Source of the DNA: Eledone cirrhosa
Taxonomy: Eukaryota
Direction: 5' to 3'
Assembly: GCA_964016885.1 (NCBI GenBank)
Contig: OZ024748.1
Location: 39,928,001-39,992,000, forward strand
Length of the DNA: 64,000 nt
Shown here: positions 1 through 64,000 of the stretch, piece by piece
How the letters are laid out: each line of letters opens with the position of its first letter
Numbering within the stretch: the stretch's first letter is position 1
Translations under genes and position numbers: made by a program
Notes under the pieces: model-generated
The model's database searches: none
What the model saw: only the letters and a program-made list of their open reading frames with translations
Told to the model about the DNA's origin: nothing

Positions 1-229
1 ACCGGCATTTCCATCTCGCTGCGATCTCGGCATTCAATTTTCGTGCCATCGACTGCCCTTACGCTGCTCTTCCCTCTTCACCTCTGCGCCACCCCCGCGA
101 TCACCAGTGTCGTCGTACAACCCGTGTCCACGAGGGCTCGCTGTGGCATTCCCCTCACGAAGACACCCACCATGGAGAGCGCCTCTACTCGTAACGGGAA
201 ACTACCGGCGCAGTAGTTCCCCTTGGATC

Positions 230-920
230 GTTTCCCTGGTCGCAGTTAGTAGCGATGTGGCCTGGTCGCTTACACCGGTAGCATATTATTTCCGGCCTTG
301 ACTCTCTGCAGTCTCTAGCCATGTGCGGGCCCTGGCACCGAAAACAGCGACCTCTAAACGTTCGTGGGCGACCGCGTGCCGTGGTTGCCTACCTTTCACC
401 ATTTCGCTGCCAGCTGTCTTGAGCCTCTGTAGTTGCTATCGCCGCGACACTCTTCTTGGCATCTTCTGCTATGATCCGGGCTATTTCCACCAGTGAACGC
501 ATTTCCATTTCTTTGTAACCCGAGACTTGCTGCAGTTTCACCGCTATGTCGTCTGGAAATCCATTTATGAACGCCAACCGCACCGTACGTTCGCATTCCA
601 CCTGATATCCAGCCAACATGGCCAATCGCCGTATTTCCGCTGCGAAAAGGTCAACGCGTTCACCGTTCCATCTAATTCTTGCCAGCTTAGCGAAAGCGGC
701 TAACGGTCCCTCTGCGAACGCTTCCATCATGCGCCTCTCAATCTTTTGCGCATCTCTTTGGCTGTGTTCGTCCAACTCAAGGAAGAGTACCAACGCGTCC
801 CACTCGAGGTACAGTGCCATGAGGCCAGCCACATCTTCTATCTTCTGCAAGCTTGCGACCAGCCGGACTTTTCGCAGCCAAGCGACAACATCACTTTCAC
901 CGGTAAATGCCCTCTTCTAA
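230..920 (-). mobile_element. LTR retrotransposon (probably Ty3/Gypsy) gag remnant with two zinc knuckles, disrupted
   Basis: Minus-strand ORF 389..850 resembles a gag capsid region. Downstream in shifted frames: CFRCQGPHMARDC (~310-350) and CYRCKRPGHIATNC (~241-282, CX2CX4HX4C). GC-rich relative to flanks; the element probably continues past the window start and up to ~1290. Confidence 0.7.
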
Positions 921-1774
921 TTAGTCTTGCTGTACGTGATAAACAAAAACAACAGACTCCTCTCAGTTTTTCCAGTTGCATTTTTTTTTTTTTTTTTTTT
1001 CAATCAGATCTCAGTTTCCAGTGCCGAAATAGCTTGTGGTTAGAAAAAGCTATCTCACCGCTTTTCATAGGCGCAGCTAAATCCCACTGCTGGTTTCTCT
1101 TCTTCCACGTGCGTCCAACTCCTTAACACCGGGAGCTGCCAAAACTCGCGTCCACACCGTTGTTGGTCACCACTAGAGAGAGGCCGATCTGCTGGCCCTT
1201 CCGGTCGAGCATCCTTCTGGCCAAGCACTCTTCCGGTCGAGCACTCCCTCGCTTCCGGCCACCGCACGCCACACCATACCCACATCAATTAAATCTTTAA
1301 TAGCATCAAACTCTTATTTATCACATCTATATGAATTAATATAAATTTATCCCTATAAGTATACCTATCAATTAAATTAATTTAATTTCTTTTTATAGAT
1401 CTAAATTCCTTATATTTTTAATAAGATTGGTATTTTTCACTAACATATTTATCCTAAAATTTTATTCTCCTTCGATTTTAACATTAGCATTATTCTTTAA
1501 TAACATAAAATTTTCGTGTACCTTTCACCGGCTTGACCTCTTTTCATCCCCAAAGTAATCTTTTCATTCAAAGTATTATTTCCATTCAAAACTGAAGTCT
1601 GCATTCCTCTACTCCTAAATTAAATTTCTACTACTACTATTCTATCAACTTGACCACTTACTACTCTTCTATTGGTCAATTAAAAACCTGTTCCCAAACA
1701 GACTTATTATATTAAATCTTTGTTGGTGTTTTTCAATAAACAAATATCATTATTTCATATATTCATATATGCTT

Positions 1775-1920
1775 TCCAGCATAGTTACGTCCCTTTACGA
1801 TCTGAGTTCAAATCCCGCCGAGGTTGACTTTGCCTTTCATCCTTACGGGGTCGATAAAATAAAGTACCAGTAATGCACTGGGTAATTGCTGGCCTTGTGC
1901 CTAAAGTAGAAACAATTATT
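1775..1920 (+). mobile_element. tRNA-derived SINE, 5'-truncated copy (dominant family in window)
   Basis: B-box-like GAGTTCAAATCC followed by the family core CGCCGAGGTTGACTTTGCCTTTCATCCTTACGGGGTCGATAAAATAAAGTACCAGT and an ATT tail; about 9 copies in the window. Confidence 0.85.
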
Positions 1921-2234
1921 TCATATATTCAGCATATATATGTGTAGGTATGTATATTCCCTCTGATAGTTTGTAAAATGTTTACATAGATCTATATGAT
2001 ATACATACCAACACACACATATATATCCTAGAAACGATCGTAAAATGATGAATTTGTTAATATAAGGAACTGTTTCTTTGTTTTTATTCATTGTTTTTAT
2101 TAATTTATCTTGACTCTGTTTTCCTGTGATTTTCATTGAAAACATTTTTGAATACATCTTTTCTTTTCATGATATTTTGATTACATTGAGTTCTTCATAC
2201 GGATTGGACACTACCGTATATTTTGGTAGATTTA

Positions 2235-2308
<74 letters not shown>

Positions 2309-2354
2309 TAAGTAAGTTTTTAAACAGTGAGCGAGTTTGAAATTAGAAATATAA

Positions 2355-3185
2355 GTTTTCACCGTATTTTTTACTAAAGAAATTTTTAAGCTGATAATGG
2401 GGTTTAGAACCCTCAGATAAATGGAAAAAGATGAGTATTGACGTACGTGGGAGGTCAATACTCATCTTTTTCCATTTCTCTGAGGGTTCTAAACCCCACT
2501 ATCAGGCTAAAAATTTCTTTAGACAAAAATACGGTGAAAAATATATATATAAGGAAAAAAGATGAAATCGTAAATGCAACTGGAGTCTTTTTTTATAAAA
2601 ATATATATTTATTTGGTTCCTTCACCGGTTTCACAGTTCTTCTGCTTTTCAAAAGTAGAATTGAGATGGAGGGTTTGTGGTTTTTCTCACATCTAGTTGG
2701 TGTTTGAATGTTACTTCTGTTTTATATGGAAAAAATGGCTCGAAATGCTAGGTTTTTCGAGAAGTAATTTGGTTGGTTTCCATATAAAACAGAAGTAACA
2801 TTCAAACACCAATCAGATGTGAGAAAAACCACAAACCCTCCATCTCAATTCTACTTTTGAAAATCAGAAGAACTGCGAAACCGGTAAGGGAAGCAAATAA
2901 ATATATATTTTAAAAAAAAAAGACTCCAGTTGCATTTTCGATTTCATCTTTTTTCCTTATACTTTCACTCGTGTAGGACATCTCGTTTTTTTTTTCATTT
3001 TGGAAAAAAACCCTCATTTTCTAATATATATACATATATATATATATATATATGAAAAAGTATGACCCCGACGGCAGAGCTCAAGCCGTTTCGACGGCAG
3101 AGCTCAAACCGTTTCGACGGCTATTTCTGGACTGAAATAGCCGTCGAAACAGCTTTAGTTCTGCCGTCGGGGTCATACTTTTCCT
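2355..3185. repeat. Three consecutive long inverted repeats (hairpins)
   Basis: Arms ~2355-2440/2454-2542, ~2549-2732/2777-2960 and ~3055-3125/3135-3183 are near-perfect reverse complements by eye. Confidence 0.85.
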
Positions 3186-3263
3186 ATTTCCCACTCTACT
3201 ACCCTAAGTATTGAGTACTCTGGTGCGTTATGGTCCATCTGGTTCCTTTCCAGAATTCTTTTG

Positions 3264-3301
<38 letters not shown>

Positions 3302-3592
3302 GTACGTATATTCGTGTATTTGATGACTGACAAAATAAAATAAAATTTCTGAGTGAATTGTGAAGCAAATGATGGATAAATCAACAATTAAACAAAGAGA
3401 TATATAAATATGTAAGTAAATGATGGAATAATGGCCGCATGGGTAAAGAAAGTAGGCTGTTGTTGGTAACAACCGGTCATTGTTTGTTCATACTCTTAGA
3501 ACATGTCAATTCTTTACGTGCATACACACCCTCCATTATTTACATATTCACACAACCACCTCTGTGTTTATATACATATATGTATATATATA

Positions 3593-3687
<95 letters not shown>

Positions 3688-3689
3688 CA

Positions 3690-3995
3690 TACATAAACAT
3701 GCCCAAATGATGTTGGCATCACCTTTAGTGTACACCCAAGGTTGGGCCCCGTGCTATCCGGCCACGACAAAAATCCCACTCGCATCACATAACAACAATA
3801 CGGCACAATTATTTCACCTAAATTGGCCCTGCATTCTTTAACATTACACCAAAACACATCAAAGCAGAAACAGACCCCATCAAGTTCAAGAAGTTTTTGG
3901 ACAAATCCCTTCAAGAAATCCCGGATAAGCCCCCTACAACCGGATATGCCTCCGAAAACAATAACTCTCTGCTCGATTGGGCCATGGTGCTCAAA
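3690..3995 (+). mobile_element. 3' fragment of a CR1/L2-group LINE ORF2 (degenerate)
   Basis: Translation gives [13 protein letters not shown]...FKKFLDKSLQEIPDKPPTTGY...NNNSLLDW, a typical LINE ORF2 C-terminus. Flanked by an ~85-bp direct repeat (~3412-3500 / ~4091-4180). Confidence 0.5.
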
Positions 3996-4349
3996 CACTG
4001 ATTTGTTCGACTTCGCCAGGTAGTGCTATTAAGTTAGACATGGACAGGGCCCATACTGGCCGAAACCTATCAAAGTTATCAAAGTTATCAAAGTAAATGA
4101 TGAAAGAATGGGGGCATGAGTAAAGAAAGTAGGCTGTTGTTGGGACGAAACCGGTTATTGTTTGTTCATACTCTTAGAATAGTTGCAGTAATCATATAGA
4201 GCTAAAATACGTGGTTGTCGGACGGTAAATAGGTGACCTATACTCTAAGATAATCTGCAGTGAGGTGGAGTAGAATAGTTGCTCTTTATCTTTGGGTTAA
4301 TCACAGCTCGTAAATGTCTGTAAATATTTATTGGGTTGGTTTGCTGAAC

Positions 4350-5015
4350 AAACTCTAACCCTAACACTAACACTAACCCTAACCCTAACACTACCCCTAA
4401 CCATATTGGCCTGGTATGCTGAACAAACTCTAACTCTATCACTACGCCTAACCCTAACCCTAGCCATATTGGCCTGGTATGCTGAACAAACTCTAACCCT
4501 AACACTAACCCTAACATTAACACTAACTCTAACCCTAACTCTAACCCTAACTCTAACCCTAACCTTTACTCTAACCCTAACCCTAACACTAACTCAAACT
4601 CTTAACATTACTCTAACCCTATCTCTAACCTAACTTTAACTCTAAACCTAACTCTAACCCTAACACTAACCCTAACTCTAACTCTAACTCTGACCCTAAC
4701 TCTGACCATAAATCTAAACCTAACTCTAATCCTAACTCTAACCCCACCTCTAACTCTAAACCTAACCCTAACCCTACCCTTAACTCTAAACCTAACTCTA
4801 ACCATAACTCTAACCCTAACTCTAACCCTAACTCTAACCCTAACCCTAACCCTAACTCTAACCCTAACTCTAAACCTAACCCTAACCCTAACTCTAACCC
4901 TAACTCTAACCCTACCTCTAACCCTACCTCTAACTCTACCCTTAACTCTGACTACAACCCTAACTCTAACGCTAACCCTAATGAAACCCCTAAATGGTCT
5001 AACCCTAACTCTAAC
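4350..5015. repeat. Degenerate telomere-like hexamer array (CCCTAA/CTCTAA)n
   Basis: Directly visible; mixes CCCTAA, CTCTAA, CACTAA and ACCTAA units. Confidence 0.9.
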
Positions 5016-5714
5016 GAACCCTCAATCTAAATACTTAGAGTCCCTGGCAAAGAATCAATAAGTTAAGTGGTCCTACATCTGTTTTAATGGAAAGTAGAAC
5101 GACGTGCTCATCTACTCTCGGGATCCAGAGTGGAATAAACGGGGTTGTGTGGAAAAACGCTAATTTTTCTAGTTTGTCTCTGTGATTCTTTCTTAAACCA
5201 GAATTAGTCGTTTAGTTTACATATTGAAACCCCCTACCCATCTTATTTAATATGGGATTTCTAGTAATGTACTTCTATTTTGTCATGTGTGATCATTATT
5301 TTAATGTCTAAATAACATTAATTGTCGCAGGAATGCTACGACTTAAAATAATATTTCACCGGAGATAGATTAGTAAAATTTAATAAGTGGAAGTGGGTTA
5401 ATCTGAAAAATTTAATTTCCAGCCACGCTCTGAGAGTATATCACATACACACATACATCCTGGTATACATATATATATACACATACACATATACATCCAG
5501 GTATACATATATATACACATACACACATACATCCTGGTATATATAAACACACACACCCATACATATTCATCCAGGTATATATACACACACACATCCAGGT
5601 ATATATATAGACACATACAGACATACATCCAGGTATATATATACACACATGCACATACAAACATCTAGGTATACATATACACACTCACACACATCCAGGT
5701 ATACATATAGACAC

Positions 5715-7750
5715 ACTGTGTTCAGACATCACAACATACTGACTGTGTTAAGACATCACAACATACTGACTGTGTTAAGACATCACAACATACTGACTGT
5801 GTTAAGACATCACAACATACTGACTGTGTTCAGACATCACAACATACTGTCTGTGTTAAGACATCACAACATACTGGCTGTGTTAAGGCATCACAACATA
5901 CTGACTGTGTTAAGACATCACAACATACTGACTGTTTTAAGACATCACAACATACTGACTGTGTTGAGACATCACAACATACTGACTGTGTTAAGACATC
6001 ACAACATACTGGCTGTGTTAAGACATCACAACATACTGACTGTGTTAAGACATCACAACATACTGACTGTGTTGAGACATCACATCATACTGGCTGTGTT
6101 AAGACATCACAACATACTGACTGTGTTAAGACATCACAACATACTGACTGTGTTAAGACATCACAACATACTGACTGCGTTAAGACATCACAACATACTG
6201 GCTGTGTTAAGACATCACAACATACTGGCTGTGTTAAGACATCACAACGTACTGACTGTGTTAAGACATCACAAGATACTGACTGTGTTAAGACATCACA
6301 AGATACTGGCTGTGTTAAGACATCACAACATACTGGCTGTGTTAAGACATCACAACATACTGGCTGTGTTAAGACATCACAAGATACTGGCTGTGTTCAG
6401 ACATCACAACATACTGACTGTGTTAAGACATCACAAGATACTGGTTGTGTTAAGATATCACAACATACTGGCTGTGTTAAGACATCACAAGAAACTGGCT
6501 GTTAAGACATCACAAGATACTGGCTGTTAAGACATCACAAGATACTGGCTGTGTTAAGACATCACAAGATACTGGCTGTGTTAAGACATCACAACATACT
6601 GGCTGTGTTAAGACATCACAACATACTGACTGTGTTAAGACATCACAACATACTGACTGCGTTAAGACATCACAACATACTGGCTGTGTTAAGACATCAC
6701 AACATACTGGCTGTGTTAAGACATCACAACGTACTGACTGTGTTAAGACATCACAAGATACTGACTGTGTTAAGACATCACAACATACTGGCTGTGTTAA
6801 GACATCACAACATACTGGCTGTGTTAAGACATCACAACATACTGGCTGTGTTAAGACATCACAAGATACTGGCTGTGTTCAGACATCACAACATACTGAC
6901 TGTGTTAAGACATCACAAGATACTGGTTGTGTTAAGATATCACAACATACTGGCTGTGTTAAGACATCACAAGAAACTGGCTGTTAAGACATCACAAGAT
7001 ACTGGCTGTTAAGACATCACAAGATACTGGCTGTGTTAGGACATCACAAGATACTGGCTGTTAAGACATCACAAGATACTGGCTGTGTTAAGACATCACA
7101 ACATACTGGCTGTGTTAAGACATCACAACATACTGACTGTGTTAAGACATCACAAGATACTGGCTGTTAAGACATCACAACATACTGACTGTGTTAAGAC
7201 ATCACAACATACTGACTGTGTTAAGACATCACAACATACTGACTGTGTTCAGACATCACAACATACTGACTGTGTTAAGACATCACAACATACTGACTGT
7301 GTTAAGACATCACAACATACTGACTGTGTTAAGACATCACAACGTACCGACTGTGTTAAGACATCACAAGATACTGGCTGTGTTAAGACATCACAACGTA
7401 CTGACTGTGTTAAGATATCACAAGATACTGGCTGTGTTCAGACATCACAAGATACTGGCTGTGTTAAGACATCACAAGATACTGGCTGTTAAGACATCAC
7501 AACATACTGGCTGTGTTAAGACATCACAAGATACTGGCTGTGTTAAGACATCACAAAATACTGACTGTGTTGAGACATCACAACATACTGACTGTGTTAA
7601 GACATCACAAGATACTGGCTGTGTTAAGACATCACAAGATACTGACTGTGTTAAGACATCACAAGATACTGGCTGTGTTAAGACATCACAACATACTGAC
7701 TGTGTTAAGACATCACAAGATACTGACTGTTAAGACATCACAAGATACTA
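5715..7750. repeat. 27-bp minisatellite (CTGTGTTAAGACATCACAACATACTGA), ~75 units, with 25-bp variants
   Basis: Visible tandem unit; it produces the spurious VLRHHNILT / VKTSQHTDC repeat ORFs. Confidence 0.95.
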
Positions 7751-8031
7751 TCAAAAGACACGTCAGGGTGAGTATCGAACCCAGGAAACTACGATCACTA
7801 ATCAATCGGAATATCATATAAGCTATTATATAAACTGAATAACTTAGAAAAGTTATGCCAGAAAAAGAGGTCAGATGTTGCGCAAATATCTTACATAATT
7901 ACAGAGATTCTTTTTACAACGTATTAATAAATGTGTTCCACACCTATCCCTGTTTTTATATACCCTACACAGACACCTATATATTAGTGTGCGTAATGTA
8001 GACGTATAATATAATATATACATATACATAT

Positions 8032-8097
<66 letters not shown>

Positions 8098-8100
<3 letters not shown>

Positions 8101-11100
8101 GAAGGCCCAATCACTCGGGCCATTTTCGCTTCATTCACCCACCTTTCAGTAAATTTACTGGGGTGCAGTGCCTCTCTTTCCACCCTGATTCTCCTTCTAA
8201 AGTGATACTTAAAGAAGGGAATCAATTGTTGTCCGGAGAGAAAGGCATCTGTCCTCAGTCCTCTCAACCTCGTCCACCATATAACTTCTTTCACCATAGC
8301 CACCGTACAGAGGAAAACCGCCTCTCTTTCGTTTTTGAAAGAGGCTGGCGGTTTGATCCTTACTATGGACTCGGCAGTCAACTGGATTTGTCCCATACGC
8401 GACAGCAGTTGTTCTGCATAGTTCCACAGGTCGGTTACGCCCGGGCAGTGTACAATTGCGTGCAGAACTGTTTCAATGTCCTGCGCACATCTTGGACACG
8501 TCCTCTTGGAAGGATCCTTGCCGGGGCGTCCGTGCCTGTAGATCTTGTCACGAACCGGTAGAGCTCCTCGGTAGCACTGCCAGGCCAGGGATCTCTGGAA
8601 GTTGTCCATAGGTCCCGGGCAGAAAGTCCTACCAAACAGACTGGTGAGCTCATCGTATTCGACGCCCAGAGTCTCTCCGAGCACGTCGTCGCCCTTGTAA
8701 CGTACAATCCCTCTATAGAATGTCGAAGTGGAGTCTCCACTGAATGCTGCGCCCGCTTGCCAGAGGACTGTGAGCGCCTGAGCGCATTCAATGTGCCAGG
8801 CGCCCATCGTTTTCGGTCTTTTCTTCACCCAGGACTGCAGCTCCGTTAGCGAGACGAGCTGTGGGAAAGCCTGACTCACAAACGGTTCCCACACCGGTTG
8901 GGGGTCGGTGAGGAATACCTGGAGATGCCGCAGCCTCAGCGCATGTTTGCGCATCATCAGTTACGGCATTCCCAGCCCTCCGTTGGAAGGGTGCTGACAG
9001 CAGACGGATCTCCTCACCAGCGGATCCTTCTTCTTCCACAGAAACTGGAAGAGCATGCGTTCCATCTTGGCGAGGTGCTCACGGGGACAAGGCACGACAG
9101 TCAAGCGGTAGTAGATGACGGACGCTATGAAAGTGTTCGCCACCTCCGCTCGACCTTTCAAGGACAGTTTGCACTCTGCCCACTTCTGAGTGAGTGAAAA
9201 CACCTTGGCCGTGACCTCGTTCCAGTTTTTCTCCCCCTGGAGGTCTGGACCGAACCAGACCCCGAGCAATTTCACCAGTCCGTCCGTCCAGCGTCCAACG
9301 ACGCTGTCGGATGTCATCGGTTTGCCTCTCCACGTACCGAGTTGCAAACCGACAGACTTGTCTGGGTTTACTTTTGCTCCCGTCAGCGTTTCGTATTCTT
9401 TCAGTAAGTTGCCGATCACCCCGATTTCCGAGGTGCTCGACACCATTACCGTTACGTCGTCGGCATAAGCCGACGCCGCTTTGCGCAGTCCCGGTTCTAG
9501 GGGATGCCCTGCAACAGCTCCAATTTCCGCAGTAGTGGCTTTAGAGTCAATACATACAGAATGGAGGAGAGAGGGCATCCCTGTCGAATGGAACGCGTGA
9601 TTGCGAACGGCTCCGATAGGTAGCCGTTCACCTTGACCCTCGAGCAGATGCTGGTGTGCATCGCCTCGATCCATCCTCTGAACACGGGACCGAAACCGGC
9701 CGCCTTGAGAACCGCTGGTCGACCCTATCGAATGCCTTAGACTGATCCAAGTTGATCAGAGCCCCCACCGAAGCCGGATTTACTACCCACCCTCTCTATG
9801 ATGTATCGCATGAGGTGGAGGTTGTCGTGTATGGACCTGGTCGGGATTGCACACGTTTGCGCTTTCCCAAACAGTCACGCAAAGTGCCGCTGAAAGGCCG
9901 CGCACATTTGCTTGGGGTCAAGTAGCACGCGTCCGTTTTGGTCTTTCAAAGACCGAATCGTGGACTTGTTGCCACTTTTTGCCTCCGCCACTCGGGCCCA
10001 GCTGACAGCTTTCGCTCCTTCGTTTCCTAGAACACGTGTTTTGCTTCTGACCACGCAGCCTTCGTGTTTCGCATCGAAGAACTGGTCCAGTGCCGTTATC
10101 GACGCTAACACTCTAGCCGCGTTGCCACTTCTAAGTGCCTCCTCTACCTTGGCTACTAGTTCTCTTTCTATTCTGTTTTTCTCTAAGGCTAACTCTCTGC
10201 TATACCCTATCGATTCTATTCTAATTGCTTTCTTGAGAGAGTACCACCATCTATTGTTGACGATGGCTCCCGTTAACCGTTGCTTGACTAGTCTACTTAT
10301 CCGTTCACTGTAAGCTTTACGTGCCGGCAACGACATGTTCAGCTTCCAGTATCCGGGACCCTGTCTATGTATTCTATCACGGTTGACTAAGCAGACGACT
10401 AACTTGTGATCTGAATAGGCAACCATGTGCATTCGTGGACAGCTTAACATCTCCTTGTCCCTTTCTCTAATGAAGAACCTATCTAAATACGATCTAGATG
10501 TCCCACTGCGGTTTACCCACGTCCACTGTGGTGCAGTCGGGAAATCCAGTCGATACCTATCGGCCAGTTGGAATTGGCCGATTAAAGTTTTGAGGCTGTT
10601 GCACTCGCTCTACTGGGACATGCTCCCACATAGTCCCATCGTGCATCTAGGATACCATTCCAGTCCCCCACTAAAATTAAGGAGCGAGACGTTCCCAGAA
10701 AAGACTAGACGCTTAAAGAAGTCTGGCCGTGATTGCAATTTCCCGGTCGGGGCATAAACGGCCACCAGTCTGAAGGCTCCACCTCCGATACTGTTCACGT
10801 CAAGGACTACCAGTCTACCCTTCGGGTCCAAGTGTATTTGCTGTACTCCGACGTCCAGGTTCTTCCGAAACATAACAGCCACTCCACCTCCACCTCCTGG
10901 CTGACAGAGAGATGCGTAGATCTCAAAGTCGTCGAAGATGGGGGTTAGTTGCTGCTTGTTGTGGATCCTGGACTCGGTGATGGCTATCACATCCATACTG
11001 TGTGACCTAAGGTCGTTTAAAAGTTGGCCCTGTTTCCAGGGCATCCCTAGGCCACGCACATTCACGGTTCCAACTCGTAAACCAGCCATGTTGGTGAAGA

Positions 11101-13270
11101 AAAGTTGGAGAAAAAGGACGAAATGTGCACTTACCTTTTCGTTTCCTGGAGATCGGGTTGTTCAATCTCCATTTGGGTGCTGGATGGGGTGTTGGGTGGG
11201 GTGGGGAAACATTTTAACAGGACGCGGTTGATGGGTTTGTGGCAGGGGTTGCTCACGTCCTGTGAAAATTTAAGTTTTAGGTCTTTATAGGTTTCCATAG
11301 AAACCCTTATAAGTTTAAGGTGTGGAGACGATTCTGCCTTGACGAAAGTTTTGACCTCCGTCTCCACCTTGGGGTTTGGGGAGATGACCTCCATCAAACT
11401 CTTGTTGTTTGTGTTGATGTATGCGTATTGTTGTTTGTGTTTTTGTTGTGTTGATGTATGCGTATTGTTGTTTGTGTTTTTGTTGTGTTGTTTTAGTTTG
11501 TTGTTCATCCGGGAGTTTTCTTTTTATGGTGGGTGCTTGTGTTTGGGGTGGTGTTGGTGCTGGTTTTGCTGATAGGGGGATGTTTGACTGTGGTGTTGTT
11601 TGTGTTGTTGTTTGTGTCTGTGGCTGTGTGTTGGTGTTGGTGATTGGAGTTTTTAGGGTTTTGTGGTGTCTCCTTTTTTGTTGTTTAGATTTCCGCGGTT
11701 CTCCCTCTTCTTCACTTAAAGAAGGAGAAGCAGCTTCATCCGTCGATGAATAATCATCGTCAGGTGTGTGGGGTAAGGGTATGTTGTGTGCTGGTGGTGT
11801 TTCGGTATGTGTGTTTGTGGTAGTGTTTGATGGAGTGGGATGGAGTGTGGATGTGTTCTTCAGGGGTGTTGTCTCTGTTTTTTTCTGTTGTTGTTGGTTG
11901 AGTGTCTGTTTGTTTTGGTGTGGTTGCTCGTTTCGTCTGTCGTTGTACTTGTGGTGGTGGTGGTTGTTTTGGTGTTGGTGTTGGTAATAGCGTTTTTTTT
12001 ATGATGTTGTTGTTGTGTGTTTGTGGACAAGAGGCTTTTGGGTGAGCTGTGCTACCACAGCGAAAGCATTGAAATGTTCGTCCTTCTACCGAAATGTTTA
12101 TTTTGTTGTTATTATCAATAACGACACTTTCGGGTATTTTGGAGATTCTCTCCGGTTTCATTTGCAACAGAATCTCCAAATCTGTGTCCGCCCACCTTTG
12201 TCGAATAGATTTTCGTATTGAAAGTATCATATCTGTTTCTGGCTCTACGAAGCCAGCCAAGATCCACCAGATGTTAATGTTTGGAGGTATGTTTTTTATT
12301 TTTATTTTTTGTGTCCTTTTCCCCATGTATGTAGGGAAAAAGGTGTATGCTTTTGACACCATTGGTGTCACAGAGTTTTTTGGGGCGAGTGCCTCGCTTT
12401 TAAACAGTACGGAAACACTTCCGTACTGTTTTCCTCGCTGGAGAAAATCGACATTTGCTAGAATTTCCTTGAAAGTATCTTCTATATCTGCTTGATTAAC
12501 AAATTTCGGCTTTCTTGTCGAATTTGACACAGTCCTAAAAGTGACTGATCTGCGGATTGTGTCTTCCTTTATTTCAAGGGGTTAGTTAATTCTGAACCCA
12601 CCTCTTTCTTCGAAAGTTACAAATTTTCTCCCTTACTGGAACATATCTCTTGCGTTGGAGATATCAAGATTTATAAAATCTTGTTTTTTGTTCACTGTTT
12701 CAGGGAAAGACATTTTCTTTTTTTGTGTGGTGTTGCTGTTGATGTTGTTGTTATCGTTGTTGGAAATCTCAGTTCCTTGTCGAGATGAAACTTTATGTGT
12801 AGATGTATCTGTAGAGTTGTTGATGTCTTTTTCATGTGTATGTATGTCAATGGGTTTAATTGCTGTGTTTTCCTGTGTGTTATTGATATTTTTCTCAGCT
12901 TCGACGGTAGAAATTTTAAAATTTTCAAGTGTTAAAATATTTTTCTCTTTGGTGACAGTTGTATCTATGGCGACGTCCATAGTAGCAGAAGCAGATATAA
13001 CGTTAATATCTGCCTCTTTCTCTCTCTTTTCTCTATTAACGTTGTCCAGCGTTCTTGTGTTGCTCAAGTTATTTACTTTGTAAAATCTGATATTTTAAAA
13101 CAAATTTTTAAAATAAAATTTTCGCCCCTGCAAGGGCGAAAAATGGGATTGCCTCCCAGCTGACAATTCAGGTTGGGGGTTAATCTACAAAATAATGTTT
13201 TTTCAAACAATTAGTTCGGTTTTTTGCATAGAAATTAACAAAAAAGCTTACCGGCGATGTTCTACACGTC
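8098..13270 (-). mobile_element. Tx1/L1-clade non-LTR retrotransposon, near full length but with frameshifts, stops and an internal deletion
   Basis: ORF1 pieces 12633-13067 and 11760-12530 (zinc knuckle CFRCGSTAHPKASC). APE endonuclease 10610-11089 (TVNVRG, ITES, VYAP) and 9875-10450 (SDH, GPGYWKLN). RT 8961-9685 (RQGCPLS, YADD, GGLGMP). C-terminal CPRC..ETVLHAIVHC in 7977-8957. The 3' end abuts (TA)n. Confidence 0.92.
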
Positions 13271-13297
13271 AGACAGAAAGAGAGATAGGTAGATAGA

Positions 13298-16200
13298 TAT
13301 GTTTCTTTATTAGCCACAGGGGCACAAAAGAAGGGGACAAATACAAAGGGGGAAGTTTACATACAATAAAAACGTGTAAAATGTTATCACAAATGCAATT
13401 TAAAAAGTTAGTCGATTTTCGCCAATAGAGGGAGACAGTTTATATGGGTAACACATACCCCCGAAAAAATGTGCAACCCACATCTCCAGGAGTACGAAGA
13501 GTTTGTACTCGTTTCCTCTCCTCCTCCTTTTCCTCAACCTACAGGCTGATATAGAGAGAAAGCCCATTCACTCGGGCCATTCTCGCCACTTTCACCCACC
13601 TTTCATAAAACATGCTGGGGTACAGCACCTCTCTCTCCATCCTGATTCTTCTTCCAAAGTGGTATTTGAAAAAAAGAATCAGTTGTTGGCCGGAGAGAAA
13701 GGTGTCTGACCTCAGCCCTTTCAAGCTTGTCCACCATACAACCTCTTTCGCCATAGCTATCACACAAATGAAGACCGCCTCTCCTTCGTTTTTGAAGGAG
13801 GGTGGCGGTTTGATCATGACAATGGACTCTGTGGTCAACCGGATTGGTCCCACCCGTGACAATAGTCGTTCTACATAGCCCCACAGGTCAGTGACGCCCG
13901 GGCAGTGTATGAATGCGTGCGCGACGGTTTCTTCGTCTCGCACGCACCTCGGACAGATCTTTTTTGCAGGGTCCCTGCCCGGGCGCCCATGTCTGTAGAG
14001 CTTGTCTCGAACTGGTAGAGCTCCTCGGTAGCATTGCCAGGCCAGGGACTTTTGGAAGTTGTCCATCGGTCCCGGGCGGAATGTCCTACCGAACAGACTG
14101 GCCAGTTCATCTTCCTCTACGCCTAAAGTTTTCCCGAGCGCGACGTCGCACTTGCTGCGGATCAACCCTCTATAGAATGACGAAGTGGAGTCTCCACTGA
14201 TCGCCGGGTCCGCCTGCCAGAGGGCTGTGAGCGCCTGAGCACATTCGATGTGCCAGTCGCCCATTTTCCTCGGTCTTTGCTTGACCCAGGACTGCAGCTC
14301 GGTCAGCGAGACGAGTCGTGGGAAGGCTCGCCTCACGAACGGGGCCCACACCGGTTGTCCGGTGAGGAATACGTAGAGATGCCGCAGCCTGAGCGCGTGT
14401 TTGCGCATCGTCAACCACGGCATCCCCAGCCCTCCGTTAGAAGGGTGTTGGCAGCAGATGGATCTTCTCACCAAAAGAGCCCGCCTCTTCCAAAGGAATT
14501 GGAAGAGCGCGCGCTCCATTTTGGCGAGCGTTTTGGCTGGACAAGGCACGACGGTCAAGCGGTAGTAGATGGCGAACGCTATAAAAGTGTTCGCCACCTC
14601 CGCTCGACCTTTCAATGATAGTTTGCACTCGGCCCACTTCTGGGTGAGTGCAAATACCTTGGCCGTCACTTCGTTCCAGTTCTTCTCCACCTGGAGGTCC
14701 GGATCAAACCAGACCCCGAGCAGCTTTACCGGTCCTTTCGTCCAGCGTCCGACGACGCCATCGGAGGGCATCGGTTTGCCTCTCCACGATCCGAGTTGCA
14801 AACCGATGGACTTGTCCCGGTTCAGCTTCGCTCCTGTGAAACTTTCGTATTCCTTCAGTAAAGTGTCGACTTCCTCGATTTGCGAGGCGCTCGACACCAT
14901 TAATGTCACGTCGTCGGCGTAGGCCGACGCCGCTTTCCGCAGTCCCGGTTCCAGAGGGATGCCCTGCAATAGCTCCAACTTCCGCAGTAGTGGCTCGAGA
15001 GTCAGTACGTACAGAAGGGAGGAGAGAGCGCATCCCTGTCGAATGGATCGCGTAATATGGAACGGCTCCGAGAGGTAGCCGTTCACCTTGACCCTTGAGC
15101 AGATTTTGCAGTTGTGCATTGCAGCAATCTAGCCTCTGAACACGGGTCCGAAGCCTGCCGCCTCGAGCACCGCATCCAGGTAACGATGGTCAACCCTATC
15201 GAATGCCTTAGACTGATCCAAGTTGATCAGGGCCCCACCGAAGCCGGGTTTACACCCTACCCTCTCTATGATGTATCGCATGAGGTGGAGGTTGTCGTGT
15301 ATGGACCTGGTCGGGATTGCGCATGTCTGCACTTCTCCCACCAGGTTCTCGACGACAAGCGCCAGCCTCTTTGCCAACACCTTGGCCAAAATCTGTAACT
15401 CTGTGTTTAGCAGAATTATGGGCCGGAAGTTGCCTATGTCATCCCCCTTATTCTCGTCCTTCCTGATTAGTGTGACCACACCCGCGGTTACAGAACTGGG
15501 AATTCTCCCATTCTGTTGCCAGTTGCAGTAGACCGCTTCTAGGAGACCGGAGAATAAGTCCGGCATTGCTACGTAAAATTCGTAGGGTAGACCGTCGAGA
15601 CCTGGAGATTTGCGTTTGCCGCATTGGCTCAGCGCGTCCCCTATCTCAGCGGCTGAAATCGGCTTTTCGCAGAACTTTGCCTCGCTGTCCGAGAGTCGCG
15701 GTAGGCCGTCGAGGTATGGACCGAAATCCATAGCCCCTCCCGAACAGTTGAGCAAAATGCCGCTGAAAGGCCGCACACATCTGCTTTGCGTCGAAGAACT
15801 GGTCCAAGGCCGTTATCGTTGCTAGCACGCTGGCTACGTTGCCACTTCTAATTGCCTCTTCTACTTTATCTACCAGTTCCTTCTCGGTTCTATTTCTATC
15901 TAACGCTAATTCTTTACTAAAAATTAACGAGTCTAATCTAACTGCCCTCTTGAGAGACTACCACCATCTGTTGTTGACAATGGCCCCTGTCAAGTGCTGT
16001 TTAACTAAAGTGCTAATCCGCCTACTGTAAGTGTAAGTGTAATTTTCTTGTGTTGTGTTTGTTTTTGTCTGTAGTTCTTGTGTGTGCTTTCGTTTTGTTG
16101 TAGGTATTTTGTTTTCAGGAGGTGGGGGTTTTGTTTGTGATGTTTTTGTTGTTTGTGTTGGTGGTTGTATGTTTGTGGTAGTGTTTGCTGGTTTTTTGCT

Positions 16201-16785
16201 TTTGTGATGTCTTTTCTTTCTTTTCGAGCGATGGGGTTCTCCCTCGTCTTCACTGGGTGATGGCGATATAGCCTCATCTGTTGTATCGTCTGTGTGATTG
16301 GAGAGGGGTATGTCTTGGGGAGCTGTTGTGTCTGTATGTGATTTTGCAGTGGTTTTAGGTGGAGTGGGGTTGGGTGGGACTGTGTTTGTTGTGGTTATTT
16401 TTGTGTGTTGGCGTTGTTGTTGTTGTGGTGGTATTGGTGTTTGTGATGTTTTGATGGGTGTCGGCAGAAGAGCCTTTTTTTTATTCATTAATTTAGGACA
16501 GGAAGCCCTCATGTGACCCCTGCTAAAGCAATGGTAACATGAAGGCCACCTACCCTCAACCGAAAAGTTTATGTAAGTGAGTCCGTCCAGTAGTACACGT
16601 TGTGGGATCATAGCTATTCGCTCTGGGCTCATTTGCACCAGAACTTCAATGCTAGTCCCATTGAATACATCTCTGGGGGACTTGCCTACTGACAGTATTC
16701 TGTCACTACCAACGCTTGATTGGGTCTACTCCACCCCCTCCCCTCTTTTTCCTACTGGCAGGTTTAGCCACCATCTCCCCTAATA
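13298..16785 (-). mobile_element. Second Tx1/L1-clade LINE of a related subfamily; 3' end intact, internally deleted, 5'-truncated
   Basis: RT 15129-15776 (KSPGLDG, FRPI, LDQSKAFDRVDH) and 13539-15119 (RQGC, YADD, CPRC..HAFIHC). ORF1 knuckle CYHCFSRGHMRASC in 15958-16638. Minus-strand AATAAA at ~13305-13310, followed by a (TCTA)-type tract. Confidence 0.92.
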
Positions 16786-16891
16786 ATTTGCAATCACAGA
16801 ATTACTACTGACTTTTGACAATCACTTTGACCATATATGGAATTACCCCTTGAGAAGATCGGCTATTTAAATACCAGGATAAATTTTCATT

Positions 16892-17030
16892 TAGTCCAGA
16901 ATTAGCCGTCGAAACGGCTTGAGCTCAGCCGTCGGGGTCTTACTGGTTCCTATTACCCACTCTACTACCCCAAGTATTGAGTACTTTGGTGCGTTATGGT
17001 CCACCTGGTTCCTTACCACATTTCCTTCGT
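16892..17030 (+). repeat. Dispersed repeat, copy of ~3135-3265
   Basis: Shared sequence AGCCGTCGAAAC...GCCGTCGGGGTC...CCCACTCTACTACCC...GGTGCGTTATGGTCCA. Confidence 0.75.
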
Positions 17031-17061
<31 letters not shown>

Positions 17062-18909
17062 GTTAAAATACTGGAGCGTGTTGGAGTAAAACAATATTAT
17101 AGAAATGACAGTAAGAGGTATAGCTCAATGTAATTAAACAGAGCCGAAGAATTATGAAAGTAAAACAAAGAAGCCTTCAATACATCAAAAGTCTTTAATA
17201 GCCAACAATGTTTCGTCCTATTAAGTACTGATCAGGGCAAATAAAACAACAAGAAGTATTATCGGCCAATACAAGCCAGAAACTCCGAAGAATATGGAGT
17301 GTACATACACTAAAGTATTGCAAGATTATGGGTAAAAATATATAATAAAAATCACCAAGGAGGAGTATAACATTTAGAACCATATTACAAATATAGTCCA
17401 AAGCAAAAAAAATCCTAGAGCTAAACAAAGGTGGTTATATAGAGCAGGTATTATATATAATACAATATAATATAATATAATATACCAATATTAAAATTAC
17501 AATAAAAATCAAAAGGTACAATATACATATGTATATATATACGCACACGTACGCACATATACACATACATCAATACACATATCCATCTTCAACAGCACAA
17601 ATTAAACCTTATTAAGAGTTTAAATATAAATAAGCATGATAGGAATAAAAATAATAATAATAATAATACATATACCCAATATACATGAGGTAATAATATG
17701 ATATTATTATAAGTAGCACATATAATATATAATAAGCTATACAATTATATACTATATAATATAATATAATATAATAGATAGTCTCCGGTTAATTTACACA
17801 AACAATATAGATGTCACAATAATACTATAATAATAATATAATATAATAACATATATAATATACAATATATAATGGCATTGAAGTTAACAAATCAATTCAT
17901 ATAGAGTTACAGAGTAGGTGAGGAAAATAAATTGTACAATATCCAAAATTATGATGGTACAAAAATATAAACATCGTACATGGTATATAAAGTTTAACAT
18001 ATCACGTTGTTACATATAATCAACGGTAAGTAATAAGGATCGATGGTCCTATAACCAATACAATATAAAATAATTAACATAATATAATATATAATTACTT
18101 ATAATTACAAGGTTGGTAAACAGACAAAAATATATGTGGATGAGTGAGTAAGGGCCAGACAGTAAATATAAAGCACAGTAGTATTACAAATAAAATAAAA
18201 TAAAATAAAATAAAATAAATAAATAGATAGAATCAGCCGGAAATTAAAAAACAAAAACAAAAGTATACATTCAGGTCTCACATGCCGTTAAGTAAAAACT
18301 TAGGAAATAACCCCGGTAAATGACTCGAAAACCCTATTTGATAAATTAATATTAAAAAATGCTTCAAATATCCAATAAGGCAATACTATATTAGCTATGG
18401 TTTAAGTAATCAAAGTTTATAAACGTTAATATTTCATTACAAATAATTACAAAAAGGAATGACATTTTTTACTATCATATACATAACGATATCTAAAAAA
18501 CTGACTTAAGCAGAATTATGGTAGGCTAATAGGGACAGAAATAGAGAAATATATGGAGGATACAAAGGGGCATAAAATCATAGTCCATATACTAGATTAA
18601 ATATTAGAAAGGAGCGTAAAAGATGGGGGAGGATTAAATATAATCATAATCAATTTGGAGGGGTTGACAATAAGTTTATGTGCGCATGGGGGGAGGGGGG
18701 GTTATCCAAAGAAGAATCCAAATAAAAATAAAAATAAAATAAAATAAAATAAAGTAAAATGAAATAAAATAAAATAATGTAAAATATATAATCAGATATA
18801 TACTCATAAGGTGTTAATAGTGAAAATTTAATGCGTAAGAAGATAGATATGGTATAGTAGCCAAAAGATTATGAGAGCTAGAATAAAGAGTTGTCAAAAA
18901 CCAATGATA

Positions 18910-19050
18910 ATAATTGTTTCTACTTTTTGGCACAAGGCCAGCAATTACCCAGTACATTACTGGTACTTTATTTTATCGACCCCGAAAGGATGAAAGGCAA
19001 AGTTAACCTCGGCAGGATTTGAACTCGGATCAGAAAGGGGCGTAACTCGG
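18910..19050 (-). mobile_element. tRNA-derived SINE, truncated
   Basis: Reverse complement of the SINE core (ACTGGTACTTTATTTTATCGACCCC...GGATTTGAACTC). Confidence 0.85.
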
Positions 19051-19464
19051 TACTAAAAACCAATGATAATAATGATGATAATAATGGTGGTAAACAAAAA
19101 ACAAAAAGAATCTAAACTAAAAAATAAGTAATGGAACATATCAGCTAACGGATACAATTTATAGTACTAGAACCTTTAGGTTTATAATAAAAGTAAGAAT
19201 TAGAAATAACGTGGGGGCAAGAAGAGAATATCTCAGACTTTCTATTAAGTAAGGATTCGCTAGAGAAAATTATAGAGTGTGTCTCGAGGATACAGAGATT
19301 ACAAAATTTAGTATATATATATAGTAATAAGCAGCGATTCTTTGCTTAAACTTTTGTATATATATAGAGAGAGAGAGATACATATAGATATATATATATG
19401 TATATGTGTATATATGTGTGTGTATATGTATATATGTGTGTATATATATATGTATATATAAGTT

Positions 19465-19722
19465 TAATCTAACCCTAACTCTAACCCTACCTCTAAATTT
19501 AAGTTTAATTCTAAACCTAACCCTAACCCTAACTCTAACTCTAACTGTAACCCTAACCCTAACTCTAACTCTAACCCTAACTCTAACCCTAACTCTAAAC
19601 CTAACCCTAACTCTAACTCTAAACCTAACTCTAGCCCTACCTCTAACCCTAACTCTAAATCTAACTCCAACCCTACCTCTAACTCTAAACCTACCTCTAA
19701 CTCTAACCCTACCTCTAACTCT
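19465..19722. repeat. Second telomere-like (CCCTAA/CTCTAA)n array
   Basis: Directly visible. Confidence 0.9.
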
Positions 19723-20135
19723 CCGGCCATTCCCTGGTTAACTTTTTCAAGTTTCACTTGAAGAGGAAAATCAAGGTGGAGAGGCAAGTGCTGTCTTCTA
19801 GTAAGTTTGTTGAAAGGTGGGTGAAAGTGGCGAGTCTAGTCCGAGTGAACGGGCCCGCTCTGAGGATGCACCTGTAGACTGAGGAGTGGGAAAACTGAGA
19901 GAGGGCGCTTGCCCTGGTGGTCAGGGTGGCCGTGATCTTTTGTGTGGTTTTCGCCACGAGTGACCCTCTGAGGTTTCCCCCTTTTGGGGGAATTTTTGTT
20001 GTTTGAATTTTTTTTTTTTCTAACTTGTTATAACCTTTTTACACGGCCAAAACCCACTTTGTATTGTCGTGTACTGTTCTGTGCCGTCTGTAATGTTTTT
20101 CTTCCTGTTAGCCCTTGTGGCCAATAAAGAAACCA
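19723..20135 (+). mobile_element. 3'-terminal fragment of a Tx1-like LINE (ORF2 end + 3'UTR)
   Basis: Encodes FFKFHLKRKIKVERQVLSSSKFVERWVKVASLVRVNGP, homologous to the ORF2 C-termini at ~8100-8220 and ~13550-13680. Ends GTGGCCAATAAAGAAAC, like the 13298 copy. Confidence 0.85.
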
Positions 20136-20139
20136 TTAT

Positions 20140-20546
20140 TAAGGGTCGGACACCATGCTTTGACGCATAGTTACGGCCCTTGCCATTCTGAGTTCAAATC
20201 CCGCCGAGGTTAACTTTGCCTTTCATTCTTACGGGGTCGATAAAATAAAGTACCAGTCACGCACTGGGGTCGATTTAATCGACTTTCCCCTCCCCCAGAA
20301 TTGCTGGCCTTGTGCCTATAGAAGAAATCATTATTATTATTGTTCTGGGCGGTGGATTGGCAGTATCGGTAGAGGGTCGGACGCCATGCTTTCCAGTTAA
20401 GTTACGTCCCTTTACGATCTGAGTTCAAATCCCGCCGAGGTTGACTTTGCCTTTCATCCTTACGGGGTCGATAAAATAAAGTACCAGTAATGAACTGGAT
20501 AATTTCTGGCCTTGTGCCTAAAGTAGAAACAATTATTATTATTATT
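20140..20546 (+). mobile_element. Two tandem tRNA-derived SINE copies (~20140-20340 and ~20347-20546)
   Basis: A-box-like TGGCAGTATCGG, B-box GAGTTCAAATCC, family core and (ATT)n tails. Confidence 0.88.
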
Positions 20547-22325
20547 CTTTGAGTCTCAGTCATTGATGTTATTTAACTGGAAAGTTTGTTGAAATGAATA
20601 TCAAGCCGCTACCTGCAGCCTCAGATATTCAGGACGTATTGGAGGGTTCTTGCTGTTCCCAGCAAGCATGCCTTTTGAAGTGTTCCAAAAAGCGGGGCTG
20701 GACTAATCTTCTTTAACCATCCTTGGAAACTCTTTGAGATAGTACCTAGTGCGCCTATGACAATCGGGACGACCTTGATTTCATGGCAGTTCCAAATCCT
20801 TTTTAACTCTCACTTTAAGTCCTGATATCGGTTAATTTTCTCCCTCTCCTTTTCTTGTACTCTCGTGAAAAATGGGCAGGCTACATCTACAATCAGGCAC
20901 GATCTTTTTTCCTTGTCCAAAACCACCAGGTCAGGTCTGTTGTGTTCTAATTTCTTGTCCGTCTGTATCCTAAAATCCCACAGCACCTTCACCTGATCGT
21001 TTTCTATCACCGACTCTGGCTTATGCTCATGCCACTTCTCAGAATGTGGTAAATTGTTTCCTTTGTATAGATGCCAGTGGATCACCCTGCCCATCACATC
21101 ATGTCTCCAGCCTTTATAGTGAGTCTGGGCTTGGTGTTTACACTCGGATACAATGTGAGTCTCAGTCTCCTCTCTCTCCACAGATCCTACACATTGGACT
21201 AGCCTCCTTGTAAATATGGCGTTTCACCCACTTCGTTCTGAGGGCCTGCTCTTGCGCAGCCATTAGCATTCATTCTGTAGATTTTTAAGGTCTCCTCTTT
21301 TTAACCAGTTCCATGTCTGTGGATCTCTAAATTCAGTTTTCCTAAAGAAGGTACTATGAAGGGATATTTCATGAAGGTTGCTCTTCCTCCTTGTTGTTAT
21401 TTCCTCCTTGGACATCTCCTGGTCTATTGTCTTCTCCTTCAGTACAATTTTGAGCATTGGCTCCTTACTGTCAGTCGCGTATTTGTGCAGGTTGTATTTC
21501 TCCATCTGAACACAGTCCTCTATGCTGATAAGACCTCTTCCACCTTCAGATATCCTTAAGTCGAGTCTATCGACATCACTCCTCTTGTGGAACATGTTGT
21601 AGATAGTCAATAGCTTCCTAGTCTTTCTATCCATTTCTTTTTGTTCAGCAACATTCTATTTCAGAATAGACACAGCTCGGGAATTCACTGCACTTATGAC
21701 ATTCCTACTGTTCAGGTGTGACTTTAATACGCTCCTTACTCTCCTTATGTACTCAGATCTTATCAATTCCTTCATTTTTTTGTTCTTGATGTCATCTGCC
21801 TCCAGAACACCTAAATATTTGTATCCTTCTTCAGTGTCAATTTCCTTTATCATCTCATCTGTTGGTACCTGGATTCCGTTGCTTCTGCTCAATTTACCCC
21901 TCTTCATCACTAGGACTCCACACTTATTAATACCAAATTGCATACATATATCATTGCTGAAAATACGGACAGTGTCAACAAGCACATCCAACTCCTTCTC
22001 ACTCTTCCCGAAGAGCTTAAGTTCGTCCATGAAGAGGAGGTGATTGATGGTAAGCTCTCCTTTTCCCAACTTGTATCCTGCTCTCACTTTTCGCAATATA
22101 ATGGTCAGGGGTATCAAGGCAAGGACAAACAGCAGAGGGGACAAACTCTCTCCCTGGAAGATACCTCTCTTGATCTTCACGCCTCCCAAGGATTCTCCAC
22201 TCGATGTTAACTCTGTTTCTCAGGACTTCATACTTTTGCTCAACAACTGTCTGATGTTATCTGCCACCTTGAAGATCTCTAGGCTTTTGGTGATCCAAGA
22301 ATGAGGTACCATGTCGAATACCTTT
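20547..22325 (-). mobile_element. R4/Dong-type non-LTR retrotransposon (RT + restriction-like endonuclease), 5'-truncated and degenerate
   Basis: RT motifs GIFQGESLSPLLF and HLLFMDELKL; GGRGL; ETETHIVSEC; RHD; LWDFRIQTDKKLEHNRPDLVVLDK..IVDVACP (PD..D nuclease); LLGTA terminus. The 3' end runs into a (TAA)n tract. Confidence 0.85.
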
Positions 22326-22359
22326 TAGCAGTAGCAGTAGTAATGTTATTATTAAAATT

Positions 22360-22552
22360 GCCAGTGGATTGGCAGTATCGGTAGAGGGTCGGACGCCCTG
22401 CTTTATAGCAAAGAGTTACGGCCCTTTATGTTCTGAGTTCAAATCCCGCCGAGGTTAACTTTGCCTTTCATCCTTACGGGGTCGATAAAATAAAGTACCA
22501 GTAATACACTGGGATAATTGCTGGCCTTGTGCCAAAAGTAGAAACAATTATT
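22360..22552 (+). mobile_element. tRNA-derived SINE, near full length
   Basis: GTGGATTGGCAGTATCGGTAGAGGG...GAGTTCAAATCC...core. Confidence 0.88.
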
Positions 22553-23955
<1,403 letters not shown>

Positions 23956-23987
23956 CGTGTATATATATATATGTATATATGTATATA

Positions 23988-24087
<100 letters not shown>

Positions 24088-24088
24088 C

Positions 24089-24121
<33 letters not shown>

Positions 24122-24129
24122 CATACATA

Positions 24130-24734
24130 CAGGGGTTGGACAAAATAATGGAAACACCTAGCATCATAGAATTATAATTTTGAAATATCTATAAAACCGT
24201 CAAAAGCTTGTTTATTTTTATTGTTCTCGAGGTGGTCATTAATTCTGGTAGTAATTTTGGTAGTAATTTTGGTAGTAATTTTGGTAGTAATTTTGGGAGC
24301 TGTACTTTTGTGATCCTTTCTAACAATTCGCGTAAGAGTCCGACGGTATCTATCTGAAAGTTTTGGTTTTCTTCCGGAGTTTTGTTTCGACGAGGAGGTT
24401 TTTCCCTCTTTCTCAAAGACTGTCATTACTTTCGAGACAGTACTTCTTGATACACCAAACATTTCGGCTGTTTTCGTTACACTAGCGCCTGCCATACGAG
24501 CACCAACAATTTGACCTCTTTGAAAGTCCGATAGATCTGTCATTTTAAGGAATTTTAATTACCTTTTTCTGATGATATCTGGAGAGAAACAGCAATTTTA
24601 ACAAATCATATTAAGCAACACTAATAATAAATATAAAAAAACATAAAAATAAACAATCTTTTGACGGTTTTATAGATATTTCAAAATTATGATGCTATGA
24701 TGCTAGGTGTTTCCTTTATTTTGTCCAACCCCTG
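24130..24734 (-). mobile_element. Internally deleted Tc1-family DNA transposon
   Basis: ~95-bp TIRs (CAGGGGTTGGACAAAATAA... / ...TTATTTTGTCCAACCCCTG) with TA on both sides. ORF 24172-24543 encodes a Tc1 paired-like HTH N-terminus (LSDFQRGQIVG..., SGRKPKLS); no DDE domain. Confidence 0.92.
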
Positions 24735-24777
24735 TATATATATATATATACATAATGTATAATATATATACATAATG

Positions 24778-24816
<39 letters not shown>

Positions 24817-24877
24817 GTATATATATATACATAATGTATAATATATATATATATACATAATGTATAATATATATACA

Positions 24878-25062
24878 TAATTGTTTCTACTTTTGACACA
24901 AGGCCAGCAATTACCCAGTACATTACTGGTACTTTATTTTATCGACCCCGTAAGGATGAAAGGCAAAGTGAACCTCGGCGGGATTTGAACTTAGACTATA
25001 AAGGGCCATAACTCTATGCTACAAAGCATGGTGTCCGACTCTCTGCTGATACTGCCAATCCA
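24878..25062 (-). mobile_element. tRNA-derived SINE
   Basis: Reverse complement of the family core plus head. Confidence 0.85.
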
Positions 25063-25069
25063 CATAATG

Positions 25070-25168
<99 letters not shown>

Positions 25169-25175
25169 ATGTTTA

Positions 25176-25211
<36 letters not shown>

Positions 25212-25223
25212 TTAATATAGATG

Positions 25224-25274
25224 AGATTCTACAGGACTAGAACTGTTTCATTCATAAGAAATCATCAGGAATCT
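25224..25274 (-). ncRNA. Hammerhead ribozyme-like motif (type I)
   Basis: Minus strand reads agattc-CTGATGA-tttcttatgaat-GAAA-cag..ctg-TA-gaatct: 6-bp stem I, stem III, GUA triplet. The stem II closing pair is non-canonical. Confidence 0.55.
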
Positions 25275-25579
25275 GGGTATCAAAAAATAAATATGGTATT
25301 TATAGGTCTCTACAAGTGGTAGGAGAGGGTGGGGAGTGGGATGGGTGCAGGTCATTGGTTGATAGAAAAGGGAATTCATTAAAAGCTAATTCTACAAAGC
25401 TATAATTTATTTTTATTTTTATTTATATTTATTTATGTTTTTAGAGTAACAAAGGCAGACAGAATTCTATAAACAGGTTCCGGATGGCATACCATTCCTT
25501 GTCGATAAGTTTCTCTTAAGCTAACAGGTGTCTATAAAATCAGTGGGGGGTCAGTCATGGTCGATAGAATTAAAGAAAT

Positions 25580-25650
<71 letters not shown>

Positions 25651-25654
25651 TATG

Positions 25655-25834
<180 letters not shown>

Positions 25835-25880
25835 GTGACGAAACATAAGTCAATTGCATGAACTCATAATCCTTTATTTA

Positions 25881-25934
25881 CTGCTATATATATTTCGATG
25901 ATAGCCATTGAGTGGTTATGACCTCATCAGGCAC
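25881..25934 (-). ncRNA. Minimal hammerhead ribozyme-like motif
   Basis: Minus strand reads tgc-CTGATGA-Ggtcataacca..tggctatcatC-GAAA-tatatata-gca, with a palindromic stem III. Confidence 0.6.
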
Positions 25935-26003
25935 TTAGTAAGTTCTTAGATATGCCACCTCTGTGCTTATGGTGTTGATTGTATCAGAGCCTTGGGGCAT
26001 ATC

Positions 26004-26050
<47 letters not shown>

Positions 26051-26108
26051 ACATAATGTATAATATATATATATAATGTATAGCTATACACTGTATATAT
26101 AATCATAC

Positions 26109-26162
<54 letters not shown>

Positions 26163-26164
26163 CA

Positions 26165-26313
26165 TATTCCAGCATAGCTACGTCCGTTAACGATCTTAGT
26201 TCAAATCCCGACGAGGTTGACTTTGCCTTTCATCCTTACGGGGTCGATAAAATAAAGTACCAGCAATGCACTGGGATAATTGATGGCCTTGTGCCAAAAG
26301 TAGAAACAATTAT
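26165..26313 (+). mobile_element. tRNA-derived SINE, truncated
   Basis: Family core present. Confidence 0.82.
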
Positions 26314-26327
26314 TACTATATATATAT

Positions 26328-27160
26328 ACTAGCTGAGGTACCCGGTAATACCCGGGAGCGGGAGTATTCCCAGTTCCCATTAAAATGCCCAATGCCTCTC
26401 AGACTAAAAATGAAATACAAATATACGACAGATAATCAAAAGCGAAGACAAATTCATTTACGAAACAATAATACAAACAAATATTGTTGATTACATTGGT
26501 CAGGTGAAAATATGTTCGTCAGAGAAGTTGAGTGATGCTATAAATAAACAAATAGAACCCCATTAGGGTGTCTCAATATTATTGACATTTGCTGAAATTT
26601 TGTGAATAGGTATCATATCTTGTCATTTACCTATGATTTAAATTTCATATAAATCGAAGGGAAAACATTTTCAGTGGGGGTTTTCAACGGGGTTTTGTGC
26701 CCCTAGGGACCCTTTGATTAAAATGAAATATACTTATCGAAGTACCCTGGGCAATGTAGTTTTAAAATATATATGGTTATGGGGGTCTATCTCCAAAAGC
26801 ATAGGAGGAGTTCGTGAAATCTTGTTCCATTTATTGGCCAAAATGTTCACTATAGGGGGTTTAACCCCCAATAGGGTGTCTTAATATTATTGAAATTTGC
26901 TGAATTTTTGTGAATAGGCATCATATCTTGTCATTTACCTATTGTTTAAATTTCTTATAAATCGATGGGAAAAAATTAAGCGGGGGTTTTCAGCAGAGGT
27001 TTGAACACCCGGGGAACCCTTTGATTAAAATGAAATATACGTAAGAAATCAAATGGGCATGAGCCCCCACACACGTGTCAAGCTACATCAAGATCCGTTT
27101 GTTAGTTTTTGAGTTTTAGGTTCACAAACAAACAAACAGAGAGAAATTGCCATTTATATA
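26328..27160 (-). mobile_element. Non-autonomous Helitron-like element
   Basis: Minus-strand 3' end: CCCGG-gtatta-CCGGG hairpin shortly upstream of CTAG|T. Internal ~300-bp-period tandem duplication. Partial copy at ~37630-37880. Confidence 0.65.
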
Positions 27161-27184
27161 TTTATATATATATATATATATATA

Positions 27185-28270
27185 TCTATATATACTATAA
27201 AGCTAACGGCCGTATGTATGTAACAAACTTTTCGCCAAACGGCTGGACCAAACAGCACCAAATTTGCACTATAGATGTAACTTTTTCCAAGTAAAAAGGT
27301 GAGGGTATTTTTGTCTACTGAATTTTGTTAAAAGATTAAAGACATTATTTAAATATTCACTTCTTTAAAATTTCAAATGTCAACACTTCCTGTTATACGA
27401 CATTCCTCACTTTTTTTCGTCGCACAACATTCCCCTCTTTTTCTTAGTCTGTCTTTTTAGATAGATATAGGGCTATAACGTAGCGTCTTTATAATATGTC
27501 TCTGTATGTCTGGCTGTCTGTATTAGATAACGTTTTTCGAAATATTTACTTCTGGGTTCACAGATTGATTTTTTTTAGTTTCAGAAGTTAAGGGTGAAAG
27601 CCTTTGCTTAAACATTGTTATTTTAATATATATATTCGTGTACAGATATTTTGCATACACAAAAACAAAAACCTATTTATTTCACTAAAGCACAGACGGC
27701 TTATCGTCATTGTTACTGTTCGAGGTTAGAGGACCACAGTCTTTCCAAGATCTGAGAACCATCAATAGCCATCAATGTTCCACTTACCGTTTGGCTTGCC
27801 AGATGCGTGGTTTGTTACACGATGACACCTATTGGCACCTCACCCTGCAAGAAGCAGCAACTGCTAAAGTCCCTTCTCAGCTGCGAAAACCTTTTGCTAT
27901 TATGCTGCACAACTGTGATCTCGCCACCCCGAAAGTCTAGTTGAAGACATCCTCCACCGCACACGCAGATACAATCCGAGCGTAACATACGATGTCGTTT
28001 TCAATGAGGCGCTCATCTGTCTTGAAAACAGTGTCCTGGAGATTGGTGGTAGGCTTCTGAGTCACTACAGCTTACCTACTCCTGACAGGAGTGTCCTGAG
28101 GTCAATGTCTACAGAGCTTCTCCGCGAGACGAGCTACGAGATCAGTGCTTCTCCAGTGGTCAATTGTATGTAGGATGCTCTAGGGTGAGCTCGCCAAACA
28201 ATCTCTTCATCTTTGCTCCGGAGGGCCGAACAAAAGATATTGTAAACTCTGAGGCTCTAACAATGTAATT
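27185..28270 (+). mobile_element. Helitron remnant with deleted Rep/Helicase coding pieces
   Basis: Starts with TC. ORF 27710-27940 LLFEVRGPQSFQDLRT...TYRLACQMRGLLHDD...LQEAA...PSQLR is a characteristic RepHel linker. A QLYVGCSR-like helicase C-terminal motif lies near 28160-28185. Confidence 0.8.
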
Positions 28271-29149
28271 TAAATATTTTCTGTTACTTGGAATTTTCAT
28301 TTTGGTTGTACAAATTATTGTTTGTTAAAAAATGTGTTCTCTGTTCAGCCTTTATTGTTGTAACTCTCAATTATCTTTAACGTACTGGCTGCTGAACTGG
28401 GGAATCCTAAAACTATTCAAACCCAACAATCATTTGGATAGTGAAAGAAAAAGAGAAAAATTTCAAATCTTTTATGAGGGATATGCAAATGAAGTAGAAG
28501 GGTAGACTGAAAATATCGTTATATTTAGACGCCAGGTACATTTAAATAATTATTAGGATACTTTATAAAAGAAGATGAAGCAGAAGAAGGAAGAAAGATA
28601 GGCTCATATTATTATTAGGGTGCAAGTAGATTTAAAAATTTAAAATGTGTTGAAGTGGTAGAATACTAAACCAAAAAGTGTTCAATATATAACCAAATCA
28701 TGAGTTATAATATATATATAATGTATATAATTATATTTTAAGGAATTAAGGTTGTAGGTACACTTTAGCTTATTATATTGCAACCAGTCAATTTAGCTTA
28801 TTATATTGAAACCAGTCAAATTAGCTTATTATATGGAAACCAGTCAATTTAGCTTATTATATTGCAACCAGTCATTATATACATATTTATATAAATAGAT
28901 AAAAATATATACATGCTGTTATTAATTCAAATATAATTTAAGGGTTACGAAGGATATGTGTTTACATTTTCAATATATAGTTAAGAAAAAAAAGTCCAAG
29001 ATGGCACGGATGGGGTGGTCAGGAAGGAGACGTCCATACCATAATGCCAATGTAAGACAGTAGCTATTGTCATTTTATCGTGTCAGTTGATATTACGTTA
29101 AATATAATTCCGGTTTTATCTGTGATTTACTGATATAGCTTACGTCAAT

Positions 29150-29555
29150 TGTTTCTTCTTCGTCCAGTTATTTCTGAGAGGGTCGTGGGGTCAGAGTCCT
29201 CCAACACTCCTTCCAGCAAGTCATGTCAGAAGCAACCGTTTCCAACTGATCCGGCTGGATCTCCCAAGCATGACCAGCCAAGCTCATGGATCTTAGCAAA
29301 CCATCTTACTCAGGGTGGGTCGATCCCTGGGTTTCTTGTCGGTTTGTTTTGCCCGTAAAATCTGTCCGGTGATTCTTTCCTGAGACAATCTAACCACATG
29401 TCCATAGTATCAGAGCTGTGATCTCTCAATTCGGAGAAGTAGCGGCTCTACCTGGAGTAACTCTCTGATCTCAGAACTACGCACTCTATCGAGTAACATT
29501 ACTCCAAAGACCCTTTAGAGGAATCCCATTTCGGCCGCTTGTATTGTTTCTATTT
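29150..29555 (-). mobile_element. RTE-clade LINE 3' fragment
   Basis: Homologous to the fragments at 32830-33630 and 38770-39010 (GR.R..W, W....L..LP.RP terminus). Confidence 0.6.
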
Positions 29556-29609
29556 ACGAAATAACACAACTGAGGATTTTAATAGTGTCAAATTTTCGTT
29601 TCTTTTCAG

Positions 29610-31107
29610 TTCCGACTTTATCGAACCATTTAAAATACATATTGTAGAGAACATAAAGATCAATAACCGTAACGACAGATTAATTGCTCTCGAGAAAGCT
29701 GACTACAACATCTTTAAATTACAACCTGAAGATGTCATGATCGATTTCCTTACAGATGCTGGCACTAATGCTTTCAGTCTTGAACAAAACGCAAGAATAT
29801 GGATGGGTGATGAAAGTTATGCCGGATCTACTAGTTATGAAACTTTGAAAGACACGGCAACATATATTTCTGGTTTTGAAAACATTCTGCCAGTTTTTTC
29901 TGAATGTATCAGCGAAGAGATTGTCGCTTCTTATTTCACAAAAGCTGGAGATAAGGTTATTGGGAATACTTTTACTTATTCACTTGAGAACCATATAAAG
30001 GATCTTCATGCTGAAGCGATTTCTTTGTTAGATTGGTCAGATAATAATTTTGCAGGAAATCTAGATGTTCAAGCACTCAAAAACTTATTGGCAGAAAATG
30101 ATAAAAAATCAATTTCCTTTCTTATAATGAATGTACCAGCAAAAAGTAGTGGTGGCCAACCAGTTAGTATGTCAAACATGAAAGCAGTTTCTGATCTCTG
30201 TCGCGAACATTCGATTCCGATATACATCGAAAGTAGTATGTATGGTGAGAACTGTTGGCTCAATAAAATGTACGAAGAGGCTTACTTCAATAAATCGTTA
30301 GTTGAGATATCGCAAGAAATGTTTTCTTTTTTCGATGGCTGCATTATTTCTGCTAAAAGAGATGGTAGAAGTGAGATTGGAAGTGTCATTTGTCTTCAAG
30401 ACAAAGAAATGACTCGAAAATTGGGCACTGTTATTACTCTTAAAGCAGGTTTCATAACTTATGGTGGGATGGCTGGCCGAGATATGGAAATGGTAGCGGT
30501 TGGCATGCGAGGTGCTTTGGATGAACAACTGCAAGACTATCGACAAAAACAATTGGCATTTTTCAAAAGATCCCTGAAGGAATTTGGTGTTCCGATTGTG
30601 GAGCCAGTCGGTTGTAATACCATCTTCATTGATGCTGAAAATGCTTTTCCTAACTGTAAACACGCGTTTTATCCAGCCTGGTCTTTATCTTGTGCTGTTT
30701 ATATCGTCGGGGGTATCCGATGCGCAGAGTTTGGTCAAGTTACTCGTCCAACAAGCAGCTTACCCACTAATCATTTTCTGAAAGACCGAGAATTACTAAA
30801 GCTTGAGATACCTCGTTTCATCTATACGACTTGTCACATTTTCTATGTTGCCTATGTTTTCGCTCAGCTTATTTCACATGAAATGCTTTCTGGAATGAAA
30901 CTTATTGCCTGCTCCGAAGACCAAATAAAACTCGTGAAAATAAAAATGAAACCAAATCATTCTCTGGAATATGACGATATCCAACTCCTTCCGGTACAAG
31001 ACTGTGAACACATTCACTTCTTTAAAAACATATCTAATCAAAGAGTTATGAAAAGAAATTCAATCGCCGAGGCATCTTCTATATGGTCAGTCGACATTCC
31101 TTCTTAA
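29610..31107 (+). CDS. Exon A: tryptophanase/tyrosine phenol-lyase-family domain, predicted PLP-less, retaining the trans-acting Tyr motif
   Basis: Uninterrupted ~1.5-kb ORF with EPFKI, IDFLTDAGT, GDESYAGS, GGQPVS, GFITYGGMAGRDME, GGIRCAEFG and IPR..YT. Polypyrimidine-AG acceptor (ttttcgtttcttttcag) ends at 29609. No ATG start: the ORF-track start at 29539 is a TTG inside an RTE relic. SAKKD is replaced by SAKRD. Possible donor at 31086. Confidence 0.85.
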
Positions 31108-31301
31108 AAAGGGGACAAACACGTTAGATAATGTAATCGTAGACACAAAAAAGACGTGGTAGTCATGATTGGAACGTCCCTGATCATAGAATTGCTCTGT
31201 CAATGTTCACCTGAACTTAAACAACAGCAACAACAACACAGAGATTTTTTTTGTTGCACCCAAACAGGATTCTGTAAATTCTAGATTGTACATTCTTTTA
31301 T

Positions 31302-31442
31302 TCTTTTACTGGTTTCAGTCATTAGACTGTGGCCATGCTGGGGCACTGTTCTTTTACTGGTTTCAGTCATTAGACTGTGGCCATGCTGGGACAGTGGTCT
31401 TTTACTGGATTCAGTGATTCTACTGTGGCCATGCTAGGGCAC
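31302..31442. repeat. ~48-bp tandem repeat x3 (CTTTTACTGGTTTCAGTCATTAGACTGTGGCCATGCTGGG...)
   Basis: Visible tandem units. Confidence 0.8.
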
Positions 31443-31640
31443 CAATTGATTGTTAGTTTGTTTTTTTTAATTGGTTTTATTCCCAACAATTAAACTATTG
31501 AACATGATTTTGAATAGAAAGTAGGGGAAAACATTGACAGTCTTGTCAAATATAGTTTTAATATTATGTTAACAAAAAAAGGAAATAAAATATCTTTGGA
31601 AACTTAAATATATTTCTTGTGATGTTCTTTTTACAATTAT

Positions 31641-31922
31641 TTCACCAATATATAATTAATATCAAACATTGTGATGTATGTTTCACCAATATATAATTAA
31701 TAACAAACATTGTGATGTATGTTACACCAATATATAATTAATATCAAACATTGTGATGTATGTTACACCAATATATAATTAATATCAAACATTGTGATGT
31801 ATGTTACACCAATATATAATTAATATCAAACATTGTGATGTATGTTTCACCAATATATAATTAATATGAAACATTGTGATGTATGTTTCACCAATATATA
31901 ATTAATATGAAACATTGTGATG
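31641..31922. repeat. 41-bp minisatellite x~7
   Basis: Unit TTCACCAATATATAATTAATATCAAACATTGTGATGTATGT. Confidence 0.9.
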
Positions 31923-32829
31923 TGGTTGTGATAATTCGGGGAAAGATGGTACAACGAATATTAGATAAACTAAGGTGAAAAGATACGACAAATCAGCATT
32001 TTAAACTTTTGTCTTATATTTCTTGATATTTTGAGGTGAAAAACTTTTTTCAAAAGAAAGAAATGGAGTCTGGTGTTGTCAACGCCCAAAGAATTGTTGA
32101 TAAACGATTTATTTACATCAACTTATTATTGATGGTGACATGCTTTTGTTTCACTTTAAAAAAATATTATAATAAGGTGACATACTAATATAAATATTAT
32201 TTTAAAAATAAAAAACAAATCTTGAAACATCTTATGACTGTGGCAGTGGCAAGGTTTATAGAGTTAAGAAGCCTCACAACCATCTGATTTCCGGTTCCTT
32301 TAGACTACATGGCATCTTAAAGAAGTGTCTTTCTGCCATAGGTTCGAGTCAACAAAACGGACAGTTTGCCCTTTTCAGCTTGGCGGGCAGCAGGGCCTGG
32401 ACTGGTGGTGGAATGCACCAGGTTGGTACTTGCAATTAATTGTAATATAACTGATAGATGTTGTTTCAATTCTGTGCCATTAATTGTAGATCAACGACAA
32501 CATTGTTGCAGTAGTTATTTCAATTCTGTGCCATTAATAATCTGTGTTACGAACACTACATAAATAGTCTACAGGTGTTACCTTGATTTCACCAGATGGA
32601 AATATCAAAATCAAAATTGATTATGTAATTGTTCCAAACAATATTCTCGAAATGGTGAAAAACTGCCATGTGTATATTTCTACAGATATTGGTCTAGAAT
32701 ATTTCAACTTAGAGACTGGAAAACACAAACGTTATTATCATAAATGTACTGTGATTGTGTAAGGCTTAATTATTAAAGATTGTAAGATCCATTCCCAGTG
32801 AATTGGTCAAACTATATCCAAGAATTTTC

Positions 32830-33630
32830 TTTTTCTTCCTTCACTTATTCCTGGGAAGGTCGTGGGGGAAGAGTCTTGAAACACTCCTTCTAGCAGGTCC
32901 TGTCAGAAGCAACCATCTCCAACTGATTTGGCTGGATCCCCAAGCGATACCTGCCAAGCTTATGGATGTTATCCAACTATCTTGCTCAGGGTCTACTCCT
33001 GGGTCTCCTGCTGGTTGGTTTTGCCAATAAAATCTGTCCAGTATTTCCTTGGACATTCTAGCCATATAATATGTAATATCAGAGCTATGATTTCTCAATT
33101 CGGAAAAGTATCAGTTCTACCAGGTGTGATTCACAAGTCTCCAAGCTACACACACTATCGAGTAATGATACTCCAAATACCCTTTTGGAGGAACCCCATT
33201 TTGGCCACTTGTATTTGCGATTGTATTCTTTCAGTCATTACACAAGATTCATGACCATAGGTAAGGGTTGGCACGAAAACCGAATTGAAGATAGTGAGTT
33301 TGGTGTTTACACCTACCTCCCTTCTTCTGATTACCAAATACCAAAGCTGTCACATTACTGCGGCAGCTCCTGCAATTATTGCACTTAATTCGGCCTCCTG
33401 CCTTCCATCACTCGTGACCATGGCCCTGAGATACTTGAACTTCTCTACCAACTTCAGTAGAACTCCCTTCGCATGTAGAATGCACTGCGCAGGCTTCCTT
33501 TAGAAGACGAGTGTCTCAGTTTTCACAGCACTGAATTTCATTCCAGCCATGCATCACTCTGCATCAAACCTATCAAGTGCAAGTCAGAGATCACCTTTTG
33601 TTGAGTTTGTAACACCATGTTGTCTGCAAA
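32830..33630 (-). mobile_element. RTE-clade LINE 3' portion (degenerate)
   Basis: KFKYLR, TKLTIFNSVFVPTLTYGHES, ..QVAKMGFL motifs on the minus strand. Confidence 0.75.
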
Positions 33631-33721
33631 TTCCAGCCACAAATTGCTGGCCATGTGCCTAAATTAGAAAACCTTATTCCTGCAAAAGGTCCTGTTAATC
33701 CTTAATTATTATTAAATATAG

Positions 33722-33976
33722 CATATATACAAACTGGAGCTGTGTCAGGGACCAGTCCGCAAACATATATACAAACTGGAGCTGTGTCAGGGACCAGCCT
33801 GCAAACATATATACAAACTGGAGCTGTGTCAGGGACCAGTCCGCAAACATATATACAAACTGGAGCTGTGTAAGGGACCAGTCCACAAACATATATATAA
33901 ACTGGAGCTGTGTCAGGGTCCAGTCCGCAAAAATATATACAAACTGGAGCTGTGTCAGTGACAATGTCTGCAAACA
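33722..33976. repeat. 42-bp minisatellite x~6
   Basis: Unit CATATATACAAACTGGAGCTGTGTCAGGGACCAGTCCGCAAA. Confidence 0.9.
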
Positions 33977-34301
33977 ATGAGTTGAAAATTTTAACACCAA
34001 GAAATATATGATAAATAAAAACTACAGTTAACAGATTTTTGTGTTTTGAATTACTAAAGTGACACGTGTACAATGTAATTGGTATATATATATATACTCT
34101 CTCTATATGTATGTGTTTTTATATAAATATGTAAATATTTGTGTGTATATATATATATATTGTTGTTATATAGTAAGGTGTATTATTGGTTGTGTCATAC
34201 GGTCCAATAAACTTTTGTTAGCAATATTAAGTTCTCCACGCTTTTGTATATCTCCAATTCCATTTAAGGGAACAGCTAGATGATGTAAAACGGAGTATTT
34301 G

Positions 34302-35881
34302 TATCAAAATAAAGATCCGAAAGCATGGTATAAATTTCCAATCATTTTAATCACAACACGTTTCAATAAGGGATAGATCGATCGTGTGGTCATGATCGAT
34401 TATCACTGATTTCATCATTCTTAACTGAGCGTGTAATACGTCTATTTACTAACTGAGAGAACTCTATGGTTAGGGTATTCTAAACCTTCCTCAGGATTTT
34501 TGGAAAGTAACCTACCACTAACTGCCCCCTTTTTACCTTAGCCATAGAGTTCTCTCAATTAGCAAAAAATAGACAATCACACACTCAGGTAGTAGACAGC
34601 TAAGATCGTTTGCGCACCTACACACTGTACTCGGTGTGTTTCCACAGAGTTCTCACAGCTGAGTGCATATTTACCATTACTTTAGAATACCTAGTTAGTA
34701 AATAGTTAGAACAATTACACTCGCAGTTAAGACCGATTACGCGCATTCACCATTACTTTAGAATACCCTAACCATAGAGTTCTCTCAGTTAGTAAATAGA
34801 CGTATTACACACTCAGTTAAGAACGTTACGCTCTTTATACATAATTCTACACAGTACCCGGTTTCTTTAGACACAGAGTTGCCACAGTTATGACCAGTCA
34901 TGATCTTGTCGATTGAATACTACACTAGGTTTTGGTCTGTGATCCTCTAACCAAGGAGTGCTCACAGTTTGCTGAATGGACAATACTACTTACACGCCAT
35001 CAATGGACTTACACACATCCCCGGGGTTTTATTTTATTTTGTGTTGGGTAACACACCTCCACCACTCAAACACTTATCTTAAAGGCCCGAGGGAAAACGC
35101 ACACACTGACACCTTAACTCAAATACCCAACCCTACATGGAGCCCCTTGTTGGCCTACATGGCAGGTGCTTGCACGCACAGACTCGGGGACCCAGATTCT
35201 CAACGGGACAACGGCACATATAGAGTTCGATACGAGCTGACTACTTGCTCTACACATGGATTTGTATATACCAAAACATACACTATTTAGACGATACAGA
35301 TGTTACAATTCAATCGATACACGTATAGCAGAACGTTGAAGGGAATTTACTTGCGTGTGTATAGTGTTGTGGTTGACCCAATTTTTTTCTAATTTACATC
35401 GTGAAAATTGAGATTTGACCAATATAACGTTTGTTGTTTTGTAACCTAACTTTTGGTGCATACTGTGTTGCTGTGTATATTTTTTTTTCTCTGACCTCGC
35501 GTCGGTGTGTGTGAGTGTGTGTGCACTCAATAACACTAATTGTGACGGACCAAAATTCTACAGATCTGGTGCTGAGATTAGACCTGTCCAGCGTCTTTTA
35601 CAGCTATTGAGAGATAGAGACTTGATAGATTTATGACCCTGACTGAAGACAATAGCAGTTGGCGTGTTTTGGCTGCTGATTATTCATATGGGGAACAAAA
35701 CTCCAGTGAGTGAACATCGTTAGTTTTTCCTCCCTCATATCAAAGATTTCAAGACATTTCATTATTCACCTGAGATCAGTGATAATCGATCATGACCACA
35801 CGATCGATCCCTTATTGAAACATGTGTCGTGATTAAAATGATTGGAAATGTATACCATGCCTTCGGATCTTTATTTTGATA
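34302..35881. mobile_element. Non-autonomous TIR element (MITE-like, ~1.6 kb) between exons A and B
   Basis: ~110-bp inverted termini TATCAAAATAAAGATCCGAA... (34302-34413) / ...TTCGGATCTTTATTTTGATA (35770-35881). A further internal inverted pair lies at ~34418-34485 / ~34757-34823. Confidence 0.75.
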
Positions 35882-35918
35882 TATATATATAAAACTGAAT
35901 TTACATTTTTTTTTCCAG

Positions 35919-37308
35919 TCTCCAAGCAATGGAACCTTACAGGATTAAGGTATTTTATCCAGTCAATTTAATCCCCAAGTCTGACCGTATTGCATGTCTA
36001 AAAGCTGCCAACTACAACCCCTTTCTACTTAAATCGAAAGACATATTTATAGATTTGCTAACAGATTCTGGTACAGGAAGTCAAAGCAGTGCCCAGTGGT
36101 CGGCTATGACTAAAGCCGGCTATTCAACTATTAATTCCGAATACGTTAAGGAATTTGTACGTACAATTCAACACATTACCAATTTCAAACATGTATTTCC
36201 AGTTCATCAAGGTCGAGGAGCCGAAGGTTTGTTGGCAAAACTCCTACTGAATAAAGAGAGTGTTGTACTGAGTAATTCTCTCTTTGACACAACACGAGCA
36301 CACGTTGAGTCATCTGGTGCAATTGGAATAGATTTGGCAACAAAGTCTTCAAAATTCTTAGGTGATGCCGATGTGGAAAAATTTGAAGAAACACTGGATG
36401 AATATGGTTCTAGAGTTCATCTTGTAATAATAACCTGCACCAATAATGTGGTAGCCGGAGCTCCTGTGAGCATGCAAAATATAGAAATCATAACAAAATT
36501 ATGTCGAAACAAGAATATCCCAGTTATAATGGACGCATGCCGTTTTGTTGAAAATGCTTATTTTATCAAGACCTTAGACGAAAAATATTCTAAACACACA
36601 ATCTTAGATATTGCCAGCGAAATGTTTTCTTATTTTGATGGTGCAACTATGTCTTTAAAGAAAGATGGTATGAGCAATGAAGGTGGGTTTATAGCTTTCA
36701 ACAACGACAAATGGGCCACCAAAATATTTGACATAATCGAATATAAAAGTGGTTATTCAACTTACGGGGGAATAACTGGATCAAATCTTGTAGCATGTAC
36801 TGTCGGAATTTCTGAGGCTATGAACGAAAATTACCTCCGATCAAGAATCTATCAGGCTAAATTACTGGCTGATTTCTTGGAAGATAATAATATTCCCGTA
36901 TTTAAACCAGTAGGGGCCCATGCCGTCTACGTGAAAGCAAACAAAGTCTTGCCACACCTTGATTTCTTGAAGTATCCAGCATGGTCCCTTAATTGTGCCG
37001 TATATATCGATGGTGGTATTCGATGTGCAGAAATTGGCAATATAATGTTTGGTGAAAATTCAGATGGAACAAAACAAATTCATCCCTTTGAATATGTGCG
37101 TTTGGCTTTACCCAGAAGAACCTATACGGTCAACCATCTGCATTTTGTGGCCAAAACTTTTGGTTTTGTTGCCAAAAAAGCCCATTTAATCCACGGAATG
37201 GAAATTGTCAAATCTTCGCATCTCCTAAGACATTTCACAATTTGGATGAGACCATTAAATGAATACCACCTTGAAAAGAATAATAATCAGAAAAAAATAA
37301 ACTGTTGA
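35919..37308 (+). CDS. tnaA: Exon B: tryptophanase (tryptophan indole-lyase)-like domain with intact PLP site but no GDExY motif
   Basis: MEPYRIK, IDLLTDSGT, HQGRGAE, SNSLFDTT, MDACRFVENA, MSLKKDG (PLP Lys codon 36661-36663), TYGG, GAHAVY, GIRCAEIG, VRLALPRRTY, LRHFT. FDTT, EIG and LRHF are the TnaA-type rather than TPL-type (FTTT, ERG, LRFF) residues. Acceptor tttttttttccag ends at 35918; an in-frame ATG is at 35929. Confidence 0.9.
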
Positions 37309-37629
37309 AGTTTGCCATAAATTACAATGTCAGTTATCTCTTGTGTACAGAAGAAGTTCATTAGAAGTATATATCACACTGGCCAAATTACCCACACCTT
37401 GCTGCGTTTCACACTTTTTTTTTTTTAAAGAAAATGATGAATGATTTTAAATCAGCGATATAATTTATGGAGAAAAACTCTGCATTTCAATATTACTCAA
37501 TGTAAAATGTAATGCATGAAAAATTGGAAAACATTATTTTTTGTTATATATCAAATCAAAATTACATTATTAAATCTGATTCTATTTTGTTTCTTGTAAA
37601 TAATTTTTTTCAAAATATCAATTCAAAAC

Positions 37630-37880
37630 TTTTGTGAATAGGGCATCATATCTTGTCATTTACATATGGTTTAAATTTCATATAAATCGAAAGGAAAAAA
37701 TTTTCAGCAGGGATTTGTGCCTCCGGGGAACCCTTTGATTAAAATGAAATATACTTATCCAAGTAACCTGGGAAATGTAGTTTCAGAATATATATGGTTA
37801 TGGGGATCTAGCTCCAAAACTATAGGAGGAGTTCATGAACAAACAAACAGACAGGAACTACAACTTTATATATATAGATT
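37630..37880 (-). mobile_element. Partial copy of the Helitron-like repeat at 26328-27160
   Basis: Shared TTTGTGAATAGG..ATCATATCTTGTCATTTAC and CCCTTTGATTAAAATGAAATATAC. Confidence 0.7.
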
Positions 37881-38011
37881 ACTACCTACGTTTAAATGGG
37901 TTTTATATAAATGAATTTAAATGGCTTTTAATGGGTACATGTGTGTGCTTATATTAGTGAAGAAGTGCTTGCTTAAGAACTATGACATATGACTTCATAA
38001 CACATATTATT

Positions 38012-38202
38012 GTGGTGGATTGGCAGTATTGGGAGAGGGTCGGATGCCATGCTTTGACGTATAGAGTTACGGCCCTTGCCATTCTGAGTTCAAATCCCGC
38101 CGAGGTTAACTTTGCCTTTCATCCTTACGGGGTCGATAAAATAAAGTACCAGTAATGAACTGGATATTTGCTGACCGTGTGCCTAACTTAGAAACAATTA
38201 TT
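38012..38202 (+). mobile_element. tRNA-derived SINE
   Basis: A/B boxes and family core. Confidence 0.85.
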
Positions 38203-38769
38203 GCTATAAAGAGAAATTCGTATTTTCTTGCATGTTTACATGCCTACATATTAAATATATGTATAGTTCTACACACAGTCTCAGCTACACACTCTGTATT
38301 TATACAGATATAAATTTATCATTCACTATGGCTGCTAGCATACTTCTTAATATATATATATTAAATAAGTACCAATACAAACGCTAATTAAATGCAAATT
38401 AATTTCATTGGTACAAGAGATTTCAACACATTCTGCTTTTCAACTCGGCAAAAATACAGAGAGTTTGGCTAATATAGCAACATAGCTACACACACTTGCT
38501 AACCCTAACCCCTGCCGAAATTGAAACTAGCTGAGTTTGCTACACAGGTTACTAAATATCACGACTATGTATTCTACAATTGCACACACAATATACTGCA
38601 TGTATACTTGCACCTTTTTCTGTTTTCATTGCTGCACCTTAACAACGAAGTAAATCATTTTATAAATAAAAATATTTAAATTAGCAGTGTCTTGTTTATT
38701 TGTTAATTCTTATCCACGTGATTTGGAAAAATCATCTTACCCAGGGTAATATCACTTCACAGTACACAT

Positions 38770-39010
38770 CAGGAGTGGTTTATTTGACCAATACGGTCAA
38801 ACTTCTCTGGACTCGCAGACATACTTGGCATTGCTTCACCAACATAGTAAAACCAACCAGCAGGAGTCCCAGGGGTAGACCCCAAGCAGGATGGATGGAT
38901 AACATCCATGAGCTTGGCTGGTCTTGCTTGGGGATCGAGCCAGATCAGTTGGAGACGGTTGCTTCTGACAGGACCTGCTGGAAGGAGTGTCTGAGGATTC
39001 TGCAACAGCA
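38770..39010 (+). mobile_element. RTE-clade LINE 3' fragment
   Basis: RSPRGRPQAGWMDNI..LGW..LGI...ASDR..W; homologous to 32870-33060. Confidence 0.7.
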
Positions 39011-39014
39011 TTTG

Positions 39015-39375
39015 GAAGATTATACTGAAGACTTGGGCATGTGGAAGAGCTGCATGAAGCTACTGAATGATGAGCAGAAGGAGCGACATGTGCAGGTGCG
39101 TAAGCACATCCTCAAGCATTTTGAAATCAAACCAAACATTTTCCTTTTCCCCAAGCTGAAGAGGGTCATCAGAGGAACCTGAGGTAGAAGCCATGAAGAG
39201 GGCTATATTAGCAGAGCTATGGAGAATTCTGGGTGAATCCATCCAAGAGTGCAGGGAGAAGAAAAATGGGAAATTGTGTTTGACCCAAGGGGGATTATTC
39301 TGAAAAGGAAAACTTCTAGATTTAAAATATTTTATTTTGCAACTTCTGTCCTGTTTCTTTTCTGTCACTCCATAT
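39015..39375 (+). mobile_element. Deleted mariner transposase relic
   Basis: EDLGM.K...KLLNDEQKERHV joined to FLFPKLKRVIRG, both mariner-like motifs. Confidence 0.6.
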
Positions 39376-39382
39376 ATATACA

Positions 39383-39715
39383 TGGCTTAGTGGTTAGAGC
39401 ATTTGCCTTGCAATCGAAAGGTTTGAGTTCAATTCTCAGACCGGGTGATGTGTTGTTTCCTTGAGCAAGACACTTTATTTCACATTGCTCCAGTTTACTC
39501 AGCTGTAGAAATGAGATGATAGGGACTGGGGTCCCTATCATTCCACTGCAAAGTGGTCATGGAGGTGCCACGGCAAAAAAGCACCCAGCACTCACTGTAA
39601 ATGAGGTTGGTGTTAGGAAGGGCATCCAGCTGTAGAAATCAAGCCAGAATCAGTTCCCGTCCTACCCTTGCAAGAAGGGAAAAGTGGACGTAAAATGATG
39701 ATGATGATGATGATA
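39383..39715 (+). mobile_element. Second tRNA-derived SINE family with (ATG)n tail
   Basis: TGGCTTAGTGGTTAGAGC (A box), GAGTTCAATTC (B box), CCTTGAGCAAGACACTT core, AGGAAGGGCATCCAGC and AAGTGGACGTAAAATGATGATG tail. Confidence 0.75.
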
Positions 39716-40478
39716 TATATGGATAATAGGATGAATTTGGTACAACCAATAAATTATAAAGGCAACAAATATTTTCTTGTTTTAATATTGCAGTTTATAC
39801 ATATCTTAAGAAGCAGTATAAGAAAAGCTTACATTTCATTTTCAAACTTAAGTAAAAAATAAAATATATATTTATTTTCAATTTTTAAAATGCGAGCAAA
39901 AACATAAAATCGATTTGAATATTCATCACACATACATATATATACATGTATATTATTTGGAAAAAAAAGGGGGTGGGGTAAAGTTTTATACAAAAAAATG
40001 ATGACCAGTTCGAATATTTGAGAGAAAACTCAAGTATATTCGAACTGCTCAGATATTAAAAAAAATTTTTTTATTAATATTCAATATTTAACATCTAATA
40101 TTTGATAAAATTGTTTTACCAATCGAAACCAGTTATATTTAATGCAACAATTATAAAATTATTCATTCTGTCAGATTAAAGAAAAAATAATCTTTTAATA
40201 TTCCCTGGACTTTGGCAATTTCAACCCCCTACCAACAGTACTGCTGGTTCACTCTGGGTCACAGCGTCTGAGACAAGTCAGAGCGTAGTGTCCAAATAAT
40301 TATTTTAAATTATTCTATGAAAAATAAAAATTAATTACACGTATCTAAATATCACAATTTGTTTTGTTGGATGATCTACCAACTTTGCCATCAACCAGTC
40401 ATTTCTATCAAATAATTTCCAATAATATTTGTGAATATGAAAAGGTAAAGAAAGATCAATATATGTGTGTGTATATAT

Positions 40479-41127
40479 AACGTCTGAAGAGCTCAGGCTG
40501 TCATACCTGATAGTCCTCGGTGAAATATGTATAACGTCTGAAGAGCTCAGGCTGTCATAACTGATAGTCCTCAGTGAAATATGTATAACGTCTGAAGAGC
40601 TCAGGCTGTCATAACTGATAGTCCTCAGTGAAATATGTATAACGTCTGAAGAGCTCAGGCTGTCATAACTGATAGTCCTCAGTGAAATATATATAACGTC
40701 TGAAGAGCTCAGGCTGTCATACCTGATAGTCCTCAGTGAAATATGTATAACGTCTGAAGAGCTCAGGCTGTCATAACTGATAGTCCTCAGTGAAATATGT
40801 ATAACGTCTGAAGAGCTCAGGCTGTCATAACTGATAGTCCTCAGAGAAATATGTATAACGTCTGAAGAGCTCAGGCTGTCATAACTGATAGTCCTCAGAG
40901 AAATATGTATAACGTCTGAAGAGCTCAGGCTGTCATAACTGATAGTCCTCGGTGAAATGTGTATAACGTCTGAAGAGCTCAGGCTGTCATAACTGATAGT
41001 CCTCAGAGAAATATGTATAACGTCTGAAGAGCTCAGGCTGTCATAACTGATAGTCCTCAATGAAATATGTATAACGTCTGAAGAGCTCAGGCTGTCATAA
41101 CTGATAGTCCTCGGTGAAATGTGTATA
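40479..41127 (+). ncRNA. Tandem array of 12 x 54-bp units, each fitting a minimal type I hammerhead ribozyme
   Basis: Unit: acgt-CTGAAGA-GCTCAGGCTGTC-ataact-GATAGTCCTCAGT-GAAA-TATGTAT-A. The tandem repeat itself is certain; the ribozyme call is from the core motifs and manual pairing. Confidence 0.6.
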
Positions 41128-41354
41128 GCAGAGTTTTAAATAAATCTGAATCGACTGATAATGGCCTCCAACCTTTTAATAGTGTGTGTATACATATGAG
41201 ATTGTTTAGCCTTATATACCTTTCCACAATATATATATATAAGTAGAAGTGGTATTTAATTTGTTGGAAGTCCGACAAACATAGATGTTTATAACTGATT
41301 TAGAGCACTCAACAAGTTACTGGAGTAAATATTCAATGATATTAAATAAATGGA

Positions 41355-41730
41355 AACTATATTTATAAAACTATATTTATAAACTATAGTTTTATAAATA
41401 TAGTTTTTTAAATATAGTTTTATAAATATAGTTTATAAATATAGTTTTATAAACTATATTTATAAAACTATATTTATAAAACTATATTTATAAAACTATA
41501 TTTATAAAACTATTTTATAAAACTATTTTATAAAATTATATTTATAAAACTATATTTATAAAACTATATTTATAAAACTATATTTATAAAACTATATTTA
41601 TAAAACTATATTTATAAAACTATTTTATAAAACTATTTTATAAAACTATATTTATAAAACTAAATTTATAAAACTATATTTATAAAACCATATTTATAAA
41701 ACTATATTTATAAAACTATATTTATAAAAT
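41355..41730. repeat. AT-rich 14-bp minisatellite (CTATATTTATAAAA)n
   Basis: Directly visible. Confidence 0.9.
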
Positions 41731-41805
41731 TCCCTATCCAGTGAATTTCCAACCGATAAGGTATGCTTTTCGTGGGTATGTCTCTATTTATAAAACAAAC
41801 TTTGT

Positions 41806-41868
41806 ATTTTATCTGATGAAAGCATACCAATGTTGTCTTGGTTACCCTTGAAATATATATAATAAAAT
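41806..41868 (+). ncRNA. Minimal hammerhead ribozyme-like motif
   Basis: attttat-CTGATGA-...-GAAA-tatatat-A-ataaaat: 7-bp stem I and palindromic stem III. Confidence 0.6.
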
Positions 41869-41908
41869 AAATATGGTTTTATAAATATAGTTTCCAGTTA
41901 TTTAATAT

Positions 41909-41946
<38 letters not shown>

Positions 41947-41978
41947 AGATCAAAAGATGGTTAAAGGAGTTCAATATA

Positions 41979-42045
41979 TTTTATTATGCGCATTTCAAAA
42001 ACAAACATCATCAAACAATAATATTTGTGTTTTCATCAGATAAAA
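41979..42045 (-). ncRNA. Minimal hammerhead ribozyme-like motif
   Basis: Minus strand reads ttttat-CTGATGA-aaacacaaat...gtttgttttt-GAAA-tgcgca-TA-ataaaa, with palindromic stem III ATGCGCAT. Confidence 0.62.
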
Positions 42046-43249
42046 CAGGAGAACATGATATGAAGGCTAAAAAAACACTTGTTGATAGTGCAGTTTTAAA
42101 TCAACATATGAAAAGTGGTTTTAGATTGATGTGTGATATTGGGAAAAATATTTTATTTAGAGAGGGGGGGAGAGAAAAGGATGAAAAGGGAAGGAGATGA
42201 GAGGGAGAGATGGGTGATAGAGAGAAAGAGATAGTTTTTATAACTGAGAGGAGATATATTTTATATAGAGGGGTTGAAAACCGTTGGAAGATACTGTATA
42301 AATTAAAAATTTTGAAAATTAACGAAGGGAGGATATGTGCGAGGAAAAAATATATTATATTTAGGGAGGGGGGGGTGGAAAGGATGAAAAAAAGGGGAGG
42401 AGATGAGAGTGAAGGTGGAAAGGGAGAGATGGGTGATAGAGAGAAAGAGATAGTTTTTATAACTGAGAAAAAGATATAATGTTTTAATATAGAGAGGTTG
42501 GGAACCGTTGGAAGATAATGTATAAATTAAAGGAATTTGAAAATTAACGAAGGGAAATTATGTATGGAGATAGAGAGAAAAAAAAAATAATAATTGTGGG
42601 TGAATATTCTAACGTCAAAAGAAGAAATGTAGGAATTTTAAAATTAGCAAAGAGAAAAAGTTTATGTGTAGAAGGATTTGAGAAAAATAATGTGAAGTTA
42701 AAGTTTGTATATTGAATTCATATGTATTAATAATGAGTTCGTTGATGGGGAGAAAAAAATAATAATAAATTAAGGATGAAATTGAGATTAAAAAGATTTA
42801 TGATAGAGAGAAAAAATAATAATAATGATTGCGGATGAATACTCAAAATGTCAAAAACAAATGTTATTGTGTTACGAGGAGATAGAATGAGGGTGATGAG
42901 TAAACGAGTATTATAGAGTGTATAATGCCCTTTAAAGTAAGGTAGATGGGTATATTTTAAAGAATATATGAGTATATATTAAAAAAAATATATAATAATA
43001 AATTAAGGATGAAATTGAGATTAAAAAGATTTATGATAGAGGGAAAAAATAATAATGATTGCGGATGAATATTCAAAATGTCAAAAACAAATGTTATTGT
43101 TTTACGAGAAGATAGGATGAGGGTAATGAGTAAACGAGTATTATAGAGTGTATAATGCCCTTTAAAGTAAGGTAGATGGGTATATATTAAAAGAGGTGTA
43201 TGTATATGTGCCTTTGAGAAAAGATTCTAAATTGATAAAGAATTGAATA

Positions 43250-43540
43250 TTAACTGTATACTTTGTGAAAAGTTCTATGGAATTTATGCAGGCAGATGGA
43301 AAACAAATCCGAGCGTCTATTTATTATGGATTCTAGGTTAGAGATAATGGTAAATTTTTCATTTAGGCAGAGATTACAGATTTTAGATAGAGAGCTGTTC
43401 AAGTACGAGGATGCAGAAGAAATCTTTTTCCAAAAGATGTTATATTTAATGTTTTTGTCTTTTAAGGACCATATGAGTTCTGAGAGAGCAGTGTTAGTTC
43501 TTTTAAGTTTGTATTTGAAAGATGAATGATGATTATAATC
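43250..43540 (-). mobile_element. Penelope-like (Naiad-type) GIY-YIG C-terminal remnant
   Basis: YNHHSSF...TALSELIWSLK...W...ICNLCLNEK...INRRSDLFSICLHK. The purine-rich duplicated tract 42120-43200 probably belongs to its 3' region. Confidence 0.7.
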
Positions 43541-43619
43541 ATCATTCATCTTTCAAATACAAACTTAAAATACAAACTTAAAAGAACTAATATATATATA
43601 TACGCAGATATATATATAT

Positions 43620-46600
43620 AAAAGACAGCGAGAAGCGAAAACCAACCAAACAGTGAGTGTGTTCTGTTATTAATTCTGGCAATATTACGCAAATATGACC
43701 CTCCCCAAATATAACAATATCTGTTTCGACACACGATTTCATATAAAAAACCTCGCAAAACTAATTCATCGCCGCTATGGCATTAGCTTGTGCCAAGCTG
43801 AAAGGTTATTGAAAGACACTGTTTTCTGTTATATAAAAACTACAATAACAACAGAACAAATCCGCTTCTTAAAACACTGTTTCCTCCAAAACATACACAA
43901 CAAACATATCAAAACAAGTAAATAATTTATTATTGAACAAAACACAAGCTGAACGGCTAAAACACACAATAACAGTTAATATGAAAAGAACAACATACAC
44001 AAAAGTCAACGCACTCTACAGACAAAAACGCGTCAACGGTAAGGAAATCCGAAATCTCATCACAGCAAACGAGAGAGATGACTTCATGAGCGTCATCCGA
44101 CGCGAAACGAAATATGCTCAAAACGAATGCTGTAGGCATTTCAAGAAGAAATTAGAATGGATGAATAAGAAAAAACTACAAGAAAGGAAAATCGAATATT
44201 CTCAAAAATACCCAGATAACATCGACAACATCCGTATGAGTGATGTAAAACTACCGGAAGAATTTACCAATGACCACACAGTAAATGGGAACACTTTAAT
44301 CAGTGAACAAGAACAACAAATCCTAAAGTTACCACCAAAATTTGCCATCTACAAAAAGATTAACCCTATGGAATGCAAAACGGAGCTGGAAAAGTGTTTC
44401 ACAAAAATACGTTGGAATGCAAAGGTAAACAACAACAACAATAATAACGGTAGTAGTAATATAAACAATAACTCTGGGTATAGAAATAACAGCCATAACC
44501 ATAACAATGGCAGGAAAGTGAGAAATAGTGATAATGGCAATAATACTAGCGATAGACAGAACAACAACAACCACAATAATAATAATAATAGAAACGTTAA
44601 CCACAGACACAGCAACAGTGACCACAGTAGTAATAACGGTAACAATACGAACAACAACAACAACAATAACCACAGTGGTAATAATGGAAATAGTACATGT
44701 AGCAACATCAACAAAAACAAGAAATATAATAATAGTAACAACCACAATGGTAGAAATAGCAGTAACAACAACAATAACGGTGAAGTAAACAACAATACAT
44801 CTAGCAACCATAACAATAATAATATTAATGCTAATGATAGAAACAACAACAACCACCATGATAACAATAATAGCAACACACACAACTATGACGATAGAAA
44901 TAACGACAACCCCTTAGAGAAACTATTCTTCAACCCAGCTGACAAAACATATAAGATGGGTAATATCTATCCTACGAGGTTACCCTTTAATAAAAGAGTT
45001 TGCATACCACAGCAAATAGATGACGAGACGGAGGCACAGTTCACCATAGCTAGAAATAAGATTAGACAAGTAGTAGACAGGTACACTATGAGACAGAGCA
45101 GACCAGAGGCCCAACAACTTGGGATAAAACCTGTAGAAGGCTTGGTTAGCCTCAAGCAGCGCACAAGGGATGGTGAGGTAGTGTGTCTACCCACAGATAA
45201 GTCTGGTAGGATGTCAATAGATAGCATGACGAACTACATCGAGGCAATGCAACCCCACATCACCAACACGAGCGAAGTTGCACAACTAACACACGATGGG
45301 AGAGAAAAAATCCTCAACGCTCACATGATGATGTGGACTGACATCCTAAAGCCAAGCAGACGCACTGCCAACAACTTCCAGGCGTCTAACAATGGCATAC
45401 CACCCTTGTATGGGCTCCGCAAAGACCACAAGACAGTCGACGACCCGACAACAGGACCACCAACAAGACCCGTATGCGGAGCTAATATAGCTAGCAACTA
45501 CAGGATCTCCTACTTCCTCTCAATGGTTATACGCCCCATAATCAAGATGTCCCCAGATGTATGTGAAAGTACAGAGGACCTCCTCAGCAGAATCAGTGAG
45601 TGCAACAAAAACAGGAGCCTATCCAACTGCATAATAGGCAGCATGGATGTGGTGTCACTGTACCCATCCATTAACATTGATTTTGCTGTGAAAAGATGTG
45701 TGGAGATGATCATTGAGAGTGAGGTGGAGTTCTGCGACGTCGACACAGACGAACTGGGCCTCCTACATAGACTTACCTACGACACTGACTACCTAGACAG
45801 CCATGACCTTAGATGTTTCTGCCCTAGTAGACCTATAAGAGGTAGACCCCCCACCATAACCTCAATGGCTAAAAAGACTCCCATAGGAAGGTGGATTGGG
45901 TGGACCAAAGCTATACGGACCCCCCAAAACACTGATCAGGTAAGAAAAATGGTCGCACATGCAATAGGGGCTAGTATCAAAACTACCCTAAAGGGCCACA
46001 TATTTAAGTTCAATGAGAAAATCTACACCCAAAATGAGGGAGCAGCCATCGGCGTCAGCATAGCTGGTGATGTTGCCAACCTTTTCATGGTATGGTGGGA
46101 AAGGAGACTTAAAGATCTCCTTAATGAAAGCTCCATAGACCTCATCATGTTCTCTCGTTATGTAGACGATATCAATATAGTTATAAGAACACCCCCACTA
46201 GAGAGCACTAACAAGTTTGATTTAGAACGTAGCACGATGGAAAGCATCCAGCAGATAGCTAATTCCATACACCAGAGTATAACTGTAACTATAGACTTCC
46301 CTTCCAAACACCCTAACAATAGACTACCTGTATTAGACACAGAACTCTGGATTAACACTATAGACGAGAGAGCCCAAATTCTCCACTCACACTATGCTAA
46401 ACCCATGGCCTCCAAATACCTGATACTCAAAAACTCAGCAATGTCCAGTAGTGCTAAGTTTAATATTCTGATCGCAGATTTGGTACGAGTGATGAAGAAT
46501 GTGTCCAGCATGTGCGACCCAACAGAAATGGAAGGACACATCCAACACTTCATCAACCGCATGCAGTTCTCTGGCTACAACCAAAGAGACAGAGTCAGAG

Positions 46601-48165
46601 TATACGAAGGAGCCATGGAAAAGTATAAGACCCTCATAGAACTGGACATGAAAGGAATTTGCCCACTATACAGGAGCAAATCATGGAATAGCTTAGATAG
46701 GGCTAGACATAAGATAGGGAAGGCCACATCATGGTACGACAACCAGAGATATCAGAGTGTCATGTTTGTGGACGCCACCCCTGGAGGGAAATTAGCTAAC
46801 CAGCGTAGAAAGGCCCTGAGAAAGACCCACTTAAAAATAAAGGTGGTAGAAAAGCCAGGAACCACCATAAATTCCCTGATCAGCAAAACCTTCCCTTTTA
46901 AGAAAACCCACTGTACCAATAGGAAATGTATCATTTGTAAGGTGAACCCCCGGATAAACTGTAAAACTAGAAACGTAGTCTATAGCATAAGATGTACAGA
47001 GGGTACTTGCAGAAACATGACAACAACATACATAGGTGAGACAGCTCGTAGCATAGGTGAAAGGATAGACCAACACTGGAGGGAACTAAAAGGACGAAAA
47101 AACGGGTCAGTACTATACGAACATGCTAGACAACAACATGACGGTAACATAGACAACATAGAAATTAGAATAATATCTAAACATAGGAATGACCCAGCAG
47201 ATAGGCAAATCAGAGAGGCCAGTGAAATAGAAATTAGAAGACCAAAGCTAAACAGAAAGAATGAGTGGAACAACAACAACACCCAAACAAACAACACTGA
47301 CCTAAGAGAAGTATAAATAAGTAAATAAAATTAAATAAAATAAGATAAATAAATACATACACAAGCACATAAACACACACTAGTCACCCAGCAGACACAA
47401 CACTATACACACTAGTCACACATCACACATAACACTATACACACACGCAAACGCATGCGCAAAGAAGACAAAATAAAATAAGATAAACAAACAAGCAAAT
47501 AAATAAATAAATATATAGACAGACTGAACAAAAAAAATGGCGTAGACATACAACACAACAGGAGGAACAATGAATATAACACCACTGACGATGTTGCAGA
47601 TGTGCAACGAAAGATTTATGTAAATTATGTAAACTATATATATGTGTTTGTGTCTATATTGTATCTGTATTATTTTTGACCGCCGGTCAGTCAATGGCAA
47701 CATTGAGGACCGAGTAAGTTAGATCGCAGATTTATATATATAAAAGACAGCGAGAAGCGAAAACCAACCAAACAGTGAGTGTGTTCTGTTATTAATTCTG
47801 GCAATATTACGCAAATATGACCCTCCCCAAATATAACAATATATATATATACATATATATATATACACATATATATAATTTCGAAAAAAATATTGAAAAG
47901 AAGATTTTCTTACAGATCGGAGAAGTCCATGGCTGTTTCTTGTCGGTTTGGCAGATGTTTCGTAGAATTGATGTGATTTATGGTATATCACCTCCCACGT
48001 AAATCTCTTACTTGTCGATCGTGGAATAATTATGTCCTAGATAGATAGCGTGTGTGTGTCTGTCTGTATGTATGTATGTATTGAGGCAGAAAGAAAGAGA
48101 GAGAGGCGATAGAAAAGGGAGGGTTTACGTAACAGTGTAGGATATAGAGAAGGCAATTTTAATAA
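43620..48165 (+). mobile_element. Penelope-like retroelement, near intact, with terminal direct repeat (pseudo-LTR)
   Basis: Direct repeat ~43620-43715 / ~47742-47840 flanks the RT-GIY-YIG ORF. The downstream sequence is shared with the truncated copy at 22.5-23.9 kb. Confidence 0.9.
43933..47316 (+). CDS. Penelope-like reverse transcriptase + GIY-YIG endonuclease (1127 aa open) with a long Asn-rich insert
   Basis: PTDKSG, LYGLRKDHK, PTRPV, MDVVSLYPSI, GAAIG, RYVDD, LPVLD; Cys linker CTNRKCIIC (Neptune/Nematis-like); VVYSIRC...YIGETAR..ER..H, R..RE, LN. The N-terminus probably extended into ORF 43695-43925 and is now interrupted. Confidence 0.92.
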   Translation: MNKTQAERLKHTITVNMKRTTYTKVNALYRQKRVNGKEIRNLITANERDDFMSVIRRETKYAQNECCRHFKKKLEWMNKKKLQERKIEYSQKYPDNIDNIRMSDVKLPEEFTNDHTVNGNTLISEQEQQILKLPPKFAIYKKINPMECKTELEKCFTKIRWNAKVNNNNNNNGSSNINNNSGYRNNSHNHNNGRKVRNSDNGNNTSDRQNNNNHNNNNNRNVNHRHSNSDHSSNNGNNTNNNNNNNHSGNNGNSTCSNINKNKKYNNSNNHNGRNSSNNNNNGEVNNNTSSNHNNNNINANDRNNNNHHDNNNSNTHNYDDRNNDNPLEKLFFNPADKTYKMGNIYPTRLPFNKRVCIPQQIDDETEAQFTIARNKIRQVVDRYTMRQSRPEAQQLGIKPVEGLVSLKQRTRDGEVVCLPTDKSGRMSIDSMTNYIEAMQPHITNTSEVAQLTHDGREKILNAHMMMWTDILKPSRRTANNFQASNNGIPPLYGLRKDHKTVDDPTTGPPTRPVCGANIASNYRISYFLSMVIRPIIKMSPDVCESTEDLLSRISECNKNRSLSNCIIGSMDVVSLYPSINIDFAVKRCVEMIIESEVEFCDVDTDELGLLHRLTYDTDYLDSHDLRCFCPSRPIRGRPPTITSMAKKTPIGRWIGWTKAIRTPQNTDQVRKMVAHAIGASIKTTLKGHIFKFNEKIYTQNEGAAIGVSIAGDVANLFMVWWERRLKDLLNESSIDLIMFSRYVDDINIVIRTPPLESTNKFDLERSTMESIQQIANSIHQSITVTIDFPSKHPNNRLPVLDTELWINTIDERAQILHSHYAKPMASKYLILKNSAMSSSAKFNILIADLVRVMKNVSSMCDPTEMEGHIQHFINRMQFSGYNQRDRVRVYEGAMEKYKTLIELDMKGICPLYRSKSWNSLDRARHKIGKATSWYDNQRYQSVMFVDATPGGKLANQRRKALRKTHLKIKVVEKPGTTINSLISKTFPFKKTHCTNRKCIICKVNPRINCKTRNVVYSIRCTEGTCRNMTTTYIGETARSIGERIDQHWRELKGRKNGSVLYEHARQQHDGNIDNIEIRIISKHRNDPADRQIREASEIEIRRPKLNRKNEWNNNNTQTNNTDLREV

Positions 48166-48343
48166 TTGTTTCTACTTTTGGCACAAGGCCAGCAATTATC
48201 CCAGTGTATTACTGGTACTTTATTTTATCGACCCCGTAAGGATGAAAGGCAATGTTTACCTCGGCGGGATTTGAACTCAAACCGTAAAGGGACGTAACTA
48301 TGCTAGAAAGCATGGCGTTCAACCCTCTGCCAATCCACCGCCC
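48160..48343 (-). mobile_element. tRNA-derived SINE
   Basis: Reverse complement of the family core and head. Confidence 0.85.
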
Positions 48344-48354
48344 TTTTATATAAT

Positions 48355-49867
48355 AATATTAATAATAATAATGTCCGATTACAATTGTTTCGCTACTCCA
48401 TATAATATTTCTGGATCAAATGATTATATATCATTATTGATCTGGTTCAGTTGAAAATAATTAACATAGGTAAAGATAGAGCAGCTCCGATGAGCTGCTC
48501 TATCTTTACCTATGTTAATTATTTTCAAAAGGAATATAAATTAAAATAAGGAAAGAATGTTCCATATATTGGTATTTCATTATGGTGACCTGGTACCCAG
48601 TTGTCTGCCATAGTCGAGCAGTATTCTTCTGTCGAGGCTGCATTGTGTGAGATCTGCCTATGGGTAACAAGATGGCCGCCAATGGACATATTTACCTTAC
48701 TAATTAGAGGGTGGTTTCAGGGGAAGTAACTCCTCGAGAGATTAGAAATTGTGGGTAGTTTATAGTTAAGTGCTAATTTTTTTATTTTGAGACAATGTAA
48801 GGGTGGTAACTTATAATTATTTAAGTTAGTTATAGCTATTTAAATTATTAGCTACAAGTAAAAATGGGGCTAGATGACTATGTTGGCGAAGGAATTAGCC
48901 CTTCGGTGTGGACAGCTAATAGTTACCTCCGTTCTATCATTAATCAGTAGAGGTTGTGATAGAGTTATGTAATATGCTTCGGTAAGACAGAGGTCACAAG
49001 ATTTTCTTCGTCCATTGAACGGTTGGGCCCTGAGTGTTAGTGAGTGTTCAATGTTGGTTAATTTAAGGTTTTTAATGAGCCTAGCTAGAGATGTCGAACA
49101 TCTGTTGTTAGGGTTTCAGAAGGAAAAAGAGTGCGCGTTATAGCGTACCTTAAAAGGGTTAGAGGTAGACCCAATATAGGAGCTGGTATGCGAAGCAGTT
49201 TTAACTGTGCACCTATAGACTATGTTGGGTGTCAGGCAATGTCCATTTAGTGGGCATGCATTAGGGTAACGGCAGTTGCAGTTACTTCTGCGGTTAGTGA
49301 GAGTAGGGTTGTTTAACCTAAGCGGTTGGTCAGTGCTAGAAGGATTAGATGGGGGAGGTGTGCTACTAGAGTAAGTATTGGTGTAGTGGCATGGTGTATC
49401 CGATGGGGGGGTGGTACCGCGGTGTGGGAGTTATACTGTCTTAGTTTATGATGGTTACTGAATGTGATGTGGCAAGCTAAGTTAGGTGTTGTGGAGAATG
49501 AGATTTTAATGTTATTTTTATTAAAGAGTTTGTAATATCTATGGTGGGGGGGGATGTTTAGATAGGATAGAGAAGAAGCATTTAGGGATATTAGTGGCTA
49601 GATTAGATGAGAATGGGGGGTTAAGCCAGGTGATATTTCTAGGCATATTCCTTCTAGGGGTTCTAGTGGAGTTGGAACATTACATTTATGTAACATTCTT
49701 TCCTTATTTTAATGTATATTCCTTTTGAAGTTCCGATGAGCTGCTCTATCTTTACCTATGTTAATTATTTTCAACTGAACCAGATCAATAATGATATATA
49801 ATCATTTGATCCAGAAATATTATATGGAGTAGAGAAACAATTGTAAACGGACATTATTATTATTAAT

Positions 49868-49870
<3 letters not shown>
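48355..49870 (-). mobile_element. Naiad-type Penelope remnant bracketed by inverted terminal repeats
   Basis: Minus-strand motifs RNITWLNPPFS (~49610-49645), CNCR..ACPLNGHCL..NIVY...YIGST (~49165-49285) and CDLCLTE (~48980-49000). 48360-48485 is the reverse complement of ~49738-49865. Confidence 0.8.
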
Positions 49871-49899
<29 letters not shown>

Positions 49900-50183
49900 T
49901 ATTTATTCGTTCACAGAATACATAAAAAATTTTTTTTTAATATTTCATGTTTATTAAGATTGTTATACTAATCGAAACTCATTATAATAAATGTAACAAT
50001 TATAAAATTATTCCTTCCGTCGGATTAAAGAAAAAATAATCATTAAGTATTCATCGTCGTCGTCGTCATCATCGTCATCGTCATCTATATATATAATAGA
50101 AAAAATGAGGAAGTTTCATTTACATATGAAAATATATATAAATAGGGATAGAGAGAGGTATGTAGATAGATAGAGAAACACAT

Positions 50184-50215
<32 letters not shown>

Positions 50216-50394
50216 TACTAAGACAAAATACAGGTCTGTACCAGCAAGACATGGTCTCCTGACCCAAGTTATCTCATAACGCAACAAGCCATCTAACATC
50301 CAACACATGCATGTGTGGAAAATGGACCTTAAATGATGATGATTGTAATGATGACACACACAGACACACAATTTAACATCTGTCTTATGAAAAC

Positions 50395-50861
50395 ATGTTA
50401 AAGGGTTAGTATGCAATCACTTTGATGTCTTTGAAATGCACAAAACAGGATTATATAATTTTGTTATTAAAATAATATATGTTATTTCTCTGAGGAACTG
50501 GAATCATATGATTCCAGTTCCTCTAAGAGAAATAACAACCCAACCAGGAACTGGGCATATCGGAGTATTGACAGAGTTAAACACCTCAACAACATGTGTA
50601 CCCGTCTCTACCACACCAATTCGGTCTGCCTGAAGAGGTCACAGCCAAAGATGGCTGTCACCAAAATATATATAGCAGTACACCGTTAATAAACGAAGCC
50701 AAATTTTAAATATTTGACTAATTTATTTTGTTTATATATATATATATATATATATTACAAAGAAGAGAGACGGTTTTATGTATACATGCTCTGTTTATTA
50801 TATAATCCTGATTTGTGCATTTCAAAGACATCAAAGTCATTGCATAATAACCCTTTAACAT
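50395..50861. repeat. ~65-bp inverted repeat pair enclosing a mutated hammerhead-like motif (50626-50678)
   Basis: ATGTTAAAGGGTTA..CAGGATTATATAAT / ATTATATAATCCTG..TAACCCTTTAACAT. Inside: ctgc-CTGAAGA-Ggtcacagcca..tggctgtcacC-AAAA-tatatata-gcag (GAAA changed to AAAA). Confidence 0.7.
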
Positions 50862-51437
50862 ATATATATATATATATAGATATATATATATAGATATATA
50901 TATATATATATATAATGAACCAGTTGTCCAAGGGAGTTAATTTATTTCAGGTAAGATATCATAGTTAGTTTGGACCAAGCCGTTACTATCAAACATGTGA
51001 TCAAAATCATATTCATAGTTGGGAGAAAAGTCTTCTAAATTCAGATCCGCAATGCTGAAAAGTATGGAAGGAAAACACAGAAAAAAGACAAATCAATGTT
51101 TATGAAGGAACAAGAAAATAAGAGAGGCAAGTTAAAACAATTATATTTCAAAGACTCAATGTATAGTCATGACACAAGTATTATAACGGGGAATTGGTAG
51201 ACATTTTAACTCTTAACGCCTGTTTTACATGAAACCACATTAGTAAGACACTCTTGAAAAGTTCAAAACAAGACTATGACTGCATCATATTAAGTATTCA
51301 AGTCTTTAGTTTACAGCAAATTTTCACAACAGTGTGTCCAATTGTAAAGGCACTATAAACGTTAGAATAAACAAACCAGTCTTTAGATATTTTCTATTGA
51401 AGAATTGCAAGATGTTAAGAGTTCAATGTCAGCTTAA

Positions 51438-54400
51438 TTCATTACCATATTTCTCACAAAAGACACTGTATGTCATTAACCCTTTCATTGCCATATTTCT
51501 AATGAAAGACAAAGTCTATGTCATTAACCCTTTCATTACCATATTTCTAATGAAAGACACTGTCTATGTCATTAACCCTTTCATTACCATATTTCTAATG
51601 AAAGACAGTCTATGTCATTAACCCTTTCATTACCATATTTCTAATGAAAGACACTGTCTATGTCATTAACCCTTTCATTACCATATTTCTAATGAAAGAC
51701 AGTCTATGTCATTAAACCTTTCATTACCATATTTCTAATGAAAGACACTGTCTATATCATTAACCCTTTCATTACCATATTTCTAATGAAAGACACTGTC
51801 TATGCAATTAACCCTTTCATTAACATATTTCTCACAAAAGACACTGTCTATGTCATTAACCCTTTCATTACCATATTTCTAATGAAAGACATTGTCTATG
51901 TCAATAACACATTCATTACCATATTTCTAATGAAAGACACTGCCTATGTCATTAACACTTTCATTACCATATTTCTAATGTAAGACACTGTCTGTCATTA
52001 ACCCTGTCATTACTATATTTCTAATGAAAGACACTGCCTATGTCATTAACCCTTTATTATCATATTTCTAATGAAAGACACTGTCTATGTCATTAACCTT
52101 TTATTATCATATTTCTAATGAAAGACACTGTCTATGTCATTAACCCTTTATTATCATATTTCTAATGAAAGACACTGTCTATGTCATTAACTCTTTAATT
52201 ACCATATTTCTAATGAAAGACACTGTCTATGTCATTAACCCTGTCATTACCATATTTCTAATAAAAGTCACTGTCTATTTCATTAACCCTTTCATTACCA
52301 TATTTCTAATGAAAGACACTGCCTATGTCATTAACCATTTCATTACCATATTTCTAAAGAAAGTCACTGTCATGTGATTAACCCTGTCATTACCATATTT
52401 CTAATGAAAGTCACTGTCTATGTCATTAACCCTTTCATTACCATATTACTAATGAAAGTCACTGTCTATGTCATTAACCCTTTCATTACCATATTTCTAA
52501 TGAAAGATACTGTCTATGTCATTAACCCTTTCATTACCATATTTCTAATGAAAGTCACTGTCTATGTCATTAACCCTTTCATTACCATATTTCTAATGAA
52601 AGACACTGTCTATGCAATTAACCCTTTCATTAACATATTTCTCACAAAAGCCACTGTTTATGTCATTGACCATTTCATTACCATATTTCTAATGAAAGAC
52701 ATTGTCTATGTCAATAACACATTCATTACCATATTTCTAATGAAAGACACTGCCTATGTCATTAACACTTTCATTACCATATTTCTAATGTAAGACACTG
52801 TCTGTCATTAACCCTCTCATTACTATATTTCTAAAGAAAGACACTGCCTATGTCATTAACCCTTTCATTACCATATTTCTAATGAAAGACACTGTCTATG
52901 TCATTAACCCTTTATTATCATATTTCTAATGAAAGACACTGTCTATGTTATTAACCCTTTATTATCATATTTCTAATGAAAGACACTGTCTATGTCATTA
53001 ACCCTTTCATTAACATATTTCTCACAAATGACACTGCCTATGTCCATATTACCATATTTCTAATGAAAGACACTGCCTATGTCATTAACCCTTTCATTAC
53101 CATATTTCTAATGAAAGACACTGCCTATGTCATTAACCCTTTATTATCATATTTCTAATGAAAGACACTGTCTATGTCATTAACCCTTTATTATCATATT
53201 TCTAATGAAAGACACTGTCTATGTCATTAACCCTTTCATTAACATATTTCTCACAAAAGACACAGCCTATGTCCATATTACCATATTTCTAATGAAAGAC
53301 GCTGTCTATTTCATTAACCCTTTCATTACCATATTTCTAATGAAAGACACTGCCAATGTCATTAACTTTTTCATTACCATATTTCTGACACTGTCTATTT
53401 CATTAACCCTTTCATTACCATATTTCTAATGAAAGACACTGTCTATGTCATTATCCCTTTCATTACCATATTTCTAATGAAAGACACTGTCTATTTCATT
53501 AACCCTTTCATTACCATATTTCTAATGAAAGACACTGTCTATTTCATTAACCCTTTCATTACCATATTTCTAATGAAAGACACTGTCTATTTCATTAACC
53601 CTTTCATTACCATATTTCTAATGAAAGACACTGTCTATTTCATTAACCCTTTCATTACCATATTTCTAATGAAAGACACTGTCTATTTCATTAACCCTTT
53701 CATTACCATATTTCTAATGAAAGACACTGTCTATGTCATTAACCCTAATGAAAGTCACTGTCTATCTCATTAACCCTTTCATTACCATATTTCTAATGAA
53801 AGACACTGTCTATGCAATTAACCCTTTCATTAACATATTTCTCACAAAAGACACTGTCTATGTCATTAACCCTTTCATGACGATATTTCTAATGAAAGAC
53901 ATTGTCTATGTCAATAACACATTCATTACCATATTTCTAATGAAAGACACATCCTATGTCATTAACACTTTCATTACCATATTTCTAATGTAAGACACTG
54001 TCTGTCATTAACCCTGTCATTACTATATTTCTAATGAAAGACACTGCCTATGTCATTAACCCTTTCATTACCATATTTCTAATGGAAGACACTGTCTATG
54101 TCATTAACCCTTTATTATCATATTTCTAATGAAAGACACTGTCTATGTCATTAACCCTTTATTATCATATTTCTAATGAAAGACACTGTCTATGTCATTA
54201 ACCCTTTATTATCATATTTCTAATGAAAGACACTGTCTATGTCATTAACTCTTTAATTACCATATTTCTAATGAAAGACACTGTCTATGTCATTAACCCT
54301 GTCATTACCATATTTCTAATGAAAGACACTGCCAAAGTCATTAACTCTTTCATTACCATATTTCTGACACTGTCTATGTCATTAACCCTTTCATTACCAT

Positions 54401-57400
54401 ATTTCTAATAAAAGACACTCTTTATGTAATTAACCCTAACATTACCATATTTCTAATGAAAGACACTGTCTATGTCATTAACCCTGTCATTACCATATTT
54501 CTAATGAAAGACACTGCCGTTGTCATTAACCCTTTCATTACCATATTTCTAATAAAAGACACTGTCTATTTCCTTAACCCTTTCATTACCATATTTCTAA
54601 TGAAAGACACTGTCTATTTCATTAACCCTTTCATTACCATATTTCTAATGAAAGACACTGTCTATGTCATTAACCCTTTCATTACCATATTTCTAATGAA
54701 AGTCACTGTCTATGTCATTAACCCTTTCATTACCATATTTCTAATGAAAGTCACTGTCTATGTCATTAACCCTTTCATTACCATATTTCTAATGAAAGTC
54801 ACTGTCTATGTCATTAACCCTTTCATTACCATATTTCTAATGAAAGTCACTGTCTATTTCATTAACCCTTTCATTACCATATTTCTAATGAAAGACACTG
54901 CCTATGTCATTAACCATTTCATTACCATATTTCTAATGAAAGTCACTGTCATGTGATTAACCCTGTCATTACCATATTTCTAAAGAAAGACACTGCCTAT
55001 GTCATTAACCCTTTCATTACCATATTTCTAATGAAAGACACTGTCTATGTCATTAACCCTTTATTATCATATTTCTAATGAAAGACACTGTCTATGTTAT
55101 TAACCCTTTATTATCATATTTCTAATGAAAGACACTGTCTATGTCATTAACCCTTTATTATCATATTTCTAATGAAAGACACTGTCCATGTCATTAACAC
55201 TTTCATTAATATATTTCTCACAAAAGACACAGCCTATGTCCATATTACCATATTTCTAATGAAAGACACTGTCTATGTCATTAACTCTTTCATTACCATA
55301 TTTCTAATGCAAGACACTGTCTATTTCATTAACCCTTTCATTACCATATTTCTAATGAAAGACACTGTCTATGTCATTAACCCTTTATTATCATATTTCT
55401 AATGAAAGACACTGTCTATGTTATTAACCCTTTATTATCATATTTCTAATGAAAGACACTGTCTATGTCATTAACCCTTTATTATCATATTTCTAATGAA
55501 AGACACTGTCTATGTCATTAACACTTTCATTAATATATTTCTCACAAAAGACACAGCCTATGTCCATATTACCATATTTCTAATGAAAGACACTGTCTAT
55601 GTCATTAACTCTTTCATTACCATATTTCTAATGAAAGACACTGTCTATTTCATTAACCCTTTCATTACCATATTTCTAATGAAAGACACTGCCAATGTCA
55701 TTAACTTTTTCATTACCATATTTCTGACACTGTCTATTTCATTAACCCTTTCATTACCATATTTCTAATGAAAGACACTGTCTATGTCATTATCCCTTTC
55801 ATTACCATATTTCTAATGAAAGACACTGTCTATTTCATTAACCCTTTCATTACCATATTTCTAATGAAAGACACTGTCTATTTCATTAACCCTTTCATTA
55901 CCATATTTCTAATGAAAGACACTGTCTATGTCATTAACCCTAATGAAAGTCATTGTCTATCTCATTAACCCTTTCATTACCATATTTCTAATGAAAGACA
56001 CTGTCTATGCAATTAACCCTTTCATTAACATATTTCTCACAAAAGACACTGTCTATGTCATTAACCCTTTCATTACGATATTTCTAATGAAAGACATTGT
56101 CTATGTCAATAACACATTCATTACCATATTTCTAATGAAAGACACTGCCTATGTCATTAACACTTTCATTACCATATTTCTAATGTAAGACACTGTCTGT
56201 CATTAACCCTGTCATTACTATATTTCTAATCAAAGACACTGCCTATGTCATTAACCCTTTCATTACCATATTTCTAATGAAAGACACTGCCTATGTCATT
56301 AACCCTTTATTATCATATTTCTAATGAAAGACACTGTCTATGTCATTAACCCTTTATTATCATATTTCTAATGAAAGACACTGTCTATGTCATTAACTCT
56401 TTCATTACCATATTTCTAATGAAAGACACTGTCTATGTCATTAACCCTGTCATTACCATATTTCTAATGAAAGACACTGCCAAAGTCATTAACTCTTTCA
56501 TTACCATATTTCTGACACTGTCTATGTCATTAACCCTTTCATTACCATATTTCTAATAAAAGACACTGTTTATGTCATTAACCCTATCATTACCATATTT
56601 CTAATGAGAGACACTGTCTATGTCATTAACCCTGTCATTACCATATTTCTAATGAAAGACACTGCTGTTGTCATTAACCCTTTCATTACCATATTTCTAA
56701 TGAAAGACAGTCTATGTCATTAAACCTTTCATTACCATATTTCTAATGAAAGACACTGTCTATATCATTAACCCTTTCATTACCATATTTCTAATGAAAG
56801 ACACTGTCTATGCAATTAACCCTTTCATTAACATATTTCTCACAAAAGACACTGTCTATGTCATTAACCCTTTCATTACCATATTTCTAATGAAAGACAT
56901 TGTCTATGTCAATAACACATTCATTACCATATTTCTAATGAAAGACACTGCCTATGTCATTAACACTTTCATTACCATATTTCTAATGTAAGACACTGTC
57001 TGTCATTAACCCTGTCATTACTATATTTCTAATGAAAGACACTGCCTATGTCATTAACCCTTTATTATCATATTTCTAATGAAAGACACTGTCTATGTCA
57101 TTAACCTTTTATTATCATATTTCTAATGAAAGACACTGTCTATGTCATTAACCCTTTATTATCATATTTCTAATGAAAGACACTGTCTATGTCATTAACT
57201 CTTTAATTACCATATTTCTAATGAAAGACACTGTCTATGTCATTAACCCTGTCATTACCATATTTCTAATAAAAGTCACTGTCTATTTCATTAACCCTTT
57301 CATTACCATATTTCTAATGAAAGACACTGCCTATGTCATTAACCATTTCATTACCATATTTCTAAAGAAAGTCACTGTCATGTGATTAACCCTGTCATTA

Positions 57401-60400
57401 CCATATTTCTAATGAAAGTCACTGTCTATGTCATTAACCCTTTCATTACCATATTACTAATGAAAGTCACTGTCTATGTCATTAACCCTTTCATTACCAT
57501 ATTTCTAATGAAAGATACTGTCTATGTCATTAACCCTTTCATTACCATATTTCTAATGAAAGTCACTGTCTATGTCATTAACCCTTTCATTACCATATTT
57601 CTAATGAAAGACACTGTCTATGCAATTAACCCTTTCATTAACATATTTCTCACAAAAGCCACTGTTTATGTCATTGACCATTTCATTACCATATTTCTAA
57701 TGAAAGACATTGTCTATGTCAATAACACATTCATTACCATATTTCTAATGAAAGACACTGCCTATGTCATTAACACTTTCATTACCATATTTCTAATGTA
57801 AGACACTGTCTGTCATTAACCCTCTCATTACTATATTTCTAAAGAAAGACACTGCCTATGTCATTAACCCTTTCATTACCATATTTCTAATGAAAGACAC
57901 TGTCTATGTCATTAACCCTTTATTATCATATTTCTAATGAAAGACACTGTCTATGTTATTAACCCTTTATTATCATATTTCTAATGAAAGACACTGTCTA
58001 TGTCATTAACCCTTTCATTAACATATTTCTCACAAATGACACTGCCTATGTCCATATTACCATATTTCTAATGAAAGACACTGCCTATGTCATTAACCCT
58101 TTCATTACCATATTTCTAATGAAAGACACTGCCTATGTCATTAACCCTTTATTATCATATTTCTAATGAAAGACACTGTCTATGTCATTAACCCTTTATT
58201 ATCATATTTCTAATGAAAGACACTGTCTATGTCATTAACCCTTTCATTAACATATTTCTCACAAAAGACACAGCCTATGTCCATATTACCATATTTCTAA
58301 TGAAAGACGCTGTCTATTTCATTAACCCTTTCATTACCATATTTCTAATGAAAGACACTGCCAATGTCATTAACTTTTTCATTACCATATTTCTGACACT
58401 GTCTATTTCATTAACCCTTTCATTACCATATTTCTAATGAAAGACACTGTCTATGTCATTATCCCTTTCATTACCATATTTCTAATGAAAGACACTGTCT
58501 ATTTCATTAACCCTTTCATTACCATATTTCTAATGAAAGACACTGTCTATTTCATTAACCCTTTCATTACCATATTTCTAATGAAAGACACTGTCTATTT
58601 CATTAACCCTTTCATTACCATATTTCTAATGAAAGACACTGTCTATTTCATTAACCCTTTCATTACCATATTTCTAATGAAAGACACTGTCTATTTCATT
58701 AACCCTTTCATTACCATATTTCTAATGAAAGACACTGTCTATGTCATTAACCCTAATGAAAGTCACTGTCTATCTCATTAACCCTTTCATTACCATATTT
58801 CTAATGAAAGACACTGTCTATGCAATTAACCCTTTCATTAACATATTTCTCACAAAAGACACTGTCTATGTCATTAACCCTTTCATGACGATATTTCTAA
58901 TGAAAGACATTGTCTATGTCAATAACACATTCATTACCATATTTCTAATGAAAGACACATCCTATGTCATTAACACTTTCATTACCATATTTCTAATGTA
59001 AGACACTGTCTGTCATTAACCCTGTCATTACTATATTTCTAATGAAAGACACTGCCTATGTCATTAACCCTTTCATTACCATATTTCTAATGGAAGACAC
59101 TGTCTATGTCATTAACCCTTTATTATCATATTTCTAATGAAAGACACTGTCTATGTCATTAACCCTTTATTATCATATTTCTAATGAAAGACACTGTCTA
59201 TGTCATTAACCCTTTATTATCATATTTCTAATGAAAGACACTGTCTATGTCATTAACTCTTTAATTACCATATTTCTAATGAAAGACACTGTCTATGTCA
59301 TTAACCCTGTCATTACCATATTTCTAATGAAAGACACTGCCAAAGTCATTAACTCTTTCATTACCATATTTCTGACACTGTCTATGTCATTAACCCTTTC
59401 ATTACCATATTTCTAATAAAAGACACTCTTTATGTAATTAACCCTAACATTACCATATTTCTAATGAAAGACACTGTCTATGTCATTAACCCTGTCATTA
59501 CCATATTTCTAATGAAAGACACTGCCGTTGTCATTAACCCTTTCATTACCATATTTCTAATAAAAGACACTGTCTATTTCCTTAACCCTTTCATTACCAT
59601 ATTTCTAATGAAAGACACTGTCTATTTCATTAACCCTTTCATTACCATATTTCTAATGAAAGACACTGTCTATGTCATTAACCCTTTCATTACCATATTT
59701 CTAATGAAAGTCACTGTCTATGTCATTAACCCTTTCATTACCATATTTCTAATGAAAGTCACTGTCTATGTCATTAACCCTTTCATTACCATATTTCTAA
59801 TGAAAGTCACTGTCTATGTCATTAACCCTTTCATTACCATATTTCTAATGAAAGTCACTGTCTATTTCATTAACCCTTTCATTACCATATTTCTAATGAA
59901 AGACACTGCCTATGTCATTAACCATTTCATTACCATATTTCTAATGAAAGTCACTGTCATGTGATTAACCCTGTCATTACCATATTTCTAAAGAAAGACA
60001 CTGCCTATGTCATTAACCCTTTCATTACCATATTTCTAATGAAAGACACTGTCTATGTCATTAACCCTTTATTATCATATTTCTAATGAAAGACACTGTC
60101 TATGTTATTAACCCTTTATTATCATATTTCTAATGAAAGACACTGTCTATGTCATTAACCCTTTATTATCATATTTCTAATGAAAGACACTGTCCATGTC
60201 ATTAACACTTTCATTAATATATTTCTCACAAAAGACACAGCCTATGTCCATATTACCATATTTCTAATGAAAGACACTGTCTATGTCATTAACTCTTTCA
60301 TTACCATATTTCTAATGCAAGACACTGTCTATTTCATTAACCCTTTCATTACCATATTTCTAATGAAAGACACTGTCTATGTCATTAACCCTTTATTATC

Positions 60401-63400
60401 ATATTTCTAATGAAAGACACTGTCTATGTTATTAACCCTTTATTATCATATTTCTAATGAAAGACACTGTCTATGTCATTAACCCTTTATTATCATATTT
60501 CTAATGAAAGACACTGTCTATGTCATTAACACTTTCATTAATATATTTCTCACAAAAGACACAGCCTATGTCCATATTACCATATTTCTAATGAAAGACA
60601 CTGTCTATGTCATTAACTCTTTCATTACCATATTTCTAATGAAAGACACTGTCTATTTCATTAACCCTTTCATTACCATATTTCTAATGAAAGACACTGC
60701 CAATGTCATTAACTTTTTCATTACCATATTTCTGACACTGTCTATTTCATTAACCCTTTCATTACCATATTTCTAATGAAAGACACTGTCTATGTCATTA
60801 TCCCTTTCATTACCATATTTCTAATGAAAGACACTGTCTATTTCATTAACCCTTTCATTACCATATTTCTAATGAAAGACACTGTCTATTTCATTAACCC
60901 TTTCATTACCATATTTCTAATGAAAGACACTGTCTATGTCATTAACCCTAATGAAAGTCATTGTCTATCTCATTAACCCTTTCATTACCATATTTCTAAT
61001 GAAAGACACTGTCTATGCAATTAACCCTTTCATTAACATATTTCTCACAAAAGACACTGTCTATGTCATTAACCCTTTCATTACGATATTTCTAATGAAA
61101 GACATTGTCTATGTCAATAACACATTCATTACCATATTTCTAATGAAAGACACTGCCTATGTCATTAACACTTTCATTACCATATTTCTAATGTAAGACA
61201 CTGTCTGTCATTAACCCTGTCATTACTATATTTCTAATCAAAGACACTGCCTATGTCATTAACCCTTTCATTACCATATTTCTAATGAAAGACACTGCCT
61301 ATGTCATTAACCCTTTATTATCATATTTCTAATGAAAGACACTGTCTATGTCATTAACCCTTTATTATCATATTTCTAATGAAAGACACTGTCTATGTCA
61401 TTAACTCTTTCATTACCATATTTCTAATGAAAGACACTGTCTATGTCATTAACCCTGTCATTACCATATTTCTAATGAAAGACACTGCCAAAGTCATTAA
61501 CTCTTTCATTACCATATTTCTGACACTGTCTATGTCATTAACCCTTTCATTACCATATTTCTAATAAAAGACACTGTTTATGTCATTAACCCTATCATTA
61601 CCATATTTCTAATGAGAGACACTGTCTATGTCATTAACCCTGTCATTACCATATTTCTAATGAAAGACACTGCTGTTGTCATTAACCCTTTCATTACCAT
61701 ATTTCTAATGAAAGACACTGTCTATGTCTTTAACCCTTTCATTACCATATTTCTAATGAAAGACACTGTCTATTTCTTTTACCCTTTCATTACCATATTT
61801 CTAATGAAAGACACTGTCTATGTCATTAACCCTTTCATTACCTTATTTCTAATGAAAGTCACTGTCTATGTCATTAACCCTTTCATTACCATATTTCTAA
61901 TGAAAGTCACTGTCTATGTCATTAACCCTTTCATTACCATATTTCTAATGAAAGTCACTGTCTATGTCATAAACCCTTTCATTTCCATATTTCTAATGAA
62001 AGACACTGCCTATGTCATTAACCCTTTCATTACCATATTTCTAATGAAAGTCACTGTCTATGACATTAACCCTTTCATTACCATATTTCTAATGAAAGAC
62101 AATGTCTATGTGATTAACGCTGTCATTACCATATTTCTAATAAAAGTCACTGTCTATGTCATTAACCCTTTCATTACCATATTTCTAATGAAAGATACTG
62201 TCTATGTCATTAACCCTTTCATTACCATATTTCTAATGAAAGTCACTGCCTATGTCATTAACCCTTTCATTACCATATTTCTAATGAAAGACAATGTCTA
62301 TGTCATTAACCCTTTCATTACCATATTTCTAATAAAAGTAACTCTCTATATCATTAACCCTTTCATTACCATATTTCTAATGAAAGACACTGTCTATGTC
62401 ATTAACCCTTTCATTACCATATTTCTAATGAAAGTCACTGTCTATGTCATTAACCCTTTCATTACCATATTTCTAATGAAAGACACTGTCTATGTCATTA
62501 ACCCTTTCATTACCATATTTCTAATGAAAGTCACTGTCTATGTCATTAAGCTTTCATTACCATATTTCTGATGAAAGACACTGCCTATGTCATTAACCCT
62601 TTCATTACCATATTTCTAATGAAAGTCACTGTCTATGTAATTAACGCTGTCATTACCATATTTCTAATGAAAGTCACTGTCTATGTCATTAACCCTTTCA
62701 TTACCATATTTCTAATGAAAGATACTGTCTATGTCATTAACCCTTTCATTACCATATTTCTAATGAAAGTCACTGCCTATGTCATTAACCCTTTCATTAC
62801 CATATTTCTAATGAAAGACAATGTCTATGTCATTAACCCTTTCATTACCATATTTCTAATGAAAGACACTGTCTATATCATTAACCCTTTCATTTCCATA
62901 TTTCTAATGAAAGACACTGTCTATGCAATTAACGCTTTCATTAACATATTTCTCACAAAAGCCACTGTTTATGTCATTGACCATTTCATTACCATATTTC
63001 TAATGAAAGACATTGTCTATGTCAATAACACATTCATTACCATATTTCTAATGAAAGACACTGCCTATTTCATTAACCCATTCATTGCCATATTTCTAAT
63101 GAAAGACACTGTCTATGTCATTAACCCTTTATTATAATATTTCTAATGAAAGACACTGTCTATGTCATTAACCCTTTATTATCATATTTCTAATGAAAGA
63201 CACTGTCTATGTCATTAACCCTTTCATTAACATATTTCTCACAAAAGACACTGCCTATGTCCATATTACCATATTTCTAATGAAAGACACTGTCTATGTC
63301 ATTAACTCTTTCATTACCATATTTCTAATGAAAGACGCTGTCTATTTCATTAACCCTTTCATTACCATATTTCTAATGAAAGACACTGCCAATGTCATTA

Positions 63401-64000
63401 ACTTTTTCATTTCCATATTTCTGACACTGTCTATGTCATTAACCCTTTCATTATTATATTTCTAATAAAAGACACTGTCTATGTCATTAACCCTGTCATT
63501 ACCATGTTTCTAATGAAAGACACTGCCGATGTCATTAACCCTTTCATTACGATATTTCTGACACTGTCTATTTCATTAACCCTTTCATTACCATATTTCT
63601 AATGAAAGACACTGTCTATGTCATTAACCCTTTCATTACCATATTTCTAATGAAAGACACTGTCTATTTCATTAACCCTTTCATTACCATATTTCAAATA
63701 AAGACACTGTCTATGTCATTAACCCTTTCATTACCATATTTCTAATGAAAGTCACTGTCTACGTCATTAACCCTTTCATTACCATATTTCTAATGAAAGT
63801 CACTGTCTATTTCATTAATCCTTTCATTACCATATTTCTAATGAAAGACACTGTCTATGTCATTAACCATTTCATTACCATATTTCTAATGAAAGTCACT
63901 GTCTATGTCATTAAACCTTTCATTACCATATTTCTAATGAAAGTCACTGTCTATTTCATTAACCCTTTCATTACCATATTTCTAATGAAAGACACTGTCT
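51438..64000. repeat. 48-bp satellite array (ATGAAAGACACTGTCTATGTCATTAACCCTTTCATTACCATATTTCTA), >12.5 kb, running off the window end, with higher-order structure
   Basis: Visible unit. Identical ORF-track patterns recur at a constant 5008-bp offset (51738/56746, 52165/57173, 54456/59464, 56371/61379). Confidence 0.97.

Follow-up and report, generated by a model that had tools for sequence, protein, structure and literature searches.

In the cephalopod tryptophan indole-lyases (TILs), according to what Yuasa (2023) is reported to have found, neither protein is active alone on Trp, and the two together form an active heterotetramer. Activity is reportedly rescued in hybrid H463F/Y74F dimers (Phillips 2002). 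Bacterial tryptophanase (TnaA) is a homotetramer, each chain of which carries the lent tyrosine as well as the PLP lysine (PMC12980246); the proton is donated by Tyr-72*, which belongs to the partner chain within the catalytic dimer (PMC11301627); and in the E. coli enzyme PLP of the neighbouring subunit is bound by Tyr74 and Tyr307, the activity of Y74F being negligible (PMC2770544). In the trypanosomatid deoxyhypusine synthase DHSc/DHSp, an impaired and a dead paralogue, a homo-oligomer has become an obligate heterotetramer (PMC3663545).

We examined a 64,000-nt stretch of the Eledone cirrhosa genome (the window) that holds two exons with a tryptophanase-fold domain, both assigned by profiles and a residue table: exon A (29610..31107, + strand; PF01212, PRK13238) and exon B (35919..37308, + strand). 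We propose with good confidence, from sequence and a structure model, that a single gene here would give rise to both subunits of an obligate heteromer that splits Trp. The leader exon would be spliced to either terminal exon; A, which has lost the cofactor lysine, would supply the lent residues, and B, which has lost these, the cofactor site. Each A:B dimer would have one working site breaking tryptophan down into indole, pyruvate and ammonia, and a shared promoter would keep both halves co-expressed.

Acceptor A reads ...ttcttttcag/T TCC GAC TTT ATC GAA CCA, its AG ending at 29609, and acceptor B reads ...tttttccag/T CTC CAA GCA ATG GAA CCT, its AG ending at 35918; in both, 13 nt separate the AG from the codons for E-P. 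Both junctions are thus as quoted in the original prediction, with one nucleotide and four codons ahead of E-P, and the lyase domains are intronless as it had stated: exon A is one open frame of 498 aa (first Met at residue 43, stop 4.8 kb ahead of B) and exon B one of 462 aa. The AG of acceptor A has the best pyrimidine tract (13/14) among the 8 AGs in the 150 nt preceding E-P; that of acceptor B (12/14 pyrimidines) is one of two, the other lying 5 nt before E-P in a different phase. Candidate poly(A) hexamers lie at 31489 and 31584 for exon A and at 37569 for exon B. Both domains exceed the cut-offs of PF01212 (A 128.6 and B 180.6 bits; cut-off 27) and PRK13238 (398 and 493 bits; cut-off 285), and both fall under the equivalog cut-offs of TIGR02617 (279 and 348 vs 825.8 bits) and TIGR02618 (320 and 382 vs 720.7 bits).

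The main biological point, which the original prediction had missed, is that the two exons have lost complementary halves of the active site. Position 257 is R in 7/7 A-type and K in 8/8 B-type homologues in the residue table, while Y71 and E69 are kept in 7/7 A-type and 0/8 B-type sequences. In the window, exon A carries K257R and has lost most same-subunit residues but keeps Glu69, Tyr71, Tyr291 and Arg297, four residues retained in all seven A sequences across deep branches. Exon B keeps Lys257, Gln98-Gly-Arg100, Phe123, Asp124, Asn185, Asp214, Arg217, Arg404 and His448 and is without Glu69 and Tyr71 (Y71T); of 12 own-subunit residues named in PMC11301627, whose numbering was mapped within this analysis, all 12 are kept in window B and 2 in window A. 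A canonical TnaA combines the lent Tyr and the PLP lysine in one chain, which neither A nor B does, and A and B each bear disabling substitutions that the other lacks. Both K257 and Y71/E69 are kept in 3/3 chiton/bivalve-type and in 331/332 other single-domain homologues. This complementary split, consistent in all A-type and B-type sequences, makes an obligate A:B tryptophanase likely. Tyr291 is kept in 4/8 B sequences, so that the lent face of B is not fully eroded, and window A carries R100C and H448L, changes at two positions conserved in the other A proteins; both observations count against our best explanation. A and B are only 30% identical as proteins, and near the acceptors no similarity between them was detected at the DNA level, which indicates that the duplication is old.

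As criterion for the Trp type we took Asp133 and His458 (P. vulgaris numbering) and no Arg at TPL 381. D124 and H448 are each present in 8/8 B-type sequences, with I381 in window B; the TPL-type Thr124/Arg381/Phe448 are absent from B, which has D, I and H. Trp is thus the substrate predicted from Asp124/Ile381/His448. At sites 124/381/448 A has Y, F and L, neither Trp-type nor TPL-type. An A:B structure model scored 0.76 vs 0.36 for the best control, although homodimer structures exist, so likeness to them may explain the pass; the pass mark was reached by 51/78 solved complexes and 2/108 mismatches. The comparison is of A:B with controls other than A:A and B:B. The model runs agreed in at least 94% of contacts with a partner pLDDT of at least 86, and A Glu68/Tyr70 face B Gly51/Asn253. 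Structural knowledge, this model and the reported TIL work together make heteromer formation likely, and from the match to that work the heteromeric core is probably already known.

Unlikely, in our estimate, is the alternative that B alone forms a homo-oligomer acting on good-leaving-group substrates (e.g. S-substituted cysteines), with A a non-catalytic or regulatory paralogue and the heteromer incidental. This alternative is favoured by the entire PLP site kept in B and by Tyr71/72 mutants, which reportedly behave on good leaving groups as the Asp133Ala mutant does. It is also favoured by the activity that Asp133Ala still has on such groups (PMC11301627). However, A retains exactly the lent residues in 7/7 sequences while its own-site residues are lost, a pattern explicable only as service to the site of B. 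The inactivity of either protein alone on Trp that Yuasa reportedly observed also speaks against it.

Both terminal exons can be joined to a single phase-2 leader exon located 6.8 kb upstream of exon A. Its coding part, recognized from the sequence and orthologue N-termini, is MDFSD + CT (Met-Asp-Phe-Ser-Asp and 2 nt; 22814..22830, + strand), with the donor GTAAG directly 3' at 22831 on the same strand. The leader joins acceptor A (29610) or acceptor B (35919) in frame, the joined frames are open, and the predicted products begin MDFSDLSDFIEP (A) and MDFSDLLQAMEP (B). Their 12 N-terminal residues are identical to those of O. bimaculoides isoforms X1 and X2 (XP_014791032.1 and XP_014791033.1), and O. 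sinensis has the same X1/X2 isoform pair; this match and the leader in matching phase indicate that the acceptors are real, as originally proposed. The predicted product-A intron spans 22831..29609 (+ strand; 6,779 nt, phase 2, with GT..AG read directly from the sequence) and the product-B intron, which skips exon A, 22831-35918 (+ strand; 13,088 nt). Judging from the orthologue models, splicing to A or B is likely in Eledone cirrhosa. The best reading makes A and B alternative last exons belonging to a single gene with one leader, an arrangement that would force the same phase at both acceptors and that fits better than two separate genes; that the domain was duplicated along with its acceptor is supported, and the data are consistent with the intron having been gained first and the domain duplicated later.

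A little less probable than the action of B alone is that A and B are, after all, two separate tandem genes, B having its own ATG and its own promoter in the stretch between the exons and the shared phase being a relic of duplication, a view close to the original prediction. In B an in-frame ATG (GCA ATG G) does lie four codons past the acceptor, from which B could be translated independently of the ATG in the leader, and UniRef and Argonauta B models begin at this ATG. One sister-lineage A protein (P0463) begins MDSANAIYLNEP and the sister-lineage B proteins begin MNFDEL or MDFNEM; as these leaders differ, sharing of the leader may be confined to octopods. In O. vulgaris the A model (CAI9735558.1) starts with another N-terminus, which counts against the shared-leader design. 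On the other side, RefSeq models in two Octopus species place MDFSDL on both isoforms, no second leader was found between exons A and B in a scan of the window at <=1 mismatch, and each of six forward leaders in the genome stands ahead of an A-then-B pair. The leader motif has 2 matches in the window at <=1 mismatch and 9 genome-wide, all inside the cluster, vs 0 for a reversed-pattern control. An inverted orphan copy of the leader, including its upstream DNA, lies at 47912..47930 (- strand); it is not followed by any lyase exon within the window, where tblastn matches A and B only. The whole unit is present about 10 times within 1 Mb of the assembly at 99-100% identity, and for 4 of the ten A copies the roughly 8.2 kb upstream contain no match to the leader, which counts against our best explanation. 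No description of the gene structure was found in the literature searched, most subscription journals being beyond its reach. Elsewhere in the window, RVT_1 and endonuclease matches were confirmed, none of them between the exons, and a 1147-aa ORF at 43873-47316 gave no Pfam match.

The proposed alternative-last-exon gene also has relatives in other animals. IQ-TREE (C20) placed A and B in one animal clade with chiton, bivalve, abalone, the nematomorph Gordionus and Nematostella (97/96), roughly in species order; A and B each group with their O. bimaculoides and Argonauta counterparts (100/100). From an 847-aa Argonauta B+A "fusion" (P0123), which we took as a probable joined gene model, only the A part was used. 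Such a clade implies that a bacterial transfer, if any, was ancient, long before cephalopods. The acquisition from bacteria suggested in the original prediction is thus not supported as framed and, if it took place, would lie far before the cephalopods; its own phylogenetic check, with homologues in several animals in a single clade, goes part of the way towards the vertical inheritance that would speak against it. Its view that the locus is host DNA is borne out by the 60.6-Mb contig, by coding GC of 37% vs 36% for the window, and by orthologues in Argonauta and three Octopus species, O. bimaculoides (protein identity 75-76% for A and 82% for B), O. sinensis and O. vulgaris. An ESM Atlas search returned only mostly bacterial clusters and added nothing. 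A recent transfer from bacteria to cephalopods (including a two-domain fusion that was later split) or bacterial contamination is largely refuted and very improbable: beyond close cephalopod-type matches the similarity lists are mostly bacterial or without a taxon name, and a FastTree of 76 rows joins A to the fusion N-domains (0.74), which we regard as long-branch attraction, but the animal clade in IQ-TREE, the rejection of a clade of A with the fusion N-domains (AU test, p-AU 0.0016), the tyrosine-type T124/R381/F448 of the fusion C-domains vs D/I-L-Y/H in B, the 60.6-Mb contig and the orthologues in four named species contradict it.

If A and B are indeed alternative products of one gene, one promoter and leader could supply both subunits of an obligate heteromer, in proportions governed by the choice of splice site. 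The X1/X2 "isoforms" in current annotation are then likely partners, and neither would be fit for assay alone. Through the roughly tenfold amplification the two halves would gain in dose in step with each other, and selection for making indole may lie behind it. With the intact single-chain relatives of chitons and bivalves and an independent bacterial fusion, these proteins offer a two-replicate test system for the passage from homomer to heteromer.

Compared with known systems, A and B share with TnaA of E. coli and Proteus vulgaris (EC 4.1.99.1) the fold type I PLP lyase architecture, PF01212 and PRK13238, and B has the same Trp-type Asp124, Ile381 and His448; they differ in that the octopus has the lent tyrosine on one chain and the PLP lysine on another. 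Bacterial two-domain TPL fusions (e.g. P0258 and P0128; loci L020-L099), for which no publication was found by title in the literature searched, show the same split within one chain: their N-domains keep E69, Y71 and Y291 in 61/61 analysed, with K257 mostly replaced by Q, and their C-domains keep K257 in 61/61 analysed, with mostly A, P or T in the Y71 column. They group with TPL (100/99) and outside the animal clade, and rejection of shared ancestry between A and the fusion N-domains means that the split arose twice. The fusions are single polypeptides with tyrosine-type residues, whereas the octopus proteins would be two splice products, and the residues lost in the fusion N-domain differ from those lost in A. 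DHSc/DHSp is unlike A and B in its fold and cofactor and in being encoded by two separate genes. The nearest likeness is to the reported cephalopod TILs, in that there are two complementary subunits, for which the mechanism is here derived from sequence; A and B are orthologous to the two Octopus TIL proteins, and in the Eledone cirrhosa genome the unit is amplified roughly tenfold. We suggest tentatively, putting it at somewhat under an even chance, that the same split evolved twice, that its halves were each time locked to one transcription unit, as mutually exclusive octopod last exons, in Eledone cirrhosa then amplified about tenfold, and as a bacterial fusion, and that this design and its convergence are new to the published record.

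The acceptors of the two tryptophanase-fold terminal exons, A (29610-31107, +) and B (35919-37308, +), end in AG at 29609 and 35918, each 13 nt 5' of the Glu-Pro codons. That of A is the best of eight AGs within 150 nt, with 13 of 14 pyrimidines in its tract; that of B is one of two AGs (12 of 14 pyrimidines). The splice junctions quoted in the original prediction were read directly in the window sequence, and its description of each domain as intronless agrees with a single open frame of 498 aa in A and 462 aa in B. The lyase identity of both domains was also confirmed by a PF01212 match and by the PRK13238 tryptophanase cut-off, which A and B both pass; neither reaches the TnaA or TPL equivalog cut-off. 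The two proteins are 30% identical. Their DNA shares a single 66-nt match, inside the coding regions, and no DNA similarity was found at the acceptors.

The best homologues of A and B are two O. bimaculoides isoforms, XP_014791032.1 (isoform X1, 75%) and XP_014791033.1 (isoform X2, 82%), respectively. Both start with MDFSDL, and a corresponding X1/X2 pair is found in O. sinensis. A leader pattern made from the isoform N-termini matched the window twice, at 22814 (+) and 47912 (-), with 0.34 matches expected by chance. The forward match is a leader exon (22814-22830) that reads cagcc ATG GAC TTC TCC GAT CT before the donor GTAAG at 22831, while the match at 47912 is an inverted orphan copy. Being 17 bases long, the coding part of the leader ends in phase 2 and needs one further base from the next exon, namely the single T noted at each acceptor. 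Joining the leader to A or B gives open frames of 504 and 468 residues that begin with MDFSDLSDFIEP and MDFSDLLQAMEP, respectively. The first Met is residue 4 in B and only residue 43 in A, and thus A requires the leader. A and B had been predicted to be two duplicated genes; the common leader, which is implicit in the RefSeq models, and the X1/X2 isoforms point instead to one gene with two last exons, and we infer that the leader is spliced to A or B in Eledone cirrhosa. Counting against the generality of a common leader are the different N-termini of a sister lineage, probably squid or cuttlefish by tree position: its A protein (P0463) begins MDSANAIYLNEP and its B proteins MNFDELLESMEP or MDFNEMLKAMEP, all with 10 residues ahead of E-P. 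This lineage may use separate leaders for A and B. The feature is real, and we consider it highly probable that it represents the cephalopod two-subunit tryptophanase, here encoded by one alternatively spliced and amplified gene.

Active-site residues were numbered as in TPL by counting from the alignment and then checking on Pantoea TPL. All seven A-type sequences carry K257R, N185K, D214E, R217M, H343N, R404K, and F123T and have lost G99; all seven retain D68, E69, Y71, F288, Y291, and R297. The eight B-type sequences all retain Q98-G99-R100, F123, D124, N185, D214, R217, K256, K257, H343, R404, and H448, and D68, E69, Y71, and R297 are gone in all eight (position 291 is Y in four and F in four). 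Both residue sets are present in three chiton/bivalve-type proteins, and E69, Y71, and K257 are all kept in 331 of 332 other homologues of 440-490 aa. In the enzymological literature, Tyr-72*, supplied by the partner chain within the catalytic dimer, protonates the leaving indole (PMC11301627), the neighbour's PLP is bound by Tyr74 and Tyr307, Y74F having negligible activity (PMC2770544), and roles in TPL are given for Lys257, Tyr71, Arg381, and Thr124 (PMC10170061). Since A keeps the residues lent to the partner's active site and B keeps the own-site residues, one full active site would be held only by an A:B dimer; a B homodimer would be without the acid and an A homodimer without the cofactor. 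A potassium site is completed by Glu69 together with the partner's Gly52 and Asn262. A modelled complex of B(1-450), PLP, and A(1-475) scored 0.76 versus 0.36 for the best control (51 of 78 solved complexes reach the mark, as do 2 of 108 mismatches); this pass shows likeness of the model to solved homodimers and makes no choice of A:B over A:A or B:B. At least 94% of contacts agree between runs, with partner pLDDT of at least 86, and among the surest modelled contacts A Glu68 meets B Asn253 and Gly51, and A Tyr70 meets B Gly51. D124, I381, and H448 of B agree with E. coli TnaA and not with TPL, from which tryptophan is predicted as the likely substrate. The A exon of this species (29611-31107) also carries R100C and H448L, neither of which is reverted by the differences listed for other copies, and its C-terminal tail is about 24 residues longer than in other Octopus A proteins.

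The phylogeny with bacterial and eukaryotic homologues that had been proposed as a check was run on rows hand-chosen from search hits, with insects, fungi, and protists left out. A 36-row IQ-TREE (LG+C20), without fusion N-domains, joined A, B, chiton, and bivalve sequences at 100/98, and a 196-row FastTree with diverse representatives put nine further proteins near the A/B group, among them a second chiton cluster, Potamilus, two Haliotis clusters, Gordionus, Priapulus, and Nematostella. In a 41-row tree, A and B fall in one animal clade (97/96) of 15 of the 16 animal-type rows, branching as Nematostella, Gordionus, and molluscs (90/93); a partial Priapulus protein lies outside with weak support. 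The sister grouping of A and B is weak (83/72 in the 36-row tree) and unresolved in the 41-row tree. The animal clade is placed among bacterial tryptophanases (96/98); the proposed bacterial derivation is probable, but with homologues in molluscs, Gordionus, and Nematostella any transfer would be ancient. Several transfers from related bacteria may have given the animal genes; the simplest reading is one ancient gene, probably of bacterial origin, older than the cnidarian-bilaterian split and lost in many lineages. Boya 2021 (PMC8537960) includes O. bimaculoides, O. vulgaris, and cnidarians among tnaA carriers and calls their origin unresolved.

In abalones (Haliotis P0393, P0398, and their cluster members), active-site residues are altered in several tryptophanase-like paralogues, P0393 being without Tyr71; these possibly stem from a separate gastropod diversification. 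Compared with the chiton-type P0129, the chiton-like P0257 has a hydrophobic N-terminus ending LLLQ ahead of HDVMEP, as if an acceptor four codons 5' of E-P had been read through; a 5' intron near E-P may be older than cephalopods. In Nematostella isoform X2 (P0395) the domain is missing an internal stretch in the region of the Asp214 motif, so the cnidarian gene may contain internal introns, in contrast to the single-exon cephalopod domains.

A search of the Eledone genome gave at least 23 matches (of 25 candidates), all at 39.13-40.13 Mb of the contig bearing the window (C8): at least ten forward A, nine forward B, and two inverted truncated A copies, those listed being 99.1-100% identical to the window's. 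A stricter leader pattern has nine matches in the 3.0-Gb genome, all inside this cluster, and its reversed control has none. The cluster (C8:39.12-40.13 Mb) holds about ten near-identical leader-A-B units, two inverted leader plus truncated A pieces, and one orphan inverted leader. Six A-then-B pairs are preceded by a forward leader, and five units combine leader, open A, and open B. One A copy is frameshifted (L108) and three of nine B copies are broken (a stop in L006, frameshifts in L008 and L009); a leader match is absent in the ~8.2 kb upstream of four A copies, and B is absent in the next 10 kb after one A copy. The apparent copies may be an assembly error, but they carry distinct lesions and inversions, which argue for real recent duplications. 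Three consecutive models in Argonauta (B, B+A, B) suggest tandem copies there as well.

Elsewhere in the window, a 1147-aa ORF (43873-47316, +) lies between direct repeats (43603-43731 and 47725-47853) and adjoins the inverted leader copy. A Pfam search of this ORF gave no match, and by its motifs we take it to resemble a Penelope-type retroelement. An inverted piece of its end is found at ~23080-23880, just past the true leader's donor. LINE-type element fragments with RVT_1 and endonuclease matches occupy 7977-15812 (-) and 20810-22219 (-). Minisatellites of 41, 42, and 54 nt occur at ~31.6, 33.7, and 40.4 kb, and tandem repeats form long arrays at 5.5-7.8 kb and 51-64 kb.

Two cephalopod TILs, in work attributed to Yuasa in 2023, are said to be inactive alone and to form together a weakly active heterotetramer; we treat the heteromer as already known, an earlier report of it being probable. 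Two-domain bacterial proteins are also present among the homologues of A. From a genome scan, 80 of 131 loci were kept, and the 61 of these with a single 840-960-aa ORF were analysed. E69, Y71, and Y291 are retained in 61/61 N-domains, with K257 mostly Q, and K257 and the own-site residues in 61/61 C-domains, with T124, F448, and mostly A, P, or T in the Y71 column. Both halves group with TPL (100/99; 41-row tree). A clade of A and the fusion N-domains, tested because an earlier tree had suggested the grouping, was rejected (log-likelihood 64.5 lower, p-AU 0.0016), and therefore the complementary split in octopus A/B and bacterial TPL fusions is convergent. The clean split is absent in some of 11 two-domain representatives in the 196-row tree: the diverged fusions P0378, P0379, and P0387 keep K257 in each half and could be either intermediates or a different type. 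The bacterial TPL fusions (L020-L099; P0128, P0258, P0376-P0415) are widespread and show a complementary split like that of octopus A/B, with both halves in one ORF.

Follow-up and report, generated by a model that had tools for sequence, protein, structure and literature searches.

A probable split tryptophan indole-lyase from putative alternative last exons in the octopod Eledone cirrhosa

A 64,000-nucleotide stretch of the Eledone cirrhosa genome (the window) carries two tryptophanase-like coding exons, A and B, which are most probably the octopod copy of a cephalopod split tryptophan indole-lyase (TIL), an A/B heteromer whose subunits would arise through alternative last exons (probability about 0.87). 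Two cephalopod TIL paralogues, each with disruptive substitutions, were reportedly described by Yuasa in 2023; TIL-alpha and TIL-beta are each said to be inactive alone and to form a heterotetramer with alpha/beta dimers and low TIL activity. The heteromer is very probably this TIL-alpha/TIL-beta pair, so that the core claim is not new: A and B are orthologous to two Octopus paralogues and, at the sequence level, each bears disruptive and complementary substitutions. However, they come from a different octopod, in which there are about ten cassettes and a 24-residue tail on A. The pair offers a clear example in nature of a homo-oligomer becoming an obligate hetero-oligomer through complementary loss across a shared site, an outcome that has very probably already been shown for cephalopods. 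The locus would add a one-gene, two-last-exon layout that ties the subunits together, evidence that the cassette was amplified recently and, in bacteria, an independent second origin of the split. A search of the literature outside subscription journals gave no match on a tryptophanase heterodimer or pseudoenzyme, a metazoan heterotetramer or a tandem TPL pseudo-dimer; what else came up was a survey of distribution, unrelated articles and a paper citing Yuasa.

One gene with two candidate last exons

Sequence and reading frames here, together with RefSeq models in two Octopus species, suggest a single gene in which A and B serve as alternative last exons, a layout missed by the initial annotation. 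In the shared first exon, the coding stretch (22814..22830, + strand) spans 17 nt (ATG...CT, MDFSD plus 2 bases); its ATG sits in a gccATGG context, and a GTAAGA donor follows directly 3' in phase 2. The predicted intron (22831..29609, +), made up of TA repeats and transposon debris, ends in the acceptor TTTCTTTTCAG at 29609. Behind it lies terminal exon A (29610..31107, +; 504 amino acids including the leader), the putative Tyr-donor subunit without the PLP lysine, whose final 24 residues run beyond the stop position of its Octopus/Argonauta relatives. Terminal exon B (35919..37308, +; 468 amino acids including the leader) would encode the PLP-bearing subunit, which is without the catalytic Tyr74/Glu72. 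Both joins to the leader read in frame (MDFSDL-SDFIEP for A and MDFSDL-LQAMEP for B), and the joined starts are identical to those of isoforms X1/X2 in O. bimaculoides; X1/X2 of O. sinensis likewise share a leader (RefSeq pairs XP_014791032/033 and XP_036366181/XP_029647098 for the two species).

The initial annotation had described two domains forming a hetero- or pseudo-dimer. The complementary pair stands, but since exon A closes with a stop codon and each open reading frame begins at a splice acceptor, the two are exons and not domains within a single reading frame, and separate chains would be the usual product instead of a fused pseudo-dimer. Counting against the one-gene model, B could use a different first exon; an in-frame Met lies three codons into its exon. 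The four sequencing runs over exon A behave as DNA, with repeat depth in millions, and one 1726-base contig from these runs crosses the exon A acceptor without a joint; they are therefore uninformative on splicing. A second copy of the leader exon, together with the region upstream of it, lies inverted and orphaned at 47912..47930 (- strand), and no A or B exon was found behind it. A candidate polyadenylation signal, AATAAA, occurs 3' of exon A (31584..31589, +; consensus match only), which fits expectation for a terminal exon. Bacterial contamination was ruled out by the phase-matched introns, the 60.6 Mb contig, the Octopus/Argonauta orthologues and the clade formed with chiton enzymes.

Complementary losses across a shared active site

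Both chains pass the cut-off of 285 bits for the NCBIfam tryptophanase subfamily NF009709 (A 398, B 493) and match solved TPL/TnaA (E ~1e-85 for A and ~1e-99 for B). The predicted model of A (pLDDT 89.3) gives TM values to TPL chains of 0.84-0.85 by query and 0.91-0.94 by target length, and B is placed in the TnaA/TPL fold family through its sequence match only. Neither chain reaches the equivalogs for canonical homomeric tryptophanase, TIGR02617 and NF053783 (A 279/329 and B 348/389 bits; cut-offs 826/750), and no single chain has both the PLP lysine Lys270, missing from A, and Tyr74, missing from B. The fold and the shared site are common to A/B and to bacterial TnaA (EC 4.1.99.1; E. coli, P. 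vulgaris PDB 1AX4) and TPL (EC 4.1.99.2; PDB 2EZ1), and the catalytic residue set of these enzymes is complete in A and B taken together. However, TnaA and TPL are homotetramers with four complete sites, whereas here the full set occurs in no single chain.

Alignment of A and B to E. coli TnaA, whose residue numbers are used here, confirmed the reciprocal losses proposed in the initial annotation. A retains E72, Y74, F304, Y307 and GG; it carries S54A, Q101S, G102E, R103C, F136T, D137Y, N198K, D227E, R230M, K270R and R419K, and RHF is absent. B retains every cis residue lost by A and carries E72Y and Y74T. The equivalents of E72 and the catalytic Y74, predicted to be lent in trans, lie in GDESY of A (29806..29820, +), and that of Y307 in its ITYGG loop (30454..30468, +), while in SAKRD (30349..30363, +) the Schiff-base Lys270 is replaced by Arg, as in all eight A-type rows. 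In B, AGYST (36115..36129, +) stands where TnaA has GDEAY, SLKKD (36652..36666, +) holds the equivalent of the PLP-binding Lys270, FDTT (36283..36294, +) holds F136/D137, the Asp being the tryptophan-type indole-binding residue, and RHF (37228..37236, +) holds the tryptophan-type H463/F464. The codons named in the initial annotation all check (TAT for Tyr at 29818-29820 and at 36121-36123, and at 30358-30360 AGA for Arg where the PLP Lys would stand), as do the two open frames and the 43-residue spacing from DS/AGT to HQG/FSE, which A and B share with the chiton protein and E. coli TnaA.

The reciprocal pattern holds in 8/8 A-type and 10/10 B-type relatives, Octopus and Argonauta included, and in a ninth A-type protein; the chiton enzyme is intact. 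Of the losses attributed to A, those of R103 and H463 are species-specific, since other A-type proteins keep these residues (7/8 rows each). The Tyr of B at 36121-36123 was rejected as a substitute catalytic Tyr, this position being Y in one of the ten B rows and H, F or V in the others. Y307 is present in B here and is F in 5/10 B rows. A has lost 42 of the 124 family-invariant columns; over all 124, mutual exclusivity of the A and B losses is not above chance (Fisher p=0.64, with 10 columns lost from both), and the reciprocity is limited to mechanistic sites.

In tryptophanase, Tyr74 and Tyr307 are supplied by the neighbouring subunit, and the Tyr307 equivalent touches the partner's PLP phosphate (PMC2770544). 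Similarly, work on the P. vulgaris enzyme assigns Tyr72* to chain B and gives Thr50, Ser52, Arg101, Phe132, Asp133, Asn194, Asp223, Ser263, Lys266, Arg414, His458 and Phe459 as cis residues (PMC11301627). The shared-site logic of the initial annotation fits these solved structures, the split is kept in all relatives found, and A is predicted to retain the complete TnaA/TPL subunit fold. Hybrid dimers of E. coli TIL H463F and Y74F, reported by Phillips in 2002, are said to regain activity. As with A/B, one inactive subunit makes up for the defect of the other at the shared site, although the hybrids are a laboratory mix of point mutants and A/B a natural, predicted obligate pair. Serine palmitoyltransferase LCB1/LCB2 is likewise a fold type I PLP heterodimer with the PLP lysine in one subunit only, but it belongs to another family, catalyses another reaction and is encoded by two separate genes.

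In the proposed mechanism, an intact animal tryptophanase exon would have been duplicated in tandem within one gene, and a common leader would be spliced to either last exon to give subunit A or B. B would bind PLP and substrate and be unable to lend a catalytic Tyr to its partner; A would lend Tyr74, Glu72 and Tyr307 and be unable to bind PLP. By analogy with the solved structures, Tyr74 of A would enter the PLP site of B in an A:B dimer, giving one complete site and leaving the second dead, and the enzyme is probably A2B2 with two working sites. As the Trp-type Asp137 and His463 are both present at the PLP-bearing site, in FDTT and RHF of B, A2B2 would be expected to cleave L-Trp to indole, pyruvate and ammonia. 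TPL specificity was rejected for B: TPL Thr124 and Arg381 bind the phenol OH, and in the alignments to TPL, Thr124, Arg381 and Phe448 are replaced in B by Asp, Ile and His (TIGR02618, 382 bits against a cut-off of 721).

It is very unlikely that B acts mainly as a homomer on good-leaving-group substrates (S-alkyl-cysteines, cysteine conjugates, serine), with A as a switch or regulator adding Trp cleavage where co-expressed and exon choice setting the substrate range. Seventeen of 100 single-domain family representatives are without Tyr74 but have the Lys, so that a chain like B may do without a partner, and B keeps Y307 or F. The effect of replacing Tyr71 differs by substrate (PMC3870968), TIL and TPL also act on S-alkyl-cysteines, and the D133A and H458A mutants lose Trp activity but stay active on good leaving groups (PMC11301627). 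However, the Trp-specific Asp137 and His463, residues that good-leaving-group substrates can do without (PMC11301627), are present in B, and the trans-acting residues are kept exactly in A of all relatives. Neither subunit alone reportedly had TIL activity in the work of Yuasa.

Relatives and an independent bacterial split

In two quick trees, read through SH-aLRT support only, the A clade and the B clade each have support of 100 and include Octopus members. A and B group as sisters, with support of only 80 and 87, and together they are sister to the intact chiton enzymes. In the tree, the duplication predates the divergence between the octopod group and a more distant one. Among its orthologues, which have open frames, A shares 72-77% identity with the nearer and 43-44% with the more remote; identity to O. 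bimaculoides is 75% for A and 82% for B.

Single-chain, two-domain TPL-like fusions occur in bacteria, for example Polyangiaceae HNS97079.1 and Bacteroidales MCD6367132.1. Their N half has E72/Y74/Y307 and is without the Lys, and the C half is the reverse, an order that corresponds to A then B. Unlike A and B, they form one polypeptide, and their C halves carry YFTTT and mostly RFF (TPL-type), in contrast to B. An AU test rejected both a clade of A with the N halves and one of B with the C halves (p=4e-5 and 6e-45), which implies that the bacterial split is of independent origin. The losses of A overlap those of the bacterial N halves (27/42, p=0.0005), whereas for B and the C halves the corresponding overlap is not significant (7/26, p=0.07). 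The two origins permit a test of whether such splits take the same path.

A broader reading is very unlikely as a whole: one animal gene would give both halves of an obligate split-site enzyme, with splicing setting subunit ratio and activity, the cassette would be amplified about tenfold, and loss of the A stop would open a route to a single-chain A-B pseudo-dimer. If true, the architecture and domain order of the bacterial TPL fusions would have been reached independently.

That some transcripts in this lineage join the A-tail donor to exon B and so encode an A-B pseudo-dimer as one chain of 960 residues is highly improbable. The species-specific tail, which follows from loss of the stop present in the Octopus/Argonauta relatives of A, holds a candidate phase-2 splice donor, ATG|GTCAGT (31083..31091, +), in frame to exon B, which may be chance. 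Among 11 phase-2 GT sites in exon A it alone fits 5/7 consensus positions, the join to B is open, A-then-B is the bacterial order, and such a fusion is predicted to fold (pTM 0.93). However, donor sites of this kind occur about 2 per kb, one in this phase would be expected in about 5% of 72-nt tails, and this one was noticed after the fact. Moreover, A still has a stop and the downstream AATAAA, the tail resembles plain read-through into a 3' UTR, and the RefSeq models are separate isoforms. An 847-residue Argonauta model, a truncated B joined to A, was rejected as proof of fusion; it resembles an automatic gene model within a tandem array.

Amplification of the cassette

The A/B gene is repeated in this genome, in about ten near-identical cassettes (>99%) within 1 Mb, with A upstream of B throughout. 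Five are intact, some are broken, and the copies have shared derived changes as well as differing spacing and lesions. There is next to no chance that A is a decaying duplicate in an array that is largely an assembly artefact, for although A has the many invariant-column losses given above and the copies are nearly identical and partly broken, A-type proteins stay open and retain their motifs throughout the relatives found, even at 43% identity, protein conservation implies a cross-species dN/dS of A far below 1, and the copies share derived changes while their spacing and lesions differ. Among paralogues, with indel-bearing copies excluded (leaving 7/9 other A and 6/8 other B copies), dN/dS does not fall significantly below 1, at 0.55 for A (p=0.09) and 0.75 for B (p=0.41). 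The cassette has multiplied recently, with some copies decaying already, and this amplification suggests that the octopod needs to produce indole or remove Trp.

Active-site residues of the two tryptophanase-like chains

The two open frames described in the initial annotation, A (29610-31107, +) and B (35919-37308, +), are present in the window, and the three codons named there are correct by coordinate check. Both align along their length with solved tyrosine phenol-lyases (TPL) and tryptophanases (TnaA) and pass the NCBIfam subfamily cut-off, neither passes the equivalog cut-offs, and they share only 31% identity with each other. Alignment to E. coli TnaA (extracted from NC_000913.3, whose numbering is used here) shows that A retains E72, Y74, F304 and Y307 and lacks S54, Q101, G102, R103, F136, D137, N198, D227, R230, K270 (the PLP lysine), R419 and the RHF motif, while B retains every residue missing from A and lacks E72 and Y74, which bears out the complementary losses proposed for the pair. 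The AlphaFold2 model of A (mean pLDDT 89.3, with the final 38 residues below 50) matches TPL and TnaA chains.

Glu72 binds a monovalent cation across the subunit interface. Tyr74 and Tyr307 of one subunit are described as hydrogen-bonding to the PLP phosphate of its neighbour, and Y74F as having negligible activity, in an excerpt of PMC2770544. For the P. vulgaris enzyme, an excerpt of PMC11301627 gives Tyr72* as contributed by chain B; Thr50, Ser52, Arg101, Phe132, Asp133 and Asn194 carry no asterisk, and likewise Asp223, Ser263, Lys266, Arg414, His458 and Phe459. The subunit origin of these residues, together with the pattern of retention, identifies A as the chain that carries the residues lent to a partner and B as the one with the resident residues, and we put the probability that A and B form a split-site enzyme at roughly 0.87. 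Asp137 and His463 are present in B and the TPL residues Thr124 and Arg381 are absent, so the expected type of substrate is tryptophan and not tyrosine.

Homologue searches recovered orthologues from Octopus bimaculoides, O. sinensis, O. vulgaris, Argonauta hians and further records. E72, Y74 and Y307 are kept in all eight A-type sequences, which also have N198K, D227E, R230M, K270R and R419K in common. R103 and H463 survive in 7/8 of them and are lost only here. Conversely, E72 and Y74 are missing from all ten B-type sequences, each of which keeps K270, D227, R230, N198, QGR and FD; R419 and H463 are kept in the nine that reach those positions. Y307 is replaced by F in 5/10, as expected if the loop of B faces a dead site. 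The tyrosine that had been considered a possible substitute in B is confined to one of the ten. Three B-type proteins (P0006, P0249 and P0250) have altered C-terminal motifs (VPNR, RHL) and are possibly paralogues diverging further.

A profile search added one more A-type protein, P0331, the sole one keeping Tyr and lacking Lys among 100 single-domain representatives of 150 listed (73 have both, 17 Lys without Tyr, five neither, and four are gapped). The chiton enzyme is intact in the alignment to E. coli TnaA. Both Tyr and Lys, or near-intact motifs, are seen in P0341 of the horsehair worm Gordionus and in P0129 and P0479 of the chiton Liolophura; together with the cephalopod pair these proteins form one group (SH-aLRT 99), which suggests that this enzyme has an old lineage in animals.

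Yuasa reportedly described two cephalopod paralogues with disruptive substitutions in each, inactive alone, which when co-expressed are said to form a weakly active heterotetramer. Since this reported result is the same as the hypothesis of the initial annotation, the core idea is treated as known. The finding is real, its interpretation is correct, and the locus most probably represents an amplified new member of the described cephalopod system. Searches of the literature outside subscription journals returned no paper dealing with the exon that A and B share, with the amplification or with the bacterial fusion, and the gene layout may be mentioned by Yuasa. Octopus tnaA is mentioned in an excerpt of a distribution survey (PMC8537960).

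Gene structure and array

The sequence is best read as a single gene in which A and B serve as alternative last exons. Polypyrimidine-AG acceptors open both frames in the same phase, and a stop codon terminates A. RefSeq has the A and B proteins as isoforms X1/X2 both in O. sinensis and in O. bimaculoides, where their accessions are consecutive; each begins MDFSDL. Four sequencing runs compared with exon A have the character of DNA rather than RNA, and one 1726-base contig passes through the acceptor without a joint. A pattern search (0.06 matches expected by chance) located the leader, MDFSD plus two bases, at 22814-22830 (+) with GTAAGA directly after it, and scripted joins to A and B give open products of 504 and 468 aa with starts identical to those of O. 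bimaculoides. The B exon carries its own Met, three codons in from its start. Because the N-terminus of P0331 is unlike that of its B-type counterparts, evidence for a shared leader is limited to Octopus and this genome. About 45 bases 5' of the leader ATG, CATAAATA (22762-22769) is a possible TATA-like box.

A runs 24 codons beyond the stop used by relatives (31033-31107), and ATA TCT AAT may be the trace of a 2-base insertion ahead of an old TAA. The tail holds the exon's only good candidate for a phase-2 donor, with a predicted in-frame join to B of 960 residues; as such donors occur by chance in ~5% of such tails and the candidate was noticed post hoc, it is a lead only.

The contig that carries the window is 60.6 Mb long and the genome 3.0 Gb. 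The window falls in an array of ~1 Mb (G000:C8:39121573-40131927) that holds, as lower bounds, at least ten full A exons (nine open), nine B exons (six open), six forward and three inverted leaders and two inverted partial A exons. A lies ~5-6.5 kb upstream of B in every unit having both. Five units are complete, with leader, open A and open B; a leader match is absent from the 9.9 kb upstream of four units, and one A lacks a B within the same distance. One A is frameshifted, as are two B exons, and a further B has a nonsense codon. The copies are >99% identical. Derived changes shared between copies argue for real recent duplication, though some copies may be uncollapsed haplotypes. Over 7 of the 9 other A copies and 6 of the 8 other B copies, those bearing indels being set aside, dN/dS is 0.55 for A (p=0.09) and 0.75 for B (p=0.41), neither significantly below 1.

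Two units, L026 and L027, retain ~208 bp upstream of the leader with the leader itself gone; B is frameshifted in both, and an inverted leader and partial A lie close by. Adjacent models in Argonauta hians are a partial B (P0123), a truncated B joined to A (P0007) and a full B (P0253), suggesting a tandem array there too. Adjoining an inverted leader copy in the window is an open retroelement-like ORF of 1147 aa (43873-47316, +), which we take to be of Penelope type, with a YVDD reverse-transcriptase motif, a C-terminal YIGET nuclease-like motif and an Asn-rich insert. Positions 50000-64000 are a long AT-rich satellite with strongly negative GC skew.

Bacterial two-domain fusions

Searching for homologues of greater length yielded 50 matches, and domains were mapped on 53 long proteins. 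Of these, 19 had only one TnaA domain and one was a duplicate; the other 33 were kept (including P0329, without a TnaA N half, and two cluster mates). The N halves of these TPL-like fusions have E72 in 32/33, Y74 in 31/33, Y307 in 30/33 and K270 in 3/33; all 33 C halves have K270, D227 and R419, with Y74 in six and Y307 in two. The fold predicted for one fusion has a pTM of 0.93. In quick trees A and B group with the intact animal enzymes (SH-aLRT 99), away from the fusions, and AU tests rejected a clade of A plus the N halves (p=4e-5) as well as one of B plus the C halves (p=6e-45), which gives the bacterial fusions a separate origin. Of 124 family-invariant columns, 42 are lost in A, and 27 of these are also lost in the N halves (p=0.0005, with 17 fusions used); the overlap between B and C halves is not significant (p=0.07), and over all these columns losses in A and B show no mutual exclusivity (p=0.64).

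Three bacterial two-domain proteins (P0281, P0294 and P0296) still have the PLP Lys in both halves and have the appearance of early steps towards the split. In Streptomyces and Micromonospora, P0299, P0300, P0304 and P0306-P0324 have a tryptophanase domain fused to PF04820, a flavin-dependent tryptophan-halogenase-type domain, or to PF11991, named a DMATS-type prenyltransferase by one source.

Follow-up and report, generated by a model that had tools for sequence, protein, structure and literature searches.

Two cephalopod tryptophan indole-lyases (TILs), TIL-alpha and TIL-beta, were reportedly found by Yuasa in 2023 to be inactive when alone and to form an active heterotetramer on co-expression. 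In bacteria, tryptophanase (TnaA, EC 4.1.99.1; 1ax4, 2c44) and tyrosine phenol-lyase (TPL, EC 4.1.99.2; 1tpl, 2ez1) are members of the PF01212 family and homotetramers in which every subunit is complete. Their active site is formed by two subunits, as stated in section 8 of PMC10170061 and in part of PMC2770544, and the latter describes Tyr74 (TPL Tyr71) as acting in trans on the neighbouring subunit. In this study, we analysed a stretch of 64,000 nucleotides from Eledone cirrhosa (contig OZ024748.1; hereafter the window), in which two exons of the same family, A and B, each encode a protein that, unlike the bacterial subunits, is without a defining catalytic residue. We consider it very probable that one gene has A and B as its alternative last exons; their separate products are predicted to pair into one active site.

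A putative first exon and the terminal exons

Both exons lie on the forward strand. Terminal exon A (29610..31107) encodes a tryptophanase-family subunit of 504 aa (including the first exon) that lacks the PLP lysine; it matches PF01212 with an E-value of 3.9e-37 and 128.6 bits (cut-off 27) and NF009709 with 398 bits (cut-off 285), and is 75–77% identical to the Octopus X1 proteins. Terminal exon B (35919..37308) encodes a subunit with the PLP lysine (codon 36661–36663 on the forward strand, from the residue table) and without Tyr71 (468 aa including the first exon); here the PF01212 match has an E-value of 5.4e-53 and 180.6 bits, the NF009709 match 493 bits, and identity to the Octopus X2 proteins is 82–83%. 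Full-length matches of A and B to bacterial tryptophanase and TPL have E-values of 1e-59 to 1e-99, and the equivalog cut-offs of TIGR02617 and TIGR02618 (826 and 721 bits) are reached neither by A (279 and 320 bits) nor by B (348 and 382 bits). A candidate poly(A) signal of an A isoform, AATAAA, is present at 31584..31589, where the initial annotation had placed it; an ATTAAA also occurs after A, at 31489. The first candidate signal after B is the ATTAAA at 37569..37574; both candidates are on the forward strand.

A search of the window for a short exon that begins with ATG and resembles the N-terminus of an Octopus bimaculoides B protein (P0001) located a putative shared first coding exon of 17 nt at 22814..22830 on the forward strand, which encodes MDFSD followed by the two bases CT and thus ends in phase 2. 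The context of its ATG, GCC ATG G, is strong, and its phase-2 donor, GTAAGA, starts at 22831. This donor matches the consensus at three of seven positions and is thus poorer than a site at 31085 discussed below (five of seven), which we counted against our best explanation. When the joins were recomputed, the donor was in phase with both terminal-exon acceptors, that of B (tttttttttccag) ending at 35918, in phase 2 as had been claimed. The join to A reads MDFSDLSDFIEPFK and the join to B reads MDFSDLLQAMEPYR, and the two N-termini match those of RefSeq isoforms X1 and X2 in two species. In O. bimaculoides, X1 (XP_014791032.1, P0183) begins MDFSDLSDFIEPFK and X2 (XP_014791033.1, P0001) begins MDFSDLLQAMEPYK; the O. 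sinensis pair, XP_036366181.1 (X1) and XP_029647098.2 (X2), has the same starts. These RefSeq isoforms are annotation models.

On this basis we infer that the exon at 22814–22830 is used in E. cirrhosa, and that the acceptors of A and B agree in phase because the first exon is common to both. It would be spliced either to A, across a predicted phase-2 intron of 6779 nt (22831..29609, forward strand), or, with A skipped, to B, across one of 13,088 nt (22831–35918, forward strand), giving two separate proteins; both introns are deduced from the orthologous isoforms. The initial annotation had foreseen A-only and B-only isoforms of one gene, B arising by skipping of A, and this fits the X1 and X2 isoforms of the two Octopus species. 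It had also described A as a symmetric cassette exon: the stretch 29610–31085 is indeed 1476 nt, a multiple of three. A would instead serve as an alternative last exon.

The E. cirrhosa genome contains about ten recent copies of the A–B unit, half of them damaged, and a copy of the first exon lies 6–7 kb upstream of A in six of the ten forward copies of A. An inverted orphan copy (47914..47930, reverse strand) has no A or B exon after it within the window. The A model of O. vulgaris (P0302) has a different N-terminus, a deep A type (P0309) begins MDSANAIYLNEPYK, and deep B types begin MNFDEL or MDFNEM; given these differing starts, sharing of the first exon may be restricted to octopods.

A predicted divided active site

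The residues of the two proteins are complementary, as the initial annotation had supposed in treating A and B as halves that complete each other. Tyr70 of A (29818..29820, forward strand) corresponds to TPL Tyr71, the catalytic acid given to the neighbouring subunit; this tyrosine is retained in all A types and lost in all B types (nine of nine B rows), B itself having Thr. Conversely, the PLP-binding Lys257 is replaced in A by Arg250 (SAKRDG; 30358..30360, forward strand), and Arg is found in all seven A rows. A is without most same-subunit active-site residues (Lys257, Asp214, Arg217, Asn185, Arg404, Phe123 and His343), with Arg, Glu, Met, Lys and Lys at the first five, and retains those donated across the dimer, namely Glu69, Tyr71, Tyr291 and Arg297. 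B retains every same-subunit residue tested and is without Glu69, Tyr71 and Arg297. Thus, of the two marks of a canonical chain, Lys257 together with Asp214, Arg217, Asn185 and Arg404 is present in B and not in A, whereas the GDE.YAG-loop Tyr71 (Tyr74 in E. coli) is present in A and not in B. The ligands of the potassium site we take to be Gly52, Asn262 and Glu69 of the neighbour.

A complex model of B (1–450) with A (1–475) gave an ipSAE of 0.70 compared with 0.00 for the best of three controls, the pass mark being one that, among microbial pairs, 51 of the 78 solved and 2 of the 108 mismatched ones attained; since TPL and tryptophanase dimers have already been solved, this pass may reflect likeness only. 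Contacts agreed between runs to at least 93%, and the partner pLDDT was at least 86. In the model, Glu68 of A touches Gly51 and Asn253 of B, and residues 67–74 of A lie on the site of B. The score does not separate A–B from A–A or B–B pairs.

In the proposed mechanism, B would bind PLP and A would contribute Tyr71 and Glu69; an A–B dimer would therefore have one working site, and neither protein would be active alone. At the positions of TPL Arg381, Thr124 and Phe448, B carries Ile, Asp and His, a tryptophanase rather than a tyrosine phenol-lyase pattern, in which the Asp and the His are tryptophanase-type residues. Ile or Val at the position of Arg381 is given as a tryptophanase marker in part of PMC3870968. 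With Ile 381, Asp 124 and His 448 in B, the likely reaction of the A–B enzyme is the formation of indole from tryptophan, and the ratio of A to B splicing would set the amount of active enzyme.

That B works by itself on a substrate with no need of Tyr71, such as serine or S-alkyl-cysteine, and that A is non-catalytic with a separate role, strikes us as highly improbable. Tyr71 and Arg381 are described as dispensable for some substrates in part of PMC3870968, and it is consistent with this idea that B has kept all same-subunit residues tested. However, A has lost its own site and yet has kept exactly the neighbour-acting residues across proteins that are 43–45% identical, and Tyr71 is not the only loss in B, which is also without Glu69 and Arg297. 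Activity of the heteromer has, moreover, reportedly been published by Yuasa.

Fusion or separate genes

The initial annotation proposed that a donor close to the end of A is spliced to B, fusing both into a single chain, and offered as the only other arrangement two genes with separate first exons; one shared first exon with two terminal exons was overlooked. Much of what it saw is there. A donor-like TG/GTCAGT at 31085/31086 lies in the frame of A, whose stop ends 22 nt further downstream, at 31107, and this candidate (ATG/GTCAGT, 31083..31091, forward strand) matches five of seven non-GT consensus positions in phase 2. The implied intron, 31086–35918, has the 4833 nt claimed, and the join IAEASSI-C-LQAMEPY is in frame and open, giving 960 aa with the first exon.

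The last family motif in A is KMKP (aa 445–448), and A does extend about 50 aa beyond it. These residues had been read as an inter-domain linker; of the 45–50 or so concerned, 26 are an octopod-conserved tail closed by a stop. In all six close orthologues (P0183, P0301, P0302, P0184, P0303 and P0133) the stop aligns with the codon starting at 31033, which puts it 53 nt upstream of the proposed donor, and the deeper A types P0185 and P0309 stop even earlier. The donor therefore sits in a lineage-specific, 24-codon read-through tail (31033..31107, forward strand), by which A of E. cirrhosa exceeds the Octopus A proteins and which would exist only through this lineage's loss of the ancestral stop. 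Variation of the tail among copies (in its 72 nt, four changes, every one of which alters an amino acid; in the rest of A, 19 that do so and 13 silent) was dropped as evidence on a linker role, the changes being too few and a linker being expected to be loose too.

We regard appreciable use of the 31085 donor, which would yield a 960-aa single-chain A–B enzyme in addition to A-only and B-only products, as unlikely. Its open join, fair consensus match and correct phase speak for it, a phase-matched donor being expected by chance only 0.05 times in the 72-nt tail and 0.10 times in 135 nt. Sites of the same match level nevertheless occur at 2.1–2.3 per kb on either strand of 26200–40200, and the three in the 1.5 kb of A are the background rate, so that the donor stands only weakly beyond chance. 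Nor is the phase-2 acceptor of B an argument for it: that phase is no coincidence, and it is already accounted for by the shared first exon rather than by the 31085 donor. The donor is present in all ten forward copies (about 99% identical), which says little as the copies are 99.3–99.8% identical in A; its conservation among them was dropped as evidence. The architecture itself exists. In a set of 30 two-domain TPL-like proteins (about 820–930 aa, from metagenomes, for example GBD07018.1 of bacterium HR21; three are named, all three bacterial), 25 have an N half with Tyr71 and without Lys257 and a C half with Lys257 and without Tyr71, in the same A-then-B order and with linkers of about 10–30 aa. 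In animals, in contrast, a search for such a protein among 70 relatives of at least 780 aa, weak for long proteins, found none with A followed by B, and the protein collection searched held no fused isoform of the Octopus X1 and X2 proteins. The only one of the 70 close to A or B, Argonauta P0133 (847 aa), has a shortened B followed by A and was rejected as a precedent, as it probably arose from neighbouring units being joined in the gene model. As every orthologue examined has its stop upstream of the donor position, a fusion cannot be old; any fused form would be minor and confined to E. cirrhosa, where loss of the A stop would have exposed a latent in-phase donor, and a new 960-aa single-chain tryptophanase of this kind is itself improbable. 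Contigs of one study, of unknown kind, provide no evidence on splicing: one spans 29517–31242 unspliced with five differences, none near the donor, and over 29450–31300 those of four runs contain no joint, one run covering only the start repeat and none of A. Most likely, the 31085 site is an unused or rarely used GT.

Two genes with their own promoters, whose products would still form the heteromer, are also quite unlikely. B would then begin in a first exon within 31108–35918, or at an in-frame ATG (MEPYR) 10 nt into exon B behind a non-coding exon. The spacer does hold ten candidates for a phase-2 exon led by an ATG, with donor scores of 4–5, and the O. vulgaris A and B proteins have accessions of their own and unlike starts. 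However, none of the ten resembles the MDFSDL exon, several lie in tandem repeats, and a copy of the first exon is absent from the A–B spacer in all nine units (the window and L009–L017), while the X2 proteins of two species share the MDFSDL start with X1.

Comparison with known systems

As most likely arranged, one gene is predicted to supply, through its alternative last exons, the two complementary subunits of an obligate heteromeric enzyme, so that splicing would set the amount of enzyme. The gain is modest, because the heteromer has apparently been published and both isoforms are in RefSeq. What is added is the setting aside of the proposed fusion as a conserved feature, the roughly ten recent, half-damaged copies of the unit, and the finding that bacteria have independently come to divide the active site in this way within one chain. 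A fused isoform, if real, would offer a rare view of two subunits merging by way of a lost stop and a latent splice site, a heterodimer becoming one chain in a living animal and then amplified tenfold, with the same design of a dead N half and a live C half as bacteria have reached independently.

The two-domain TPL-like proteins show in one chain the division of labour that the proposed fusion would show. The split has a separate origin there: A, B and chiton sequences form a group of their own in the tree (SH-aLRT 99), and in AU tests a grouping of A with the N halves is rejected at p 0.0014 and one of B with the C halves at p 4e-06, results on which we rejected an origin of A and B from the splitting of a bacterial two-domain gene. 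The ESM Atlas contributed the family name only. Eukaryotic serine palmitoyltransferase (SPT1/SPT2) is likewise a heterodimeric PLP enzyme; one of its subunits is lysine-less, and it presumably has a single active site. It differs from A and B in belonging to the AOS family, in having two separate genes and in its chemistry. A single-chain form occurs naturally in Coccolithovirus, according to part of PMC6148460.

The A–B heteromer appears to have been published for cephalopods already, in a paper on tryptophan indole-lyase by Yuasa HJ (J Mol Evol 2023, 91:912–921, PMID 38007709) that stands as reference 27 in PMC12980246. A search of the literature, which left most subscription papers outside, found no paper describing a shared first exon. 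The O. bimaculoides and O. sinensis X1 and X2 proteins are orthologues of A and B, and the MDFSDL start is on both isoforms. By their residues, their complementary disabling substitutions and their orthology to the octopus TILs, A and B fit TIL-alpha and TIL-beta as these are reported to be defined, and set against that pair the tenfold tandem array and the 24-codon tail of A are features of the E. cirrhosa genome.

A probable shared first exon and a tandem array

Exons A (29610-31107, forward strand) and B (35919-37308, forward strand) both encode full-length members of the tryptophanase/tyrosine phenol-lyase (TPL) family, with 30% identity between the two. The closest relatives of both come from octopods: A matches the Octopus bimaculoides 'tryptophanase 1 isoform X1' (XP_014791032.1) at 75% identity and B matches 'tryptophanase isoform X2' (XP_014791033.1) at 82%, two consecutive accessions, and a matching X1/X2 pair is present in O. 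sinensis. These isoforms are RefSeq annotation models; all four proteins start with MDFSDL and then go on either A-like (SDFIEPFK) or B-like (LQAMEPYK, LHAMEPYK). A scan of the window revealed a candidate first coding exon at 22814-22830 on the forward strand (ATG GAC TTC TCC GAT CT, followed by GTAAGA), which ends in phase 2. Joined to 29610 it gives MDFSDLSDFIEPFK (504 aa), and joined to 35919 it gives MDFSDLLQAMEPYR (468 aa); a shared phase-2 first exon would account for the phase that the two acceptors have in common at an equivalent protein position. No copy of this exon was found between A and B in any of nine array units. On the other hand, its donor agrees with the consensus at only 3 of 7 positions, the O. 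vulgaris A model has another start, and one deeper A type does not begin like the deeper B types. On balance we consider it quite likely that this is one gene with alternative last exons A and B, making a heteromeric enzyme. Yuasa reportedly described in 2023 two cephalopod tryptophan indole-lyases (TILs), neither of which has activity by itself but which together form an active heterotetramer.

No description of the shared first exon was found in the main texts of the literature searched. In the accessible parts of the respective papers, octopus is listed among tnaA carriers with isoforms not given (PMC8537960), the X1/X2 accessions are absent from 12 transferred genes (PMC6011040) and no KEGG tryptophanase match was found for O. 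bimaculoides (PMC4962025). As the N terminus of the deep A type P0309 is unlike that of deep B types, A and B may have diverged before they came to share a first exon. P0309, P0185 and P0002-P0004 are deeper A/B types of 43-57% identity with the same complementary residue losses as A and B.

The window's unit belongs to an array of about ten recent tandem copies of first exon, A and B on G000:C8 at 39121000-40132000 (39.12-40.13 Mb, loci L009-L029), with 10 forward A, 9 B and two inverted half-A copies, 99.1-99.9% identical in exons. Five of the ten units are complete, in that the first exon is present and both A and B are open (the window, L009, L012, L015 and L016), and the remaining five are damaged by a frameshift, a premature stop, lack of B or a first exon that was not found. 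Some copies could be assembly duplicates, though the spacers vary in length, which speaks for genuine duplication. L018 and L019 consist of an inverted first exon and then the first 829 nt of A, and another inverted first-exon copy (47914-47930, reverse strand) is followed by no A in the window. In Argonauta hians three adjacent gene models of the family hint at a second expansion.

An open 1147-aa frame (43873-47316, forward strand) carries putative reverse-transcriptase-like and GIY-YIG-like motifs and probably represents a Penelope-like retroelement, the 3' end of which recurs in reverse at ~23300-23900, just past the first exon. Disrupted frames of LINE-like retroelement type, which by eye resemble endonuclease and reverse transcriptase, lie at 7977-16725 (reverse strand), and a very high-copy repeat occurs just upstream of A (29160-29545) and in the A-B spacer (32830-33250). 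Within a long tandem repeat, two stretches lying 5008 nt apart (52335-54956 and 57343-59964) have identical translations, owing either to duplication at this locus or to an assembly artefact that doubled it.

Probable division of the active site between A and B

Based on alignments with family members (TPL numbering), A has lost the within-subunit residues Lys257 (to Arg), Asp214 (Glu), Arg217 (Met), Asn185 (Lys), Arg404 (Lys), Phe123, His343 and Asn262, and retains Glu69, Tyr71, Tyr291 and Arg297. B retains the within-subunit set that A lost and is without Glu69, Tyr71 and Arg297. All 7 A rows and all 9 B rows show the Lys257/Tyr71 split. The B(1-450)+A(1-475) complex model had an ipSAE of 0.70 versus 0.00 for the best of three controls, a score that may reflect likeness to solved dimers of this kind; the score mark is reached by 51/78 solved and 2/108 mismatched microbial pairs, and by 39/65 and 2/126 eukaryotic ones. 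Runs agree in at least 93% of contacts, with a partner pLDDT of at least 86. The model places A Glu68 next to B Gly51 and Asn253, which corresponds to the potassium site.

Lys257 is the PLP-binding residue and Tyr71 the acid catalyst (excerpts of PMC10170061), and the equivalent E. coli Tyr74 touches the PLP of the adjacent subunit (excerpts of PMC2770544). Given the complementary losses and the action of Tyr71 on the neighbour's PLP, a B-A dimer would carry a single complete active site. Tryptophanases carry Ile at 381 (PMC3870968, in part), as does B, which would make tryptophan the likelier substrate.

The proposed splice from A to B

The initial annotation had proposed that a splice could join A to B into one two-domain chain of ~955+ aa. 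Its sequence elements were borne out: reading and recomputing the sequence confirmed a donor-like TG/GTCAGT at 31085/31086 within frame A, and exon A up to this donor (1476 nt), the phase-2 acceptor ending at 35918, the in-frame, stop-free join (...ASSI-C-LQAMEPY, 960 aa with the first exon) and an AATAAA at 31584 are likewise present. Outside the GT, the donor agrees with the consensus at 5 of 7 positions; the region 26200-40200 has 2.1-2.3 such sites per kb on either strand, and three of this quality lie within exon A. Since phase-matched donors of this quality are expected by chance at 0.05 per 72 nt and 0.10 per 135 nt, the site is mildly unusual but not compelling. Four contig sets of unspecified kind, compared with 29450-31300, give no splicing evidence either way: no joint was seen, one contig spans A unspliced and agrees around the donor, and set X4 does not cover A.

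A extends ~50 residues beyond the family's last motif, where the initial annotation had counted about 45 and seen a suitable inter-domain linker; the first 26 are a tail common to octopod A proteins. All six close A orthologues (including those of O. bimaculoides, O. sinensis, O. vulgaris and Argonauta hians) end at the codon matching 31033, and two deeper A types stop even earlier. The donor lies 53 nt beyond this position and would, in those species, sit behind the stop. Because the window's A nests within the close-orthologue set (74-row quick tree), its read-through appears to be derived, and a fusion through 31085 would be neither old nor shared, at most new in this lineage. In the L016 copy the stop equivalent to 31105-31107 is also gone and A runs to 517 aa.

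Fused proteins were looked for as the initial annotation had suggested: B was compared with proteins of 810-2310 aa (50 matches among 6954 candidates) and a profile of A types with 1.84 billion representatives (best 150 of 3469 listed). Among the matches listed, which include 70 related proteins of at least 780 aa, there was no animal protein with A followed by B, a blank that is weak for long proteins. Of these 70 only P0133 of Argonauta (847 aa) was near A or B, the next best reaching 42%; it consists of a truncated B followed by A, the wrong order, and was ruled out as a precedent for the proposed fusion. Despite the in-frame join, an A+B single-chain enzyme made through this splice is very improbable.

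Origin of the pair and two-domain relatives

In the quick tree, which included 14 of the 30 two-domain proteins, A, B and a chiton tryptophanase formed one group (SH-aLRT 99). AU tests on 39 rows rejected a grouping of A with N halves (p 0.0014) and of B with C halves (p 4e-06), and did not reject A with B (p 0.65). Together these results indicate that the octopod pair goes back to a duplication within molluscs and reached the fused-protein design by convergence.

Judged by sequence, the single-chain design envisaged in the initial annotation does exist in nature, in bacteria-type proteins. Of 32 long proteins picked from the long-protein and A searches, 30 have two domains, and in 25 of these the N half has Tyr71 and no lysine and the C half the reverse; P0134 has Tyr71 on its C half instead. 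P0134-P0181, P0187 and P0200 are two-domain TPL-like proteins of ~820-930 aa, among them the split-site proteins. P0159-P0165, P0169, P0172 and P0174-P0177 (Streptomyces, Micromonospora) are fusions of a tryptophanase with an aromatic prenyltransferase domain (PF11991). A general precedent is serine palmitoyltransferase, in which one partner lacks the lysine and of which a naturally fused form exists (excerpts of PMC6148460).
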